A stretch of DNA of 64,000 nt from an uncultured Actinomycetota bacterium (GTDB taxonomy: Bacteria; Actinomycetota; Acidimicrobiia; Spongiisociales; UBA5794): positions 91,817-155,816 of the forward strand of contig CAVOXF010000001.1 in the NCBI GenBank assembly GCA_963700375.1, read 5' to 3'. Position 1 is the stretch's first letter. Each line of letters begins with the position of its first letter. The position numbers were made by a program, and so were the translations under genes. Under the pieces are notes generated by a model. It was not told where the DNA came from. It was given only the letters and a program-made list of their open reading frames with translations, and made no database searches. Positions 1 to 64,000 of this stretch are shown here, one piece after another.

Positions 1-1046
1 GCCGGCCATACCTCGCCCAAACGCTCAGGGCGATCGCTGCGCACGGCCGCGACTCGTTCTACCTCGGGGACGTCGGCGCCGGAATCATCGGCGCAACCGG
101 CGGGGTCGTCGTCCGTGAAGACCTCGAGCGCCTGCAGGCGGTGTGGGTCGAACCCGCGTCGGCGGAGATCTTCGGGGTCACGGCGTGGACCGTACCGCCG
201 AACAGTCAGGGGTGGCTCACCCTCGCCACTCTCCGGATCTTCGAGATGCTCGCCCCGCCTCGAGATCCATCTGATCCGGCGTTCCAGCATGCGCTGATCG
301 AGGCCTATCGATCGGTGGCATGGGAGCGGGACGACACGACATCGGATCCCGACTCGGCGCCGTTCTCTCCGGAGCAACTCCTGGACCCCGAGCGGCTGGC
401 GGGCCGCGCGAGCGAAGTCGACCCTCGTCGGGCCCGAGGGTGGCCGTCGACATCTCCGGCGCCCGGCGGGACGGCGTACCTCACGACCCGAGATCACGAC
501 GGCATGGTCGTGTCGTTCATCCAGTCGAACTTCTGGGGCATCGGCAGCGGGTTCTCCGCCGGAGCCACAGGCGTCTGGCTCCACAACCGGGGCGCGGGCT
601 TCGACCTCCGCCCCGGGCACCCCAACGAACTCGCCCCGGGGCGACGTCCGCTTCACACCCTCGCTCCGACGCTATGGACCAACGGCGGCCAGGTGCGTCT
701 CGTGCTCGGAACCCGTGGCGGCGATCAGCAGCCCCAGTTGCTCGCGCAGGTCGCGGCGAATCAATGGTGGGCCGGGCTCGACCCGGACCTTGCGCAGCGC
801 CAACCACGGTGGAAGATCGAAGCCAACACTTCCAGCGGGTTACCCGTCGTGCACTATGAGCCCCGGTACGCGCAGGAGACGATCGATGGTCTCAGCAGCC
901 TTGGGCACCGCCTCGAGACTGCCTCCGCCTGGGAAGCCGACTGGGGACCCGTGGCGACCATCAACGCCGGCGCCGCCGTCCGAGGGTGTGCCGATCCTCG
1001 TATCTCGACCGCTGCGGCCCTGTCATCCGGATCGTCATCCGGATGA
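1..1046 (+). CDS. ggt: gamma-glutamyltransferase (GGT), 5'-truncated by window edge
   Basis: ORF 141..1046 continues open to the window start. The translation carries GGT small-subunit hallmarks (TAYLTTRDHDGMVVSFIQSNFWGIGSGF, GHPNELAPGRRPLHTLAPT). Confidence 0.8.
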   Translation, partial: RPYLAQTLRAIAAHGRDSFYLGDVGAGIIGATGGVVVREDLERLQAVWVEPASAEIFGVTAWTVPPNSQGWLTLATLRIFEMLAPPRDPSDPAFQHALIEAYRSVAWERDDTTSDPDSAPFSPEQLLDPERLAGRASEVDPRRARGWPSTSPAPGGTAYLTTRDHDGMVVSFIQSNFWGIGSGFSAGATGVWLHNRGAGFDLRPGHPNELAPGRRPLHTLAPTLWTNGGQVRLVLGTRGGDQQPQLLAQVAANQWWAGLDPDLAQRQPRWKIEANTSSGLPVVHYEPRYAQETIDGLSSLGHRLETASAWEADWGPVATINAGAAVRGCADPRISTAAALSSGSSSG

Positions 1047-1054
1047 CGATCCGG
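1027..1054. terminator. 28-bp perfect palindrome CCGGATCGTCATCCGGATGACGATCCGG spanning the ggt stop codon; likely terminator hairpin or regulatory palindrome
   Basis: Read directly from the sequence: the 28-mer equals its own reverse complement (12-bp stem, CCGG loop). The ggt TGA stop lies at 1044-1046, inside it. Confidence 0.45.
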
Positions 1055-1247
1055 AGTCGTCGGCCACAAATCCGGGGCCTCGCATTGCCGGCTGCCAAAT
1101 ACTGGCACGGTCGGGCTTGCCGTATGCCGACCTCGCCGATAGCCTGACCTGACAGAAGACGGGTGAGCGCTGTCCCCGTCCCCGGCTGGGGGGTCCGGTG
1201 ACGATTGATGGTCTCCCCAAGTCAACAAGAGGCGGAGCATCTCCACC

Positions 1248-2375
1248 GTGCGATCTCGCATCCCACTCGTACTCGCGGGACTCCTGATCATCGCACTTAT
1301 TGCGACGATCGGGCTTGCCGCGTTCACCCCGGGAAGTACCGCCTCCGCACCCGAGAGCAGCCCGGTCGAGACGCTCGACATGGACCTGCCGATCTCCGGT
1401 CGTGTCGCCTCCGCAGTCCTCGCACTGGCCGTGGTTCCCGTACGCGACGCAGACCTTGCGACGTCGACCACACTCGCGGTGGCCGAACCAGCGCCTGACA
1501 CCACCGGCTCGGAGGACGCGGCCGAATCGACAACCGTCGCACCTGACCCCACAACCTCGTCGAGCACGACGCAGCCCGAGACCACCACTACGACAGCCGA
1601 AGCGGTCGCAGCGCAGACGGCGCCGACAGACACCACTCCCCCGGCGCTCCAGATCGTCTACCCCAAAGACGGAGCGACCGTGACCAGCCGGGTCGTCGAG
1701 TTCCGCGGCGTGACCGAGCGAGGGGCATCCGTGGCCTCCGGTCCGTACGATGCCGATACCGACGGCGACGGCGACTGGGCGCTCAACCTGGTGCTCGCGT
1801 CGGGAGCGAACGGCGCCGCCTTCACCGCCCGCGATGCCGCCGGGAACGAAACGACAGTCCGCATCGTCGTCAACTACGACCCGCCAGAGTCCACCACGAC
1901 GACCACAAAGGCTGCGTCGACAACTACGAAACCACCGTCCGGGGAGACCACGACGACAAAGGCGCCGTCGACGACAACCACAACCAAGGCGCCGTCGAGC
2001 GGCTACTCGCCCCAATGGCCCGCCGATTCCGGTGGTAGCCGAGACGTTGAATCCTGGCGAGCTGACGTTGCCCGTCACTGGGATGCCAACAAGGTCGACT
2101 GCGTCCTCGGCCTCATCAAGCTCGAGTCCGGAGGAAACCCGGCCGCGTCGAACGGCGGCCGGTACCTCGGACTGCTGCAGCATTCCTCCAACTACTGGGC
2201 GAGCCGCGCGAAGGGCGCCGGTTTCGTCGACAGCGCGGGACTCGTCGCGAGCCCATTCAACGGAGAGGCGAACATCGCCGCGGGCGCGTACCTCGCTGGC
2301 TACTACGAACGGGTCGGCAAGGACTGGCGTACCCCATGGACCGTGTGGCGCGATGTGCCGGCCTGCGGCGGTTGA
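1248..2375 (+). CDS. secreted, membrane-anchored lytic transglycosylase (SLT domain) with Pro/Thr-rich linker
   Basis: GTG start. It has an N-terminal hydrophobic signal anchor (PLVLAGLLIIALIATIGLAAF) and T/P-rich low-complexity linkers. The C-terminus carries the SLT motif ...LESGGNPAASNGGRYLGLLQ...AYLAGYY. Confidence 0.65.
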   Translation: MRSRIPLVLAGLLIIALIATIGLAAFTPGSTASAPESSPVETLDMDLPISGRVASAVLALAVVPVRDADLATSTTLAVAEPAPDTTGSEDAAESTTVAPDPTTSSSTTQPETTTTTAEAVAAQTAPTDTTPPALQIVYPKDGATVTSRVVEFRGVTERGASVASGPYDADTDGDGDWALNLVLASGANGAAFTARDAAGNETTVRIVVNYDPPESTTTTTKAASTTTKPPSGETTTTKAPSTTTTTKAPSSGYSPQWPADSGGSRDVESWRADVARHWDANKVDCVLGLIKLESGGNPAASNGGRYLGLLQHSSNYWASRAKGAGFVDSAGLVASPFNGEANIAAGAYLAGYYERVGKDWRTPWTVWRDVPACGG

Positions 2376-2397
2376 CACTCGCGATAGAATCCTGCAC

Positions 2398-2733
2398 ATG
2401 AACCAGCCACTCAAACAATTCCTCCGAGTCGGAGGTGTCGTCATCGGTCTCGGGGCAGCAGTGTGGGCGCTTCGCGACAAGCTCCTCCCCGCACCTTCGA
2501 TCCCGGATGAGCCGCCTCCGCGATTCCGTACAAACGTACCGAGTCCGGTTGTTGGCGACGACCTCACCGAGGTGAAGGGCATCGGCCCCGTCTACGCAGA
2601 GCGCCTCGTGGATGCGGGGATCACGTCGTTCGCGGAGTTGGCCAACGCCGACGTTGCCGCGGTCGCCGGGGCAGCCGGCGTTTCTGAATCCACAGCCGGA
2701 TCATGGTTGGAGCAAGCCGCCTCTCACACGTGA
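2398..2733 (+). CDS. small membrane-anchored helix-hairpin-helix (HhH) protein
   Basis: ATG at 2398 sits in the frame of ORF 1750..2733. One TM segment (GVVIGLGAAVWAL) precedes an HhH motif (LTEVKGIGPVYAERLVDAGITSFAELA). Its stop overlaps the rlmN start (GTGA). Confidence 0.45.
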   Translation: MNQPLKQFLRVGGVVIGLGAAVWALRDKLLPAPSIPDEPPPRFRTNVPSPVVGDDLTEVKGIGPVYAERLVDAGITSFAELANADVAAVAGAAGVSESTAGSWLEQAASHT

Positions 2734-3770
2734 GCGGCACCTCTCCATATCTGATACCACCGGAGGATCTCGCGTCGCTGCTCGGCGACGAACCCGCGTT
2801 CCGCGCGTCACAACTCCACGACTGGCTCTATCGCCAACCGGTGCTGACGACCGACGACATGACCAATCTGCCGGCGTCGCTCCGGGAGTCGATCGGCGAC
2901 ACGCTTTGGCCGTTCAAGGTAGAGGTCGACCAAAGCGCCGACAACGGACGTACCCGCAAGTGGCTGTTTCGGGCTCCCGACGGCGCCGCGATCGAGGCAG
3001 TCCTCATGGGGTACCCGCGCCGAACGACACTGTGCATCTCCTCGCAGGTCGGCTGCGCGATGGGTTGCACGTTCTGCGCCACCGGGCAGTTCGGATTCGA
3101 CCGGCATCTCGACGCCGGTGAGATGTTCGCACAGGTCGCGTACGCCAATGCGTACCTGCGCCGCTACCCGATTCAGGGATGCCCCGACCATGTCACCAAC
3201 GTCGTCTATATGGGGATGGGCGAGCCGCTCGCCAACTACGATCGGGTGCGGGAATCCCTGCGCCTTCTGATCGACGTGGCCGGCATGTCGGCGCGCTCGA
3301 TTACGGTGTCGACCGTCGGGGTAGTGCCCGGCATGCTGCGACTCGCTGAGGAACCCTGGCCGGTGTACTTGGCGGTCAGCCTTCACGGAGCGGACGACGA
3401 GACCCGTTCCCGCCTCGTTCCCCTCAACGATCGGTACCCGATCGATGCGGTGCTCGGGGCGGCCGAGACCTACTTCGCTGCCAAGGGCCGTCGCCTCTCG
3501 ATCGAGTGGACCCTCATCGACGGGGCCAACGACAGCGACCATCAGGCCCACCTGCTCGCCGACATCGCTCGCCGCCTCCGGGCGCACGTCAACGTCATCC
3601 CGCTGAACCCGACTCCCCTCAGCCCTGACCGACCCGCCGGGGCGGACCGCATCCATGGCTTCGTCGCCACGCTGCTGGCCAGCGGCGCCAACGCGACGCT
3701 GCGAGAAACGCGGGGACGGGAGATCGACGCCGCCTGCGGACAGCTCCGACTGCGGCGGGCCACCGAGTAG
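2730..3770 (+). CDS. rlmN: 23S rRNA (adenine2503-C2)/tRNA methyltransferase RlmN, radical SAM
   Basis: CxxxCxxC radical-SAM motif (CAMGCTFCATGQ) and the RlmN N-terminal region (FRASQLHDWLY) are present. The start is either GTG 2730 or ATG 2703. Confidence 0.88.
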   Translation: MSGTSPYLIPPEDLASLLGDEPAFRASQLHDWLYRQPVLTTDDMTNLPASLRESIGDTLWPFKVEVDQSADNGRTRKWLFRAPDGAAIEAVLMGYPRRTTLCISSQVGCAMGCTFCATGQFGFDRHLDAGEMFAQVAYANAYLRRYPIQGCPDHVTNVVYMGMGEPLANYDRVRESLRLLIDVAGMSARSITVSTVGVVPGMLRLAEEPWPVYLAVSLHGADDETRSRLVPLNDRYPIDAVLGAAETYFAAKGRRLSIEWTLIDGANDSDHQAHLLADIARRLRAHVNVIPLNPTPLSPDRPAGADRIHGFVATLLASGANATLRETRGREIDAACGQLRLRRATE

Positions 3771-3797
3771 CCTCCGCTGTGCAAGGAAGGGACACCA

Positions 3798-4262
3798 ATG
3801 CGACTCGAGACAGGACAACCGGCGCCGCCGTTCAGCGGGGTCGACCACGACGGCAGAGCGCTGACCAGCGACGACTTCGCGGGTCGGCGCCTGGTCGTGT
3901 ACTTCTATCCGAATGCGTTCACACCTGGATGCACGACCGAGTCGTGCGATTTTCGCGACCGCTACCAGACCTTTGCTGATGCCGGATATGAGATCGTCGG
4001 GGTGAGTCCGAACGAACCCGACGAGCTCGCTCGGTTCCGGGCGGAATATGATCTGCCGTTCCCCCTCATCTCGGATCCGGACCATGTGATCGCCGACGCA
4101 TACGGCGCCTGGGGCATCAAGAAGAACTATGGCCGCGAGTACGAGGGCCTCATTCGTTCCACGATCGTCGTCGACGAGCACGGAGCCGTCGAGCATGCGT
4201 GGTACAACATCAAGGCGACGGGTCACGCGCAGCGGGTGGTCGGATCGGTCGTGGGCGCATGA
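3798..4262 (+). CDS. bcp: thioredoxin-dependent thiol peroxidase (peroxiredoxin Bcp)
   Basis: Peroxiredoxin motif VVYFYPNAFTPGCTTE at 154 aa, which is typical Bcp length. Confidence 0.88.
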   Translation: MRLETGQPAPPFSGVDHDGRALTSDDFAGRRLVVYFYPNAFTPGCTTESCDFRDRYQTFADAGYEIVGVSPNEPDELARFRAEYDLPFPLISDPDHVIADAYGAWGIKKNYGREYEGLIRSTIVVDEHGAVEHAWYNIKATGHAQRVVGSVVGA

Positions 4263-5125
4263 GCGTTCGCACGGCCGTCTTCCCGGTCGCCGGACTCGGG
4301 ACGCGATTCCTCCCCGCCACCAAGGCGGTGCCGAAAGAGATGCTCCCGGTCGTCGACAAGCCACTGATTCAATACGCGGTCGAAGAAGCTCGCGATGCCG
4401 GCATCGAGAACTTCGTCTTCATCACGGCCCACGGAAAGGTCGCGATCGAGAACCACTTCGACCGCGACATGGATCTCGAGCACTACCTCGCCGCCCGCGG
4501 TCAAGACGATCTACTGGACCTCGTCCAGATCGACGGCACCGTTCCAGGTCGAATCTCCTACGTCCGGCAGGTCGAGGCACTCGGACTGGGGCACGCGGTC
4601 TGGTGCGCCAGGAACCTGATCGGGAACGAGCCCTTCGCCGTGCTGCTCGCGGACGAACTCCTTCGGGGCGATCGGCCGCCCCTCAAAGACCTCATCGACG
4701 TTCATGAGCGAACCGGCGGGAACGTGATCTCCGTCATGGAGGTCCCCGCCGACGAGACAGGGTCGTACGGCATTGTGGCTCCGGGAGTGATCGACGGAGG
4801 CGTGATCGAAGTCAAGGGCCTCGTCGAGAAGCCGGACCCGGCCGACGCCCCATCGCGATACGCAGCGATCGGCCGCTACATCCTCGAGCCCCGCGTGATG
4901 GACATCCTGTCGCTTGGCTACACGGGCGCGGGAGGAGAGATCCAACTCACCGATGCGTTGGCGCGACTGATCGGAGGGGCGCCGTTCCACGCGGTCGTCC
5001 ACGAAGGCGAGCGCTACGACTGCGGGAACAAGGTCGGCTTCCTCAGAGCGAACGTCGCGCTGGCACTCGAACGTGACGACCTCGGCGGCGACGTGGAAGC
5101 GACTATCCGCGAACTCCTCAGCTAG
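4259..5125 (+). CDS. galU: UTP--glucose-1-phosphate uridylyltransferase
   Basis: GalU N-terminus MSVRTAVFPVAGLGTRFLPATKAVPKEMLPVVDKP. The ATG at 4259 overlaps the bcp stop. Confidence 0.88.
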   Translation: MSVRTAVFPVAGLGTRFLPATKAVPKEMLPVVDKPLIQYAVEEARDAGIENFVFITAHGKVAIENHFDRDMDLEHYLAARGQDDLLDLVQIDGTVPGRISYVRQVEALGLGHAVWCARNLIGNEPFAVLLADELLRGDRPPLKDLIDVHERTGGNVISVMEVPADETGSYGIVAPGVIDGGVIEVKGLVEKPDPADAPSRYAAIGRYILEPRVMDILSLGYTGAGGEIQLTDALARLIGGAPFHAVVHEGERYDCGNKVGFLRANVALALERDDLGGDVEATIRELLS

Positions 5126-5255
5126 CGCTGCGAACCCAGGGTTCTCCGCATCGCATTTGGCGCCGACAGCCCGCGGAATGGCCGCCGACGATTCGCATCA
5201 CCATTCTGTGGGCCCACGGCGCCACATAGAAAGCCGAGAACCCTGGGTTCGCAGC
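5126..5255. mobile_element. MITE-like palindromic intergenic element, copy A: 20-bp perfect terminal inverted repeats GCTGCGAACCCAGGGTTCTC / GAGAACCCTGGGTTCGCAGC around a ~90-nt core
   Basis: Read from the sequence. The element starts at the first base after the galU TAG. Its inverted termini are identical to those of copy B at 29806..29925, and the internal cores are about 70% identical. Confidence 0.6.
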
Positions 5256-5289
5256 ATCGCATTTGGCGCCGACAGCCCGCGGAATGGCC
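5256..5289. repeat. 34-nt exact direct duplication of the copy-A core segment found at 5150..5183
   Basis: ATCGCATTTGGCGCCGACAGCCCGCGGAATGGCC occurs at 5150-5183, inside the element. It occurs again at 5256-5289, immediately after the right inverted repeat. Confidence 0.7.
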
Positions 5290-5354
5290 GGGCGAGCACC
5301 GTGCGTTCGCGGATCTGCGAGAATCGAAGTCAACCCCGTCCCCTGGAGGAGTCG

Positions 5355-6431
5355 ATGTCGAAGCTGAAAGAACTCGGAGCAGCAGGTCAGAGCGTGTGGC
5401 TCGACTTCATTCGTCGTGACATGGTGTCGAACGGCGACCTCGCCGCCCTCATCGACGAGGGTGTGACCGGCGTCACGTCGAACCCGTCCATCTTCGAAGC
5501 GGCCATCGCCGGTTCCGACCTCTACGACGAGACGATCGCCGCCACCGACGGCGATCCCCAGGCCGTTTTCGAGTCGCTGGCCATCGCCGACGTGCAAGGA
5601 GCGGCCGACCTGCTGCGCGGCGTGTACGACGCGACGGACGGCCTCGACGGCTACGTCAGCCTCGAGGTGTCCCCCACCCTCGCCGACGACGCCGAGGGAA
5701 CCATCGCCGACGCCCGCCGCCTCTGGGATCGCGTGAACCGCCCCAACCTCATGATCAAGGTCCCGGCCACACCTGCCGGAATCATCGCCATCGAAGAGAT
5801 CATCGCGGCAGGTATCAACGTCAACGCCACACTGATGTTCAGCCTCGAGGACTACGAGAACGTCGCCATGGCATACGTGCGAGGCGCCGAACGCACCCAC
5901 GTCCCCGAGCGAATCGCTTCGGTCGCCTCATTCTTCGTGAGCCGCGTTGACAACACGATCGATGCCGCGCTCGACGGCATCGGATCCGACGAAGCCCTCG
6001 CCCTCCGAGGGATCGCCGCGGTGGCGAACGCCAAGCTCGCCTATCGCCGCTACGAGGAGATCTTTGAAGGTGAGCCGTTCGCCGTCGCACGCGCACGCGG
6101 CGCCCGCCCGCAGCGCGCACTGTGGGCCTCGACCTCGACCAAGAACCCCGCATACTCGGACGTCCTCTACGTCGATGAACTCATCGGCCCCAACACGGTG
6201 AACACCATCCCGCCCGCGACCATCGACGCATTCCGCGATCACGGAACAATCGACGCGACGGCGCTGACCACCGGCGTCGAAGAGGCCGGGGCACACTTCG
6301 AGCAGCTCGCCGCACTCGGCGTCGACGTCGACGGGATCACGGCACAGCTTCAGGTCGACGGTGTCGCTTCGTTCGCCAAGGCATTCGAGGGGCTTCTCGC
6401 AGCGATCGAAACGCAGCAAGGCCGGTCATGA
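5355..6431 (+). CDS. tal: transaldolase
   Basis: MSKLKELGAAGQSVWLDFIRRD...TGVTSNPSIFEAAIAG is a transaldolase signature. The SD GGAGGA sits upstream of the ATG at 5355. Confidence 0.9.
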   Translation: MSKLKELGAAGQSVWLDFIRRDMVSNGDLAALIDEGVTGVTSNPSIFEAAIAGSDLYDETIAATDGDPQAVFESLAIADVQGAADLLRGVYDATDGLDGYVSLEVSPTLADDAEGTIADARRLWDRVNRPNLMIKVPATPAGIIAIEEIIAAGINVNATLMFSLEDYENVAMAYVRGAERTHVPERIASVASFFVSRVDNTIDAALDGIGSDEALALRGIAAVANAKLAYRRYEEIFEGEPFAVARARGARPQRALWASTSTKNPAYSDVLYVDELIGPNTVNTIPPATIDAFRDHGTIDATALTTGVEEAGAHFEQLAALGVDVDGITAQLQVDGVASFAKAFEGLLAAIETQQGRS

Positions 6432-8032
6432 CCGTCAGCGTCGCGATCGACGCCGGCGAACTCCAGCCTGCGATCGACGCCAGGCTCGAGTCCTGGAACG
6501 AGTCGGGCTTCGGCGCCCGTCTGTGGGACCGCGACCCGACCCTTTGGTTCGACCCGCCTCGAGACGAGATCTCCAACCGTCTCGGCTGGCTGATGCCCGG
6601 CGGCCGAGAAGGCCTCGCGCCGATCGAGTCTTTCGCTGCCGCGGCCGTTGCCGAGGGCGTGACAGATGTCGTGCTGCTCGGCATGGGTGGTTCGAGCCTC
6701 GCTCCCGAGGTCTTCGCATCCGTATTCAGCGACACCGGTGGACCGAACCTGACCGTTCTCGATTCGACCCATCCCGACTCGGTCAAGCGCGTGGCCGACG
6801 CGGTTGACCCGGCAACCACGCTGTACATCGTGGCTTCCAAGTCGGGCGGAACGCTCGAAACGCTCTCGTTCTTCCGGTACATGTGGTCTCGGGTGAGTGA
6901 CGTCGTTGAGGATCCCGGCAGCCGGTTCGTGGCGATCACGGACCCGGACTCGTCCCTCGCCGAACTTGCACAGGAACGCGGCTTCCGGGCGGTCTTCCTT
7001 GCGCCCCCGGACGTGGGCGGCCGGTTCTCGGCACTCATCGAGTTTGGACTGGTCCCGGCCGCGCTCATCGGCGTCGACGTGGCGCGCCTCCTGGCAGCGA
7101 CGGACGTTGCAGCGGTTGCCTGCGGACCGGACGTTCCCGCCGACCAGAATCCCGCGCTGCGCCTCGGTGCAACGCTCGGTGAGTTCGGCCTCGCCGGGCG
7201 CGACAAGGTGGTGTTCGAACCACAGCCACCGTTCGGTGCGTTCCCGGCGTGGATCGAGCAACTCATTGCCGAGTCACTCGGGAAGGATGGCCGAGGGATC
7301 CTGCCCGTCACCGACGGTACCCCGCCACCCGCCAGCGACCGGTTGCCGTTCGTCATCGGACTGGAGGGAGCCGAATCGAGCCAGCAGCCATCGGTCACCA
7401 TGACTCTGGACGATGCCTACGACCTAGGCGCAGCGATGTACATTCTCGAGATGGCGACGGCCGCCGCCGGCGCGGTGATCGAGGTGCATCCGTTCGATCA
7501 GCCTGACGTGCAACTCGCGAAGTCGCTCGCCCACGCCGCTATGACCGATGGCATCGAAGGTTTTGAGGTCGACGAGTGGTCGCTGGACTCGGACGAAACG
7601 GCCGACCGCCTCAAGATCCTCCTTTCGGCCGCCGGGCCCGGCGATTACGTCGCAGTACAGGCGTACCTCCAGCCGAGCAGAGCCACGATTCAAGGACTCG
7701 GCGCACTCGCGGACGCAATCGCCGAGGGTACGGGCGCGATCGTCACGATCGGGATCGGCCCGAGGTTCCTCCACTCGACCGGCCAATTCCACAAGGGCGG
7801 ACCTGACGGGGGCGTGTTTCTCCAGATCGTCGATCACCCGAAGAACGACATCGGTGTGCCTGAAGCGGACTTCACCTTCGGCGAGTTGATCGCGGCACAG
7901 TCATTCGGCGACCAGGCAGCGCTCAAGGACCGCGGACGCCCTGTCGGCAGGGTGTGCCTCGGTGATGCCGGAGCAGCCGATCTCCCCCGCCTCAAGGCAG
8001 TGATCACAGCAGCGCTGGCCGAGCGCACGTAG
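6428..8032 (+). CDS. pgi: glucose-6-phosphate isomerase
   Basis: PGI family motifs (VVLLGMGGSSLAPEV, YIVASKSGGTLETLS). The start overlaps the tal stop (ATGA). Confidence 0.88.
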   Translation: MTVSVAIDAGELQPAIDARLESWNESGFGARLWDRDPTLWFDPPRDEISNRLGWLMPGGREGLAPIESFAAAAVAEGVTDVVLLGMGGSSLAPEVFASVFSDTGGPNLTVLDSTHPDSVKRVADAVDPATTLYIVASKSGGTLETLSFFRYMWSRVSDVVEDPGSRFVAITDPDSSLAELAQERGFRAVFLAPPDVGGRFSALIEFGLVPAALIGVDVARLLAATDVAAVACGPDVPADQNPALRLGATLGEFGLAGRDKVVFEPQPPFGAFPAWIEQLIAESLGKDGRGILPVTDGTPPPASDRLPFVIGLEGAESSQQPSVTMTLDDAYDLGAAMYILEMATAAAGAVIEVHPFDQPDVQLAKSLAHAAMTDGIEGFEVDEWSLDSDETADRLKILLSAAGPGDYVAVQAYLQPSRATIQGLGALADAIAEGTGAIVTIGIGPRFLHSTGQFHKGGPDGGVFLQIVDHPKNDIGVPEADFTFGELIAAQSFGDQAALKDRGRPVGRVCLGDAGAADLPRLKAVITAALAERT

Positions 8033-8067
8033 TCGCTGCGACCCCGGCGTCCGACAGCCCGGTCTGT

Positions 8068-8766
8068 CTAGAACGGCAGGCCGAGCGAGCGCGTCAGGAA
8101 CTCCATGTAACCGGCGGCGTTGCGACACATGCCCGCGTACTGCTCGAGGAAGTCCGGGGCGGTAACCGACTTGCGCGAGACCTTCGCAGAGGCGATGAAG
8201 TCTCTCCGCTTCAGGTCCTCGACATGTGGGTGATCGGGGTCGAAGCCGCGTGGCGGCCGCTTCAGAGATTCCCCCTCCTGCGTGAAGGTCGATACGAAGT
8301 CCGGATCTGTGGTGACGGCCGTCCACACCTTCGGCCGGTCCACGATCGCCTGCCGGATCAGCAGTGCCGACGGAGCATCAGGCCGCCAGAGCCCGATGCC
8401 GACGAAACTGCCGGTCGGGTCCAGGTGAAGGTAGAACCCGGGAGCGTGCGCGTCCTTGGCGGCCTCGTGGCGGAATTGGATCCCCATGTGTGTCTTGTAG
8501 GGCGTCTTGTCCTTCGAGAACCGGGTATCGCGGTGGATCCGGAACAGTGACCCGCCAACGGTGCGATCGTCAGCGACGAAGTGGGGGCTGATCTCGTGGA
8601 GGTAGGGCTCGAAGTCCCGGATGAACTGGAGACCCTCATCCTTGACATACCGGTCGTACCGGTCCCGATGTTCCGCAAACCACTCCCGGTTGTTGTTCTC
8701 ATCGAGATCGGTCAGGTACGTGAACAGGGCGGGGCGGAAGGAACGATCTGTTGGTGGCATGGCCAC
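8068..8766 (-). CDS. DUF2461 (TIGR02453) family protein
   Basis: Characteristic N-terminus FRPALFTYLTDLDENNNREWFAEHRDRY and the conserved SLFRIHRDTRFSKDKTPYK block. Confidence 0.7.
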   Translation of the reverse strand: MAMPPTDRSFRPALFTYLTDLDENNNREWFAEHRDRYDRYVKDEGLQFIRDFEPYLHEISPHFVADDRTVGGSLFRIHRDTRFSKDKTPYKTHMGIQFRHEAAKDAHAPGFYLHLDPTGSFVGIGLWRPDAPSALLIRQAIVDRPKVWTAVTTDPDFVSTFTQEGESLKRPPRGFDPDHPHVEDLKRRDFIASAKVSRKSVTAPDFLEQYAGMCRNAAGYMEFLTRSLGLPF

Positions 8767-8813
8767 AACCTATCAACCCAGGCGACGCCGCGGAAGAGGG
8801 TCGATTCTGCGCC

Positions 8814-9158
8814 TCATCCCGCCGGTGAACGGCGGTGGATCTCAATCGGCTGCGTCGTGATCAACCCATCGCCGGCAATGCCGACGAGGTGCGGCAGCAC
8901 GGCACCGATCTTCTCGGCCGTGTCGACGGCCTCTATGACGAGTGGCAGGTCCTCTGAGAGTCGCAACACGTGACTGGTGTGGAGAACCGCCGACCCGCCG
9001 TATCCGGCGACGCCCCGGATCACGGTCGCTCCCGATATGCCGGCGGACTGGAGGGCGGCAACGATGGCCTCGTCGAGCGGGTGGCCGTCGTAGCGGTCGC
9101 TCTCGCAGAAGTAGACACGGAGCAGGCGGCCGTCGGAGATGGTCTCCATGCGGTCCAT
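8814..9158 (-). CDS. DUF190 (PII-like) protein, crcB-associated
   Basis: LLRVYFCESDRYDGHPLDEAIV...VIRGVAGYGGS matches the DUF190 family. It lies immediately downstream of two crcB genes. The start is ATG 9158 or 9149. Confidence 0.7.
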   Translation of the reverse strand: MDRMETISDGRLLRVYFCESDRYDGHPLDEAIVAALQSAGISGATVIRGVAGYGGSAVLHTSHVLRLSEDLPLVIEAVDTAEKIGAVLPHLVGIAGDGLITTQPIEIHRRSPAG

Positions 9159-9159
9159 G

Positions 9160-9537
9160 CTAGAACCACTGACCGATCGCGAAGCCAATTCCTGCAAGGG
9201 CAACGCCCGCGATCAGCGGAACCGCCAGGTTCTCCGCTGCCCGGCGGAGTCCGATAGGACCACCCGATTCTGCAGCGAGCACGGTCTCGACCATCCACGT
9301 CGAGAACGTCGAGTACCCGCCAAGGAAGCCGACTCCGGCTGCCAACAGAACCGAGTCCGGCACGTCCCTGCCGGTGGCAATGCCCAGCAGCAGGCCGGCT
9401 CCGAACGCACCGGTGAGGTTGACCACGAGGGTACCGATCGGGAACGGAGCCTTCCGAAGCCGCTGCACAACCCCCGACACTCCGTACCGGGTGACGGCTC
9501 CGAGCGCACCGAAGGCACCGACAACCACCCACGTCAT
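9160..9537 (-). CDS. crcB: fluoride ion channel CrcB/Fluc subunit
   Basis: About 126 aa with four TM segments and the CrcB signature GALGAVTRY...GFLGGYSTFSTW. The ATG at 9537 is confirmed (CAT on the plus strand at 9535-9537). Confidence 0.85.
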   Translation of the reverse strand: MTWVVVGAFGALGAVTRYGVSGVVQRLRKAPFPIGTLVVNLTGAFGAGLLLGIATGRDVPDSVLLAAGVGFLGGYSTFSTWMVETVLAAESGGPIGLRRAAENLAVPLIAGVALAGIGFAIGQWF

Positions 9538-9986
9538 CTTGACCCCCCGAAGCGGACTCCGATGAGCGCAGCCAGGAAGCCGGCGGCGATCGAACCAACC
9601 GGATAGCCGATCGCAAGAAGCCAATCCCCCGCCCGCACCAACTCGAACACTTCGGTCGAGAACAGCGAAAACGTGGTGAACGCACCGAGAATCCCCACGC
9701 CGACGAACGGAATCAAGAACGGCGACGAGTGCGACCGTCCCGCATGGAGCGCCACAACATACCCGAGTACCAACGAGCCGATGCCGTTCACGAAGAAGGT
9801 CGCCCAAAGCACGTCGAGGTTCGCCACATCGACAATGTCGATGACGAGGGCACGTCCGATCGCACCAACCGCTCCACCGGCCGCTACCGCGAACCGCCGT
9901 CGGCCGGTGATCGACGTCGAGAGGCTCAGTCGGTCGGTCACGGAGAGCGGTGACGCTACCACTGTATTACCGGGATCCAGTAGCAC
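9534..9986 (-). CDS. crcB: fluoride ion channel CrcB/Fluc subunit (second paralog, heterodimer partner)
   Basis: CrcB signature GILGAFTTFSLFS. It overlaps the downstream crcB start by 4 bp. The true start may be internal. Confidence 0.8.
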   Translation of the reverse strand: MLLDPGNTVVASPLSVTDRLSLSTSITGRRRFAVAAGGAVGAIGRALVIDIVDVANLDVLWATFFVNGIGSLVLGYVVALHAGRSHSSPFLIPFVGVGILGAFTTFSLFSTEVFELVRAGDWLLAIGYPVGSIAAGFLAALIGVRFGGSR

Positions 9987-10033
9987 CCGTCCCTACGATG
10001 ACCGCACCCGCTACCGATCCCTAGGAGGGAACC

Positions 10034-10315
10034 ATGGACGAGAAGGCGAATCTCGGCGACATCTTCGACCTGACATTCACGAAGTTCGTAACACCAATCG
10101 TTGTCAAGATTGCGTTCATCGTGGTCATGGTCATGGCTGGACTCGTCTGGCTCGCGGTCATCGTTGCAGGGTTCAGCAGCAGCTTCTGGGGTGGTATCGG
10201 TGCCATCATCTTCGGCGGCCTGGGATTCCTCATGGCCGTCCTGCTGTACCGCATCATGTTCGAGCTCGTCATGGTGATCTTCGCCATCAAGCGGAACACG
10301 GATCGTCTGCCGTAG
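10034..10315 (+). CDS. DUF4282 small membrane protein
   Basis: 93 aa with the motif FDLTFTKFVTPIVVKI followed by two TM helices, typical of DUF4282. Confidence 0.6.
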   Translation: MDEKANLGDIFDLTFTKFVTPIVVKIAFIVVMVMAGLVWLAVIVAGFSSSFWGGIGAIIFGGLGFLMAVLLYRIMFELVMVIFAIKRNTDRLP

Positions 10316-10339
10316 TCGAACTCTGACGCCCAACGCATA

Positions 10340-10372
10340 TCGCCCCGGTCACACGACCGGGGCGATTCTTCT
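10340..10372. terminator. rho-independent terminator hairpin (TCGCCCCGGTC-ACAC-GACCGGGGCGA) followed by TTCTTCT
   Basis: Perfect 11-bp stem with a 4-nt loop and a T-rich tail, read from the sequence. It lies between the convergent DUF4282 and LCP genes. Confidence 0.6.
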
Positions 10373-12032
10373 ACTCAGACGGCGGGTCACATTCGCTTTC
10401 GCCGGTTGAACTCTGGGCCGCCACTCCTTCGGCGAGAACCTTCTTGACCTTCGCGCGAATCCGGTCGAGATCGGGAATCGGGTGGTATCTGGCGTCTCGC
10501 TCGGGAGCGTAATAGGGCGGATTGAACCCGACCGTAGCAATCTGACCGAAGTCGAGTGTGGCTGCTGCCCGCACCAGATCGGGCAGGAATGCGACCGGTA
10601 CGTCGGTCACCACATACCGCTCGATGGCATCAGCAATCGCCGGGAAGGCACGCAAGAGCGTCCACGGGTCCGCCTCCGCCGCCACGGCCCGCAACAGGCA
10701 CCGCTGCCGCGCCATCCGGGCATAGTCCGACGATCCCTTGCGCGCCCGTGCGTAGGCCAGGGCTTCGGTGCCGGAGAGGTGATTCATGCCAACATCGACG
10801 TCGACCGTCGCCCACCGGCCACCCTCCTCAGGTGGCGACACCTCAGACTGCAGCGGTTCCTTGACGTAGACATCGACGCCCCCGACGGCCTCGACGAGTT
10901 CGACAAACGCCTTCATATCCACAAGCACGTAGTAGTCGATGGTGAGGCCGGTCATGTGCTCCACGACGTCGCGGAGCGCCGCCATCCCCGGGTCAACTTC
11001 ATTCGGATACGACTTCGTCCACTTTCGCGTATACGGATAGAGGGCGTTGATCTGCTCGGGGAAGCAGTGGCAGGTCGAGAATCCCGGCTGGTCGGCGACT
11101 CCATCCCCATCGACGTCCGTCCAGGTCGAGGGGTCGTTCGACGGAGAGATGCGACGTTCGAAGTCGACGAAGGCGTTGCGGAATTGCTTCGGCATCGGTA
11201 TCTGGCCCATGTTGCGCGGAATGCCGAAGAGGGCGGCCTCGCCCGTCTGCAGGTCCATCGTCGCGACCATGATCGTGTCGGTTCGCAGCCCTCCGCGCCC
11301 GGGGCCCGAGTCGCCTCCCGCGAGAAGGAACGTCAGCCGGTCGGTGTCCACCCGCTCTTCGAACGGAAGGAACGGGGCCGCAGACACGCCCGAGTTGATG
11401 TTCGGCCGGGCGGCGATGGCCTCCGGATCGCCGATGCCGGGCCGGAAGATCAAGTTCCGGTTTGGGGATGCTTCAGTCGTCGTAGTGGACGGTGGGACGG
11501 ACGTCGTGGTGGTCGTCGTTTCGACGGTGAGCGGGTCCGGGACGGCGTCGGATTCGGCCGATGGCGGTGCCAGGGTCACCGACGTCGGGTTCTCCGCATT
11601 GGCGGACACGAAGACCCGGTCGATCAACCGCACACTCTGGAACCCGTACATCCCGAACAGGACGTGTGGGAGCGCCACGAGCGCGATGAGCGCGCCGAGG
11701 ACACCGAGGGACAAACGACCCGCCCCGTCCGACGCCAGCCGGTATGCATCGCCGATCGCGAACACACGCCACGCGAGGACGACGACGTTGACGACGAGCA
11801 GCGTCCACAGGACGGCAGGCCGAACGACGGCCCCGAGTACGCCAACCACGCCGCTCCATGCGCCGAACAGTACCGCCGCAAGAAGCAGCAGCAGGGGGGA
11901 CGCCACGATGAGGCCGCGCACCATTCGTCCCGCGTACCACTGCCCCGATCCCGGAATCAGGGCCGAGAGGGCGGCCGCGAGCCCGGGCTTCTTGCGCCCC
12001 GTGTCGCGGTCGGCGGCGTGTTCTGCGTCCAT
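10371..12032 (-). CDS. LytR-CpsA-Psr (LCP) family cell-envelope glycopolymer transferase, paralog 1
   Basis: LCP core (LLAGGDSGPGRGGLRTDTIMVA...LSGTEALAYARARKGSSDY...RQRCLLRAV) with N-terminal TM segments. The ATG at 12032 is confirmed. Confidence 0.8.
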   Translation of the reverse strand: MDAEHAADRDTGRKKPGLAAALSALIPGSGQWYAGRMVRGLIVASPLLLLLAAVLFGAWSGVVGVLGAVVRPAVLWTLLVVNVVVLAWRVFAIGDAYRLASDGAGRLSLGVLGALIALVALPHVLFGMYGFQSVRLIDRVFVSANAENPTSVTLAPPSAESDAVPDPLTVETTTTTTSVPPSTTTTEASPNRNLIFRPGIGDPEAIAARPNINSGVSAAPFLPFEERVDTDRLTFLLAGGDSGPGRGGLRTDTIMVATMDLQTGEAALFGIPRNMGQIPMPKQFRNAFVDFERRISPSNDPSTWTDVDGDGVADQPGFSTCHCFPEQINALYPYTRKWTKSYPNEVDPGMAALRDVVEHMTGLTIDYYVLVDMKAFVELVEAVGGVDVYVKEPLQSEVSPPEEGGRWATVDVDVGMNHLSGTEALAYARARKGSSDYARMARQRCLLRAVAAEADPWTLLRAFPAIADAIERYVVTDVPVAFLPDLVRAAATLDFGQIATVGFNPPYYAPERDARYHPIPDLDRIRAKVKKVLAEGVAAQSSTGESECDPPSE

Positions 12033-12200
12033 CGGGCACAACCTATCCCAGAACACGGAGAAGGGCCATCCGGAGGGGGTCGCCGGTCGCGAGTCGCGAG
12101 TCGCCAGAAGGAGAAACGAGGGACTGCGAGCTGCGAAGTGTCCACCAAACCGGGTCAACTACAACGCAAGCGGAGGAGTGGGTCCGGCGACTTGAGGCTC

Positions 12201-13841
12201 CTAGATCCGGCACTCGGTCTCTTTGCCGGTCTCGGGTTGCGTGGTCGGGTCGGCGGTCAGGATCTCTTGCACTTTTGCCCGGATCGCATCGAGGTCGGGG
12301 ATCGGCTGGTTGCGGTGGTTTGTGGTCGGGGCATAGTCGGGCGGTGTGAACCCGACCGTGACGATGTCGTCGAAGTCGAGGGCGGCGGCCTGAGCAACGA
12401 GCGTCGGAACGTAGTCCAGGGGAATGTCCGTCCTGACCGAGGACTTCACCGCGTTCGACAGCGATGTGAAACGGCGCACGATCGTGACCGGGTCTGCACT
12501 GGCCGCGACGGCCTTGAGCATGCAGCGCTGTCGCTTCATGCGCACGTAGTCGCTGCTGGCCTTGCGTTCCCTGACATAGGCCAGTGCCTGATGGCCGTTC
12601 AGTCGGCGCCACCCGGGACGGATGTCGATCTCAATCCAATCCTCGCCCTCGCGCGCCGGCGAGACTTCTGCCTCAACCGAACTTGTCACGTAGGTACGCA
12701 CACCGCCAAGGGCATCCACCACACGGACGAACCCCGACATGTTGACCAAGGCGTAGAAGTCGATGTTGATGCCGAGGAGCATCTCGACGCTGTCACGCAA
12801 GGCGGCCATCCCCGGATCCACCTCGTTCGGATAGGTATCCGTCCACGTGCGTGTGAAGGGGTAGATCGCGTTGATCTGGTCCGGGAAGCAGTTGCACGGG
12901 ACGAACTGATCGGGCACGTTGTCTCCGTTGTCGTCGGTCCAGGCTCTGCGCTCTTCCCACGGGGTGAGTCGTTGCTCCAGGTCGATGAACGCCAGGCTGT
13001 ACTCGGGGTTCAGCGGAACCCGGATCATGTTGCGCGGGATGCTCATGAGCGCCGCCCTACCCGTCAGTGTGTCGAGCGTCGCGACCATGATGGAATCGGT
13101 GCGCAGTCCGCCTCTGCCGGGCCCGGCGTCGCCACCGGCGAGGAGGATCGTGATCCGGTCGATCCCCTCGGTGTCGGCGGGCGGCATCAAGTCCATCGCC
13201 TCAACCGGAGCGGCGATGATCTCGGGCCAGGAGGCGATCGCCTCGGGATCCCCGAGATCCCGGCGGAAGATCAGGTTCCTGGTCGAACGCGGTGCCACGA
13301 TGACGGGGGGTGCCACGAGCGCCGGGTCCGGGACGGAGACGATCGGGGAGTCACCTGGGGCGAAGGGTGCAGGAAGCGGTGGCACCTCCTCAGCGAAGAT
13401 CGGCGCCGCCACATCCCCGGCGACGAAGACCGACTCCAGGAGGTCGATCGCTTCGAGATCGTATGCGACAAACACCGTGTGCGGTGCGGCAACGGCCACG
13501 ATCGTCAGCGACAGAATCGCCGCGGAACCCCAACCCGGCTTCCGTGCGCCGCGCGAGACTCGGAAGGCGTCGACGACCGCCACCTCTCGCCAGGCCAGCA
13601 CCACGAGGTTCGCCGCGAGCAGCGCCCACAGCACCGCCGGCTGAACGGCGAGTTCGAGGATCCGGACGGCTCCGCGCGACCAGAAGGCAACGGCGACCGC
13701 AACCAGAACGACCGACGGCAGGAACATCAAGATCGCACGCCTGACCCGGCCGCCGTACCACTGCCCTGCGCCTGGAATCAAGCCGGAGAGCACCGCGGCA
13801 AGACCCGGACGTTTCCATCTCTGGGCGCTCGTGTCGGTCAT
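12201..13841 (-). CDS. LCP family glycopolymer transferase, paralog 2 (tandem duplicate)
   Basis: Collinear homology with paralog 1 throughout (ILLAGGDAGPGRGGLRTDSIMVA...RQRCMLKAV). It shares the N-terminal motif PGLAAxLSxLIPGxGQWYxGR. Confidence 0.8.
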   Translation of the reverse strand: MTDTSAQRWKRPGLAAVLSGLIPGAGQWYGGRVRRAILMFLPSVVLVAVAVAFWSRGAVRILELAVQPAVLWALLAANLVVLAWREVAVVDAFRVSRGARKPGWGSAAILSLTIVAVAAPHTVFVAYDLEAIDLLESVFVAGDVAAPIFAEEVPPLPAPFAPGDSPIVSVPDPALVAPPVIVAPRSTRNLIFRRDLGDPEAIASWPEIIAAPVEAMDLMPPADTEGIDRITILLAGGDAGPGRGGLRTDSIMVATLDTLTGRAALMSIPRNMIRVPLNPEYSLAFIDLEQRLTPWEERRAWTDDNGDNVPDQFVPCNCFPDQINAIYPFTRTWTDTYPNEVDPGMAALRDSVEMLLGINIDFYALVNMSGFVRVVDALGGVRTYVTSSVEAEVSPAREGEDWIEIDIRPGWRRLNGHQALAYVRERKASSDYVRMKRQRCMLKAVAASADPVTIVRRFTSLSNAVKSSVRTDIPLDYVPTLVAQAAALDFDDIVTVGFTPPDYAPTTNHRNQPIPDLDAIRAKVQEILTADPTTQPETGKETECRI

Positions 13842-14162
13842 GACTGTTCGTCCCGTCTCCCATCGGCGGTACGCGGCGTAGAACCGCCCCCGCCTTCCCC
13901 ACGCGGCGTCAACGTTCCGCGACCCACTTCGGGTTCCCGATCAAACGGATTGCCGCCCGTTCGTGGCGGTCCTGATCCCGGGTACCTCCATGTTGTCACC
14001 GGCCGGCATCCACGATTTCAACACCCAGGTCAGCGGGCCACGATCATCGCGTGGTGAGCGTAGCGAACCACTCCGAAGGTTGATTCGTTCGATGCTGACG
14101 GTGTCGGCATCCACGCGTCGATTCTGGGCAGTAGCCTCGTTTCCACAACCCAGGGAGGCCTT

Positions 14163-15821
14163 GTGAAACTCGTCGAATGCGTCCCCAACTTCTCGGAAGG
14201 CCGAGACCTTTCAGTGATTGATGCAATCTCCTCCGCGATCGCCGGCGTGGACGGGGTGGAATTGCTCGATGTCGACCCGGGAGCGGCCACCAACCGCACG
14301 GTTGTGACGTTCGTCGGCTCGCCGGAAGCGGCTGAAGAGGCGGCATTTCTCGCCATTGCGAGAGCGGCCGAACTCATCGACATGACGAGGCACACAGGTG
14401 AACACCCGCGGATGGGCGCAACCGATGTGTGCCCGTTCGTACCGGTCGAGGGCGCGACCATCGACGACTGCATCGACATCGCCCGTCGGCTCGGAAGCAG
14501 GGTCGGAACCGACCTCGGGATTCCCGTCTACCTCTACGAGTACGCAGCGCCCGATGGTCGCCGCTCGCTCGCCGACGCCCGAAGCGGCGAGTACGAGGGC
14601 CTGGCGGCGCGCGCTGACGCACCGGACTTCGGCCCGCCGCTCAATCCCACGGCGGGAGCGACGGCGATCGGAGCCCGACAGTTCCTTGTCGCCTACAACG
14701 TCAACCTCAACACAACCGACCGCAAACTGGCCCATCAGGTCGCGTCTGCGGTTCGGACGCTCGGTACGGCGACGCGCGACGCCGATGGGAAGATCATCAA
14801 GAACGAAGCCGGAACGACGGTGTTCGCCCCTGGCCGGTTTGAAGAGGTGAAAGGGGTCGGCTGGTACATCGACGAGTACGACCGAGCTCAGGTGTCCCTG
14901 AACCTCACCGACACGTCCGTGGCCCCGATGCACGAGGTGTTCGAGGCCTGCCGAGAGGAGGCCGCGAGCCGTGGCATGCGGGTCACCGGATCGGAGATCG
15001 TGGGGTTGGTTCCGTTGGGAGCGATGCTCGCGGCAGGCGACTACTACCTCACTGCCCAGGGCCGCTCAACGGCCGTCCCGGAGCGGGCCCGGGTGAACGC
15101 CGCCGTCATGTCGCTCGGCCTCGACGAACTCACCCCGTTTGATCCCGCTGCGAAGATCATCGAGTACCGGTTCCGCATGGCACCGGACGGGCTGGTCGAC
15201 CAGACCGTTGCCGCATTCGCCGACGAACTCTCGACGGAATCACCCGCCCCGGGGGGTGGGTCGGTATCGGCGCTCGCCGGTGCGCTATCCGCCTCCCTCT
15301 CGTCGATGGTCGCGGCGCTCACCTTCTCGAAGGCGGGGATGGAGGCGGTCCGTCCTGAGATGGAGTCGACCGGACGCAAGGCCCAATCGCTGAAGGACTG
15401 GTTCCTCTCCGCCGTCGATCGGGACACCGATGCGTTCAACGGTGTGCTTGCCGCAATCAGGATGGCCCGGAACACCGACGATGAACGCGCGGCTCGGGAT
15501 GTCGCGATGTCCACGGCGAATCTCGAAGCGACGATGGTTCCCCTTGGAGTATTGGAGTGCTCGGTCGAGGCCCTCGAACTCGCGCTCGCCGTAGCCCTCG
15601 ACGGGAACCCGAATTCGCTGTCGGACGCCGGCGTGGCTGCGGCATGTGCCATCGCCGCGGCCGAGGGTGCGTCCCTGAACGTTCGGATCAATCTGGATGG
15701 CCTGGAGGGTGACGTGTCTGAGATCGTCGAGCGTCACGACGTTGCGCTCACGAAGGCGCGTGATCTCTCGACATGGGCGGCGAACACGGTTGCAACACGC
15801 ATGGCCGAATCATCCGGCTGA
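14163..15821 (+). CDS. ftcD: bifunctional glutamate formimidoyltransferase / formimidoyltetrahydrofolate cyclodeaminase (FTCD)
   Basis: The N-terminus MKLVECVPNFSEGR...HPRMGATDVCPFVP is the formiminotransferase domain. The C-terminal half matches the cyclodeaminase domain (TDAFNGVLAAIRMA). Confidence 0.8.
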   Translation: MKLVECVPNFSEGRDLSVIDAISSAIAGVDGVELLDVDPGAATNRTVVTFVGSPEAAEEAAFLAIARAAELIDMTRHTGEHPRMGATDVCPFVPVEGATIDDCIDIARRLGSRVGTDLGIPVYLYEYAAPDGRRSLADARSGEYEGLAARADAPDFGPPLNPTAGATAIGARQFLVAYNVNLNTTDRKLAHQVASAVRTLGTATRDADGKIIKNEAGTTVFAPGRFEEVKGVGWYIDEYDRAQVSLNLTDTSVAPMHEVFEACREEAASRGMRVTGSEIVGLVPLGAMLAAGDYYLTAQGRSTAVPERARVNAAVMSLGLDELTPFDPAAKIIEYRFRMAPDGLVDQTVAAFADELSTESPAPGGGSVSALAGALSASLSSMVAALTFSKAGMEAVRPEMESTGRKAQSLKDWFLSAVDRDTDAFNGVLAAIRMARNTDDERAARDVAMSTANLEATMVPLGVLECSVEALELALAVALDGNPNSLSDAGVAAACAIAAAEGASLNVRINLDGLEGDVSEIVERHDVALTKARDLSTWAANTVATRMAESSG

Positions 15822-15857
15822 GGGCCGTGCCGGCCGACCGCCGCCGCGTTCGTGCAG

Positions 15858-16790
15858 CTACCAGCCCAGGTGCACGCCGGTGGCCGTAATCAGCACAACC
15901 ATGAGGCCGACCGCCATCTGGGTCCAACCGATGACGCGAGCCTCCACGGGTGGTCGAGTGAGCGATATGACCGCCACGACGCCGACGAGTCCGATCGCTG
16001 CGACGCTGAGCCGGGGAACGGCGCCGACTGCTGCTGCTACCGCGACCACCGCCGTGCACGCCGCCTCTACGGCGTAGATCTTCGAGGCTCCCGTCGGCTT
16101 GCCCTTCAGTCGGCGGATCTGGCCGCGTACCAGGACGATCGCGGCAACGTCGCGTGCGGCCAACACCAGCCAGAGCCCGAATGCGGGTGCGAGATCCCAC
16201 CCGCTGCCGAGGGCGATCGCCGAAACCGTTGCACCCATGGCAATCGATCCCGAAAGCTCAGGAAGGAGGGCCCGGTTCTTGCTGTGGGCGTCGGCCCGCA
16301 ATGCATAGAGGGCGAACGGGGCGGCGACCAGCACGGGGATCCAAAATGGACCGTCCGCTGTGAAGAACGCCCCGATCGTGCCGGCGAGGGCCAGGCCGCC
16401 GTAGAGCAGAGCGAAGGCCAGAGCGATGCGGGATCGCGGGAGCCATCGCTTCCGCACGAGGTCGGTCGACACGATCTTGACCGGTCGTCGAGCGAGAAAG
16501 ATCCCGAGCGCGGCAGCAGAAAGTTCCCATGCGGTTGCCGACGCCGCCACCAGCAGCCCGAGCACGATCGGTTCGAGCGTGAACCCCCACCCCCCGTGCT
16601 CCGTCGGAAGCGCGATCGACCGTATGCGTGGACGCACGCCGCGAGCCGACGACTCGGCCTCGGTTTCGTACGATTCGCTGCTGTCCGTCACGGCAGTGAT
16701 GATATGTAGGGCGTCACCAGCCGCCAGCCTGATTCCTCCCCATTCGGGGGAGGTGGCCCGAGCGAAGCGAGGGACGGAGGGGGTCACCAT
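15858..16790 (-). CDS. polytopic membrane protein, YwiC-like family
   Basis: Multiple hydrophobic helices throughout and no enzymatic motif. The family assignment comes from overall resemblance only. Confidence 0.45.
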   Translation of the reverse strand: MVTPSVPRFARATSPEWGGIRLAAGDALHIITAVTDSSESYETEAESSARGVRPRIRSIALPTEHGGWGFTLEPIVLGLLVAASATAWELSAAALGIFLARRPVKIVSTDLVRKRWLPRSRIALAFALLYGGLALAGTIGAFFTADGPFWIPVLVAAPFALYALRADAHSKNRALLPELSGSIAMGATVSAIALGSGWDLAPAFGLWLVLAARDVAAIVLVRGQIRRLKGKPTGASKIYAVEAACTAVVAVAAAVGAVPRLSVAAIGLVGVVAVISLTRPPVEARVIGWTQMAVGLMVVLITATGVHLGW

Positions 16791-16957
16791 CTTGCTTCGA
16801 GACCGGGAGACCCCTTCCGTCAGCGCCCGGCGGCCCTGCCACCGTCCCCTGAGGTGAAGGAATCGACACGAGCGCCGCAGCCGAGCGCGCCCGTTCCCCC
16901 GCGCAGACGCACCGGTGCAGTGGTGACACAGCAGGACCGGGGTACCGTTACGTCCGT

Positions 16958-19003
16958 ATGGCCAACGTCATCTCCCGCATTCGCTCGGCGCTTCGCGCGC
17001 GCGGTCACACGGCGTTCCTTGCTGCATCGCTCCTCCTCGGGGTCCTCGTAGGCATCGGAGCGGCGCTGCTCGTGCGGGCCATGGAGCTCGTCGCCGACGG
17101 TGTCACCGAGATCGACCTGTTCTTCGGTCTCGGCAAGTACATCTTCCTGGTCTCGATCCCGCTCGGCCTGCTGGCCGCGTGGTCGCTCAATCGTTGGCTC
17201 GGACCGGATGTCTCCGGCGGCGGTGTTGCGGAGACCATGGTGGGACTCAACCTCGAGGGTGGCTACCTCCAGACCAAGCTCGTTCCCGCGAAGATCGTGG
17301 CCACCGCCGCCACGCTCGGCACCGGCGGATCGGGCGGTCGAGAGGGACCGATCGTCCTCATCGGCGGTGCGATCGGGTCTTCTCTCGCCAGGTACACCCG
17401 CTTCGGGATCGATCAGGTGAAGAGCCTCGTGGCTGCCGGTGCCGCTGCCGGCATCGGTGCAAGCTTCAACGCTCCGATCGCCGGGATGATGTTCGCACTC
17501 GAAGTCATCCTGGGTTCGTTCGCGATCCGCCATGTGAGTGCGATCGTCGTCACGTCGGTGGCGGCCGCGGTCACGACCCACGCGCTCGTCGGCGAAGAAA
17601 CGTTCCTCCGTTCTCCTGCCTACGAGCTGAGCGACCCGCTCCAGCTGATTCTCTATGCGCTGCTTGCTGTTCTCGCCGTCTTGTTCGCCACGTTCTTCCT
17701 CAGGGTCCTCGACCGGACGAGCGTCGTCCGCCTCGCCTCCCGGATCCCATCGTGGATGCTCCCGGTGCTGATGGGCGTCGCTGTTGCGCTTATCGGCCTC
17801 ATCTACCCGGAGACGCTTGGGACCGGTCAGCAGTTCCTCACCAGACTCCTCGCCCTGCGCAATCCCGGGGATTTCGTGTGGTGGGCTCTGTTCCTCATCG
17901 CGGCGCTGAAGGCCGTGACGGCCGCGCTCACCCGCAAGGGCGGTGGATCAGCCGGGACCTTCATGCCGGCTCTGGTGATCGGTGGCGCGGTCGGCGCCGG
18001 GTTCGCGATCCTGATCGATCCGATTTGGTCATTCTCCCGTATCGACCCCGGGGCATTCGCTCTCGTCGGGATGGCGGCAGCGCTTGCGGCCACCGCACGG
18101 GCACCGCTCACGGCGGTGATTCTCGTCTTCGAGCTGACCGGGAGCTACGGACTCGTGCTGCCGCTGATGCTCGCGGCCGCCCTCGCCACGCTGATCGCCG
18201 ATCGAATACACCCCGAGTCCGCCTACACGATGAGCCTTGCCAGGAAGGGCATCCGCCTGCCAAAGGCGGAGGACATCGACCTGCTCGATACCGTCGACGT
18301 GGGCGAGGTCATGTCGGACATCGATGCGATCGCCACCCCCTCGATGTCGATGTCGGAGTTCGAGACCATGCTCGACCGCACGCGACACCACGGCATGCCG
18401 GTGGTCCTGGATCGCGACCTCGTCGGTGTCATCAGCGTGACCGACCTCGAACGGGTCTCCGGACGAGAGGCGGAGACGACCGTCGGCGACGAGATGTCGC
18501 CGCATCCGATCACCGTCACCCCCGATCTCCCCGTCTCGGTGGCCCTGGCACGGATGGCATCGCTGGGCCTCGGCCGCCTACCCGTCGTAGCTGACGAAGA
18601 CCCGACGCGCCTCGTCGGGATGTTCCGACGCGAATCAGTCGTTCGGGCCTACCACCACGCGCTCGGCCTGGCGACTGGTCGGGAGCTCTACCGCGACCGC
18701 GTCAAGGTCCGGACGCAGCCCGGCGCGGCGTTCTTCGAAGCCCTGGTGAGGCGTGGCACGCCGATCGTGGGCTGGCGAGTGAAGGACGTGCAGTGGCCGA
18801 ACGGCGCAATCCTCGTCTCGATCCGGAGGGGATCGTCGGTCTTGATCCCTCACGGCGAGACGGTGATCAAGGTCGGTGACACGATCACCGTGTTCGGCAC
18901 CGGGGAGTCACGAGAAGACCTCGGCTTTCTCCTGGAGCCGACCCGCGACGCAACCGGCGAATTCCTACGACCGCCCGTCGGTGGCTCCGAGGCCACCAAG
19001 TAG
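16958..19003 (+). CDS. ClC family Cl-/H+ antiporter with C-terminal CBS pair and TrkA-C domain
   Basis: ClC selectivity motifs GTGGSGGREGP and GASFNAP. The C-terminus has CBS-like repeats and a TrkA_C-like segment (AILVSIRRGSSVLIPHGETVIKVGDTITVFG). Confidence 0.85.
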   Translation: MANVISRIRSALRARGHTAFLAASLLLGVLVGIGAALLVRAMELVADGVTEIDLFFGLGKYIFLVSIPLGLLAAWSLNRWLGPDVSGGGVAETMVGLNLEGGYLQTKLVPAKIVATAATLGTGGSGGREGPIVLIGGAIGSSLARYTRFGIDQVKSLVAAGAAAGIGASFNAPIAGMMFALEVILGSFAIRHVSAIVVTSVAAAVTTHALVGEETFLRSPAYELSDPLQLILYALLAVLAVLFATFFLRVLDRTSVVRLASRIPSWMLPVLMGVAVALIGLIYPETLGTGQQFLTRLLALRNPGDFVWWALFLIAALKAVTAALTRKGGGSAGTFMPALVIGGAVGAGFAILIDPIWSFSRIDPGAFALVGMAAALAATARAPLTAVILVFELTGSYGLVLPLMLAAALATLIADRIHPESAYTMSLARKGIRLPKAEDIDLLDTVDVGEVMSDIDAIATPSMSMSEFETMLDRTRHHGMPVVLDRDLVGVISVTDLERVSGREAETTVGDEMSPHPITVTPDLPVSVALARMASLGLGRLPVVADEDPTRLVGMFRRESVVRAYHHALGLATGRELYRDRVKVRTQPGAAFFEALVRRGTPIVGWRVKDVQWPNGAILVSIRRGSSVLIPHGETVIKVGDTITVFGTGESREDLGFLLEPTRDATGEFLRPPVGGSEATK

Positions 19004-19015
19004 GCGACCGAGCGA

Positions 19016-19660
19016 TCAGATCGCGTCGGTGACGAGAACCGCCCGTTCCTGCGAGATCAAGCCGGCAGGGATCGTGGTGTCTCCCGCCATCAGCCGTCTG
19101 ACCATCCCGGCCTTGTCGGCACCCTTGACGATCCAGACGATCAATCCTGCACGGTCGAGCGTTGGGCGGGTCAGTGTCATCCGGCGGTATCCCCGATACG
19201 AGTCCGTGACGACTACCGATCGATCCTCGACCAGCAGCCCCGCGTCGAACGGCACGAGCGACGCCGTGTGTCCGTCATCACCGAGACCGAGGTGGACCAC
19301 GTCGAGAGACGGCGGAAGCTCAGCTGCGTACCAGTCGGCGGCGGCCGCGAGATCCGGGGCGTCGACCGGCATCGGATGCGCCGTCGCCGGCACACGGTCG
19401 AGCAGCGTCGCCAAGAGGCCTGTCAGGTTTCGGTCGGCACTCCCCCGCGGGGCCACCCGCTCATCAACCTGGAATACGTCCACCGCCGACCACGGAATCG
19501 CCGCTTCGCTCAGGCGATCGAAAACCGGCCACGGCGTGCTCCCACCGGAGACGGCGAACGTCGCTCCCCCGTTGATCGCGATCCTGGCCAGAAGCTCCTC
19601 GCCGATCACGTCCGCGGCCACAGCCGCCAGATCCGGACCTGCGTCGATAACACGCAACAT
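19016..19660 (-). CDS. pgl: 6-phosphogluconolactonase
   Basis: Pgl motifs FAVSGGSTP, VFQVDERV and LGLGDDGHTASL. The ATG at 19660 is confirmed. The longer upstream ORF is an antisense extension. Confidence 0.8.
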   Translation of the reverse strand: MLRVIDAGPDLAAVAADVIGEELLARIAINGGATFAVSGGSTPWPVFDRLSEAAIPWSAVDVFQVDERVAPRGSADRNLTGLLATLLDRVPATAHPMPVDAPDLAAAADWYAAELPPSLDVVHLGLGDDGHTASLVPFDAGLLVEDRSVVVTDSYRGYRRMTLTRPTLDRAGLIVWIVKGADKAGMVRRLMAGDTTIPAGLISQERAVLVTDAI

Positions 19661-19783
19661 GATTCTGTGGCCCTTCCTGTCGCCGACACCGTAGAGCCCG
19701 GCATCGCTTCCGTCAGAGTACTGATGCAGTCGATGAGACAATGGACCGAGTCGAACACCGTGAGGCGCGACGTGAATCCGATC

Positions 19784-21238
19784 ATGAAGTCCGAAGACCG
19801 CCCCCATCTCTTCGTCATCTTCGGCGGTACCGGGGACCTTGCCCGACGGAAGCTGCTCCCCTCGATACACGACCTGATCGCTGAAACCGACATCGCGGAC
19901 GACTGCGTGATCCTCGGCGTCGGGTCCGGCGCGTTCGATGACGAAACGTATCGGGCCTGGGCTCGGGAGGCACTCCGCGATGCGGGGGGGCCCGATGCCG
20001 GACTGGATGCGTGGATCGACGACAGCGTTCACTTCGAGCGACTCGACCGTGACACGAGTTCGTTCGGCTCGCTTCGCAGGCGCATCGAGGCGATCGAGAA
20101 GGAACACGCACTGCCGGGGAACCGGGCGTTCTACCTCGCGGTGCCTCCGTCGTCGTTCCCGTCGACGATCGATCGGCTCGGGGAATCCGGTCTGAGCGAG
20201 AGCCCCGGGTGGACGCGCCTGGTGATCGAGAAACCGTTCGGGACGGATTCGGCGTCGGCCCGAGAACTGAACACCCTCGTTCATCGCTGGTTCGACGAGT
20301 CACAGGTGTATCGCATCGACCACTATCTGGGCAAGGAGACGGTCCAGAATCTGCTCACCTTCCGGTTCTCGAACCCGATGTTCGAGAGCGTGTGGAACCG
20401 GGACCGGGTCGAGTCGATCGAGATCACCGTCGCCGAGGACCTCGGGATCGGTACCAGAGCCGGCTACTACGAAACAGCCGGAGTGCTTCGCGACATGGTG
20501 CAGAACCATCTCACTCAAGTACTGGCCCTCGTTGCGATGGAACCGCCGATCTCGTTCGACGCCGAACAGATCCGAAACGAGAAGGTCAAGGTCATCAAGG
20601 CGATCGCGCCGATCCAACCCCAGGACGTCGTCTTCGGGCAATACGAGGCCGGCGCCATCGATGGGGAACCGGTCGCGGCGTATCGCGGCGAGGTCGGAGT
20701 CGACCCGACGTCCGAGACTCCGACCTTCGTGGACATCCGGCTCGAGGTCGATACCTGGCGGTGGCAGGGCGTCCCGTTCTACCTGCGGTCCGGCAAACGT
20801 CTCCCGCAGCGAATCACGCAGATCGCCGTGGCCTTCCGACGGCCACCGTTGTGCATCTTCCATGGGCACCGTGACGGGTGTGACATCGACCCGAACGTGC
20901 TCCTGATCACCCTGCAACCAGACGAAGGATTCACACTCCGCTTCAACGTGAAGGCGCCCGGTGAGCCAATGATGATCGAGTCGCAGGCGCTGCGGTTCAG
21001 CCATGACGATGTCTACGGCCAGCTCCCGGAGGCGTACCGGGCACTGATCCAGGACGTCATCGAAGGCGACCAGACCCTGTTCGTCCGTTCCGACGAGGCG
21101 GAGGCGTCCTGGCATGTCTACGACCCGATCCTCGACCTCAATGCCGAGGTTCACCCGTATGAAGCCGGCACCTGGGGTCCCGCCGTCCGTGATGCGTCCC
21201 TCGCCCTCGGAGCCACCTCCTGGATCGCTGACGACTGA
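19784..21238 (+). CDS. zwf: glucose-6-phosphate 1-dehydrogenase
   Basis: N-terminus LFVIFGGTGDLARRKLLPS plus the G6PD signature RIDHYLGKE. ATG at 19784. Confidence 0.9.
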   Translation: MKSEDRPHLFVIFGGTGDLARRKLLPSIHDLIAETDIADDCVILGVGSGAFDDETYRAWAREALRDAGGPDAGLDAWIDDSVHFERLDRDTSSFGSLRRRIEAIEKEHALPGNRAFYLAVPPSSFPSTIDRLGESGLSESPGWTRLVIEKPFGTDSASARELNTLVHRWFDESQVYRIDHYLGKETVQNLLTFRFSNPMFESVWNRDRVESIEITVAEDLGIGTRAGYYETAGVLRDMVQNHLTQVLALVAMEPPISFDAEQIRNEKVKVIKAIAPIQPQDVVFGQYEAGAIDGEPVAAYRGEVGVDPTSETPTFVDIRLEVDTWRWQGVPFYLRSGKRLPQRITQIAVAFRRPPLCIFHGHRDGCDIDPNVLLITLQPDEGFTLRFNVKAPGEPMMIESQALRFSHDDVYGQLPEAYRALIQDVIEGDQTLFVRSDEAEASWHVYDPILDLNAEVHPYEAGTWGPAVRDASLALGATSWIADD

Positions 21239-21242
21239 AGGC

Positions 21243-21980
21243 TCACATCACCTGGACGATGTCGGCTTCTGCGAACAGGGGCCCGACGGCCAGGCCGAGG
21301 TAGGTCGCGTACAACTCCGGAGGCACGCTGATATCGGCGAGGTAGAGGTCGCCGACGTTGTACTCGACACCGGGCGCTCGCAGCCCCGCTTTGGGGAGCG
21401 CAAGCGTCATGGTGGCGGTCGCGCGAATTGCGGGGTCGAAGACCACGCCGGTCGTAGTGTCGACGCCTGACGGGGCGTCAAGCGACAGCACGGGGGCGAT
21501 CGATTCGTTGGCCCACCGGATCAGGCTCGCGGCAACGCCGCCGGGGGCACCGTTCAGGCTGTAGCCGATCAAGCCGTCGAGGATGAGATCGCGGGGTCCG
21601 AGCACGTCCACGGCTTCTGCGGAGCCAACACGAATACCCATCCGTCGAACGATCGAGAGTTGGGATCGAGGCACCGGAGCGAAGGCATCATCGGGTCCGG
21701 TGGCGAGCACCGTGACGTCGGCTCCGTAGTTGTGAAGCCGCCGTGCCGCGACGAGCACGCCGCCGCCGTTGCCTCCCGTCCCCGCGAGTACCACCACACG
21801 ACGCTCTCGCGCGTCGCCACCCAGGAAGCGTTCGCGAGCGAGATTCGCCAGACCTCGACCCGCATTCTCCATCATCCGAACGAGATCGATTCCATAGTCC
21901 TCGATCATGGCGCGATCGACCTCGACCATCTGATCGGTCGTGAGGTGTGGTGCCTTGGAGCTACCAATGGAGGGGATCAT
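21243..21980 (-). CDS. nnrE: NAD(P)H-hydrate epimerase (YjeF N-terminal domain)
   Basis: YjeF_N motifs LAGTGGNGGGV and DGLIGYSL. The SD AAGGAG lies 5 nt upstream of the ATG. Confidence 0.75.
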   Translation of the reverse strand: MIPSIGSSKAPHLTTDQMVEVDRAMIEDYGIDLVRMMENAGRGLANLARERFLGGDARERRVVVLAGTGGNGGGVLVAARRLHNYGADVTVLATGPDDAFAPVPRSQLSIVRRMGIRVGSAEAVDVLGPRDLILDGLIGYSLNGAPGGVAASLIRWANESIAPVLSLDAPSGVDTTTGVVFDPAIRATATMTLALPKAGLRAPGVEYNVGDLYLADISVPPELYATYLGLAVGPLFAEADIVQVM

Positions 21981-22237
21981 GCGACTCCTTCAGCAGGGAA
22001 ACGCCGCAATCGTAGGCGGGCGCCAAGACGCGGGTGAGCGTTGCTGTCATGATCTTCTCCTCTCAGCTTCCCACTCCCGCCAACCTCACGCGAAACCAGA
22101 TCAAGACGAGAATGTCGCCTGGAAGACTGTTGGTGTCGGGCGTCTGGACTCATCTTCCGGTCCAGGCTCCCAGAGGCCCCCCTGCTTCTTCGCCGGCGCT
22201 CCTCCGTGTCCTCCGGGCCTTTCGGCCGGGGGGACAT

Positions 22238-22948
22238 TCAGATCTTCAGTGTTGCCTCAAGGGCAACGACCACCATCTCGTCGAGGGTCTGCTCGCGCTC
22301 GGTGGAGCTCAGGCCATCGTCACCCTCGACCATGTCGGTCACGGCAAGGATGGCGGCGGCAGCGACATCGTGTTCAGCCGCGACGGCGAAGAGCCCGGCG
22401 GCCTCCATCTCAACCGCGAGGATGCCCATCTTGCGTGCAAGAGCGAGGAACTCAGGTTGCGGGTGGTAGAACTGGTCGGAACTGATGATGCCGCCCACTC
22501 GAACCGCCGTCTCCCGATGCTCGGCGGTCTCGACCAGCAGCCGAGTGAGACCGAAGTCTGCGATCGCTGCGAAGTCGAAGCCACCGAACCGCACCCGGTT
22601 GGCGCTTGAATCGGTTGAGGCACCGACAGCGACCACAAGGTCACGAATGTCGAGATCTGCGGCGACTGCACCCGCCGTACCGACACGGATCAGCGACGTG
22701 ACTCCGTAGGTGCGGATCAACTCGGTTGCATAGATCAAGGTCGATGGGATCCCCATGCCGGTGCCCATCACGGAGACCCGCCGCCCGCGGTAGATCCCGG
22801 TGTAGCCCTCCATGTTCCGCACGGCCGTGACCATCTCGGCGCCCTCGAGATACCGCTCGGCGATGGAGCGGGCACGGAGCGGATCCCCGGGGAGGAGGCA
22901 CACGTCGGAGAAGTCGTCGGGCGCTGCGGAGATATGGGGAGTTGGCAT
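22238..22948 (-). CDS. deoD: purine nucleoside phosphorylase, DeoD-type
   Basis: PNP-1 family motifs (GDPLRA, VMGTGMGIPS, EMEAAGLF). Confidence 0.85.
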   Translation of the reverse strand: MPTPHISAAPDDFSDVCLLPGDPLRARSIAERYLEGAEMVTAVRNMEGYTGIYRGRRVSVMGTGMGIPSTLIYATELIRTYGVTSLIRVGTAGAVAADLDIRDLVVAVGASTDSSANRVRFGGFDFAAIADFGLTRLLVETAEHRETAVRVGGIISSDQFYHPQPEFLALARKMGILAVEMEAAGLFAVAAEHDVAAAAILAVTDMVEGDDGLSSTEREQTLDEMVVVALEATLKI

Positions 22949-23029
22949 GCCCCGAGCCTATACGCGGACACCCCGCGGCCGCGGAGCCTCGACGGCGTAT
23001 GATCGAAGGGCCGGACCAACGCGCGAACC

Positions 23030-24154
23030 ATGCCATCGAACTCGACACCGCCACAACGCGAGGACCTGGGGCCACCCGGTTCGGTTGTCTCAACGCGATT
23101 CTGGCATCGGCTGGACGACGGCCGTATCCAGTGTGATCTTTGTCCCCGGGAGTGCAAGCTGCGCGAGGGTCAGCGAGGCCTCTGCTACGTGAGGGCACGG
23201 ATCGACGATGAAGTCGTGCTCACCACCTACGGGCGATCGAGTGGGTTCTGCGTCGACCCGATCGAGAAGAAGCCGCTGAATCACTTCCTGCCGGGGAGCG
23301 CCGTGCTCTCGTTCGGCACCGCAGGGTGCAACCTTGCCTGCCGGTTCTGCCAGAACTGGGACATCTCCAAAGCCAGGGAGTACGACGTTCTTGCCGACGA
23401 GGCGACACCGGAGAAGGTTGCCCGTGTCGCGGGCGATCTCGGTTGTCGCAGTGTGGCGTTCACGTACAACGACCCGGTGATCTTCCACGAATACGCCATC
23501 GACGTAGCCACGGCCGCCCGGGCCCAGGGCATTCGGACCGTTGCCGTGACGGCCGGATACGTGAACCCTGAGCCGATGCGTGAGTTCTACGCCAGCATGG
23601 ACGCGGCGAACATCGACCTGAAGGCGTTCACCGAAGACTTCTATCACCGCGCCTGTGCCGGTGCGCTCGCCCCGGTGCTCGACACCCTCGAATACGTCAG
23701 ACACGAGACTGACGTGTGGCTCGAGATCACCACGCTGCTCATCCCCGGCCTCAACGACTCACCGCCGGAGATTGACGCGATGACGAAGTGGGTCGTCGAA
23801 CACCTCGGCCCGGATGTCCCCCACCACTTCACGGCGTTCCATCCAGATTTCAAGATGCGGGACCGACCGCCCACGCCGCCGGCCACGCTCACCCGGGCTC
23901 GCACGATCGGCTTGGAGAACGGCGAGCGCTACGTCTACACCGGCAACGTGAGCGACGCTGCCGGCCAGACAACGTACTGCAGCGCATGCGGTGCCGTCCT
24001 GATCGAACGGAACTGGTACCGGCTCGGCACGTGGGGACTCGAGGACGGGGGCCGATGCGCGCACTGCGGCACCGTCTGCGCAGGCGTGTTCGATTCCGTG
24101 CCCGACGGTTGGGGCGCAAGGCGCCGGCCGGTGCGCCTCGCCGACTGGTCCTAG
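23030..24154 (+). CDS. AmmeMemoRadiSam system radical SAM enzyme
   Basis: N-terminal CDLCPRECKL followed by radical SAM GCNLACRFCQNWDIS. The C-terminal tail is Cys-rich (CSACG...CAHCGTVC). Confidence 0.85.
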   Translation: MPSNSTPPQREDLGPPGSVVSTRFWHRLDDGRIQCDLCPRECKLREGQRGLCYVRARIDDEVVLTTYGRSSGFCVDPIEKKPLNHFLPGSAVLSFGTAGCNLACRFCQNWDISKAREYDVLADEATPEKVARVAGDLGCRSVAFTYNDPVIFHEYAIDVATAARAQGIRTVAVTAGYVNPEPMREFYASMDAANIDLKAFTEDFYHRACAGALAPVLDTLEYVRHETDVWLEITTLLIPGLNDSPPEIDAMTKWVVEHLGPDVPHHFTAFHPDFKMRDRPPTPPATLTRARTIGLENGERYVYTGNVSDAAGQTTYCSACGAVLIERNWYRLGTWGLEDGGRCAHCGTVCAGVFDSVPDGWGARRRPVRLADWS

Positions 24155-24942
24155 CTGCCGAACGCGAACGTTCCGTATCCGACGACCCGGTCGCGCGTTC
24201 CGGCAGTGTCCGACGAGTTCCGAAGGTCCAAGACCTCGCATCGGTACGCGTTGCGCCGTGCGAGGTGCACAGCTGCCTGAACACCGGTGCGTCCACATGC
24301 CGACTCCCGGACCAACCCGTGTTCATCAAGCCGTTCGATGGCCGCGGCGGTCTCACCATCGAGCCTCCGGGCAGTGTCGGCGTCGTGGTAGTGCGACAGG
24401 TCTGATGACACCACCAGCAGGGTGCTGTCATCGAAGAACGGCTGCACCACATGGGCGGCGTCCACCGGGTCGATGTTCCCGGTCAGCAACGGCACTACGG
24501 GAACACCGGGAGCAACGATCTGAAGGAACGGCAACTGGACCTCGAGGGAATGCTCCCGCTCGTGCGCGGCGACCGAATCGACGACCAGTGAGCCCACCGC
24601 CATCTCGGCGGCCGCAGCCCTGTCAACGGTCACGACGCCCAAGGGCGTCTCGAGCAGATCGACGCCGGGCAGCGCCAATCCCGAGAACCAGACATGGTGC
24701 GACGGCCCGAGCATGATGATCCGCTCCACGCCGTCCATCTGCTCGACGAGGCGATATCCGGTTGCGGCAACGGGACCGGAGTAGACATAGCCGGCGTGGG
24801 GTACGATCAGAATCCGGATCTGAAAACCGGTCTCGACGGGCCGGGCCTCCCCGAGATAGCGCCTCACCTCGGATTCGAGTTCGAGCGGATTCGCCGGATA
24901 GAACGCTCCGGCGACTGCCGGCGGTCGAATGGTCGCTGGCAC
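24151..24942 (-). CDS. MEMO1 family protein (AmmeMemoRadiSam system protein B)
   Basis: Memo hallmarks AGAFYP, LIVPHAGYVYSG and DLSHYH. Confidence 0.85.
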   Translation of the reverse strand: MPATIRPPAVAGAFYPANPLELESEVRRYLGEARPVETGFQIRILIVPHAGYVYSGPVAATGYRLVEQMDGVERIIMLGPSHHVWFSGLALPGVDLLETPLGVVTVDRAAAAEMAVGSLVVDSVAAHEREHSLEVQLPFLQIVAPGVPVVPLLTGNIDPVDAAHVVQPFFDDSTLLVVSSDLSHYHDADTARRLDGETAAAIERLDEHGLVRESACGRTGVQAAVHLARRNAYRCEVLDLRNSSDTAGTRDRVVGYGTFAFGS

Positions 24943-24996
24943 GGCTCACCTCCTCGAGGTTCGTGTCCACGGTATGCCGGTGCCGCGTCGACGTCC

Positions 24997-25581
24997 ATGG
25001 ACTTCCGGCCCTTCACGGTCTGTCCGTTCGTCGTCTACGTTCATGGGGTGACCGCCAGCGAACACCCGTACATCACGGTGGCGAAGTCGGCGATCGCGCA
25101 CTACCTCGCCACGGATGAGATTCCCTGCCCGCCGTCGCTTTCCGGCGACCCCCCACCGACCGGCGTCTTCGTCTCGCTGCACGAACCCGCCGGTCCCGGC
25201 CAAGTGGAGGGTCAACTGCGCGGCTGTATCGGCTCGATCCGACCCCGTGAGCCATCGGTGCGACGCGAGATTGCTCGTTCGGCGGTGGCCGCAGCAGTCT
25301 CCGATCCGCGGTTCCCTCCCCTGCAGCCGGGTGAGGTCGACGACCTCGAGGTGACCGTGTACCTGCTCGGCGACCCCGAGCCGATCGCCGGCCCCGATGA
25401 CCTCGATCCGTCGAGGTTCGGCGTGATCGTCGAAGGTCGGGGCCGCACCGGCCTCCTTCTCCCGGGCATCCCGAGCATCACCACGGTCGCACAGCAGATC
25501 GACATCGCCAGGAGAAAGGCAGGCCTCTCTCCGAAAGATCCCGTCCGTCTTTCTCGATTCACGGCGGAGATCATTCACTGA
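24997..25581 (+). CDS. AMMECR1 domain protein (AmmeMemoRadiSam system protein A)
   Basis: AMMECR1 core GVFVSLHEPAG...LRGCIGS...VDDLEVTVYLL. ATG at 24997. Confidence 0.8.
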   Translation: MDFRPFTVCPFVVYVHGVTASEHPYITVAKSAIAHYLATDEIPCPPSLSGDPPPTGVFVSLHEPAGPGQVEGQLRGCIGSIRPREPSVRREIARSAVAAAVSDPRFPPLQPGEVDDLEVTVYLLGDPEPIAGPDDLDPSRFGVIVEGRGRTGLLLPGIPSITTVAQQIDIARRKAGLSPKDPVRLSRFTAEIIH

Positions 25582-25680
25582 CGCCCTCGCCGGACGGAGC
25601 CAGTACGATCTCGCATCGGCGAAAGCACGAGCTCGCGAGGCGATGGTGACCACGAACAGCCGGCAGGGACGACGCACATC

Positions 25681-26667
25681 GTGATGAAGCACGCCTGGTC
25701 GCGTCGTCTCCTCACGATCCCGGTTGTCTACCTCGCGTTCATACTGATGACGCTCTTCGCCCCGGTGATCCTGATCGCCGGCATGGCGATTGACGGTTTC
25801 CGCTGGATCGCATCCAGAACTCCGGCGATGACGCTTCGGATTTCGGCATTTGGCTGGGTGTACCTGCTCGGCGAAGTCTGGGCGATCCCGCTGCTCGCTG
25901 CAATCGTTCTACTGCCGAAGGCTCGGTCAATTGCGGTCACGTACCGCCTCCAACAGGTGTGGCTGAACTGGAACCTCAACACGGTCCGCTTCTTGTTCGG
26001 CCTCACTCTCACTATCGAGGGCACCTCCGAAATCCCGCCGCCGCCGATGCTCGTCCTCTCGCGTCACGCGTCGATCATCGACACACTGCTACCCGGGCGG
26101 TACATCACCGAACCGCTCGGAGTTCGTCTTCGCTACGTGCTGAAGAAGGAACTCCTCGTCGATCCGGCGCTCGACATCGCAGGAAACCGACTGCCCAACG
26201 TGTTTGTCGATCGCGGAGGCGACACCGCCCGCGAACTCGAGGCCATCAAGGATCTGGTGGTGTCGATGCCGGACGACGAAGGGATCTTGATCTACCCGGA
26301 GGGCACGAGGTACTCAGAAGCCAAGCGCGTCAAGTTCAGCAATCGCGTGGCAGAGCGAGGAGGTTCGGTCGGCGAGATCGCTGCGGGATTCCGGATGGTG
26401 CTGCCTCCACGGCCTGCCGGCACACTCGCGATCCTCGAGTCGCGTCCGCTTGACGTCGTCGTGCTCTCGCATCACGGGTTCGAGGGATTCGCCGAGGTGC
26501 GCGATCTCTGGTCAGGCGGTCTGGTCGGATCCGTGATCGCCCTTCGATTCCATCGGATCCCGAGCGCCACCATCCCCGGTGATGCGCCAGACCGATTGAC
26601 GTGGCTCTTCGAAACGTGGGCGGGGGTCGACCAGTGGGTCGTCGCCAAGGACGGAGAGCACCGGTAG
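25681..26667 (+). CDS. lysophospholipid acyltransferase (PlsC/LPLAT family)
   Basis: HxxxxD motif (SRHASIIDT) and YPEGTR motif. It has an N-terminal TM. Confidence 0.75.
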   Translation: MMKHAWSRRLLTIPVVYLAFILMTLFAPVILIAGMAIDGFRWIASRTPAMTLRISAFGWVYLLGEVWAIPLLAAIVLLPKARSIAVTYRLQQVWLNWNLNTVRFLFGLTLTIEGTSEIPPPPMLVLSRHASIIDTLLPGRYITEPLGVRLRYVLKKELLVDPALDIAGNRLPNVFVDRGGDTARELEAIKDLVVSMPDDEGILIYPEGTRYSEAKRVKFSNRVAERGGSVGEIAAGFRMVLPPRPAGTLAILESRPLDVVVLSHHGFEGFAEVRDLWSGGLVGSVIALRFHRIPSATIPGDAPDRLTWLFETWAGVDQWVVAKDGEHR

Positions 26668-26763
26668 AACCCTCGTCGAAGCCGCCAAAGCGGCTGCTGA
26701 CCTGAAGCACTCGGCCTCGGGGCCGTAGTATCGACCGCGCACGTCCCACAGAACGGAGCGCCG

Positions 26764-28005
26764 ATGAGAGGTCCCAACTCGCTCACCGTTCGATCGGCCA
26801 GGCGCCGATCCGGTGCCGGACTGGTCGATGTGGTCGTCCGCAACGGCGTCATCACCGACATCGCTAGCGCCGGCGCCGCCGATCGTGACGCAGTCGAAGT
26901 TGAAGCTGCCGGCAATCTCGTCACCGAATCGTTCGTGAACACGCACCTGCACCTCGACAAGGTCTTCACCCTGCGCCAACTCGGAGATGCAGCGCTCGCC
27001 GACTACCAAAGCGGCGACATGGGCAAGGCAATGTCCGCGATCGAGACGGCGGCCGCAGTGAAGCGGGATCAGGATCCGGCGGCCATGCTCGACGCGGGCA
27101 GGCGGGCCGTTGCAATGGCGGCCTACTACGGCAACACCCATATCCGGGCTCTAGCCGACGTCGACTCCAAGGCCGGAACCCGCGGCGTCGAGGTGCTGAT
27201 TGCGCTGCGAGAGGAATTCGCCGGCGTCGTCGATCTCCAGGTTGTCGCTTTCGCTCAGGACGGAATCGTTCGCGAGCCGGGGACCGAAGCGCTGCTCCGG
27301 GAGTCGATGGCGCTCGGTGCCGACGTCGTCGGCGGCATCCCGTGGATTGAATACACCGAGGCCGACATGGCCGAGCACGTTCGTGTTGTGTTCGATATCG
27401 CCGTCGAGCACGACGCCCCCGTATCGATGCTGCTCGACGACGCCGGTGATCCCGGCCTCCGTACGCTCGAGATGATGGCTACCGAGGCCCTGCGACGCGA
27501 CTGGATCGGGCGTGCGCTCGCTCATCACGCTCGGGCGATGGAGTTGTACCCGGACCCGTACTTCGAGCGGCTGGTGGCGCTGCTCAAGGCCGCGGAGGTC
27601 GCGGTCGTGTCGGACCCCCACACCGGCCCGCTCCATGCCAGGGTGAGGGAACTGATCGCGGCCGGAGTCAACGTCAGCCTGGGACAGGACGACATCTCGG
27701 ACGCCTACTACGCATTCGGCAGAAACAACATGCTCGAGGTCGCCTTCCTCGGAGCCCACCTGCTGTGGATGATGTCGGGACCCGACATGGACTTGCTCTA
27801 CGACGCCATCACCGTCAACCCGGCGGCGGCGATCGGCGTAGCCGACCACGCCCTCGCGGTCGGCAACGAGGCCAACCTGGTGGTGGTCGAAGGTGAGACG
27901 GTCGCCGACGCCCTGCGTTTCCACACCGCCCCACGGGCGGTCGTCAGCCACGGACACCTGATCGACCGGGACGCAGCACGAGCGGCGGCGGCCGTACCGG
28001 TCTAG
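26764..28005 (+). CDS. cytosine deaminase (CodA) family amidohydrolase
   Basis: VNTHLHLDK metal site. Blocks DLQVVAFAQDGIVREPGTEALLRESMALGADVVGGIP and VNVSLGQDDISDAYYAFGRNNMLEVAF align with E. coli CodA. Confidence 0.8.
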   Translation: MRGPNSLTVRSARRRSGAGLVDVVVRNGVITDIASAGAADRDAVEVEAAGNLVTESFVNTHLHLDKVFTLRQLGDAALADYQSGDMGKAMSAIETAAAVKRDQDPAAMLDAGRRAVAMAAYYGNTHIRALADVDSKAGTRGVEVLIALREEFAGVVDLQVVAFAQDGIVREPGTEALLRESMALGADVVGGIPWIEYTEADMAEHVRVVFDIAVEHDAPVSMLLDDAGDPGLRTLEMMATEALRRDWIGRALAHHARAMELYPDPYFERLVALLKAAEVAVVSDPHTGPLHARVRELIAAGVNVSLGQDDISDAYYAFGRNNMLEVAFLGAHLLWMMSGPDMDLLYDAITVNPAAAIGVADHALAVGNEANLVVVEGETVADALRFHTAPRAVVSHGHLIDRDAARAAAAVPV

Positions 28006-28281
28006 GGAGGCGCAGAGGAACCCGCCGACTTCCCGACGAGCCCCGATGGCGGAGCCTCCAGCGAGCGAATCCGCCGGTACCAGTCAGGTTCGGCTATGGT
28101 TCGTGGGCCGCACCGGGTGGAGGTCAGCGCTTCGTCGCTTCCCCGGTGGTCTACGGCAGAGTTTCTCACCCGGTTGGACCGCCTCTTCGGCCGACGCTCG
28201 ATCACACAGGCATTGGTGCCCGTCGTTCGAGTCGGAGATCGGCCAATACATCAACGTTCCCAACCGGGATCAGGAGTCATC

Positions 28282-29805
28282 ATGACCACTACCTTTGCTC
28301 AACTCGGGCTGCCCAAGTCACTCGTCGGCGCCCTCGAGCAGCGCGGCATCCTCGAACCGTTCCCCGTGCAGGAGGCAACCATTCCGGATGCCCTCTCCGG
28401 CAAGGATGTGTCGGGCAAGGCCCCAACCGGATCTGGCAAGACCATCGCGTTCGGCCTTCCGCTTCTCGCCCGCGTCGATCGCGCCAAGCCGAATCGCCCC
28501 CGGGCCCTCATCCTGGCTCCCACGCGCGAGCTCGCGGATCAGATCAAGGACGAGCTGGCACCCCTCGCTCAGGCAGTCGGTCGCAACGTGTTCGCCATCT
28601 ACGGTGGCGTCGGATACGGACCGCAGCGCAACGCCATGCGCCGGGGTGTCGACGTTCTCGTCGCAACCCCGGGTCGACTCGAGGACCTGATGGAGCAGCG
28701 GACCGTTGACCTGAGCCAGGCCGATATCGTCGTCGTCGACGAAGCCGATCGGATGGCCGACATGGGGTTCCTTCCCGCCGTCAAGCGCATTCTCGACCAC
28801 ACCGCGAAGAAGCGTCAGACACTGTTGTTCTCGGCAACGCTCGACGGTGATATCGCCGTCCTGAGCCGCTCCTACCAGCACGACCCTGTTCGCCACGACG
28901 CCGGCACGGTGGATGCTGAGGCCATCGACGCCAAGCACCACTTCTGGCTGGTCGAGCATCACGACCGGGTCGACCACACCGCCGACCTGATCAAGGCTGC
29001 CGACCGCTCGATCGTCTTCACGAGAACCCGCCACGGGGCGGACCGCCTCGCCAAACAGCTGACGAAACTCGGCGTGACCGCCGTCGCCATGCACGGAGGT
29101 CGCTCACAGAATCAGCGCAACCGTGCGCTCAAGGCGTTCTCCTCATACCGGGCTCAAGCGCTGATCGCCACGGACGTCGCCGCCCGTGGGATCCACATCG
29201 ATGCCGTTGCGTCGGTCATCCACTTCGACCCACCGGCGGATCACAAGGACTACCTCCACCGTTCCGGTCGCACGGCTCGCGCTGGAGCGACTGGGACCGT
29301 GGTGAGCCTTGTCACCGGCGAGCAGAAGCGAGCCGTTCGTAGGATGCAAATGGATCTCGATCTCGACGCTCCGATTGAAGCCCCGGCCCTCGATGCTCTC
29401 GACTTCGGGGGCTACCGGATCGGTACGCCGTCGACGAATGGGTCGAGGCCGTCGTCGAAGAACACCCGGAGCGAAAGGCAACAGAGCCGGCCGGCGAAGC
29501 CGTCCAAGCCGGAGCGCACGCCGTCGAACGGCGGAGGTCCCACGAAGGGCGGCGAGAGCGTATACGTCGCGAACCTGCCCTGGGGCACCACCGAGTCCGA
29601 CGTGGTCCGGATGTTCTCCCCATACGGCGACGTCCACCAGGCCACACTGATCACCGATCGACGAACGGGACGGTCGAAGGGATTCGGCTTCGTCGACATG
29701 CCTCGTCCGGCCGCACGCAGCGCCGTCGACGGGCTGCACGGGACGAAGATGGGCGGTCGCGACCTGACGGTTCGTCTGGCCAAGCCCAGAGCCCACGCCC
29801 GCTGA
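28282..29805 (+). CDS. DEAD-box ATP-dependent RNA helicase with C-terminal RRM (RNP-1/RNP-2) domain
   Basis: Q-motif FPVQEA, Walla A APTGSGKT, DEAD, SAT and HGG motifs. A basic S/R/K linker is followed by VYVANL (RNP2) and KGFGFVDM (RNP1). Confidence 0.9.
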   Translation: MTTTFAQLGLPKSLVGALEQRGILEPFPVQEATIPDALSGKDVSGKAPTGSGKTIAFGLPLLARVDRAKPNRPRALILAPTRELADQIKDELAPLAQAVGRNVFAIYGGVGYGPQRNAMRRGVDVLVATPGRLEDLMEQRTVDLSQADIVVVDEADRMADMGFLPAVKRILDHTAKKRQTLLFSATLDGDIAVLSRSYQHDPVRHDAGTVDAEAIDAKHHFWLVEHHDRVDHTADLIKAADRSIVFTRTRHGADRLAKQLTKLGVTAVAMHGGRSQNQRNRALKAFSSYRAQALIATDVAARGIHIDAVASVIHFDPPADHKDYLHRSGRTARAGATGTVVSLVTGEQKRAVRRMQMDLDLDAPIEAPALDALDFGGYRIGTPSTNGSRPSSKNTRSERQQSRPAKPSKPERTPSNGGGPTKGGESVYVANLPWGTTESDVVRMFSPYGDVHQATLITDRRTGRSKGFGFVDMPRPAARSAVDGLHGTKMGGRDLTVRLAKPRAHAR

Positions 29806-29925
29806 CGCTGCGAACCCAGGGTTCTCCGCGTTCTATTTGGCGCCCCGGGCCCGCGGAACAGAACGCTCCACGAACCGTGGGCTGACGGCGTCATATACAA
29901 GGCTGAGAACCCTGGGTTCGCAGCG
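29806..29925. mobile_element. MITE-like palindromic intergenic element, copy B (same terminal inverted repeats as copy A)
   Basis: It starts at the first base after the helicase TGA. It has the 20-bp termini GCTGCGAACCCAGGGTTCTC / GAGAACCCTGGGTTCGCAGC (the right repeat matches for 21 nt), and the core is related to copy A. Confidence 0.6.
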
Positions 29926-29981
29926 TCACCTCACATATTCAACGACCTCGGGTCACACGGACCCGTTTGAAAGGAGTGCCG

Positions 29982-30206
29982 ATGAAGAAGGCACAACACA
30001 ACTCGCGCAACTGCGCACCGATGACCATCAATCAGATGCGACGGGGCGGCACCTACCGCGCTACCACGCGCATCGGCAGCGCCGCCGGCCAGTTCCTCGG
30101 ACTCGAGACACCGCACGGCGATCGGTCGATCCTGCTTCGCGGCCGGACGGGGACCGCCTCGATCTCGCTCAGCGACATCACCTCGATCTGCCCAACGGCC
30201 GCCTGA
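29982..30206 (+). CDS. hypothetical small protein (74 aa)
   Basis: Strong SD GAAAGGAG sits 8 nt upstream of ATG 29982. No recognisable domain. Confidence 0.4.
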   Translation: MKKAQHNSRNCAPMTINQMRRGGTYRATTRIGSAAGQFLGLETPHGDRSILLRGRTGTASISLSDITSICPTAA

Positions 30207-30530
30207 CGGCGTCGACGGCGTCCTCAGCCACCCTGCACCCTCCGTGCAGACCTCCGTCTTCGACAATACGGCGATCACCCTCTCGGTCAGCTACTGGTAC
30301 CCATCGTCTGAATCATCCGGGGCATCCATGACGGATCGAGCGTTCCGAGCCGTCAAGAAGGCACGTGTTGATGCGAAGGTGGAACTCCCACATCCGACGC
30401 TCGATACAAACCAGGAGGCAGAACCGCCTGCGAGCCCCTCACCCGACGGATCAGCCAACCCACCGGTAGCAACCGCGAAGGACGCCGATACCACCTGAGA
30501 CGCTCGAGCGAAGCGGCCGACGATCCGGTC

Positions 30531-31013
30531 TCACTCGGCAGCGGACGGACCCGCTTCACGCGGTGGATCCACGGGGACCTCGGCCAGCAGTGGAACACTC
30601 TCGATGGGTGCAACTGCACCCGAATCGAGCGCCTTCCTCTGCGCCCTCTTGCCGATGCGATGCTTCGTGCGCACCTGGATCCACGATGCGACGATGGCGA
30701 TGCCGCTGAAGATGTAGAACACCGTGAAGACCTTCGAGAAATCCGACGACGGCTTGAGATCCCCAAAACCGACGGCAGTCAATGCGACCGAACTGAAGTA
30801 GAACGAGTCGACGAGGCTCCAACCCTCGATCACCGAGTAGGCCACCGTCCCTCCCAACAGGACGAAGACCGCCGCACCCCCGAGGATTCGGTTGCTGTGC
30901 CGATCCCACAAGCTCGCGGCTTCAGCATCTCGCGCTGCGGGATCGATTGGCGCGTTCAATGCGTTCCCTCCTCGAGGCGGCAGTCCGAGCGAAGACTCAC
31001 CGGGCTCCCACAT
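30531..31013 (-). CDS. two-TM potassium channel (ion_trans_2 family)
   Basis: Pore helix plus selectivity filter TAVGFGD flanked by two TM helices. Confidence 0.75.
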   Translation of the reverse strand: MWEPGESSLGLPPRGGNALNAPIDPAARDAEAASLWDRHSNRILGGAAVFVLLGGTVAYSVIEGWSLVDSFYFSSVALTAVGFGDLKPSSDFSKVFTVFYIFSGIAIVASWIQVRTKHRIGKRAQRKALDSGAVAPIESVPLLAEVPVDPPREAGPSAAE

Positions 31014-31035
31014 CGCCAGCTCGAGTCGACCTGAC

Positions 31036-32430
31036 TCAGCCGTCTTCAGCTTCGATCCGGCCCGACGCGATTGCAGCGGTGAAGGCTTCGAAGTCCCGCT
31101 GTGCCTGGTCGGCGTAGGCGGAAGCGAATTCCGTCAGCGCGTCGGCAAACACGGTTCCCGAACCGATGTATCCGGAAATCTGAAATGGATCTCCGGAGCG
31201 TGCATGGGATCGTGCAAGGGTCCACCCGCAAACACCGGCGTAGATCTTCAGCCTGCGCGGACTCATGGTCGCGATGTCAACCGAGCCCTTCATGTCGTAG
31301 AGCTGACGCCAATAGAACGCGCGACCCGCCGCACCGACCGACCAACCGAGGAAGATGTCACTCTCGGCCTGCATGAGGCGCTGGCCGCGCACCACTCGCT
31401 CGCCATGTTCGGAATACCTGCTCTTCGGCAGGTGAGCCTCGAGAACCGAATCGGTCGCTTCCTTGACCTGGAGGAAGAGCGGGTCCGTGGCGTCGCTCGC
31501 CTGGAGCAACACAATCAGGCAGCGCGTGCCCACGCTTCCGACGCCAACGACCTTCACGCCAATATCAACGATGTGATACTTGTCGATCAGGACTCTGCGG
31601 TTGTCGCTGAGCGTGCCCTTGTACTGTGCAAAGCTGCGCTCGGCGCCTTCTCTCAACTGACCGGGATCGTACTCGGCCGGTAGATCCCTGAGGGGTACGA
31701 GCAGCGGCGGGTCACTCTTGATGCGGAACTTGCCATCAACGTTCTCTGCGAGTCGGCTCAGCGCCCTCAGACTGTCTTTCGAACGAGCTTTCGCTGTGGA
31801 CTTCTCGACCCGCGCTCGGTCCTTCTTCTTTGGCAGGGCGTCGGTGATTTGCTGCAGCGTGAGATGCGCGTACCAGACGTCCAGCGTGGTCATCATGGTG
31901 AACCCGGCCATGGCCTGCTGGTAGGCGAGGACCGACGTTGTTGCCAACTCGCGGATATCGGCATCGTCGAACTGGCTGTCACGCCCTGCGAGGACGAAGC
32001 TGGCCGCCAGTCGCTTCAGATCCCACTCCCAAGGCCCGGGGAGCGTCTCATCGAAGTCATTGATATCGAAGATCTGCTGGCGCGTCGGCGTGCCGAACGA
32101 ACCGAAGTTCGAGAGATGTGCATCGCCGCAGATCTGGCTGGTCAACCCGGATGCCGGCGTACCGGCCAGGTCCGCCGCCATAATCGCGGCCGCACCGCGA
32201 TAGAACGTGAATGCCGACTCAGCCATGCGGTAGTGGCGGATCGGGACCAGCCATGGGATCCGGTCGGCGTTCTGGTCGGTGATCAGCGTCACGGGATCGG
32301 CGCGGTCCGCCGGCGGAGTCCAGACCGCATGGCTCGACCTCGGGACGGTCCTACGTATCTCCTTGCCGCGCGCCGTGCGGTCCGCGGGTGTGGCCGACTC
32401 AGTCATCTCTTCATCCTCCAAGCCGGCCAC
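31036..32430 (-). CDS. DUF2252 family protein
   Basis: Full-length match to the DUF2252 architecture (FYRGAA...GDAHLSNFG...DINDFDET). Confidence 0.7.
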   Translation of the reverse strand: MAGLEDEEMTESATPADRTARGKEIRRTVPRSSHAVWTPPADRADPVTLITDQNADRIPWLVPIRHYRMAESAFTFYRGAAAIMAADLAGTPASGLTSQICGDAHLSNFGSFGTPTRQQIFDINDFDETLPGPWEWDLKRLAASFVLAGRDSQFDDADIRELATTSVLAYQQAMAGFTMMTTLDVWYAHLTLQQITDALPKKKDRARVEKSTAKARSKDSLRALSRLAENVDGKFRIKSDPPLLVPLRDLPAEYDPGQLREGAERSFAQYKGTLSDNRRVLIDKYHIVDIGVKVVGVGSVGTRCLIVLLQASDATDPLFLQVKEATDSVLEAHLPKSRYSEHGERVVRGQRLMQAESDIFLGWSVGAAGRAFYWRQLYDMKGSVDIATMSPRRLKIYAGVCGWTLARSHARSGDPFQISGYIGSGTVFADALTEFASAYADQAQRDFEAFTAAIASGRIEAEDG

Positions 32431-32484
32431 ACCGCTGCGGCCTCGTTTCGCGTTTCCGGTACCAGTTGTCGGTGGTGCTCGGCG

Positions 32485-32892
32485 TTATGCCTCGGCGATA
32501 TCGCGTCCGTGCACGGTCAGTGCCCAGATGATGAAGATCGACACGGCGAGGAACGCAATGGCCCACACCGGATACCACGGCATCCATGCGAAGGCCACCA
32601 ACGCCCACAACACCGCGACAAGCACACCAACCGTCCGCGCCCACACCGCGCCACTGAACAGATAGAACCCCGCCAACAGAACCACAATACCCAAGATCAG
32701 ATGAATCCAGCCCCACGTCGTCACATCGAACTTGAAGATGTAGTCCGGTGTGACCACAAAGAACGCGTCATTCGCAATCGCCACGATGCCCGCGATGATC
32801 CACCAGACACCACCCATCACCATCATGATCCCAGCAAACGCCGTCCAACCAATCGCCCAACCACTCGGATCCTTGTCCACGACGCCTCCCAT
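32485..32892 (-). CDS. small 4-TM membrane protein
   Basis: Trp-rich hydrophobic helices. Probable start MGGVVDKD. Confidence 0.5.
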   Translation of the reverse strand: MGGVVDKDPSGWAIGWTAFAGIMMVMGGVWWIIAGIVAIANDAFFVVTPDYIFKFDVTTWGWIHLILGIVVLLAGFYLFSGAVWARTVGVLVAVLWALVAFAWMPWYPVWAIAFLAVSIFIIWALTVHGRDIAEA

Positions 32893-32988
32893 CCCTCTGG
32901 ACCTGCGAGTGCAGGTCATCCAGCGTTCCCAGAATCCATTCTTGCACCAGGAAGTGGCCCGCGCTCGAATTCGAAAGGTTCGCTTCGC

Positions 32989-35013
32989 CTACTGGAAGTC
33001 TGAGGGAGCGTCGCCCGCTGTGATCTTGACGGCGGGCTCTCCGGCGTCCATCGGCGTCCGGTCTCGGAGGTAGACACCGGGCCTCGCGCGCTTCGGACGT
33101 TTCGTCCGCTTCGGTACGCCTCCGTCCTCTTTCGCCACCGCCTTGGCGTTCTTGATCCGCTCGCCTCGCTCGAGTTCGAGCTGACGCAGCGTGTCGACCA
33201 CCTTCTCCATCTGCTCATCGGTCACATCGTCGAGCTGGTAGGCCGCGTGTACGAAGTGTGCCGTGTCGCCCCGATAGTCATGACCGAAGCTCTTGAACTG
33301 ACCGGGCACGGTCCGCATGGCGTTCATCGCATCGACCATGATCTGAACGAACGTAATCAGCGGAACCCACTGCATCCCCTCGGGAACGTTGCGGCCCCGT
33401 TCGGTGCCATCGAGCCACGGCGGACGCTTCACCGCCCACCTGAACGACATCTGGGCGATCGGGTCGTTGTCGTGGTCCACGATCACGGCACGAAGCTTCT
33501 TGCGCTCCTCCGTGGAGAGCTTCTCGTACTCACCGAAGTTGTCGAAGGCCTCCACGGTTCCCGGTGGGACGAGATCGCTCGATCCCTGCCGCATCCCGGT
33601 CTTCGACCATTTGGCGAGGCCGACGAGACCGAACCAGAGTGCATGGTCGATGCCGTAGTGATCGAATCCGGCGATGCCCTGATGCATCACGACATCCGAC
33701 GAAGACCACGAACCAAGGCTCTCTCCGAACACCAGCACCTTCGGACGTTCGGCCTCGGGCATCGAGCGAAGCCGCTGCCTGACCCCCCACAGCAGGCCCC
33801 GGAACTGCGACCGCCCGAGGTGGACCTTCTGGACCTCGAGGAAGGACGGGCCGCGCCCGTACTGGATGCAGGCCGTCGCGATATCGCCGCGGGCGAGGAT
33901 CTCGGCCGATTCGATCATCGTCTGGTCGACCCAACCCGTCCCGGTCGGAGATACGAGCAGCAGGTACTTCCGATCGAACGCTCCGAGGCGCTCCAACTCG
34001 TCGAGCATCATCTCGGAGCGCCCAGACGGATAGAGCGGATCGCTGTTGACACCGACGAAGGCGCGGATCGGGTGGGCGACGGCCTTCTCCCCCAACGTCG
34101 ACTCGATGAGGTCCGGTGTCACCACGTCGGTGAGGAACCGGCGACCCTGCAGACCAACCTCGAGGAACGGCGAAATGCTCTTCGGTCCGCCGGACACGAA
34201 TTCGCTTGTTGGGGGCCTCGAGTAGGCCGGTTCGACCTTTTCGTTCGACCGTGCAATCAATCCCACGACCGTTGAGTAGAGCGCTATGCCGCCGGCGGCC
34301 CACACGGCGTTGTTGATCGTCCTTCCGACCTGGGCTCGCGCCGGGTCATCTCCGAAGTAGGCGACCATGCCGCGTCGTGAGGCCAGGTAGCCGCGTCCGA
34401 TGCCGCGGCCCGCGGAACCGACCGCGAACCCGATCGCAAGAGAGGAGCCGAGGGACGCCGGCTTGTCGTCGTCGGTCCATTGCATGATGACGCTCTGCCT
34501 TTGTGCAAGGAGATCCTTGGAATAGACAAGTGCTGCGCCGAACCCGGCGGCGCTCGCGATGACGGGTCGCATCGGCGACCTGGCCGGGTACCGCTGACGC
34601 AGTGCCACGCTCGCTTCATAGATCATTGCCCCTTCGGCCGCGACCGTCGCCAGGCGCCCCATGCTCCTGAGGGATGCTTTCGCCGTCGCCTCATCGTCGG
34701 TCTCGGGGATCTTGCTGACCGCGAGGCCCACAGCCGCAATTGCCGCACGGGTGCCGAGCCGCATTGGAAGCGGAGCCGTCGCGGGTACAAATCGCCGGAC
34801 GGACGCGTCGAGCGCGCTCACAACGAGATCGGCGGCTAGGATCGACAGTCCGGCGGCCATCCCCTGATGCATGGAGGCGCGGGGCATCAGGGAGGGCCCG
34901 AACGACGCGAAGACTGCCCGCGTCTTCAACGGCGCCGACGGGCTGTTCGTTATCGGATTGAATCGATTGGCCGCCCAGACGGCGATCTTCCCGATGGCTG
35001 CACCGGATTTCAT
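32989..35013 (-). CDS. membrane-anchored alpha/beta-hydrolase family protein (PF10081/PF15420-like)
   Basis: N-terminal TM region, GxSxG nucleophile (GESLGSW) and a long C-terminal domain. ATG at 35013, with AGGAGG 8 nt upstream. Confidence 0.6.
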   Translation of the reverse strand: MKSGAAIGKIAVWAANRFNPITNSPSAPLKTRAVFASFGPSLMPRASMHQGMAAGLSILAADLVVSALDASVRRFVPATAPLPMRLGTRAAIAAVGLAVSKIPETDDEATAKASLRSMGRLATVAAEGAMIYEASVALRQRYPARSPMRPVIASAAGFGAALVYSKDLLAQRQSVIMQWTDDDKPASLGSSLAIGFAVGSAGRGIGRGYLASRRGMVAYFGDDPARAQVGRTINNAVWAAGGIALYSTVVGLIARSNEKVEPAYSRPPTSEFVSGGPKSISPFLEVGLQGRRFLTDVVTPDLIESTLGEKAVAHPIRAFVGVNSDPLYPSGRSEMMLDELERLGAFDRKYLLLVSPTGTGWVDQTMIESAEILARGDIATACIQYGRGPSFLEVQKVHLGRSQFRGLLWGVRQRLRSMPEAERPKVLVFGESLGSWSSSDVVMHQGIAGFDHYGIDHALWFGLVGLAKWSKTGMRQGSSDLVPPGTVEAFDNFGEYEKLSTEERKKLRAVIVDHDNDPIAQMSFRWAVKRPPWLDGTERGRNVPEGMQWVPLITFVQIMVDAMNAMRTVPGQFKSFGHDYRGDTAHFVHAAYQLDDVTDEQMEKVVDTLRQLELERGERIKNAKAVAKEDGGVPKRTKRPKRARPGVYLRDRTPMDAGEPAVKITAGDAPSDFQ

Positions 35014-35120
35014 GAATCGGTCCTCCTCATGCTGATCTGCTCCATCGTGACCGTCGTCACCGGGTTCTCCTTCTGAGACCGTGCACTGCGTGCGGATGCG
35101 TGCGCAATTGACCACCGATT

Positions 35121-36009
35121 CTAGGCGTCGGGGCTTTCGACGCCGTTCCTCGAGATCCACCTGCCCAACTCCGCGCCGATCGGCATGAGCAAGACGAGTC
35201 CGATCAGTGCACCGACGACGACGGTGACGAGGACATTCGGTTTGTCGGAGAAGTTCTGCGCACCGCCCACCATCGCCGCTGAAACGTTGCGCTGGGCTGT
35301 TCCGAGACCCAACATGGACCGGGTCGCCGCATCGGATCCACCTGCGACATACCCGAGAACGAGGGAGATCAATAGGAAGACCACGATGGCGATCAGGCCG
35401 CCCGTTCCGATCAACGAGACGATGGCGCTCCACTGCAGGATGATCGCTCCGACCAGCAGCAGGAGGATGGCAAGCGAAGACGCATGCGACATGAGACCCT
35501 GCAGCCCTCCGGCAATGGCCGACCAACGCGCCTTCATCAACAGCCTGATCCCGAGTGGCAGCAGCATTGCGACGATCAGAGATTTGGCGATATCCCATGC
35601 ATTGATGTCGACACCGGACAGGAACACCGGCAGCACGAGCGGCACATAGACGACCGGCACAACCATCAGCAGAACCATGAGTCCCACCGAGAACGTAGCG
35701 TTCCCATTCGCCACCTGGCCAGCTTGGGGAGGAACGGCGCGCCGGCAGCGGTCGCGAGGAGGAGACCTGTGTAGACGTCCTGGTCGAGATCCACTACCGC
35801 CTGGATACCCCAGGCGATCAAGGGCAGGGCAATGAAGTTGATCGCGAGCGCCAGAATCACCAGATGCAGGTTCTTCAGCGGCCCGATGATCGCGGGGATC
35901 GTGAGGCTCAGGCCCATCGCGAGCATGGACGACACGACAGAACCAACGCCGACAGTTGGACGATCACGCCAAGCATGTCGCTCGCATCGCTCTGGGCAAA
36001 CACGACCAT
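35121..36009 (-). pseudogene. bile acid:sodium symporter (BASS) family transporter, disrupted by at least two frameshifts
   Basis: Three consecutive BASS-like segments sit in three different frames: N-terminal 36009..~35940, middle 35935..35666 (MLAMGLSLT...) and C-terminal 35714..35121. Confidence 0.6.
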
Positions 36010-36218
36010 CGCAACAACTCCTTCACAGGCGATCCGTTTGATCCTACCGAGTCGAACCTGGGCACCCCACGGGATGGCGGCATCCCCGGAATCGGGTAGT
36101 CACATCGGCGCGACTCGCAACGGCTATCGGCTGCTCGTACCCGAATCGGGTGTCGGAGCTCGGCCCGAGTTCCGGCATGCTTGAATGACGAGACGATCCG
36201 CAACCGGAGGCGATAGAC

Positions 36219-37472
36219 ATGGCCGACAAGAACGATTCCGTTCGGGAGGACGGCTGGGCAAGAGCTCAGGTCTCGGTTCCGGATGACGTCGCGGCCGCAG
36301 TGCAGGATTTGGCCGATCAGCCAGCGGAGTCGAAGACCGGACGGCCGCCATGGGCCGACAAGTTCGTGTGGCAGTCGTTGTGGAAGGTGGTCGCCGTCGT
36401 CCTGATAACGCTGCTGTCCCTGGCGATCGCATACCGCACGCAGACACTGCTACGCCAGCTCGCGGTTGCGTTCTTCTTTGCCCTGGCGATGATTCCTGCG
36501 GTTAAGTACATGCATGAGCGCTGGGGATGGAAGCGCGGTGTGGCCGTCGGGGCGATCTACGCCGGTCTCCTGCTGTTCGTGGTGCTGATGGTCATGGTGC
36601 TGATCCCGGCGATCAGCAACTTCGCGGACCAGGTCTCGTCGAGTGGCGGCCAGTATGCGGATCAGATCAACGAGTACTCGCAGAATCTGATCGGCGAGGA
36701 CATCATCCCGCAGGATTCGGGGACCGACGCGGGGGAGTCGGCGGGTTCCGCGATGTCAGGGTGGGCGGACAACATCCTCGGTGCGGTGACATCGGGGATC
36801 GCGCTGATCTTCCAGATGGCGACGATCCTGCTCTTCACGTTCTACTTCGCGGCCGATGCGCCGCGTATCGAACGGGCCTTGTTGTCGCGGATGCCACCGG
36901 ATCGTCAGCGAGTCACGGGGTGGGTATGGGACACCGCGATCGAGCAGACCGGGGGCTACTTCTATTCCCGCATGATTCTCGTGATCATCAACGGCGGCCT
37001 GTTCTTCGTGGTGATGGTGCTCGTCGGCATGCCACTGACGTATGCGATACCGTTGTCGGTCTTTGAAGGCTTCGTCGCCGAATTCATCCCGGCCGTGGGA
37101 ACCTACATCGCAGCAGCTGTTCCGATCGCTCTCACGTTGGTGGTTCAGGGCTTGGTGCCGGCGTTGATCCTGCTCGTGTGGGTTTTGATCTACCAGCAGG
37201 TCGAGAACTACTACCTATCGCCGAAGATCTCGGCGAACACAATGGAGATCAACGGCGGGGTCGCATTCGGTTCGGCGCTCGCCGGCGGCGCCATTGCCGG
37301 TCCGATGGGGGCGTTCGCCGCCCTCCCCGTTGCCGCGCTGATCACGTCCATCATCAAGAACACGGGCAAGACCTACGACGTCGTCTACCAGTCCAGCTAC
37401 GACTCGACCGATGACCACGTAGATGCGGCGCCTGCGAGCAGCATTGGGGATCCGGACCCGGCAACCGCCTGA
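36219..37472 (+). CDS. AI-2E family transporter (PerM/UPF0118)
   Basis: Eight-TM topology with the conserved AI-2E C-terminal block (YQQVENYYLSPKI). Confidence 0.8.
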   Translation: MADKNDSVREDGWARAQVSVPDDVAAAVQDLADQPAESKTGRPPWADKFVWQSLWKVVAVVLITLLSLAIAYRTQTLLRQLAVAFFFALAMIPAVKYMHERWGWKRGVAVGAIYAGLLLFVVLMVMVLIPAISNFADQVSSSGGQYADQINEYSQNLIGEDIIPQDSGTDAGESAGSAMSGWADNILGAVTSGIALIFQMATILLFTFYFAADAPRIERALLSRMPPDRQRVTGWVWDTAIEQTGGYFYSRMILVIINGGLFFVVMVLVGMPLTYAIPLSVFEGFVAEFIPAVGTYIAAAVPIALTLVVQGLVPALILLVWVLIYQQVENYYLSPKISANTMEINGGVAFGSALAGGAIAGPMGAFAALPVAALITSIIKNTGKTYDVVYQSSYDSTDDHVDAAPASSIGDPDPATA

Positions 37473-37810
37473 CCGACACGAGCCGATGGCCGATCCAGGC
37501 CATAGAGAGACTGGGAAAGTCCGGGGCTGGCGCAAGCCGCTCCGGACCTTCGTCTCGTAGGTCAGAAGCGACGATCTCCTCACCGGTCTTGCGCGGGAGG
37601 AGCCGAGCGCTCATGAGAATCGCGCGTTCGCCGTCGTCATCGTGTTCGTGGTCGCGTTCTTCGGGTGCAGAATCGGTGAACTGGACGGTCGCTTCCGTCA
37701 GCTGCGATGAGTTCAGTGTGCGTGGGAACGACTTCCCAGCCGACTGCTACGACGGCAGGTAGCACGATCGAAGGTGCTGCGGGGTGCTCGCCGGAAAGGC
37801 GACGTGCGTA

Positions 37811-38560
37811 TCAGGCCTCGTCGAGCCAGACGCCGACGGGATCCTGTTCGGAAACAACGACCCCACCGAGCACTTCTTCGCTGACCGCGAGGCCGGCAAG
37901 TTGGCCTTCGACGCGGAATGCGGTGATGTCGGGACGGTTCCCCATGAGACCGACAGAGATCACGCGTTCACCGACGATCGCCCAGAGCTGGTAGGTGCGA
38001 TTCTCGGCGAGCGTTGGGAGAGCGCTGCCGTCGATGAAGCCCTCTCCGTCCGTCGTGACGACGACGTCTGCGACGACAGTTCCGCCAGCCGGATCGACCA
38101 GGTCGACGGTCAACGATCCGGGGAGTTCCGCCGACGCGAGCGCAAGCGCTTCGAGGCCTTTGGGCTCCGACTGATTCTGATTCACCAGCAGACCGGCGGT
38201 CAGGGAGACGGCAACCGCGACGGCGGCGACACTTCCGATGATCGGGGCGAGACGGCGCCACGGCGATCGACGAGGAGCATCGACATCGGGAGCATCGGCG
38301 TCGGGAGCATCGGCGGGAGGCAGGCCCGGGGAGGATTCCAGACCTGCCGCCAGCGCGATGCGATCCCACAACTGAGGCGAGGCTGCGGGCACAACGTCGG
38401 AGAATCCCTCGACGAGATCGGCGGCAACCTCTCGGTAGGCCTCGTACTCGTCGCTCAGTTCGTCATCGAAATCGATTGCGACCGATACGAGGGCGCTCTC
38501 GTCCTCTGGGAGGGCGTTGAGGGCGTGCGCCGCGACTGCGTCGTCGAGGTTCTGGCTCAT
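37811..38560 (-). CDS. membrane-spanning anti-sigma factor (RskA-like)
   Basis: Acidic N-terminal sigma-binding region, a single TM (IIGSVAAVAVAVSLTAGLLV) and an extracytoplasmic C-terminal domain. It is translationally coupled to the upstream ECF sigma. Confidence 0.6.
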   Translation of the reverse strand: MSQNLDDAVAAHALNALPEDESALVSVAIDFDDELSDEYEAYREVAADLVEGFSDVVPAASPQLWDRIALAAGLESSPGLPPADAPDADAPDVDAPRRSPWRRLAPIIGSVAAVAVAVSLTAGLLVNQNQSEPKGLEALALASAELPGSLTVDLVDPAGGTVVADVVVTTDGEGFIDGSALPTLAENRTYQLWAIVGERVISVGLMGNRPDITAFRVEGQLAGLAVSEEVLGGVVVSEQDPVGVWLDEA

Positions 38561-39219
38561 GCGAGGACAAGGGCTTCCTCACCGAGTAGCTCCTTCAGGC
38601 GGCTCATGCCCCTGCGGATGCGGCTCTTGACGGTGCCTTCCGGCAGGTCGAGGGCTTCGGCCACTCGGCGATACGAGTGTCCCTGGAAGAACGCAAGGGC
38701 AATGGGCAGACGCTCGTCTGGCTCCAGCGTTTCGAGGGCATGTCGGATTCGTTCCGATGAGATTCTCTTCATGACTTCTTCTTCGAGACTCATCGGGGAG
38801 TTGGATGACGCCGAAAGCTGCTGCTCACGGATTTCTCGATCGGCCCGTGCCCGCTCGGAGCGGAGCAGATCGACCGACCGGCCGTGCGCATCGAGCTGGA
38901 GGAAGCCACTCAGGCTCCCCCGGCTGGGGTCGAAGCGCTCGGGGCGTTGCCAGATGCGGACGAACACTTCTTGGACCACGTCCTCGGCCAATTCCGAACG
39001 ACGGAGCACGCCGAATGCCGTGCGGTACACCTTCTGGCCGAACCGCCGGTATGCCTCGCTGAGCGCCTCTTCACGCTGGTCGAGGAGCGCCTCCCAGAGA
39101 TGACGGTCCTCTGAGGACTCGGAGATTCGGTGCGGAGCGGTCGGGGCAAGAACCGGTGCCGTGGCTCCGATCTCCCGTGCGGCGGTGAGTGTCATGTGTG
39201 GTCTCCAGTCAGTGGTCAT
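38557..39219 (-). CDS. ECF-type RNA polymerase sigma factor
   Basis: Sigma-70 region 2 (AEDVVQEVFVRIWQ) and region 4 (SYRRVAEALDLPEGTVKSRIRRG). The start is probably ATG 39195. Confidence 0.8.
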   Translation of the reverse strand: MTTDWRPHMTLTAAREIGATAPVLAPTAPHRISESSEDRHLWEALLDQREEALSEAYRRFGQKVYRTAFGVLRRSELAEDVVQEVFVRIWQRPERFDPSRGSLSGFLQLDAHGRSVDLLRSERARADREIREQQLSASSNSPMSLEEEVMKRISSERIRHALETLEPDERLPIALAFFQGHSYRRVAEALDLPEGTVKSRIRRGMSRLKELLGEEALVLA

Positions 39220-39464
39220 TGTTTAGTGCTAAATGACTTAGTTAGTAAATATACACACGAATTCGGATACCGCAAATGGTTTTCGGAGATTTCTTCGCGA
39301 GAGGCTGAAGAGCGAACGCGAAAGCCTTGTGGGGTAAGGGTCGCGAGGTAGGCTCATCCGTCCGACCATTGCCGCCAAGGACGGCGTTGGCGCCCCCCAC
39401 ACCGTTCTTGCGCAACTATGGGAAGCCCGCTTCCACTATCTACGCAAGAACGGTGGAGGGTGGC

Positions 39465-39899
39465 CTAGGAGGACAGGGTCTGAGCGAACCGCCTCAGGTT
39501 TCGCTGCCAGATCCACCTCAGCACCGGGGCGGCGAAGAGCGCGGTCGCTCCTCCGCCGAGGTACCAGGGGAACGCCAGGTCTTCGAGCCAGACGAAGCGG
39601 GTCCCGCCTTCGGTCGGCACCAACACGAATACACCAATGCCGGTGACCAGGCCGCGGTGGGTGACGCCGATGCTCTCCCCCTCGATCCAGGACCGTACCG
39701 AGATGACATCATTGGTCACGAACGGACCGACGCGCGTCCTCACAATCATCTCGGTTCCAATGCCGCGGCGCTGATCGTCGGCGAAGTCGATCCGCTCGGC
39801 ATCGGTCATCCATTCAGAATGCTGCTCGAGCTTGGAGAGCTCTGCCCACACCTCGGATGTCGGCAGGGGCAGGTCGACGGACGCCACGATCAGCGTCAT
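39465..39899 (-). CDS. SRPBCC (START/Bet v1-like, polyketide_cyc2) family protein
   Basis: About 145 aa with an SRPBCC fold signature (SEVWAELS...W). Confidence 0.6.
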   Translation of the reverse strand: MTLIVASVDLPLPTSEVWAELSKLEQHSEWMTDAERIDFADDQRRGIGTEMIVRTRVGPFVTNDVISVRSWIEGESIGVTHRGLVTGIGVFVLVPTEGGTRFVWLEDLAFPWYLGGGATALFAAPVLRWIWQRNLRRFAQTLSS

Positions 39900-40879
39900 G
39901 GCCGTTCGACCGGATCCGGCCATCCCACCGGTGGTGTCCACCCGGTGGCCTCGCACAGAAACTGCCACAGCGCATCGTTTCCGGCATCACCGACGGCGGT
40001 TCGCTTCAGGCGGTGCTTCGACCGCGGGCGACGGTCCATCCAGAACTCCCCCGAAGAGCCGAGAGCGTCCGAATCAGACGCCAACCAGACGATCGTGTCG
40101 GCGCCCTGATCGGCGTTGCGCAAGAGCGGCCCCATGACCCGGCGGAACGTTGGGAGGGATGCGGCAACACCAGGGGTACTCACCCAGCCCGGATGCATCG
40201 AATGGGCCACCACTCCCGTACCGGCGAGCCGATCGGCCCAGATATCGGTCAGCACCACCTGCGCACGCTTCGTCCGCGCGTACGCGGCGGAACCGCCGTA
40301 TTCCTCGGGGCTCATTTCGATGCCCGAGACATCGAGCGCTTCGGTATACATGCCGCCGGACGACACGGTAATGATCCTCGCCGGTGCACTTTCCACCATG
40401 CGCGGGATCAGGAGATTCGTGAGCAGGAAGGTGCTCAGGAGATTCGTGGCGAGTGTGAGTTCGAAGCCGTCGGCGCTCGTCGACCGTTCAGGGGCGAGCA
40501 CCGAGGCGTTGTTGACGAGCACGTCGATCCGCCGTTCGCCGGCGAGCAGCTCATCGGCCAGGCGGTGAACCTGCTCGAGAGACGAGAGATCGGCACGATA
40601 CGCGGTAGCCCCGTCGACAGTTGACACCTCCGAAACCCCTGCCACAGCCTCGTCGAGCTTCTCCTGGTTCCGCCCAACGAGAACCACACGAGCCCCGAGA
40701 GCCGCCATCTGACGCGCCGCCGCGAGGCCGATCCCGGAAGTGGCACCGGTGATGACCGCGGTGGCTCCATCCATGCCGTCCATGCCCGCATCCCAGTCTC
40801 CGGATCGCAGGCGATACCCGATGTTCGTGAAGCTGCCGACAATCGACCCTTCGAGGATTCCGTCAGTCGTAAGTGCCAT
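39896..40879 (-). CDS. SDR family oxidoreductase
   Basis: TGATSGIGLAAA Rossmann motif, NNAS, and a YxxxK-type catalytic region. Confidence 0.8.
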   Translation of the reverse strand: MALTTDGILEGSIVGSFTNIGYRLRSGDWDAGMDGMDGATAVITGATSGIGLAAARQMAALGARVVLVGRNQEKLDEAVAGVSEVSTVDGATAYRADLSSLEQVHRLADELLAGERRIDVLVNNASVLAPERSTSADGFELTLATNLLSTFLLTNLLIPRMVESAPARIITVSSGGMYTEALDVSGIEMSPEEYGGSAAYARTKRAQVVLTDIWADRLAGTGVVAHSMHPGWVSTPGVAASLPTFRRVMGPLLRNADQGADTIVWLASDSDALGSSGEFWMDRRPRSKHRLKRTAVGDAGNDALWQFLCEATGWTPPVGWPDPVERP

Positions 40880-41331
40880 CAGCCGCCCTCTTTGGTCGAG
40901 AGTTCGCGCAGTCTCCGGTCGAGGCCTTCGACTGCGCCATCCCCGATCTTGCGGAGGAGCTTCCCGAGAAACGGTTCGGCGACGCGATAGATGCCCTTCA
41001 TCCGGATATCGGCGTGATACTCGACCGAAGTTCCCCGAGCAGACGGGAGGAAGGAGATACGGTCCACCGCAAAGGTGCGTTCGCCGTCACCTTCGAGGAC
41101 AACGCGACGCGGCGGATCCCACTCGGTGATGCGGTAGGTCATCGTGATCGGCGAGCTGCCGTAGCTCAGGTCGAGATCGTACGCGGTCCCAACGGACGGT
41201 GGGCCGTCCGTCATCTTCCGCACGGCAGTCACGCCGGGGTCCCATTCAGCGATGTTCTCAAAGTCGGCGACATAGTCGAACGCCGCCTCGACATGGAGGT
41301 CGGTCTCGACGGTCTCTGTGATAACTGGCAT
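40879..41331 (-). CDS. SRPBCC family protein
   Basis: 150 aa polyketide_cyc2-like protein (FDYVADFENIAEWDPGV). Confidence 0.6.
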   Translation of the reverse strand: MPVITETVETDLHVEAAFDYVADFENIAEWDPGVTAVRKMTDGPPSVGTAYDLDLSYGSSPITMTYRITEWDPPRRVVLEGDGERTFAVDRISFLPSARGTSVEYHADIRMKGIYRVAEPFLGKLLRKIGDGAVEGLDRRLRELSTKEGG

Positions 41332-41415
41332 GGTGGCCTCTCAGGATGGGCTCGGTATTGGTAGTGCTTCGAGACACGCTGCCGTCTTGGATGACGGGAC
41401 ATCCACGAACCGGCT

Positions 41416-43533
41416 GTGCTTCGAAGTACCGCCGACATGAGCACTGCACAGAAGAACATCGCCGTCATCGGCTCAGGGGTCTCGGGTCTGGGCGCTGCGT
41501 GGTCGTTGAGCCAGAGACACAACGTCACGCTCCTTGAGCGTGACCGACGCATCGGCGGTCACGCCAGAACCATCGACGTATCGATGGGAGACCGAATGGT
41601 TCCAGTCGACACCGGCTTCATCGTCTTCAACCATCGCAACTACCCGAACCTGACCAACCTCCTCGAGACGCTGGACGTGGCGACCGAAGCGACCGACATG
41701 TCGTTCTCGGTGAAGAGCGGCCGATATGAGTTTGCTGCAACCCCTAGTGCTCTGATCTCGAATCCCCGCCACCTGACCTCTCGCCGTACCTGGGCGATCC
41801 TGCGCGGCATCAACCGGTTCCGCAAGGACGTCGCCAACCATGCGGCGGTGGCCACCTCAGACTCGACCCTCATCGACTACCTCAGAGACGCCAACTACCC
41901 AGAGCCGTTCATCACCGACTACCTCCTGCCCCTGGCTGCAGCGGTGTGGTCGGGAGCCGGATCCGATGCTGCCTCCATGCCGGTGGGAACGTTCCTGCAT
42001 TTCCTCGCCAACCACGGTCTCTTCGAATTGGAGCGGCCCAGGTGGCGCACGATTTCCGGAGGCAGCCGCGAGTACGTCGATCGAATCTCCAAAGAGATCA
42101 CATCGGTGCGCACCGGAGTCGATGTCACCTCGGTCAAGCGAGTGACCGGCGGCGTCGAGGTCGAGACACCAGACGGCCTCCTGCGCTTCGACGATGTCGT
42201 CATTGCAGCGCATGCGCCGCAGACCGTCGAGCTCCTGGCCAACGACCTCGCTGCCGACGAGCGCGACATCCTCGGCACGTTCAACTACGCACCCAACCGT
42301 GCGGTTGTCCATCGCGACCCGTCGTTCATGCCCCGGCGCAAGGCGGCATGGTCGGCGTGGAACGCCGCCGGCACCGCCCCGGGATCCGATCAACCCGTCT
42401 CGGTCACGTACTGGATGAACCGACTCCAGAATCTCGACGAACGCCACGACGTCTTCATCACACTCAATCCGGAAACGGAACCTCTCGAGATCATCGACGA
42501 CATCTGGTACGCACACCCCCAGTTCAGCCCGGACACCGATCGGGCCCAGCAACGCCTCCCCGAGATCCAGGGACGCGGCGGCGTCTGGTACGCCGGAGCG
42601 TGGACCGGGTACGGCTTCCACGAAGACGGACTTCAGTCCGGCCTGACGGTGGCCGCCGCGCTCGGATCACCCGCTCCCTGGCACGACGACATCGTGCCGG
42701 CCACGCCGGCGGCGATCCATAGCGCTCCCGCCAATGGCCGGGGCTGCGGTATGACCTCCATCGCGAACTCGGCCATCTACGAGGGCACCACGACGCACGT
42801 CCGGCGGAAGCCGTTCGAGCATCGCCTGCAGTACGGTCTGTTCTCGCTGCTCGTCGATCTGGACGAACTCGATGATCTCGCCGAACTCCGATTCTTCTCG
42901 CACAATCGGAAGAACCTGATCAGCTTCTACGACGAGGACCATGGCGGTCGCGACGGCAGTCGAATCTCCGCGTGTGGATTACGGACGAACTGGCGAGGGC
43001 CGGTTTTGACGGAATCGCCCGGCAGGATTCGCCTGCTCTGCCTTCCCCGCATTGCCGGATACGAGTTCAATCCGTTGACCGTCTGGTTCATCGACGACGC
43101 CGAAGGAAACCCTCGCTGGATCATGTACGAGATCCACAACACATTCGGCGAGGCCCACTCGCATCTCGTCGAGGTCGACGGCGCCAACCACCACCGGCAC
43201 GGGTTCCGCAAGGAGTTCTTCGTCTCGCCGTTCTTCGACGTGGAGGGCGGATACCGGGTCCGGATCACCCAGCCGGGAGACCGGATGTCCGTCGCCATCA
43301 CCTACGTGGTCGACGATGAGACCGTCTTCACGGCGACCCTCACGGGCAGGAGGCTTCCACTCACTTCGAGGACCTTGCTTGGAGCCACCATTCGCTACCC
43401 GCTCATAACGTTCAAGATCATGGGCGCCATCCATTGGGAGGCGGCCAAGTTGTGGCTCAAGGGTGCCCGCTACCGCAAGCGTCCCACGGCACCAGTTGAC
43501 GCCGTCTCCGTTTCGACGAAGATGGCCGCATGA
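41416..43533 (+). CDS. COG2907 NAD/FAD-dependent oxidoreductase fused in-frame to a DUF1365 domain
   Basis: The N-terminal ~440 aa carry IAVIGSGVSGLGAAW...GGHARTIDV (COG2907). From MTSIANSAIYEGTTTHVRRKPFEHRLQY onward the sequence is a full DUF1365. There is no stop between the two parts. Confidence 0.75.
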   Translation: MLRSTADMSTAQKNIAVIGSGVSGLGAAWSLSQRHNVTLLERDRRIGGHARTIDVSMGDRMVPVDTGFIVFNHRNYPNLTNLLETLDVATEATDMSFSVKSGRYEFAATPSALISNPRHLTSRRTWAILRGINRFRKDVANHAAVATSDSTLIDYLRDANYPEPFITDYLLPLAAAVWSGAGSDAASMPVGTFLHFLANHGLFELERPRWRTISGGSREYVDRISKEITSVRTGVDVTSVKRVTGGVEVETPDGLLRFDDVVIAAHAPQTVELLANDLAADERDILGTFNYAPNRAVVHRDPSFMPRRKAAWSAWNAAGTAPGSDQPVSVTYWMNRLQNLDERHDVFITLNPETEPLEIIDDIWYAHPQFSPDTDRAQQRLPEIQGRGGVWYAGAWTGYGFHEDGLQSGLTVAAALGSPAPWHDDIVPATPAAIHSAPANGRGCGMTSIANSAIYEGTTTHVRRKPFEHRLQYGLFSLLVDLDELDDLAELRFFSHNRKNLISFYDEDHGGRDGSRISACGLRTNWRGPVLTESPGRIRLLCLPRIAGYEFNPLTVWFIDDAEGNPRWIMYEIHNTFGEAHSHLVEVDGANHHRHGFRKEFFVSPFFDVEGGYRVRITQPGDRMSVAITYVVDDETVFTATLTGRRLPLTSRTLLGATIRYPLITFKIMGAIHWEAAKLWLKGARYRKRPTAPVDAVSVSTKMAA

Positions 43534-44755
43534 CGAAGCCGACGACGCCCCGAACAGCACGCGCCATCCCAACGGTTCTCCGCCGCCTCGTGCGCGCAGG
43601 CACACTCCACGCCGACATTGAAGGCTCCATCGTCGACATCTCGGGCTCGGAAGCAGGCATCGAGGCGTGGATCACGATCAGCGACGCCGACGCGGTCGCC
43701 TCCCGCGTCCTGCGGACGGGTGGTGTGGGATTCGCCGAGGCCTATATCGATGGCCTGTGGGACACGACGGATCTGGCGACGCTACTCGAGTTCGCTGCCG
43801 AGAATCACGACCTCCGACGCCACACCGCTGTGTGGGAGACCGCCATGCGAACGTCACGGTCGGCGTGGGACCGCCTGCGCGGGGCCACCGGCACGTCCGC
43901 CGTCCAAACCATGGTCGAGCACTACGACCTCGGCAACGAGTTCTACGCCGCATGGCTCGATCCCTCGATGAGCTACTCGTCCGGCATCTTCACGAACGGC
44001 GCCGACCTCAATGCCGCCATGCGTACGAAGTACGAACGGATCGCGGCGCGTGCCGGCATCCAAGCCGGCGACCGCGTGCTCGAGATCGGGTGCGGGTGGG
44101 GAGCCATGGCCGAGTACGCGGCCGGGGAACTGGGATGCACGGTCACCGCGGTGACGATCTCGAAGGAACAGCACGACTACGTCGTCCGCCGCATGAAGAA
44201 CGCCGGGCTGGACGACCGAGTGAGGTGCTCCTCTCTGACTTCCGCGACATCGAAGGCGAGTACGAGCGGGTCATCTCGATCGAGATGATCGAGTCGATCG
44301 ACGAGGGATCTTGGGTCGACCTCTACGACGTGATCAGCCGATCACTCGTTCCCGGCGGCTCCGCCGCCCTGCAGGCGATCACCATCGATCACGACCTCCA
44401 CACGCAGATGATCGGTCGCGATGAGTTCATCCGTGCCTACATCTTCCCTGGTGGCGCACTCCCATCGACGAAGATCCTCCGCCAACTCGGCGAAGGCGCC
44501 GGTCTCGAGTGGATCGGCCTCTCGACCCACGGAACCAGCTATGCGAGGACCCTCCAGGCGTGGGATGAACGATTCGTCGCGGCGTGGCCCGTGATCGCCG
44601 AACAGTCAGATCGCTTCGACGAGCGGTTCTACCGGATGTGGCGCTACTACCTGGCCTACTGCATCGCAGGGTTCAGGAGTGGTCGCATCGACGGCGTCCA
44701 GGCGGTGTACCGCAAGCCGGGCACCGTTCTTGGCGATCCGTCGGTCACCTCCTGA
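43530..44755 (+). pseudogene. cfa: cyclopropane-fatty-acyl-phospholipid synthase with a -1 frameshift near 44222
   Basis: N-terminal part lies in frame of 43530 (SAM MTase motif VLEIGCGWG). The C-terminal part (VLLSDFRDIEGEYERVISIEMIESI) lies in frame of 43667. Restoring one G in GTG(G)AGGTGC reconstitutes DDRVEVLLSDFRD. Confidence 0.7.
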
Positions 44756-44776
44756 CGGCGCGCCCAGGGGAGGCTT

Positions 44777-45607
44777 TCAACTCTTGGCGGCGTCGAGCAG
44801 CGTCTCAACGAGTTCGACCGCTCCGTCCCCGGTGGCTGCCCATCCGTCGGCACCGAGGCGAAGCGCAGTCTCTTCGTCTACGCCTCCCCCGCCCACGACG
44901 ATCGGCACCGAAGTCACCGCACGGATTGCGGACAGCGTCTCGCCGAGCGCCTCTTCTTGACCCGGCGTCGTGACGCCGACACCGACAGCAACCAGGTCAT
45001 CGGTCTTCTCGACGAACGACGCGAACGAATCCGGGGGAAGGTAGGCGCCGAGATCGATCACTTCGAACTGCGATGCCCGGAAGAGGTCGGTTGCCATGGC
45101 GAGCGGCAGGGAGTGCAACTCGGTTGCGGTCGAGCCGAGGACGACGGTCCCGCGCCGCACGCCGCGCCTGGCAAGGCGCGGGCCGAGACGAGCGACGATC
45201 CGGGCCGCCACCTCGGAGGCAGAATGCTCGGTGGCGACGTCGATCTCCCCCATCGACCAGGCCTCACCGACGCGCTTCATCGATGGGGAGAGCACGGACG
45301 GGTACGCCTCGGGGATCGTCATACCGGAGCTGAAAGCCGCTTCGAGCACGCCCCATGCCCCGGCCTCGTCCGCGGCCAGAAGGCGGTTGAAGAAGCGATC
45401 GGCCCAGTCGGCCTCACCCCGCTGCGTGCGCGGCTCGTCCTTCGCCAGGTACACGTTCAGATCGGAGCGATGGATGCGCCAGGTCCGGCCTTCCCGGCGT
45501 GCCGGGAGGATTCCGAGGCGTACGTATCGATAGGCGGTCATGTAGTGCACGCCGAGGATCTCGGCGACCTCGTGCAAGCTCAGCTCGTCGGGTTCGGTGT
45601 TCTCCAT
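44777..45607 (-). CDS. CarH/LitR-like regulator: MerR/excisionase-type HTH plus cobalamin (B12)-binding domain
   Basis: N-terminal HTH (LSLHEVAEILGVHYMTAYRYV), then a B12-binding_2 helical bundle (GEAWSMGEIDVATEHSAS), then a B12-binding Rossmann domain (LGSTATELHSLP...VVGGGGV). Confidence 0.7.
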   Translation of the reverse strand: MENTEPDELSLHEVAEILGVHYMTAYRYVRLGILPARREGRTWRIHRSDLNVYLAKDEPRTQRGEADWADRFFNRLLAADEAGAWGVLEAAFSSGMTIPEAYPSVLSPSMKRVGEAWSMGEIDVATEHSASEVAARIVARLGPRLARRGVRRGTVVLGSTATELHSLPLAMATDLFRASQFEVIDLGAYLPPDSFASFVEKTDDLVAVGVGVTTPGQEEALGETLSAIRAVTSVPIVVGGGGVDEETALRLGADGWAATGDGAVELVETLLDAAKS

Positions 45608-45786
45608 TTAGTAGGAAGATACCATGACCGCTTCGTTTCTGGAAGCTTCGAGGCATACGTTCACCCGTATCTCGCAGCCACTCGCAGAAGAGACTTGCTT
45701 CCCCTCATCCACCCATCACACCTGCTTCGTATAGAGAGTGTCCGCATGGTGCGGATTTAGTAATAAGTCTGAAAGGACATCCTCAC

Positions 45787-46851
45787 ATGAAGAAGCGATT
45801 CTCGATCCTTGCTCTCCTGTTGGCGTTCGCCATGATCGTGGCGGCCTGCAGCAGTGACAGCGAAGACACCACGACGACGGAACCCGTCATGGAAGAACAG
45901 TCGGTGCTCGACCTCGCGATCGAGGCGGGTCAGTTCTCAACGCTGATCGCGGCCATCGATGCTGCCGGTCTCTCCGAGACCCTCGAAGGCGAAGGGCCGT
46001 TCACGGTTCTCGCACCCACCGACGCAGCATTCGACGCCGCGTTCGAAGCCCTCGGCATCACTGCAGCGGATCTGCTCGCCGATACGGAGACCTTGACCGC
46101 CATCCTGACCTATCACGTACTGCCGCAGGCAGCAGACTCGCAATTGGTCGCGACCCTCGACGGCAGCTCAGTACCGACCGTCAACGGTCAGTCGGTCGAC
46201 ATCAGCGTCGTCGCTGGTCAGATCATGATCAACGAAGCGACCGTGGTCTCAGCCGACCTCATCGCCGACAATGGCATCGTGCATGTCATCGACGCCGTGC
46301 TCCTTCCGCCGGACATTGCCGAAGCCCTCGGCGTCGCGATGGCCGATGACATGGAAGAAGAGACCACCACAACGACCGAAGCCACGACCACCACAACCAC
46401 GGAAGCCATGGCTCCAACGATCGCTGAGATCGTTGCCGAGGCGGCCGCAGGCGACCCGGCCGAGTTCACGGTGCTCCTCGCAGCGCTCGAGACGGCCGAC
46501 CTGGTCGACGCCCTCAGCGGCGAAGGCCCGTTCACCGTATTCGCCCCGACCGATGCAGCCTTCGCTGCGCTTCTCGACGACCTCGGCATCACCGCTGAGG
46601 AACTCCTGGCAAACCCTGACCTGGCGAACATCCTGCTGTACCACGTGGTCAGCGGTGAGTTCCTGGCCGCGGACGTCATCGACCTCGCACCGGTCGACGT
46701 TCCGACGCTCTACGAAGAGAACACGATCTCGATCGCGGTTGTCGACGGAAGCGTCGTGATCAACGATGTGGCGACCGTCGTCAGCCCTGACGTGATGGCC
46801 GGCAACGGCGTCATCCACGTCATCGACGCGGTGCTCGTCCCGGCGAGCTGA
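45787..46851 (+). CDS. secreted lipoprotein with two fasciclin (FAS1) domains
   Basis: Lipobox LAFAMIVAAC. The FAS1 module is duplicated (GPFTVLAPTDAAF...IVHVIDAVLLP occurs twice). Confidence 0.85.
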   Translation: MKKRFSILALLLAFAMIVAACSSDSEDTTTTEPVMEEQSVLDLAIEAGQFSTLIAAIDAAGLSETLEGEGPFTVLAPTDAAFDAAFEALGITAADLLADTETLTAILTYHVLPQAADSQLVATLDGSSVPTVNGQSVDISVVAGQIMINEATVVSADLIADNGIVHVIDAVLLPPDIAEALGVAMADDMEEETTTTTEATTTTTTEAMAPTIAEIVAEAAAGDPAEFTVLLAALETADLVDALSGEGPFTVFAPTDAAFAALLDDLGITAEELLANPDLANILLYHVVSGEFLAADVIDLAPVDVPTLYEENTISIAVVDGSVVINDVATVVSPDVMAGNGVIHVIDAVLVPAS

Positions 46852-46857
46852 CGGTCT

Positions 46858-46888
46858 CCGATGCGGGGCGCCCTTTCTCCCGCATCGG
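46858..46888. terminator. terminator hairpin (10-bp stem CCGATGCGGG/CCCGCATCGG)
   Basis: Read from the sequence, 7 nt after the fasciclin stop. Confidence 0.5.
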
Positions 46889-46896
46889 CTACAGAA

Positions 46897-46932
46897 GAGA
46901 AGGGGCCGGCACCAGTCAGCCGGCCCCTTCTC
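46897..46932. terminator. terminator hairpin (14-bp stem GAGAAGGGGCCGGC/GCCGGCCCCTTCTC), with a T-rich tail on the minus strand
   Basis: Read from the sequence. It is positioned to terminate the minus-strand heliorhodopsin transcript. Confidence 0.55.
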
Positions 46933-46968
46933 CGCGTCTTGAACCACTCCGCGCCCGAGTTCAGGTCC

Positions 46969-47730
46969 CTACGGAGCGAGCGTGCCGGCGAACACCTGCC
47001 ACGCCAGGGCGCTCTTGGCCAGCAGGCTCAGCAGGATGTACGTACGCTCGCCGGTGAGATAGTTGCTCCACCGCCCGACCTGCTTGTACTGCAGCAACTG
47101 GATGATTGCGAACGCGTTGAAGAACAGGAAGAGCGACACGAAGATCCCGTAGACGAATCCCGGGGGCTGAGCTTCGCTGCCGGGCGACACGAGATAGATG
47201 CCGATGGCGATCCATGGCACGATGCCCAGAACGACGCCGAGCCAGAACGGCCACAGCGAACCGCCGGGGGTTTCGTAGCGCTCTTGGACCGATCCGAAGA
47301 AGATCATCCCGGCGTTGACGCCGAAGAGCGCGATCAACGCGACGATGTCGGAGATCCCGGGCAGCATCGCGATGAGAACGATCATCACCGACGATGAGAT
47401 GGAGTACTCGATCCACCGGAATTGGTTCTGTCCGCGAGACAGCTGATCCCGGTACCGGCCGGATCCGACACTCGCGACGATGAAGTGGAAAAGCGCCGAG
47501 AGGAACAGGAATGTCGCTACTCCCCAGCCGATCGACACTTCGAACAGTGTCGTTGTCGGCGATGGCGTTCCGGGGGGCCCCTCGAGGAACGCCGCTGTCA
47601 CCGGCAGGGCGAAATCGGTCGCCAGAAACAGGATCAGGATGGCTTGGAGCAGGTGCAAGCCGCCCATCCCCCAGTTGTACATCTTGAGGCGACTGAATTC
47701 AGCGTCAGTCACCTGAACGTTCGAGACCAT
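46969..47730 (-). CDS. heR: heliorhodopsin
   Basis: Collinear identity blocks with heliorhodopsin 48C12: TDFALPVTA, LSALFHFIVAS, FRWIEYSISSSVMIVLIA (counterion Glu) and DIVALIALFGVNAGM. The C-terminal WSNYLTGERTYILLSLLAKSALAWQ carries the retinal Lys. ATG at 47730, with GAGGAGGG upstream. Confidence 0.85.
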   Translation of the reverse strand: MVSNVQVTDAEFSRLKMYNWGMGGLHLLQAILILFLATDFALPVTAAFLEGPPGTPSPTTTLFEVSIGWGVATFLFLSALFHFIVASVGSGRYRDQLSRGQNQFRWIEYSISSSVMIVLIAMLPGISDIVALIALFGVNAGMIFFGSVQERYETPGGSLWPFWLGVVLGIVPWIAIGIYLVSPGSEAQPPGFVYGIFVSLFLFFNAFAIIQLLQYKQVGRWSNYLTGERTYILLSLLAKSALAWQVFAGTLAP

Positions 47731-47840
47731 GGAGGCCCTCCTCGGATACGCGTCATGGTTGCGAAGATGCGCCCCAGTCAATGCGCCGACTCCGCGTGGC
47801 CGCACTGTATACGAGTCGAGGCCCGACGCAACCACAGCAC

Positions 47841-48293
47841 TCAGACCCGCGGCGCGTACCGGGCGTTCGCGAACGGCCAGATATCGCGGAGCCAGTCGGT
47901 GAGTGCCCGATGGACGACGGCGTCCATCTCGGATCGGCTCTCCCGAACCCAGGAGCTCACGTCGGCATCATGGCCCGGCGCCGCCGACGGGTAGATGTAG
48001 ACACAGCCGATGACCGCATCTCCGTCGAGGATCGAATACGTGAAACCCTCGCGGTTCTCGAAATCCTCGTAGTGGCCGGCGAGATCCGCACGATTCGCCT
48101 CCAGGCTCATCGGGGTCGGCCAACCCCGCTCCTCACCGAAGCCGGGAGTCGAGCGGATGTGCTCGATGCTCGACATCCAGGCGTCATAGTCGCGTTCGTT
48201 GTGCTGTTCCCCAAGCGGCTCCAGGCGGAAGCCGGGTCCGTCGAACGCAACCGGCACCTCGAACGAGGGCGGGACGAAGGAACCGTCCGTCAT
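47841..48293 (-). CDS. GNAT-like N-acetyltransferase family protein
   Basis: FRLEPL...YDAW...VIGCVYIYP pattern. Start assumed at MTDGSF. Confidence 0.5.
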   Translation of the reverse strand: MTDGSFVPPSFEVPVAFDGPGFRLEPLGEQHNERDYDAWMSSIEHIRSTPGFGEERGWPTPMSLEANRADLAGHYEDFENREGFTYSILDGDAVIGCVYIYPSAAPGHDADVSSWVRESRSEMDAVVHRALTDWLRDIWPFANARYAPRV

Positions 48294-48321
48294 CGCGGCG
48301 TCCCCGGCGAACAAGCCATCA

Positions 48322-48567
48322 TCAGGTTGGCAGCGGTTCACCGGATTCGGGTAGCGCAGCCCGCCGGCGACCCAAGACCAGATACGCCGCCGCACCGGGT
48401 GGCGTTCCCGCGACCACTCGCCAGAGGAAGACCGGACCGCGAACCGCTTCTGGTTGCCTTCGCCGCAGATCTCGCTGCGCCAGGAAGATCAACAACGCAG
48501 CGACCACCCATCCGATGACCATCCCAACAGGCGACGGACGCCGGTGCAGGTCTTCTGTCTCGTTCAT
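48322..48567 (-). CDS. small membrane protein with PLD-nuclease N-terminal (PLDc_N)-like domain
   Basis: Strong SD GAGGAGAAG upstream of ATG 48567. A TM helix is followed by RRR...LVLGRRR, as in PLDc_N. Confidence 0.4.
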   Translation of the reverse strand: MNETEDLHRRPSPVGMVIGWVVAALLIFLAQRDLRRRQPEAVRGPVFLWRVVAGTPPGAAAYLVLGRRRAALPESGEPLPT

Positions 48568-48683
48568 AACTTCTCCTCGGTCGACTCGACCACCATGACC
48601 GACGATCGGCCGGTCGGCAAGTGCCGCCCCGACCCCCGTCGGAGGTGAGGGACACAACGGTTCAGGTCGAAACAAAGAGGCAG

Positions 48684-49082
48684 CTAGGAGGAGGCGTCGT
48701 CGTCGGCGCCGGCCTCGATGATCACGGTCTCTTCGATCGCTTCGCCGTCCACGGTGACCACGACGTCATCGCCGATGATCTCTTCGATCACATTGCCGCC
48801 TTCGTCGACCACCACCTCGTCGATGATCGTCTCTTCGGTCACGACCTCGTCACCCGACGACCGACCACCGAGGATCTTCTTGACCGCCATAACAACGGCT
48901 GCGATGAGCGCCACCAGCAACAGCAATCGGAAGAGACGACGGAGGCAGCGTCCGGCCCTTTTCCCCTCGACAGCAACGTGCTCCATCTGCTCGAGGAACG
49001 TTTCGACGTTTCCGAGTTGATCCTGCAATTCGCCCACGTGGGCCTCAGCGAGCTTGATGTTGTCCAGAACAGCCATTCCCAT
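48684..49082 (-). CDS. hypothetical membrane-anchored protein with acidic V/E/D-rich C-terminus
   Basis: Single TM (LLLLVALIAAVVMAV), then repetitive acidic segments. The start is uncertain. Confidence 0.4.
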   Translation of the reverse strand: MGMAVLDNIKLAEAHVGELQDQLGNVETFLEQMEHVAVEGKRAGRCLRRLFRLLLLVALIAAVVMAVKKILGGRSSGDEVVTEETIIDEVVVDEGGNVIEEIIGDDVVVTVDGEAIEETVIIEAGADDDASS

Positions 49083-49187
49083 CACCTTCGTTCGACAAGT
49101 CTGCACTCCCAACCGTAGCGCCTACCACGTCGCCCCGATCCACGATCTAGCATCGTCTCGCCAGGCGCCGAGGGAAGGAACCCCGCA

Positions 49188-49667
49188 GTGAGCGACCCGT
49201 TGATTGATCAGCTCGATTCGCTTGGCATCGCGTACGAGATCATCCCCTGTGATCCTGAACTCGCCGACACCGCTCAATTCTGCGAGGCGTACGGGTACTC
49301 CCTGGACGACTCAGCCAACACCATCGTCGTCGCCGGCAAGTCCGACCCGACGATCCATGTCGCGTGTGTCGTCCTTGCGTCGACACGGCTCGACGTGAAT
49401 CAGGTCGTCAAGAAGCGGATGGGCGTGCGCAAGGCTTCATTCGCCGGCGGTGCCGCCACTGAGGAACTCACCGGCATGGCCATCGGCGGCGTGACGCCGT
49501 TCGGTCTCCCGGACGATCTTCCGCTCTGGGTGGATGGCGCCGTGATGCTCCGGGACCGGATCATCCTCGGCGGCGGCAGCCGCGACCGCAAGGTTCTCGC
49601 GCCCCCAACGATCCTCACTACGCTCGGCGCAGAGGTCGTGGAAGGACTGGCCAGACCGGCCTCATGA
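49188..49667 (+). CDS. ybaK: YbaK/ProX-type aminoacyl-tRNA deacylase (Cys-tRNA(Pro) editing)
   Basis: YbaK family length (159 aa) and motifs (GMAIGGVTPFG). Confidence 0.75.
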   Translation: MSDPLIDQLDSLGIAYEIIPCDPELADTAQFCEAYGYSLDDSANTIVVAGKSDPTIHVACVVLASTRLDVNQVVKKRMGVRKASFAGGAATEELTGMAIGGVTPFGLPDDLPLWVDGAVMLRDRIILGGGSRDRKVLAPPTILTTLGAEVVEGLARPAS

Positions 49668-50372
49668 GGTCGGACTCTGTTCGTTGCCGAAGAGCCGCTC
49701 GGTATCGAGACCGACGACTTCTTGGGACGCCACCCGAGCGTTGAGCCTTCGCCGCACGGAGGAGCCGAGGGACCCGACCGCCAGGACCCGCCGTGCGGCG
49801 TCCACATCGTTCCGATCGGCTCCGGCGACGCGCCCGGCTTCGGCCACCGTCACCCCCCCGGGTTCCCGGTCGACCAGTCGGATCGTGTCGCCCGCCTCGA
49901 CATCGCCTTCGCCGAGCACGCGGAGGAGATAGCCGTTGAATCCGGTGGCCTGCGCCTCGACCGCCATCTCCTTGCGCCCGTACCGAGCAGCAATCTTGTA
50001 GCAGGGCAGGCGAGGCTGAGTCACCTGAACGACGCTGGTTCCGAGTTCGAAGATGTCTCCGATGTGGACATCGGTCTCGACCACGCCTGTGACGGTGAGG
50101 TTCTCGGCGAGCGCACCGGCTTCGGGGAGATCGATTCCGAGTCCCCTCCAGTAGGCGTAGTGCTCGTGGGGATAGACCAGCACCGCCATGTCGGGACCGC
50201 CGTGGTCCTCATAGACGTGCGCATCCCCTGAGAAACCGAGGACGCTGAGTCGAACGGGGCCTTCGACCGGATTCTTGACGAAGGCGCTCTCCTCGGTGCG
50301 GCTTCCCACAGCAAGCGTTCCGACATCGCCGACACACACCGCGCGAACTTGACCGACGAGTTCGATAGCCAT
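49662..50372 (-). CDS. MOSC domain protein (YiiM-like)
   Basis: MOSC core (GDAHVYEDHGGPDMAVLVY...QPRLPCYK). Confidence 0.75.
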   Translation of the reverse strand: MAIELVGQVRAVCVGDVGTLAVGSRTEESAFVKNPVEGPVRLSVLGFSGDAHVYEDHGGPDMAVLVYPHEHYAYWRGLGIDLPEAGALAENLTVTGVVETDVHIGDIFELGTSVVQVTQPRLPCYKIAARYGRKEMAVEAQATGFNGYLLRVLGEGDVEAGDTIRLVDREPGGVTVAEAGRVAGADRNDVDAARRVLAVGSLGSSVRRRLNARVASQEVVGLDTERLFGNEQSPTS

Positions 50373-50430
50373 GCCGCCGACAGTAGCAGCGGACGCCGTG
50401 TGGAACCGAACCCGGGCGGCCCGCGGCCCC

Positions 50431-51327
50431 TCAGCCGATCAGGGACTGCAGGGCACCTTCGAGCGAGGGCGAGTCGAACGCGAAACCGTCTTCGGTCAAC
50501 CCGGCGGGGATCACGCGTTGCGACTGGAAGAGCAGTGCCTCCGCGAGCTCAGATCCGAGTATCGCCTTGAGAGCGAACGAAGGTGTTGGGAGGAGGGCTG
50601 GGCGCCGCAGAACAGCCCCAAGAGCATCGACGAACTCGCGGTTGGTGACCGGGTTCGGGGCGGTCAGATTGACCGGACCGGCCATCTCGGATGAAAAGGC
50701 GAGGTGAGAGAGGCCACGCACTTCGTCGTCGAGGGTGATCCAACTCCACCACTGGGTCCCGGGTCCCGTCCTTCCTCCGGCACCCAGCTTGAACGGCAGC
50801 AGCAGGCGCTGGAGCGCTCCCCCATCCTTCGAGAGCACGATCCCGGTTCGGGGATGCACGACTCGAATGCCGGCCGATGCAGCCGGGGCAGCTGCCTCCT
50901 CCCAAGCGGCCGTGACGTCGGCAAGGAAGCCGCTTCCCTGAGCGGCGGTCTCGTCGAGAATCTCGTCCCCGCGATCGCCGTACCACCCGATGGCTGACGC
51001 CGATACCAGGACTGCCGGTTTGCGCTCCAGCCCGGCGAGTGTGGAAGCCAGGAGGCTGGTTCCGAGCACGCGACTATCGAGGATCTCTTGCTTGTAGGAC
51101 TCGGTCCAGCGGTGGTCACCGATCCCGGCCCCTGCGAGGTGGACCACGGTATCTGCACCTTCGAGGCCTGCGGAATCAATCGTGCCGCCTGCCGGGTCCC
51201 ACTGGATCTCGTTCGGCTCTCGTGGCTCGCGTCGCACGAGTCGCACGATGTCGTGACCGCCGGCTCCGAGCCTCTCGACGAGCGAGCGGCCGATGAGGCC
51301 GCTGGCCCCGCTGATGATGACCCTCAT
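50431..51327 (-). CDS. TIGR01777 (YfcH) family NAD-dependent epimerase/dehydratase with DUF1731
   Basis: MRVIISGASGLIGRSL Rossmann motif. The C-terminus is DUF1731-like (PSFALKAILGSELAEALLFQSQRVIP). ATG at 51327 is confirmed. Confidence 0.8.
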   Translation of the reverse strand: MRVIISGASGLIGRSLVERLGAGGHDIVRLVRREPREPNEIQWDPAGGTIDSAGLEGADTVVHLAGAGIGDHRWTESYKQEILDSRVLGTSLLASTLAGLERKPAVLVSASAIGWYGDRGDEILDETAAQGSGFLADVTAAWEEAAAPAASAGIRVVHPRTGIVLSKDGGALQRLLLPFKLGAGGRTGPGTQWWSWITLDDEVRGLSHLAFSSEMAGPVNLTAPNPVTNREFVDALGAVLRRPALLPTPSFALKAILGSELAEALLFQSQRVIPAGLTEDGFAFDSPSLEGALQSLIG

Positions 51328-51443
51328 GGCCCGGTTCTCCGTTCTTCCGGCGCCTGTGCGCCTGGTGATGTTTGCTGGCCCCGTTCTTCGGAGCGTAGCG
51401 AAACGGTGTATGCGTTTGCCGGGCCGATCCTTCACCGCAGCGC

Positions 51444-52127
51444 CTACGCGCGGATCGGGACCGCGTACGCGACGACGTTGTCTTCGTAGCTGCGCAGAGA
51501 ACGGTTGAAGTCGCCACCACAGGTGATCAGAGTCAGCACGGGGTCGCCGGTCTTGGCGAAAACCCGCTCGGTTGGCAATTCCTGCTTGTCGTACTGGACG
51601 AGCTCGACGATCTCGAAAACGCTCGTCGTACCGTCGTCGAACTGGATCACAACGCGATCGCCGGCGCTTGCCTCGTCGAGATACCGGAACACTCCGGGCT
51701 GTCCGTCGAACGAGATGTGCGCGGCAAGCACGGCAGAGCCCGGCTCGCCTGGAGTGGCGTTGAATCGATACCACCCGACTTCGTCGGCTCCCGGAATCTC
51801 CATGTCACCGTTCTCTTCGACACCGACATCGAGCACAGCAGCGTCGGCAACGCCGATGCCGTCGATCGTGATCGATACTGGAACGGGGCGATCGTCGATG
51901 TGGTCCGCGGGGTCGTACTGAGCCGATCCGACGGGAGTCACCAGTTCTGCCAGCGGGGATCGGGCCGGCGTCGAGGTTGTCGCGGGTGCGACTGTTGTAG
52001 TCGTCGTCACGGGCGCGGTGGTAGCTGGCGTCGATACCGCAGCGTCTTCCGGCGCCGGCGAAGCCGACGAGCACGCAGCGAGAAGAAGTCCGGTGGCGAG
52101 TCCGAGGATGGCGATGCGGTGTCTCAT
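51444..52127 (-). CDS. class F-like sortase
   Basis: Lipoprotein-like signal and a T/P linker. The catalytic TLITC motif and the sortase His region (VLAAHISFDG) are present. Confidence 0.7.
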   Translation of the reverse strand: MRHRIAILGLATGLLLAACSSASPAPEDAAVSTPATTAPVTTTTTVAPATTSTPARSPLAELVTPVGSAQYDPADHIDDRPVPVSITIDGIGVADAAVLDVGVEENGDMEIPGADEVGWYRFNATPGEPGSAVLAAHISFDGQPGVFRYLDEASAGDRVVIQFDDGTTSVFEIVELVQYDKQELPTERVFAKTGDPVLTLITCGGDFNRSLRSYEDNVVAYAVPIRA

Positions 52128-52197
52128 GGTGTGAAATCGGAATCGGGGGCGAGGCTTGCGGCCCCACCCCCGATCTCCTTCATAGGTTGATACTGCT

Positions 52198-52989
52198 TCA
52201 GTTGCCGCGTCGTGCGAGGGTGAGACCTCCGCCGACCGCAATCGTGGCGATGACCAGCATGCCGGCGACCACCCCGAGCGGCATGCCGCTCTCGACTGGG
52301 CTGTTGCCCGTAGGCACGGCCTCGGGGGCAGCGCCAAGGCCGGTGATCGACTCGGTGAGGACGGTTAGTGAACCAGCCTCGAGCGATCCCACGGCGTAGA
52401 CGATCAGCGACTCGCCATCCTTGACCGCGATATCCGCCGGGCCAATGACGACAGGCTCATCGGCACCGGTCGGGACGACCTCGACGCTGTAGGTAGCGGC
52501 GGGCAGGTCGGCCTTCGCTTCGTTCGGGTTGCTCAGGTTGCTGAACGCCACGGCGCCATCAGCCTTCACATCGACGGCCGGAGCGGCGGCAGTGTGACGG
52601 ACCTGAAGACGACCGTTGCCGGCATCGATTGCCGCGGTGTCGTTGGCGAACACGGTAATCGTCGGCGTACCGGCGGCATCGAGATTCGCGATGATCGAGT
52701 AGTTGCCCGAGCCCGGGAGGTCGACATCACCGGCGTCGATCGCGACGGTGTCGGTACCGGCAAGGACGACCTGGAGGCCGACCAGCGTGGCGCCGGCGAG
52801 CGACGACAGATCCTGCGTGTCACCGAAGTTGAAGTCGGCGAAGACGATTTCGCCGTCAACGACAACGTCAACGGGGGTATCCGGGATTCCGTGAATCAGG
52901 TGGATACGTGCTTCGCTCTGAGCCATTGCGGGTGCTGCAATTGCCAGAGTCATCAGGGTTGCGGCGAATACCGCAATGAGCTTCTTCAT
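52198..52989 (-). CDS. secreted DUF4397 protein with C-terminal hydrophobic anchor and basic tail
   Basis: Signal peptide MKKLIAVFAATLMTLAIAAPAMA. The C-terminus ...EAVPTGNSPVESGMPLGVVAGMLVIATIAVGGGLTLARRGN resembles a sortase sorting signal. Confidence 0.55.
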   Translation of the reverse strand: MKKLIAVFAATLMTLAIAAPAMAQSEARIHLIHGIPDTPVDVVVDGEIVFADFNFGDTQDLSSLAGATLVGLQVVLAGTDTVAIDAGDVDLPGSGNYSIIANLDAAGTPTITVFANDTAAIDAGNGRLQVRHTAAAPAVDVKADGAVAFSNLSNPNEAKADLPAATYSVEVVPTGADEPVVIGPADIAVKDGESLIVYAVGSLEAGSLTVLTESITGLGAAPEAVPTGNSPVESGMPLGVVAGMLVIATIAVGGGLTLARRGN

Positions 52990-53198
52990 CGTGCCCCTCC
53001 TTTAAGGGTTGCTTGCCCCTTCTACGGGGCCGCCACGACGGATGGATGAGATTTGGTGGCAACTTTCCTGCGTGGTGAGCCCCCCTCTCCTCCGGCGGGA
53101 ACGACCGGCACTTGCTACCCCGGGGATCGCACCTCGCTCCCACCAACGCCATCCGGCGTTCTTGACAGACACGAAGTAGGGTCGGAAGAGAGGTCGCA

Positions 53199-54683
53199 AT
53201 GAAGATCGCCGTCACCGGCGCAACCGGATACATCGGGGGACGGCTCGTCCCTCTACTCATCGCCGAGGGCCACGAGGTGGTCTGCCTGGCCAGGAACCCT
53301 GCGAAGCTCGCAGGCCGATCCTGGACGAAACAGGTCGAGGCGGTCACCGCCGACGTGCTCCAGCCCGACTCGCTCGAGGGCGCCCTGCGCGGCTGCGACG
53401 TCGCTTTCTACCTGGTCCATTCCATGGGGAGCTCCGACAGCTTCCGGGACGTGGACAAGGCGGCGGCCACCAATTTCGCGCAAGCGGCCGAGGACGCAGG
53501 TGTGACCCGCATCATCTACCTCGGCGGGCTGGGCGACGAAGACGACCACCTCTCGAACCATCTCGGCAGCCGGCACGAGGTCGGACGAGCGCTCGCCGCA
53601 GGACCGGTTCCGGTCACTGAGGTGCGTGCCGCGGTGATCATCGGATCGGGGTCTGTGTCGTTCGAGATGCTCCGCTACCTCACCGAAGTCCTGCCGGCGA
53701 TGGTCACACCTTCGTGGGTGCAGACCCGCTGCCAGCCGATCGCTATTCGCGATGTTCTTCTCTATCTCGTCGCGTGTCTCGACGAAGACCAGGGCGGTCA
53801 CACCGTCTACGAGATCGGCGGACCCGAGGCACTCTCCTACCTGGAGATGATGCATGCGTATGCCAAGGTGGCAGGACTCCCCCGCCGCTTCGTGGTACCG
53901 GTTCCGGTGTTGAGCCCGCGACTCTCCTCCCTGTGGATCGGACTCGTGACACCACTCCCGGTGGGAGTCGCCCGACCCCTCGTCGACTCGCTCAAGAACG
54001 AGGTGATCGTTCATGACGACACCGCGCGTCGTCGCTTCGACATAGCACCGACACCCCTCACCCGGGCGATCGAGAGGGCTCTGGAGCACAGCCAGGACCT
54101 CAGCGTCGACACCCGATGGTCGGATGCGACGACAGGACCGGCCCAACCGTTCGAAGGTGATCCTGCGTGGAGCGGCGGAACGCTCTTCGTCGACCACCAG
54201 ACGGTGACCACCGTCGCGGACCCGGCCGATGTGTATTGGTCGTTTGCCCGGATCGGAGGTGACGTCGGCTACCACGGGTACAACTGGGCTTGGAGGCTCC
54301 GGGGAATTCTCGACATCGTGTTCGGCGGCGTCGGGCTGCGGCGCGGACGCCGCCACCCGGAGGACCTCCGACTGGAAGACACCGTGGACTTCTGGCGGGT
54401 CACCGGCGTTGAACCCGGGCACCGACTCCAATTGTCCGCCGAGATGCGCTTGCCGGGCGATGCCTGGCTCGAATGGAGCACGGAACGCGAGAACGGTCGG
54501 ACGCTGCTCCACCAGAGTGCATACTTCCGGCCGCGCGGGCTAAGTGGTCGCCTCTACTGGTACGCGCTCCTCCCCTTCCACGGATTCATCTTCGGAAACA
54601 TGGCTCGACAGATCGCCGCGACCGCCGAGCGTCGAGACCGCATCGCCCCGACAGCGCCCCCACCGTCGGACGGCCTCGAGTGA
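53199..54683 (+). CDS. NmrA-like NAD(P)-binding (atypical SDR) domain fused to DUF2867
   Basis: N-terminus KIAVTGATGYIGGRLVPLL. The C-terminal half matches the DUF2867 pattern. It is translationally coupled to the photolyase gene (GTGA overlap). Confidence 0.7.
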   Translation: MKIAVTGATGYIGGRLVPLLIAEGHEVVCLARNPAKLAGRSWTKQVEAVTADVLQPDSLEGALRGCDVAFYLVHSMGSSDSFRDVDKAAATNFAQAAEDAGVTRIIYLGGLGDEDDHLSNHLGSRHEVGRALAAGPVPVTEVRAAVIIGSGSVSFEMLRYLTEVLPAMVTPSWVQTRCQPIAIRDVLLYLVACLDEDQGGHTVYEIGGPEALSYLEMMHAYAKVAGLPRRFVVPVPVLSPRLSSLWIGLVTPLPVGVARPLVDSLKNEVIVHDDTARRRFDIAPTPLTRAIERALEHSQDLSVDTRWSDATTGPAQPFEGDPAWSGGTLFVDHQTVTTVADPADVYWSFARIGGDVGYHGYNWAWRLRGILDIVFGGVGLRRGRRHPEDLRLEDTVDFWRVTGVEPGHRLQLSAEMRLPGDAWLEWSTERENGRTLLHQSAYFRPRGLSGRLYWYALLPFHGFIFGNMARQIAATAERRDRIAPTAPPPSDGLE

Positions 54684-56017
54684 GCTCGCTGGTCTGGTTC
54701 CGACGGGATCTTCGCCTCTCAGAGAATCCGGCGTGGGCGGCAGCGACCACAGAACACGATGCTGTGGAAGCCCTATTCGTCCTCGACCAGCGACTGCTTT
54801 CGCTCGCGGGCAGCCTTCGACGCAATCTCCTGTTTGCCCATCTCGGTGCACTCGATGCCGAGCTGCGCAGACGTGGTGGCTGCCTCAGAGTGGAGACCGG
54901 GAGCCCGGGGGCCATCGTTCCCGCCATCGCGGCCGAGCACGACGCCGTCTACTGGAATCGCTCGTATACGCCGTTCTCGAGCCGGCGGGACGCCGAAGTA
55001 GCAGCGGCAATTGCACGGCCGATCGAAGCCTTCGACGGAGATGTGGTGCACCCCCCTGAGGCAGTGTTGACCGGGGGTGGTACGCCCTACCGAGTCTTCA
55101 CGCCGTACTACCGCAGGTGGAGCCAGACGCCGATCGAGCGGTCGCCGCGTGCGGGTGCAGCCGCCGTTCTCGGGCGGACCACCACCGGGACCCCGGTCGC
55201 CGAAGCACCCATCATGCTTGCCGGCGAGGCGGGCGCCCGCGAACGGTTGGAGCGGTTCATCGAGATCGTGGATCGCTACGAAGAGGACCGCGACCGACCC
55301 GACTTCGATCGGACATCCCATCTCTCAGCCGATCTGAAGTTCGGCACGATCTCGGCCCGCGCCGTGGCCGAGCGAGTCGGCGGGTCGACGGGCGGACGTC
55401 GCGCATTCGTCCGCCAACTTGCGTGGAGGGATTTCTACGCGCAGGTTCTCTTTCATTCCCCCTGGACGATCGACCATGCATACCGCGAGGATCTCGATTC
55501 GATCGCGTGGGCCAACGACGACACGGCTGTTCAGGCGTGGCAGGAAGCCAAGACCGGCTACCCGATCGTCGATGCCGGCATGCGTCAACTCCGGCTCGAG
55601 GGCTGGATGCACGGGCGAGTGCGCATGATTGCTGCTTCGTTCCTCGTCAAGGATCTTGGCATCGACTGGCGGGTCGGCGAGCGCCACTTCCGCCGGCTCC
55701 TCATCGATGCCGATCCGGCACAGAATGTCGGCAACTGGCAGTGGGTTGCAGGGACCGGCGCCGACGCGGCTCCGTACTTTCGCATCATGAACCCGGTTGC
55801 GCAGAGTCGGCGCTTCGACCCTGACGGTGCCTACATCCGCCGGTACGTTCCGGAACTGGCAGCGCTGGACGGTTCCAGTATCCACGCACCGTGGGAACGC
55901 CCGCTCGAGACGTCGGCAGCCGGCATCGTCCTCGGTACGGACTACCCCTATCCGATGGTCGACCACGGCGAAGCGCGTGAGATCACCTTGCGGCGCTTCG
56001 GAGCCGCCCGGGCCTGA
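54680..56017 (+). CDS. phr: deoxyribodipyrimidine photo-lyase (CPD photolyase)
   Basis: N-terminus LVWFRRDLRLSEN. The FAD-binding region (WRDFY, NWQWVAG, TGYPIVDAGMRQL) is present. Confidence 0.88.
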   Translation: MSSLVWFRRDLRLSENPAWAAATTEHDAVEALFVLDQRLLSLAGSLRRNLLFAHLGALDAELRRRGGCLRVETGSPGAIVPAIAAEHDAVYWNRSYTPFSSRRDAEVAAAIARPIEAFDGDVVHPPEAVLTGGGTPYRVFTPYYRRWSQTPIERSPRAGAAAVLGRTTTGTPVAEAPIMLAGEAGARERLERFIEIVDRYEEDRDRPDFDRTSHLSADLKFGTISARAVAERVGGSTGGRRAFVRQLAWRDFYAQVLFHSPWTIDHAYREDLDSIAWANDDTAVQAWQEAKTGYPIVDAGMRQLRLEGWMHGRVRMIAASFLVKDLGIDWRVGERHFRRLLIDADPAQNVGNWQWVAGTGADAAPYFRIMNPVAQSRRFDPDGAYIRRYVPELAALDGSSIHAPWERPLETSAAGIVLGTDYPYPMVDHGEAREITLRRFGAARA

Positions 56018-56079
56018 CCACGAGAAGCATCGGACCCGTCGGGCATGGGCCAGAATGCACCGCAACCGAACCGCACATC

Positions 56080-56844
56080 ATGGAGGACCGCACAATGCGA
56101 CGAGTACTGATGATCGCCGGAGCTGTCCTCAGCGTGATCGTTGCACTCCTCATCGCCGCCGCCCTGATCCTCCCCAGGATTCTGATGCAGGGCCCGATGC
56201 CCGAGGCGCTCGTCGCCATGGAATCGACCGCCACCGTGGTCGTGGTCGACGGCAAGCCGATCACGTTCACTCCGACGGAGCCAACCTCGATCGGCGTGAT
56301 CGTCTACCCGGGTGCCTTCGTGGAGCCACGATCATACGCCCCGGCAGCGCACGCCCTCGCAGAAGATGGGGCGTTCGTCGCGATCGTCCCCATGCCGTTT
56401 GGCGTCGCGATCCTCGGTGGCGATCGGGCCGATGACATCATCAAGGATCACCCGGAGGTGACCGACTGGGTCATCGCCGGCCACAGCCTCGGCGGAGTGA
56501 TGGCAGCCCGCTACGCCGCCGAACACCCCGACGCCGTTGGCGGCCTTGTGTTGTGGGCCTCCTACCCGGAGGACTCGGTGGACCTCTCGGCGTGGACCGG
56601 CGCAACGGCATCGGTCTTCGGCACGCTCGACGGACTCACCACGGTCCAGGACATCGAGGATTCCCGGGCACTCCTGCCTGGAGATACGACGTTCGCCGGA
56701 ATCGACGGCGGCAACCACGCCTACTTCGGCTGGTACGGCGACCAGAGCGGCGACAACCCGGCAACGATCACCCGCGAGGAGCAGCAGCGCGCAGTCATCG
56801 ACGGGACGGCGGCGGTCGTGCGGCGCGTCACCGAGGTCGAATAG
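56080..56844 (+). CDS. alpha/beta hydrolase
   Basis: N-terminal TM and the nucleophile elbow IAGHSLGG. Confidence 0.65.
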   Translation: MEDRTMRRVLMIAGAVLSVIVALLIAAALILPRILMQGPMPEALVAMESTATVVVVDGKPITFTPTEPTSIGVIVYPGAFVEPRSYAPAAHALAEDGAFVAIVPMPFGVAILGGDRADDIIKDHPEVTDWVIAGHSLGGVMAARYAAEHPDAVGGLVLWASYPEDSVDLSAWTGATASVFGTLDGLTTVQDIEDSRALLPGDTTFAGIDGGNHAYFGWYGDQSGDNPATITREEQQRAVIDGTAAVVRRVTEVE

Positions 56845-56866
56845 GACCCTGCATGAAAGAGGAGTC

Positions 56867-56896
56867 TTGACAGACGCGCGACGACACCACTACCTT
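56867..56896 (+). promoter_or_regulatory. candidate sigma-70-type promoter TTGACA-N18-TACCTT for the metYX leader
   Basis: Read from the sequence. It sits about 190 nt upstream of the metY ATG, which leaves a long leader. Confidence 0.35.
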
Positions 56897-56974
56897 CCCT
56901 CGGCAATGACCGCTGCACGCACCACCATGATGATGCCCATGGCACATATGAAGCCGTGTGGAGTCGTCGCGTAG

Positions 56975-59448
<2,474 letters not shown>

Positions 59449-59474
59449 GGCCGTCCCGGAATCCGCGAGGCGGT

Positions 59475-59972
59475 CTACGCGCCGGCGCTGGACCGTGCCA
59501 CGGATAGGTCGTTGCATGCCTCGCAGACCGACTGCGGCACCAGACCCACCGCCATGAGCACGGCGAAGACCCGACAGCCGACACAGAACGCGAAGACCGA
59601 TTCGAGCGTCGCCGCTACGCCGATCGCCGCGACGAGGACGAACGCCAGCGTGTCGAAGCCCCCCAGGTAGGCGGCGAGACCACTCACCGACAAGACCGCC
59701 CCCATCCCCTGAGCGAACCGCTTTGGCGGCCCGGGTACCGGCTTGACCGGCACATGGAACTGCGGAACAACCACCCGATTCACGAGCTGCGCCAACGGGG
59801 ACAGCGTCGGCCCCGTCAGGACGCGGGCCACGAATCCGTAGGCGAGCGCAGCGAGCACGGGTCCGCTCCCGGTCACGAGGTAGACGGCGACCATCATGGC
59901 CACGCCACCCGCGATCAACCGGGCCGCGTTCTCGTTGACAGGATCCGGATAGCGAAAGAGCCCTGGCTTCAT
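59475..59972 (-). CDS. DUF4395 membrane protein
   Basis: N-terminus LFRYPDPVNENAARLIAGGVA with the C-terminal CVGC motif, as in DUF4395. Confidence 0.6.
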   Translation of the reverse strand: MKPGLFRYPDPVNENAARLIAGGVAMMVAVYLVTGSGPVLAALAYGFVARVLTGPTLSPLAQLVNRVVVPQFHVPVKPVPGPPKRFAQGMGAVLSVSGLAAYLGGFDTLAFVLVAAIGVAATLESVFAFCVGCRVFAVLMAVGLVPQSVCEACNDLSVARSSAGA

Positions 59973-60247
59973 TGCGGCCCCAACATAGAGCGCGCCGGTT
60001 CTATTCCTCCTCTCATTCCTTCCCCTCGGGAGGTGGCGGCGGCAATGCAGATTCGTTGCCGGTGACGGCAGGGGTCACTCGCGTGCGAGAGCCCCGAGAC
60101 ACCCCCTCCGTCGTCGCTGAGTCGCGTCACCCGTCCCTCGGCCGAGGGGGAGGATCGGACTGGCGACCGGCGACTCAGCCGATATCCGTCGCTCAAGAAT
60201 CCACATCTCGGTACGCTCACGAGCCTCCACACAAACGAGTCATAGGT

Positions 60248-62953
60248 ATGAGCGAACCACCCACCTTCATTGACGGATACACCGGACCGCGCCCAGACAC
60301 CGATCCCACCGAAACGGCGGAGTGGCTCGACGCCTTCGACTCGGTTATTGCAACTGACGGGCCGAATCGCGCGCAGTATCTGGTCGCACGCCTCCTCCAG
60401 GAAGCGACGCGGAACCACATCGCGGTGCCGGGAGCGGTTTCGACGCCCTATGTCAACACGATTCCGCCCGAAGAAGAGGCACCGTTCCCCGGTGACGCGC
60501 AGCTCGAGAAGCGGATCCGTCGGTTCATCCGCTGGAACGCCGCGGTCATGGTCATTCGCGCCAACCGCGCCGCCCCCGGCATCGGCGGGCACCTCTCGAC
60601 CTTTGCCTCGTCTGCAACCCTCTACGAGGTTGGCTACAACCACTTCTTCCGCGGCACCGCTGACGGACATCCGGGGGACCACATCTACTTCCAGGGCCAT
60701 GCCGCCCCCGGTGTGTACGCCCGTGCCTTCCTCGAAGGCCGTCTCGACGAGGATGATCTCGATCGGTTCCGTCGCGAGATCGGCGAACCCGGTCTGTCGA
60801 GCTACCCCCACCCCCGTCTCATGCCCGACTTCTGGGAGTACCCAACGGTCTCGATGGGGCTCGGACCGATCAACTCGATCTATCACGCCCAGTTCCTCAA
60901 GTACCTCGAGAACCGTGGCCTCGACGACACGGCGGGTTCGCGCGTGTGGTCCTTCCTCGGCGACGGCGAGACCGACGAGCCCGAGACGCTCGGTTCGATC
61001 TCCCTCGCCGGTCGCGAGAAGCTCGACAACCTGACCTGGGTCATCAACTGCAACCTGCAACGCCTCGACGGCCCGGTACGCGGGAACGGGAAGATCATCC
61101 AAGAGCTCGAAGCGATGTTCCGCGGTGCCGGATGGAACGTCATCAAGGTCATCTGGGGCTCCGGTTGGGACCCGTTGCTCGCTCGCGATACCGAGGGCAT
61201 CCTCATCGACAAGATGAATACCACGGTCGACGGTGAGTTCCAGCGCTACAAGGCCGAATCCGGCGCGTATGTCCGCGAGCACTTCTTCGGACCCGATCCG
61301 CGGCTCCGCGAGCTCGTTCGTGACATGACCGACGACGATCTGTGGGCCCTGCGCCGCGGGGGTCTCGACTACCGCAAGATCTACTCGGCCTACAAGCGGG
61401 CGACCGAGTCGAAGGGCGCGCCGACCGTGATCCTCGCCAAGACGATCAAGGGCTGGACGCTCGGCCCCCAGGTGCAAGGCAGGAACGCGACCCACTCCGT
61501 CAAGAACCTCACGGGCGACCAACTCGTCGGCCTGCGCGACTTGCTGTCGCTGAACGAGGAGATCCCGGACGAGGCACTCGAACTCGACCATCCTCCGTAC
61601 TACCGGCCCCCGGTCGACTCGCCGGAGTATCGCTACCTGACCGAACGGCGCGCGGCGCTCAACGGACCGGTTCCGAGCCGAACGCTCGAGATCCGTACGC
61701 CAATCGAGATGCCGAGCCACGATGTCTTCGCCGACTTCGATGGCGGATCGGGCGACGCCGAAGCATCAACAACCAGCGTGTTCACCCGCCTCCTGCGGAG
61801 CCTGGCCCGCGATGAGAAGTTCGGTCGCCGCGTCGTCCCGATCATCCCCGACGAGGGACGCACCTTCGGGATGGACGCCTTGTTCAAGGAACTGAAGATC
61901 TACGCCTCACAGGGTCAGCTGTACGAACCGGTCGACCACAGCCTGATCCTTTCGTACAAGGAGTCGCAGTCCGGGCAGATCCTCGAGCAAGGCATCACCG
62001 AAGCAGGGTCGACGGCGAGTTGGATCGCCGCGGGAACGTCGTATGCCACGCGCGGCGTGCCGATGGTCCCGTTCTACACCTACTACTCCATGTTCGGGTT
62101 CCAGCGGGTCGGTGACCTGTTGTGGGCCGCATCGGACTCTCGCGCACGCGGATTCCTGCTCGGCGCGACATCGGGCCGCACGACGCTCCTTGGCGAGGGC
62201 CTCCAGCATCAGGACGGCCACAGCCACGTGCTCGCCTCGGTCATCCCCGCATGCGAGGCGTACGACCCGGCGTTCGCCTACGAGATCGCAACGATCATCG
62301 AACACGGCCTGAAGCGCATGTACGTCGACAACGAAGACGTCTACTACTACCTCACGTTGTACAACGAAAACTACGCGCAACCTCCGAAACCGGAGGGTTC
62401 GGATCAGGGGATCATCGACGGACTCTACAAGTGGTCATCGGCGCCGACCGGCACGAAGTACCGGGCGACGATCCTGTTCTCCGGGCCGGCGCACTCAGCG
62501 GCTCGCGAGGCGCAGACGATCCTCGCCGAGGAATACGGCGTCGGCGCAGAACTGTGGAGCGTCACCTCGTACAAGCGGCTGCGCGAAGAGGCGATGTCCG
62601 TTGATCGGTGGAACTACCTGCACCCCGGTGAGGGACCCCGGGTCCCGTTGGTCACGCGCCAGCTCGAAGGCACACTCGGTCCGGTGATCGCCGTCACCGA
62701 CTACATGCGGACCGTCCCGGATCAGATTTCCCGCTGGGTGCCCCGGTCGTACGCATCGCTGGGGACCGATGGCTACGGGCGCAGCGACACGCGTGAGTCC
62801 CTCCGCGAGTTCTTCGAGACCGACGCCAACCATGTTGTGGTTGCGACGCTGTCTGCGCTCGCCCGCGACCAGCGGATCGATCCGAGCGTCGTGCGCGAGG
62901 CAATCGAGCGTACGGGCATCGACCCCCACGTCGGCGACCCCTGGACCCGCTGA
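60248..62953 (+). CDS. aceE: pyruvate dehydrogenase E1 component, homodimeric type
   Basis: Full-length (901 aa) AceE-type E1. The ThDP motif region GDGETDEPE is present. Confidence 0.9.
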   Translation: MSEPPTFIDGYTGPRPDTDPTETAEWLDAFDSVIATDGPNRAQYLVARLLQEATRNHIAVPGAVSTPYVNTIPPEEEAPFPGDAQLEKRIRRFIRWNAAVMVIRANRAAPGIGGHLSTFASSATLYEVGYNHFFRGTADGHPGDHIYFQGHAAPGVYARAFLEGRLDEDDLDRFRREIGEPGLSSYPHPRLMPDFWEYPTVSMGLGPINSIYHAQFLKYLENRGLDDTAGSRVWSFLGDGETDEPETLGSISLAGREKLDNLTWVINCNLQRLDGPVRGNGKIIQELEAMFRGAGWNVIKVIWGSGWDPLLARDTEGILIDKMNTTVDGEFQRYKAESGAYVREHFFGPDPRLRELVRDMTDDDLWALRRGGLDYRKIYSAYKRATESKGAPTVILAKTIKGWTLGPQVQGRNATHSVKNLTGDQLVGLRDLLSLNEEIPDEALELDHPPYYRPPVDSPEYRYLTERRAALNGPVPSRTLEIRTPIEMPSHDVFADFDGGSGDAEASTTSVFTRLLRSLARDEKFGRRVVPIIPDEGRTFGMDALFKELKIYASQGQLYEPVDHSLILSYKESQSGQILEQGITEAGSTASWIAAGTSYATRGVPMVPFYTYYSMFGFQRVGDLLWAASDSRARGFLLGATSGRTTLLGEGLQHQDGHSHVLASVIPACEAYDPAFAYEIATIIEHGLKRMYVDNEDVYYYLTLYNENYAQPPKPEGSDQGIIDGLYKWSSAPTGTKYRATILFSGPAHSAAREAQTILAEEYGVGAELWSVTSYKRLREEAMSVDRWNYLHPGEGPRVPLVTRQLEGTLGPVIAVTDYMRTVPDQISRWVPRSYASLGTDGYGRSDTRESLREFFETDANHVVVATLSALARDQRIDPSVVREAIERTGIDPHVGDPWTR

Positions 62954-63004
62954 CCCGCCGCCGCCTGAGGGGCCAGTCGGCGGCCCGACGGTCCGGTTGG
63001 TGTG

Positions 63005-63018
63005 AGTGAGTACTCACT
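63005..63018. promoter_or_regulatory. 14-bp perfect palindrome AGTGAGTACTCACT, probable TetR operator abutting the tetR start codon
   Basis: Read from the sequence. It ends 1 nt before ATG 63020. Confidence 0.5.
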
Positions 63019-63019
63019 C

Positions 63020-63649
63020 ATGTATACTGCGCTCGTGACCGAGAAGCACGAACGCGCAGAACCGCTGCCGGCCGACGACCGTCGCCGGGCGATCGTCGAG
63101 GCTGTCATCCCTCTCCTGTTGGAGATGGGGCCGACGATCACGACACGCGAAATGGCGGAAGCGGCCGGTATCGCAGAGGGAACGATCTTCCGCGTGTTCC
63201 CCGACAAGACATCGGTGATTCACGAAGCCGTCAAAGCCAGCATGGATCCGCAGCAGATCAAACTGGCTATCGGAGCGATTCCTGCGACCGATCCCCTCCC
63301 CGACCAACTCGAAGCAGCAGCAGCCGTCCTCGTGGAACGCTCCGAGCGGGTTGCCGCACTCGTCGGGATGCTGCGCGCCGCCGGTTCTCCGGGCGGCGAC
63401 CCCCCTTCGGGTGCACGGCAGTACGTGATGGACGCGAACACCGCGATCCTCCGCGTCCTCACCGAACTGTTCGAGCGCAACCGTGACGCTATCCGCATCG
63501 ACCCGCGCCAGGCTGCAATCGCATTCCGGGGCTTCGTGTTCGCAAGCGCCCACCCGTTGGTTGCCGCAGCCGAAAGGCCGGTCGCTCGAGAGATCGTCGA
63601 CGTGCTGATGCACGGCATCGCGGCCTCACCCGAGAGTGCCGTGACCTGA
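63020..63649 (+). CDS. TetR family transcriptional regulator
   Basis: N-terminal TetR HTH (TTREMAEAAGIAEGTIFRVFPDK). Confidence 0.8.
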   Translation: MYTALVTEKHERAEPLPADDRRRAIVEAVIPLLLEMGPTITTREMAEAAGIAEGTIFRVFPDKTSVIHEAVKASMDPQQIKLAIGAIPATDPLPDQLEAAAAVLVERSERVAALVGMLRAAGSPGGDPPSGARQYVMDANTAILRVLTELFERNRDAIRIDPRQAAIAFRGFVFASAHPLVAAAERPVAREIVDVLMHGIAASPESAVT

Positions 63650-64000
63650 TGCTGTACCGTCTTCTCCGCCGGTACGTCAGGCCGTACACCCGCGAGATCG
63701 TGATCGTGGTCGTGCTTCAGACCGTCGGTACGATCGCGGCCCTCTACCTGCCAACGCTCAACGCCGACATCATCGACAACGGCGTCGTTCGCGGCGACAC
63801 CGACTACATCATTCGGATCGGCTCGTGGATGCTGGTCGTGTCGCTCATCCAGGCGGCGACCACGATCACCGCCGTCTACTTCGGCGCGCGGACCGCAATG
63901 GCGTTCGGCCGTGACGTACGATCGGGCATCTTCCACCGCGTGATCGAGTTCTCCAATCGTGAGATGGCTCGCTTCGGTGCACCGTCGCTGTTGACCCGCA
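63649..64000 (+). CDS. ABC exporter fused permease/ATPase (MsbA-like), 3'-truncated by window edge
   Basis: N-terminal TMD of ABC exporters (YTREIVIVVVLQTVGTIAALYLPTLNADIIDNGV). The ATG overlaps the tetR stop. Confidence 0.75.
   Translation, partial: MLYRLLRRYVRPYTREIVIVVVLQTVGTIAALYLPTLNADIIDNGVVRGDTDYIIRIGSWMLVVSLIQAATTITAVYFGARTAMAFGRDVRSGIFHRVIEFSNREMARFGAPSLLTR

Follow-up and report, generated by a model that had tools for sequence, protein, structure and literature searches.

The analysed window comprises 64,000 nt of a contig from an uncultured bacterium of the Acidimicrobiia. About 19 kb of it (37.8–56.8 kb) are predicted to form an island for the response to light and photo-oxidative stress, containing the genes of a heliorhodopsin, a fasciclin (FAS1) lipoprotein and a B12-type regulator, here termed REG. 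The island provides a concrete and testable regulatory context for heliorhodopsin in a genome of the Acidimicrobiia. Related loci are given below by their L numbers.

Genes of the island

The heliorhodopsin gene (46969–47730, minus strand) codes for 253 aa. The open reading frame 46969–47835 (minus strand) scored 326.9 bits with Pfam PF18761 (cutoff 26.7), covering positions 1–242 of the 242 profile positions, and 317.4 bits with the NCBIfam heliorhodopsin equivalog NF038020 (cutoff 100). Residues 9–253 align with heliorhodopsin 48C12 (PDB 6su3, E 2e-87). Counted from the ATG at 47730, E108 corresponds to the counterion E107 in TM3 of 48C12, K239 to the retinal Schiff-base lysine K241 in TM7, and H26 and H82 to H23 and H80. 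An earlier, sequence-only reading had called a heliorhodopsin with these counterion and retinal-binding residues and had named a profile search as the check; both profiles and the alignment bear it out. As start codon the ATG at 47730 is more likely than the GTG at 47835: GAGGAGG lies in front of it, and the L002 orthologue was called at 253 aa. Therefore, the 5' 105 nt of the longer reading frame are probably noncoding. Directly upstream on the same strand lies a GNAT-like acetyltransferase gene (47841–48395; weak match to Acetyltransf_3, 22 bits, below cutoff), and this gene pair is kept in L008, L087, and L088. Among the about 50 open reading frames of the window that were scanned with profiles, no member of the carotenoid or retinal biosynthesis families was found, in agreement with the sequence-only reading.

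The convergent FAS1 gene (45787–46851, plus strand) codes for a lipoprotein with two Fasciclin domains (PF02469, 216 bits). Its N-terminus, MKKRFSILALLLAFAMIVAAC, reads by eye as a lipoprotein signal with the lipobox cysteine at the end of AMIVAAC, as expected for the lipoprotein that had been proposed. Structural relatives in the PDB include TGFBIp, periostin, the R. sphaeroides-type FAS1 protein 1w7d, AstaP (8c18), and MPT70 (1nyo). Two perfect hairpins, 46858–46888 with a 10-bp stem and 46897–46932 with a 14-bp stem, separate both genes and are the convergent terminator hairpins noticed before, probably acting in both directions.

REG (44777–45607, minus strand, 276 aa) is a predicted LitR/CarH-like AdoB12 photoreceptor-repressor and consists of an HTH_17 domain (51.7 bits), a B12-binding_2 domain (PF02607, 44.9 bits), and a B12-binding domain (PF02310, 43.2 bits), both B12 domains being above cutoff in the search proposed for them. 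With Pfam MerR it scored 16.6 bits, below the cutoff of 28.2; the DNA-binding domain is of the excisionase-type HTH_17 family, which belongs to the same superfamily as MerR, and the L094 homologue scored 26.8 bits with MerR and 44 bits with HTH_17. With the NCBIfam CarH equivalog REG reached 54.7 bits, far under the cutoff of 400, and its top NCBIfam matches are corrinoid proteins.

In 20 REG homologues with 52–85% identity W117-x9-E127-H128, the motif that caps the adenosyl group in CarH/LitR proteins, and H165, the predicted lower axial His, are invariant, and likewise G114xxW117 and G187xxxP191; the Trp and His required for the B12-binding call are thus both present. Light-responsive cobalamin domains have been described by the signatures GxxW, EH, GxxH, and GxxxP (PMC11796333). 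REG has three of these four, GxxW, EH, and GxxxP, and hence not the full set: TxxH replaces GxxH (T, S or A at position 162), and ExHxxP with an invariant P168 replaces ExHxxG. A predicted model of REG (pLDDT 88) could be aligned over about 285 columns with TtCarH in its full length, DNA-binding domain included. In Foldseek it matched 8j2w with an rmsd of 1.9 Å over 203 columns and 5c8d, 5c8e, and 5c8f with E values of 1e-12 to 1e-13. The closest solved relatives are the light-sensing B12 domains of photocobilin, CtMerR, and CarH. The invariant residues and the model support a CarH/LitR-like protein with the three-module layout. In the modules, the W-x9-EH motif, and the axial His, REG agrees with its former designation as a CarH-like MerR/B12 regulator; it departs from it in the DNA-binding domain, which is HTH_17 and not Pfam MerR, and in a CarH equivalog score below cutoff.

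A similar ECF pair had been placed about 7 kb to the left and was found at a distance of 5.6–7 kb. The sigma factor (38557–39195, minus strand, 212 aa; Sigma70_r2 and r4_2) is SigK/LitS-like. Its best PDB match is M. tuberculosis SigK (4nqw, E 5e-18), followed by R. sphaeroides RpoE (2q1z), and with NCBIfam SigK it reached 137 bits, under the cutoff of 226. The region aligned to 4nqw contains no Cys, and thus not the redox Cys pair of M. tuberculosis SigK. The longest open reading frame extends to 39219; the ATG at 39195 has a GGAG Shine-Dalgarno sequence and the L002 orthologue also comprises 212 aa. The start of the RskA-type anti-sigma factor gene (37811–38560, minus strand, 249 aa, one predicted TM segment; RskA_C 43.7 bits, NCBIfam anti-sigma 87.6 bits) overlaps the sigma gene stop.

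Upstream of this pair a predicted operon on the minus strand (39465–41331) contains the genes of an SRPBCC protein (40879–41331), an SDR (39896–40879), and a second SRPBCC protein (39465–39899), with the Pfam domains Polyketide_cyc2 and adh_short; its synteny is kept in L002, L007, and L009. On the plus strand an amine oxidase fused to DUF1365 (41437–43533; Pfam Amino_oxidase and DUF1365), which are separate overlapping genes in L002, is followed by a cyclopropane-fatty-acid (CFA) synthase (CMAS, 43530–44755). The halves of the latter lie in two frames (43530–44288 and 43667–44755). L001 is 99% identical and has an intact gene of 408 aa; compared with it, 1 nt is deleted in a G-run near 44225, and the gene is frameshifted in this assembly. 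We take the genes at 41437–44755 to be the same trio as Rv0447c–Rv0449c of the M. tuberculosis sigK locus, i.e. a CFA-synthase-like enzyme, a DUF1365 protein, and an amine oxidase. Further to the right are a DUF4397 gene (52198–52989, minus strand), the first of a unit with a sortase reading frame (51444–52337) whose listed TTG start overlaps DUF4397, and, on the plus strand (53199–56844), the genes of an NmrA/DUF2867 protein (53199–54683), a DNA photolyase (54680–56017), and an alpha/beta hydrolase (56080–56844).

An operator-like palindrome and ECF-type promoters

The element conserved throughout the family is the 14-bp palindrome ATTTAGTRCTAAAT. In 1.19 Mb of regulator-centred loci it was matched 71 times with at most two mismatches (0.13 expected), and all matches are intergenic and adjoin the genes of REG, the ECF sigma factor, FAS1, photolyase, SRPBCC/amine oxidase or heliorhodopsin. 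Two sites are present in the window (0.39 expected). The first, GTTTAGTGCTAAAT (39221–39234, one mismatch), is situated 24 nt ahead of the start codon of the ECF sigma gene, which the palindrome precedes in more than 20 related loci as well. No obvious sigma-A promoter was seen around the site in the window, unlike in L013 or L094. The second, ATTTAGTAATAAGT (45755–45768, two mismatches), is flanked by the promoter and the Shine-Dalgarno sequence of FAS1, a position kept in L002, L007, L087, L088, and L024. In L014 the FAS1 site overlaps the -10 element and in loci of the L094 type a sigma-A-type promoter; in L094 itself the palindrome covers the spacer and the -10 element of TTGACA-N17-TAAATA. 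A degenerate operator, ATTTAGTAGGAAGA (45606–45619, 10/14), overlaps the start codon of REG, which suggests that REG is likely to be autoregulated. Nearly all homologous loci have kept RCTAAATG, with this start codon as its ATG, and TTTAGTA occurs only twice in the whole window, both times in the REG–FAS1 intergenic region.

The island further contains the ECF promoter motif CATCCR-N16-CGWA, with six exact matches in the window (0.8 expected). Five of the six are correctly oriented 11–60 nt upstream of genes, all within one 16-kb stretch. These five intergenic promoters also match the experimentally defined consensus of Streptomyces sigma-LitS, GCATCCR-N15-CVGAAD (PMC11519972). They belong to the SRPBCC-SDR operon (CATCCA-N16-CGAA, 41368–41393, minus strand, exact, 36 nt upstream of the SRPBCC start), the amine-oxidase operon (CATCCA-N16-CGAA, 41400–41425, plus strand, exact, 11 nt upstream of the ATG at 41437), FAS1 (CATCCA-N16-CGTA, 45706–45731, plus strand, exact), the DUF4397-sortase unit (CATCCA-N16-CGTA, 53023–53048, minus strand), and the NmrA/DUF2867-photolyase operon (CATCCG-N16-CGAA, 53150–53175, plus strand). 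A decayed operator precedes the DUF4397-sortase promoter (9/14 in the window, 12/14 in L002). From co-occurrence and by analogy we infer that REG recognizes the palindrome and that the island sigma factor recognizes the CATCCR motif.

The intergenic region between REG and FAS1 (45608–45786) measures 179 bp with a GC content of 50%, compared with about 65% for the window, close to the AT-richer 180 bp described before. In 8 of 11 FAS1 loci the ECF motif is found at -46 to -57. The sequence-only reading had taken FAS1 as a target of the CarH-like protein and had pointed to the control of FAS1 proteins by SigK/RskA. The ECF-type promoter at 45706–45731 supports the latter; the operator-like site speaks for the former, except that FAS1 would not be a simple target of REG. 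With an ECF-type promoter and an operator-like site downstream of it, both alternatives appear to hold together.

For the REG operator at the FAS1 promoter an inverted repeat, CCGCA-N3-TGCGG, had been proposed. The repeat is indeed present (45742–45754), as part of a small hairpin TCCGCA-TGG-TGCGGA (45741–45755), and it lies between promoter and ATG and is kept in close relatives. We consider a role as operator highly improbable. In more distant loci the repeat is missing from the REG-associated intergenic regions, all of which have the AT-rich palindrome instead, and according to the predicted transcript start it occupies +2 to +16 of the FAS1 mRNA, at its 5' end. The hairpin is retained in L002, L007, and L087, while the arms read CTGC/GCAG in L008 and L088 and CCGA/TCGG in L024; as these changes preserve base pairing, an RNA stem fits better than an operator. 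Covariation of the arms of this leader hairpin was not statistically significant.

Heliorhodopsin in related loci

Neither the palindrome nor the CATCCR motif was found within 150 nt upstream of the heliorhodopsin gene in the window or upstream of the GNAT gene, and the same applies to both genes throughout the clade of the window (the window, L087, L002, L088, and L008). The sole conserved element there is a sigma-A-like TAsAGT box about 85 nt upstream of the heliorhodopsin gene. This would be expected if heliorhodopsin, REG, and FAS1 were merely linked in an island of stress genes, heliorhodopsin being expressed constitutively or together with GNAT and free of control by REG or the sigma factor. 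The two strong hairpins that insulate heliorhodopsin from FAS1 fit such a linkage, as does the absence of REG from most heliorhodopsin loci: a B12-type regulator is nearby in about 10 of 80, or in 3 of 16 with good flanks. Other loci argue against it. FAS1, heliorhodopsin, and REG recur in at least four gene orders, and heliorhodopsin has remained next to REG and FAS1 despite several rearrangements, down to about 45% regulator identity. In sister lineages the heliorhodopsin gene has an ECF motif of its own at about -30 (L024, L089, L090, and L097) or is part of an operator-controlled FAS1-heliorhodopsin-REG operon (L094, L096, L101, and L113). Two further architectures of B12 regulators, MerR-B12 and B12-XRE, flank heliorhodopsin as well. 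On balance we regard mere linkage as rather unlikely, though as the strongest of the competing explanations. The presumed connection between heliorhodopsin and REG in this genome derives from neighbourhood conservation in other lineages and not from a site in the window.

A predicted two-step cascade and known systems

An ECF sigma gene lies close to REG in 27 of the 87 loci and in the majority of those with a REG at least 49% identical; in many loci both genes are divergent neighbours, as in the published litR-litS layout (PMC11519972). That the strongest predicted site of REG precedes the ECF sigma gene implies a cascade. A cascade from a LitR-like to a LitS-like protein, with FAS1 under dual control, is thus the best model for the regulon of the trio, and judging from sequence and analogy we consider it probable. 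In the dark, AdoB12-loaded REG would bind to ATTTAGTRCTAAAT and repress its own gene, the sigma factor operon, and FAS1, the latter from a site just downstream of the promoter. In the light the Co–C bond would be photolysed, and the sigma factor would be produced because REG leaves the DNA; its activity would further depend on the RskA-type anti-sigma factor as a gate. The sigma factor would then direct RNA polymerase to the CATCCR-N16-CGWA promoters of FAS1, the amine-oxidase/DUF1365/CFA-synthase operon, and the SRPBCC-SDR operon, and also to those of DUF4397-sortase and the NmrA/DUF2867-photolyase-hydrolase operon. FAS1, with both an ECF-type promoter and a putative REG site, would therefore need derepression as well as the sigma factor. 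Heliorhodopsin would be a neighbour of the regulon here, seemingly with its own promoter, and a direct member in other lineages. It is likely to act as a membrane photoreceptor that modulates a partner protein in the response to light stress, rather than as an ion pump.

REG could instead respond to cobalamin availability or redox rather than to light, with the island answering oxidative or envelope stress solely by way of SigK/RskA. The substituted glycines of GxxH and ExHxxG would agree with this, and so would the non-photochemical roles of B12-binding domains of the same fold, e.g. in the corrinoid proteins among the top matches, and the redox link of M. tuberculosis SigK/RskA (PMC7826278). 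We consider this improbable, since W-x9-EH is invariant and belongs to the light-responsive signature (PMC11796333), and since the solved structures closest to REG are those of light sensors. Moreover, photolyase, heliorhodopsin, and homologues of light-induced genes are among the predicted members of the regulon, and the promoter type is that of the light-specific sigma-LitS.

The predicted cascade resembles the Streptomyces LitR-LitS system (PMC11519972) in that a B12-binding repressor adjoins, often divergently, an ECF sigma gene, in the nearly identical sigma promoters, and in the two-step logic. It differs in the HTH_17 domain of the regulator, in the operator, here a 14-bp AT-rich palindrome, and in the RskA-type membrane anti-sigma factor. 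Instead of carotenoids, the predicted output consists of FAS1, lipid-modifying and oxidoreductase operons, and photolyase, with heliorhodopsin in relatives.

With CarH of Thermus thermophilus and Myxococcus xanthus REG shares the three-module fold, W-x9-EH, the lower axial His, and the predicted repression in the dark state. REG is only 21–27% identical to TtCarH over the Foldseek alignments, and deviates from CarH in ExHxxP, in TxxH, and in its equivalog score. CarH binds as a tetramer to tandem direct repeats; the palindromic site of REG suggests one dimer per site.

Frequent operon neighbours of heliorhodopsin include MerR-family regulators, SDR, and photolyase (Cho et al. 2024, PMC11109279), and Bulzu et al. 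(2021, PMC8612252) associated heliorhodopsin with light-induced oxidative stress. The neighbourhoods described in both papers agree with the island in a MerR-superfamily regulator, SDR, photolyase, alpha/beta hydrolase, and oxidative-stress genes; a FAS1 partner, a B12 regulator, an ECF cascade, and explicit cis-elements were not found in the passages searched. A literature search retrieved no paper joining heliorhodopsin with fasciclin, LitR or CarH.

The mycobacterial SigK-RskA regulon, an ECF19-type system, has in common with the island a SigK-like sigma factor, an RskA_C anti-sigma factor, and FAS1 genes (mpt70/mpt83) as targets. The mpt83-sigK-rskA cassette has been described as conserved (PMC7509140), and the FAS1 genes mpk70 and mpk83 of M. 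kansasii are induced by light (PMC9861118). In contrast to the mycobacterial system, for which the literature search found no B12 regulator upstream of sigK, the island sigma factor is devoid of the redox Cys pair, and two mycobacterial loci are merged here into one island together with heliorhodopsin and photolyase.

A B12-type regulator of the predicted LitR/CarH kind

The gene at 44777-45607(-) had been called a MerR/B12 regulator in the sequence-only reading. In Pfam searches its 276 aa product, here termed REG, contains an HTH_17, a B12-binding_2 and a B12-binding domain. The B12 part of the call therefore holds, whereas the DNA-binding part has to be revised: HTH_17 passed, but Pfam MerR reached only 16.6 bits versus a cutoff of 28.2. 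A homologue with 45% identity scores 26.8 bits for MerR, just short of the cutoff, and therefore the two domain families intergrade. With 54.7 bits versus a cutoff of 400, REG also falls far short of the NCBIfam CarH equivalog.

Alignment of 20 homologues (52-85% identity) showed that G114xxW117, E127-H128, H165 and G187xxxP191 are invariant. The B12-type Trp and His, namely the W-x9-EH cap and the axial His of CarH, are thus present. Of the four-part signature described for light-responsive cobalamin domains (PMC11796333), REG has three parts; the family-wide departures are TxxH for GxxH and ExHxxP for ExHxxG. The nearest solved proteins by sequence are the B12 domains of photocobilin and CtMerR, followed by CarH (E 2e-6). 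The AlphaFold model of REG (pLDDT 88) superposes on the B12 module of photocobilin at 1.9 Å and aligns with full-length TtCarH over about 285 columns (E 1e-12 to 1e-13). Some homologues are annotated by JGI as 'light-induced transcriptional regulator'. REG is a predicted LitR/CarH-like photoreceptor of a distinct subfamily, for which we infer B12 binding and photosensitivity.

Predicted ECF-type promoters and an operator-like palindrome

The ECF sigma/anti-sigma pair reported to the left of REG was found at 37811-39195(-), with the RskA-type anti-sigma gene at 37811-38560(-) and the sigma gene at 38557-39195(-). Among solved proteins the sigma factor comes closest to SigK of M. tuberculosis and RpoE of R. 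sphaeroides. An SRPBCC-SDR-SRPBCC operon (39465-41331(-)) and an amine oxidase fused to DUF1365, followed by a CFA synthase (41437-44755(+)), lie between this pair and REG. To the right of the CFA synthase REG, a fasciclin gene (FAS1), a heliorhodopsin gene (HeR) and a GNAT-like gene follow in this order, and further right, up to 56844, DUF4397-sortase (-) and NmrA/DUF2867-photolyase-hydrolase (+).

The window has six copies of the motif CATCCR-N16-CGWA, versus 0.8 expected. Five copies are intergenic, correctly oriented and located 11-60 nt 5' of genes: at 41368(-) for SRPBCC-SDR, at 41400(+) for amine oxidase/DUF1365/CFA synthase, at 45706(+) for FAS1, at 53023(-) for DUF4397-sortase and at 53150(+) for NmrA/DUF2867-photolyase. 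Judged against the Streptomyces sigma-LitS consensus, GCATCCR-N15-CVGAAD (PMC11519972), the motif is essentially the same. In 8 of 11 FAS1 loci it is found at -46 to -57. A generic sigma-70 scan of 44600-48000 found no promoter, which fits ECF-type or leaderless promoters. The sixth copy, an exact CATCCA-N16-CGAA at 38782-38807(-), lies within the sigma factor coding region about 220 nt upstream of the anti-sigma gene; the latter could have a sigma-dependent promoter of its own there, or the match could be due to chance.

The regions upstream of REG have a 14-bp palindrome in common, ATTTAGTRCTAAAT. REG-centred loci (1.19 Mb) contain 71 copies with up to two mismatches, versus 0.13 expected from Markov simulations. 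All 71 matches are intergenic and adjoin REG, ECF sigma, FAS1, photolyase, SRPBCC/amine oxidase or HeR genes. In one related locus (L094) a perfect copy overlaps the spacer and the -10 element of TTGACA-N17-TAAATA immediately 5' of FAS1-HeR-REG. At up to three mismatches the window contains two copies (0.39 expected), one 24 nt 5' of the ECF sigma start (39221-39234) and one between the promoter and the Shine-Dalgarno sequence of FAS1 (45755-45768). A third, degenerate copy (10/14) lies on the REG start codon. Across the REG family RCTAAATG is kept at this start and, by inspection, is preceded by a TANNNT box spaced for a leaderless transcript, which in the window would begin at A45607 or a neighbouring base. 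TTTAGTA occurs twice in the 64 kb, both times in the REG-FAS1 spacer.

This spacer is indeed AT-richer, as had been noted (179 bp, 50% GC; window 65% GC). The inverted repeat CCGCA-N3-TGCGG, also noted there, is present as well. It belongs to TCCGCA-TGG-TGCGGA (45741-45755), which would form the 5' end of the FAS1 mRNA, the transcription start being predicted at about 45739-45741. We considered two roles for it. First, it could be an operator, but it is missing from distant REG loci. Second, it could be a conserved RNA structure. It is kept in close relatives, a C-G pair is replaced by U-A in L008 and L088, and L024 has an analogous hairpin, CCGA/TCGG, in this position. The two sequences L008 and L088 thus share a single compensatory pair. 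The covariation was not significant, its score being reached by 62 of 500 shuffles. We read the repeat as a 5' mRNA stem rather than an operator.

In the dark, AdoB12-LitR of Streptomyces keeps the divergently oriented promoters of litR and litS repressed (PMC11519972). The system in the window is a predicted variant of this LitR/LitS-type B12 light switch. A LitR-to-LitS-like cascade is the simplest reading, with B12 binding, photosensitivity and the assignment of proteins to sites all predicted; it would differ in its DNA-binding domain and in an extra gate formed by the RskA-type anti-sigma factor. FAS1 would be dually controlled, by the ECF promoter and by the operator downstream of it. 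The observations of the sequence-only reading thus stand, its regulatory interpretation only in part.

The predicted outputs are similar to regulons known to respond to light and singlet oxygen. Both cfaS and photolyase belong to the RpoE-ChrR regulon of R. sphaeroides, and the M. tuberculosis sigK locus has the same trio of amine oxidase, DUF1365 and CFA synthase as the window. An mpt83-sigK-rskA cassette has been described as conserved (PMC7509140), and FAS1 genes are light-induced in M. kansasii (PMC9861118); the proposed wiring is a possible explanation of this antigen induction. It also joins three previously separate literatures, on the LitR-LitS switch, on the SigK-MPT70/83 regulon and on heliorhodopsin neighbourhoods. 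As a compact switch responding to green light, an HTH_17-B12 regulator whose operator is a short palindrome could find optogenetic use in Actinobacteria.

Several features of the neighbouring genes may be mentioned. The CFA-synthase gene (43530-44755) is broken into two frames near 44225 by a 1-base deletion in a G-run (GAGGGTG to GAGG-TG), judged against a 99% identical metagenome contig (L001) in which the gene is intact (408 aa). Either the assembly contains a homopolymer error here or the gene became a pseudogene recently. A single continuous 698-aa ORF (41437-43533) covers amine oxidase and DUF1365 in the window, whereas they are separate genes in L002 (437 and 259 aa, 4-nt overlap) and L003, so that either a gene fusion or another indel is involved. 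A 32-nt imperfect inverted repeat (39395-39460; 78% complementary, 2-nt loop) between the SRPBCC-SDR operon and the sigma promoter region possibly terminates or attenuates transcription and so restricts read-through into the sigma operon. An Rfam scan of the whole window returned nothing at gathering thresholds and therefore no cobalamin riboswitch.

Heliorhodopsin and its fasciclin neighbour

The heliorhodopsin call was borne out by profile searches: the ORF 46969-47835(-) scores 327 bits with Pfam Heliorhodopsin and 317 bits with the NCBIfam equivalog, and aligns with the reference protein 48C12 (PDB 6su3) at E 2e-87. ATG 47730 is the likelier start, because it is preceded by a GAGGAGG Shine-Dalgarno sequence and yields a protein matching the 253-aa gene call in the orthologous locus L002. 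Numbered from this ATG, the counterion Glu (E108) and the retinal Lys (K239) are in place in the 48C12 alignment, and both conserved His (H26, H82) are also present.

The two terminator hairpins described between FAS1 and HeR were found. Within the window clade both the palindrome and the ECF motif are absent 5' of HeR and of the GNAT-like gene, and a place of HeR in the regulon is therefore supported for sister lineages only; the ECF motif lies at about -30 from HeR in L024, L089, L090 and L097. In the window clade the sole conserved feature upstream of HeR is a sigma-A-like TAsAGT box about 85 nt away.

FAS1 (45787-46851(+)) has, as called, two Fasciclin domains after a lipoprotein-like signal. 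Its solved relatives include the astaxanthin-binding fasciclins AstaP (8c18, 22iy, 9wm8), the phycobilisome linker LRC6 of red algae and cyanobacterial CupS, so that FAS1 domains turn up repeatedly in settings related to pigments and light. Fasciclin-family AstaP proteins bind astaxanthin. FAS1 and HeR might accordingly be a functional extracytoplasmic pair, in which light-induced FAS1 would bind carotenoid or retinal and supply HeR with the chromophore or present it to HeR, or would be the light-gated surface partner of HeR. Such a pair would explain the recurrent FAS1-HeR(-REG) operon and the lack of retinal biosynthesis genes; as had been noted, no carotenoid or retinal family was found among about 50 window ORFs scanned, small ORFs being covered incompletely. 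The adjacency of FAS1 and HeR in most loci with REG and HeR and the carotenoid-binding AstaP relatives are consistent with it. We nevertheless consider a functional pair improbable: no result is specific to it, and co-regulation alone explains the linkage. None of the 80 HeR loci has FAS1 beside HeR without REG.

Published cases disagree on the role of heliorhodopsin (glutamine synthetase, photolyase, ABC-transporter modulation). In the literature searched, B12/ECF wiring, cis-elements and a FAS1 partner of HeR were not found; oxidative-stress genes, photolyase, SDR and regulators of the MerR family had been linked to HeR before (PMC11109279; PMC8612252). HeR and FAS1 proteins gain a testable context, HeR being placed within a proposed wiring of a B12-type light switch, a 14-bp operator, a LitS/SigK-like ECF sigma factor with its promoter and about five predicted target operons.

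Related loci

A homologue look-up and a scan with the REG alignment, limited to one genome per species, gave 87 REG-centred sequences including the window; relatives of the window, among them GCA_900089805.1, L087 and L088, are nearly all Acidimicrobiia or Ilumatobacteraceae MAGs. By tblastn with the window proteins, ECF sigma was found near REG in 27 of the 87 loci, SDR in 20, amine oxidase/DUF1365 and SRPBCC in 19 each, CFA synthase in 16, FAS1 in 12, and HeR and photolyase in 10 each. ECF sigma frequently adjoins REG directly and divergently, and is found in most loci whose REG is at least 49% identical.

In a HeR-centred metagenome scan REG again adjoined HeR, and six loci contained both REG and FAS1. 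Two (L087, L088) have the gene order of the window; the other four (L094, L096, L101, L113), as well as L057, have the order FAS1-HeR-REG on one strand. In L075 HeR is divergent from FAS1-REG, and L024 has an arrangement of its own. The triad therefore outlasts several rearrangements, and it is retained at REG identities as low as about 45%. In L151 and L164 a canonical MerR_1-B12 LitR/CarH (with GxxW, EH, GxxH) lies at a distance of about 700 bp from HeR; in L131 a B12-binding protein carrying an XRE helix-turn-helix at its C-terminus lies 545 bp away from HeR. Together with REG, three B12-regulator architectures therefore adjoin HeR. A B12-type regulator lies within 1.4 kb of HeR in 10 of 80 HeR loci; of the 16 loci with flanks of 2.5 kb or more on each side, 3 have one.

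In L025 (3617-6187) REG is followed by ECF sigma, an 81-aa cytoplasmic anti-sigma factor consisting of zf-HC2 and RskA_N only, without the membrane part, and HeR, which starts at the anti-sigma stop. Short anti-sigma factors (75-85 aa) occur together with HeR in L025 and L003 (75 aa in the latter). A substitution of HeR for the RskA membrane part was considered but is not supported: HeR is found alongside full-length RskA in the window, L002, L089 and L098, and L028 has short anti-sigma factors without HeR.

A paralogous REG branch (42-48% identity) was found in L036, L046, L050, L061, L074 and about 25 others of L029-L086. It lies directly 5' of a RecA-fold ImuA'-like ORF, an ImuB-like Y-family polymerase (Pfam IMS) and probably DnaE2, and a small Nfu_N-like ORF precedes. 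The same palindrome is retained in some loci of this branch (L062, L083, L084, L067), and the arrangement points to a mutasome cassette under B12/light control.

Unrelated to the REG, FAS1 and HeR genes, the window encodes two adjacent LytR_cpsA_psr paralogues of about 590 aa (10371-13940) and a DEAD-box helicase with a C-terminal RRM_1 domain (28006-29805).
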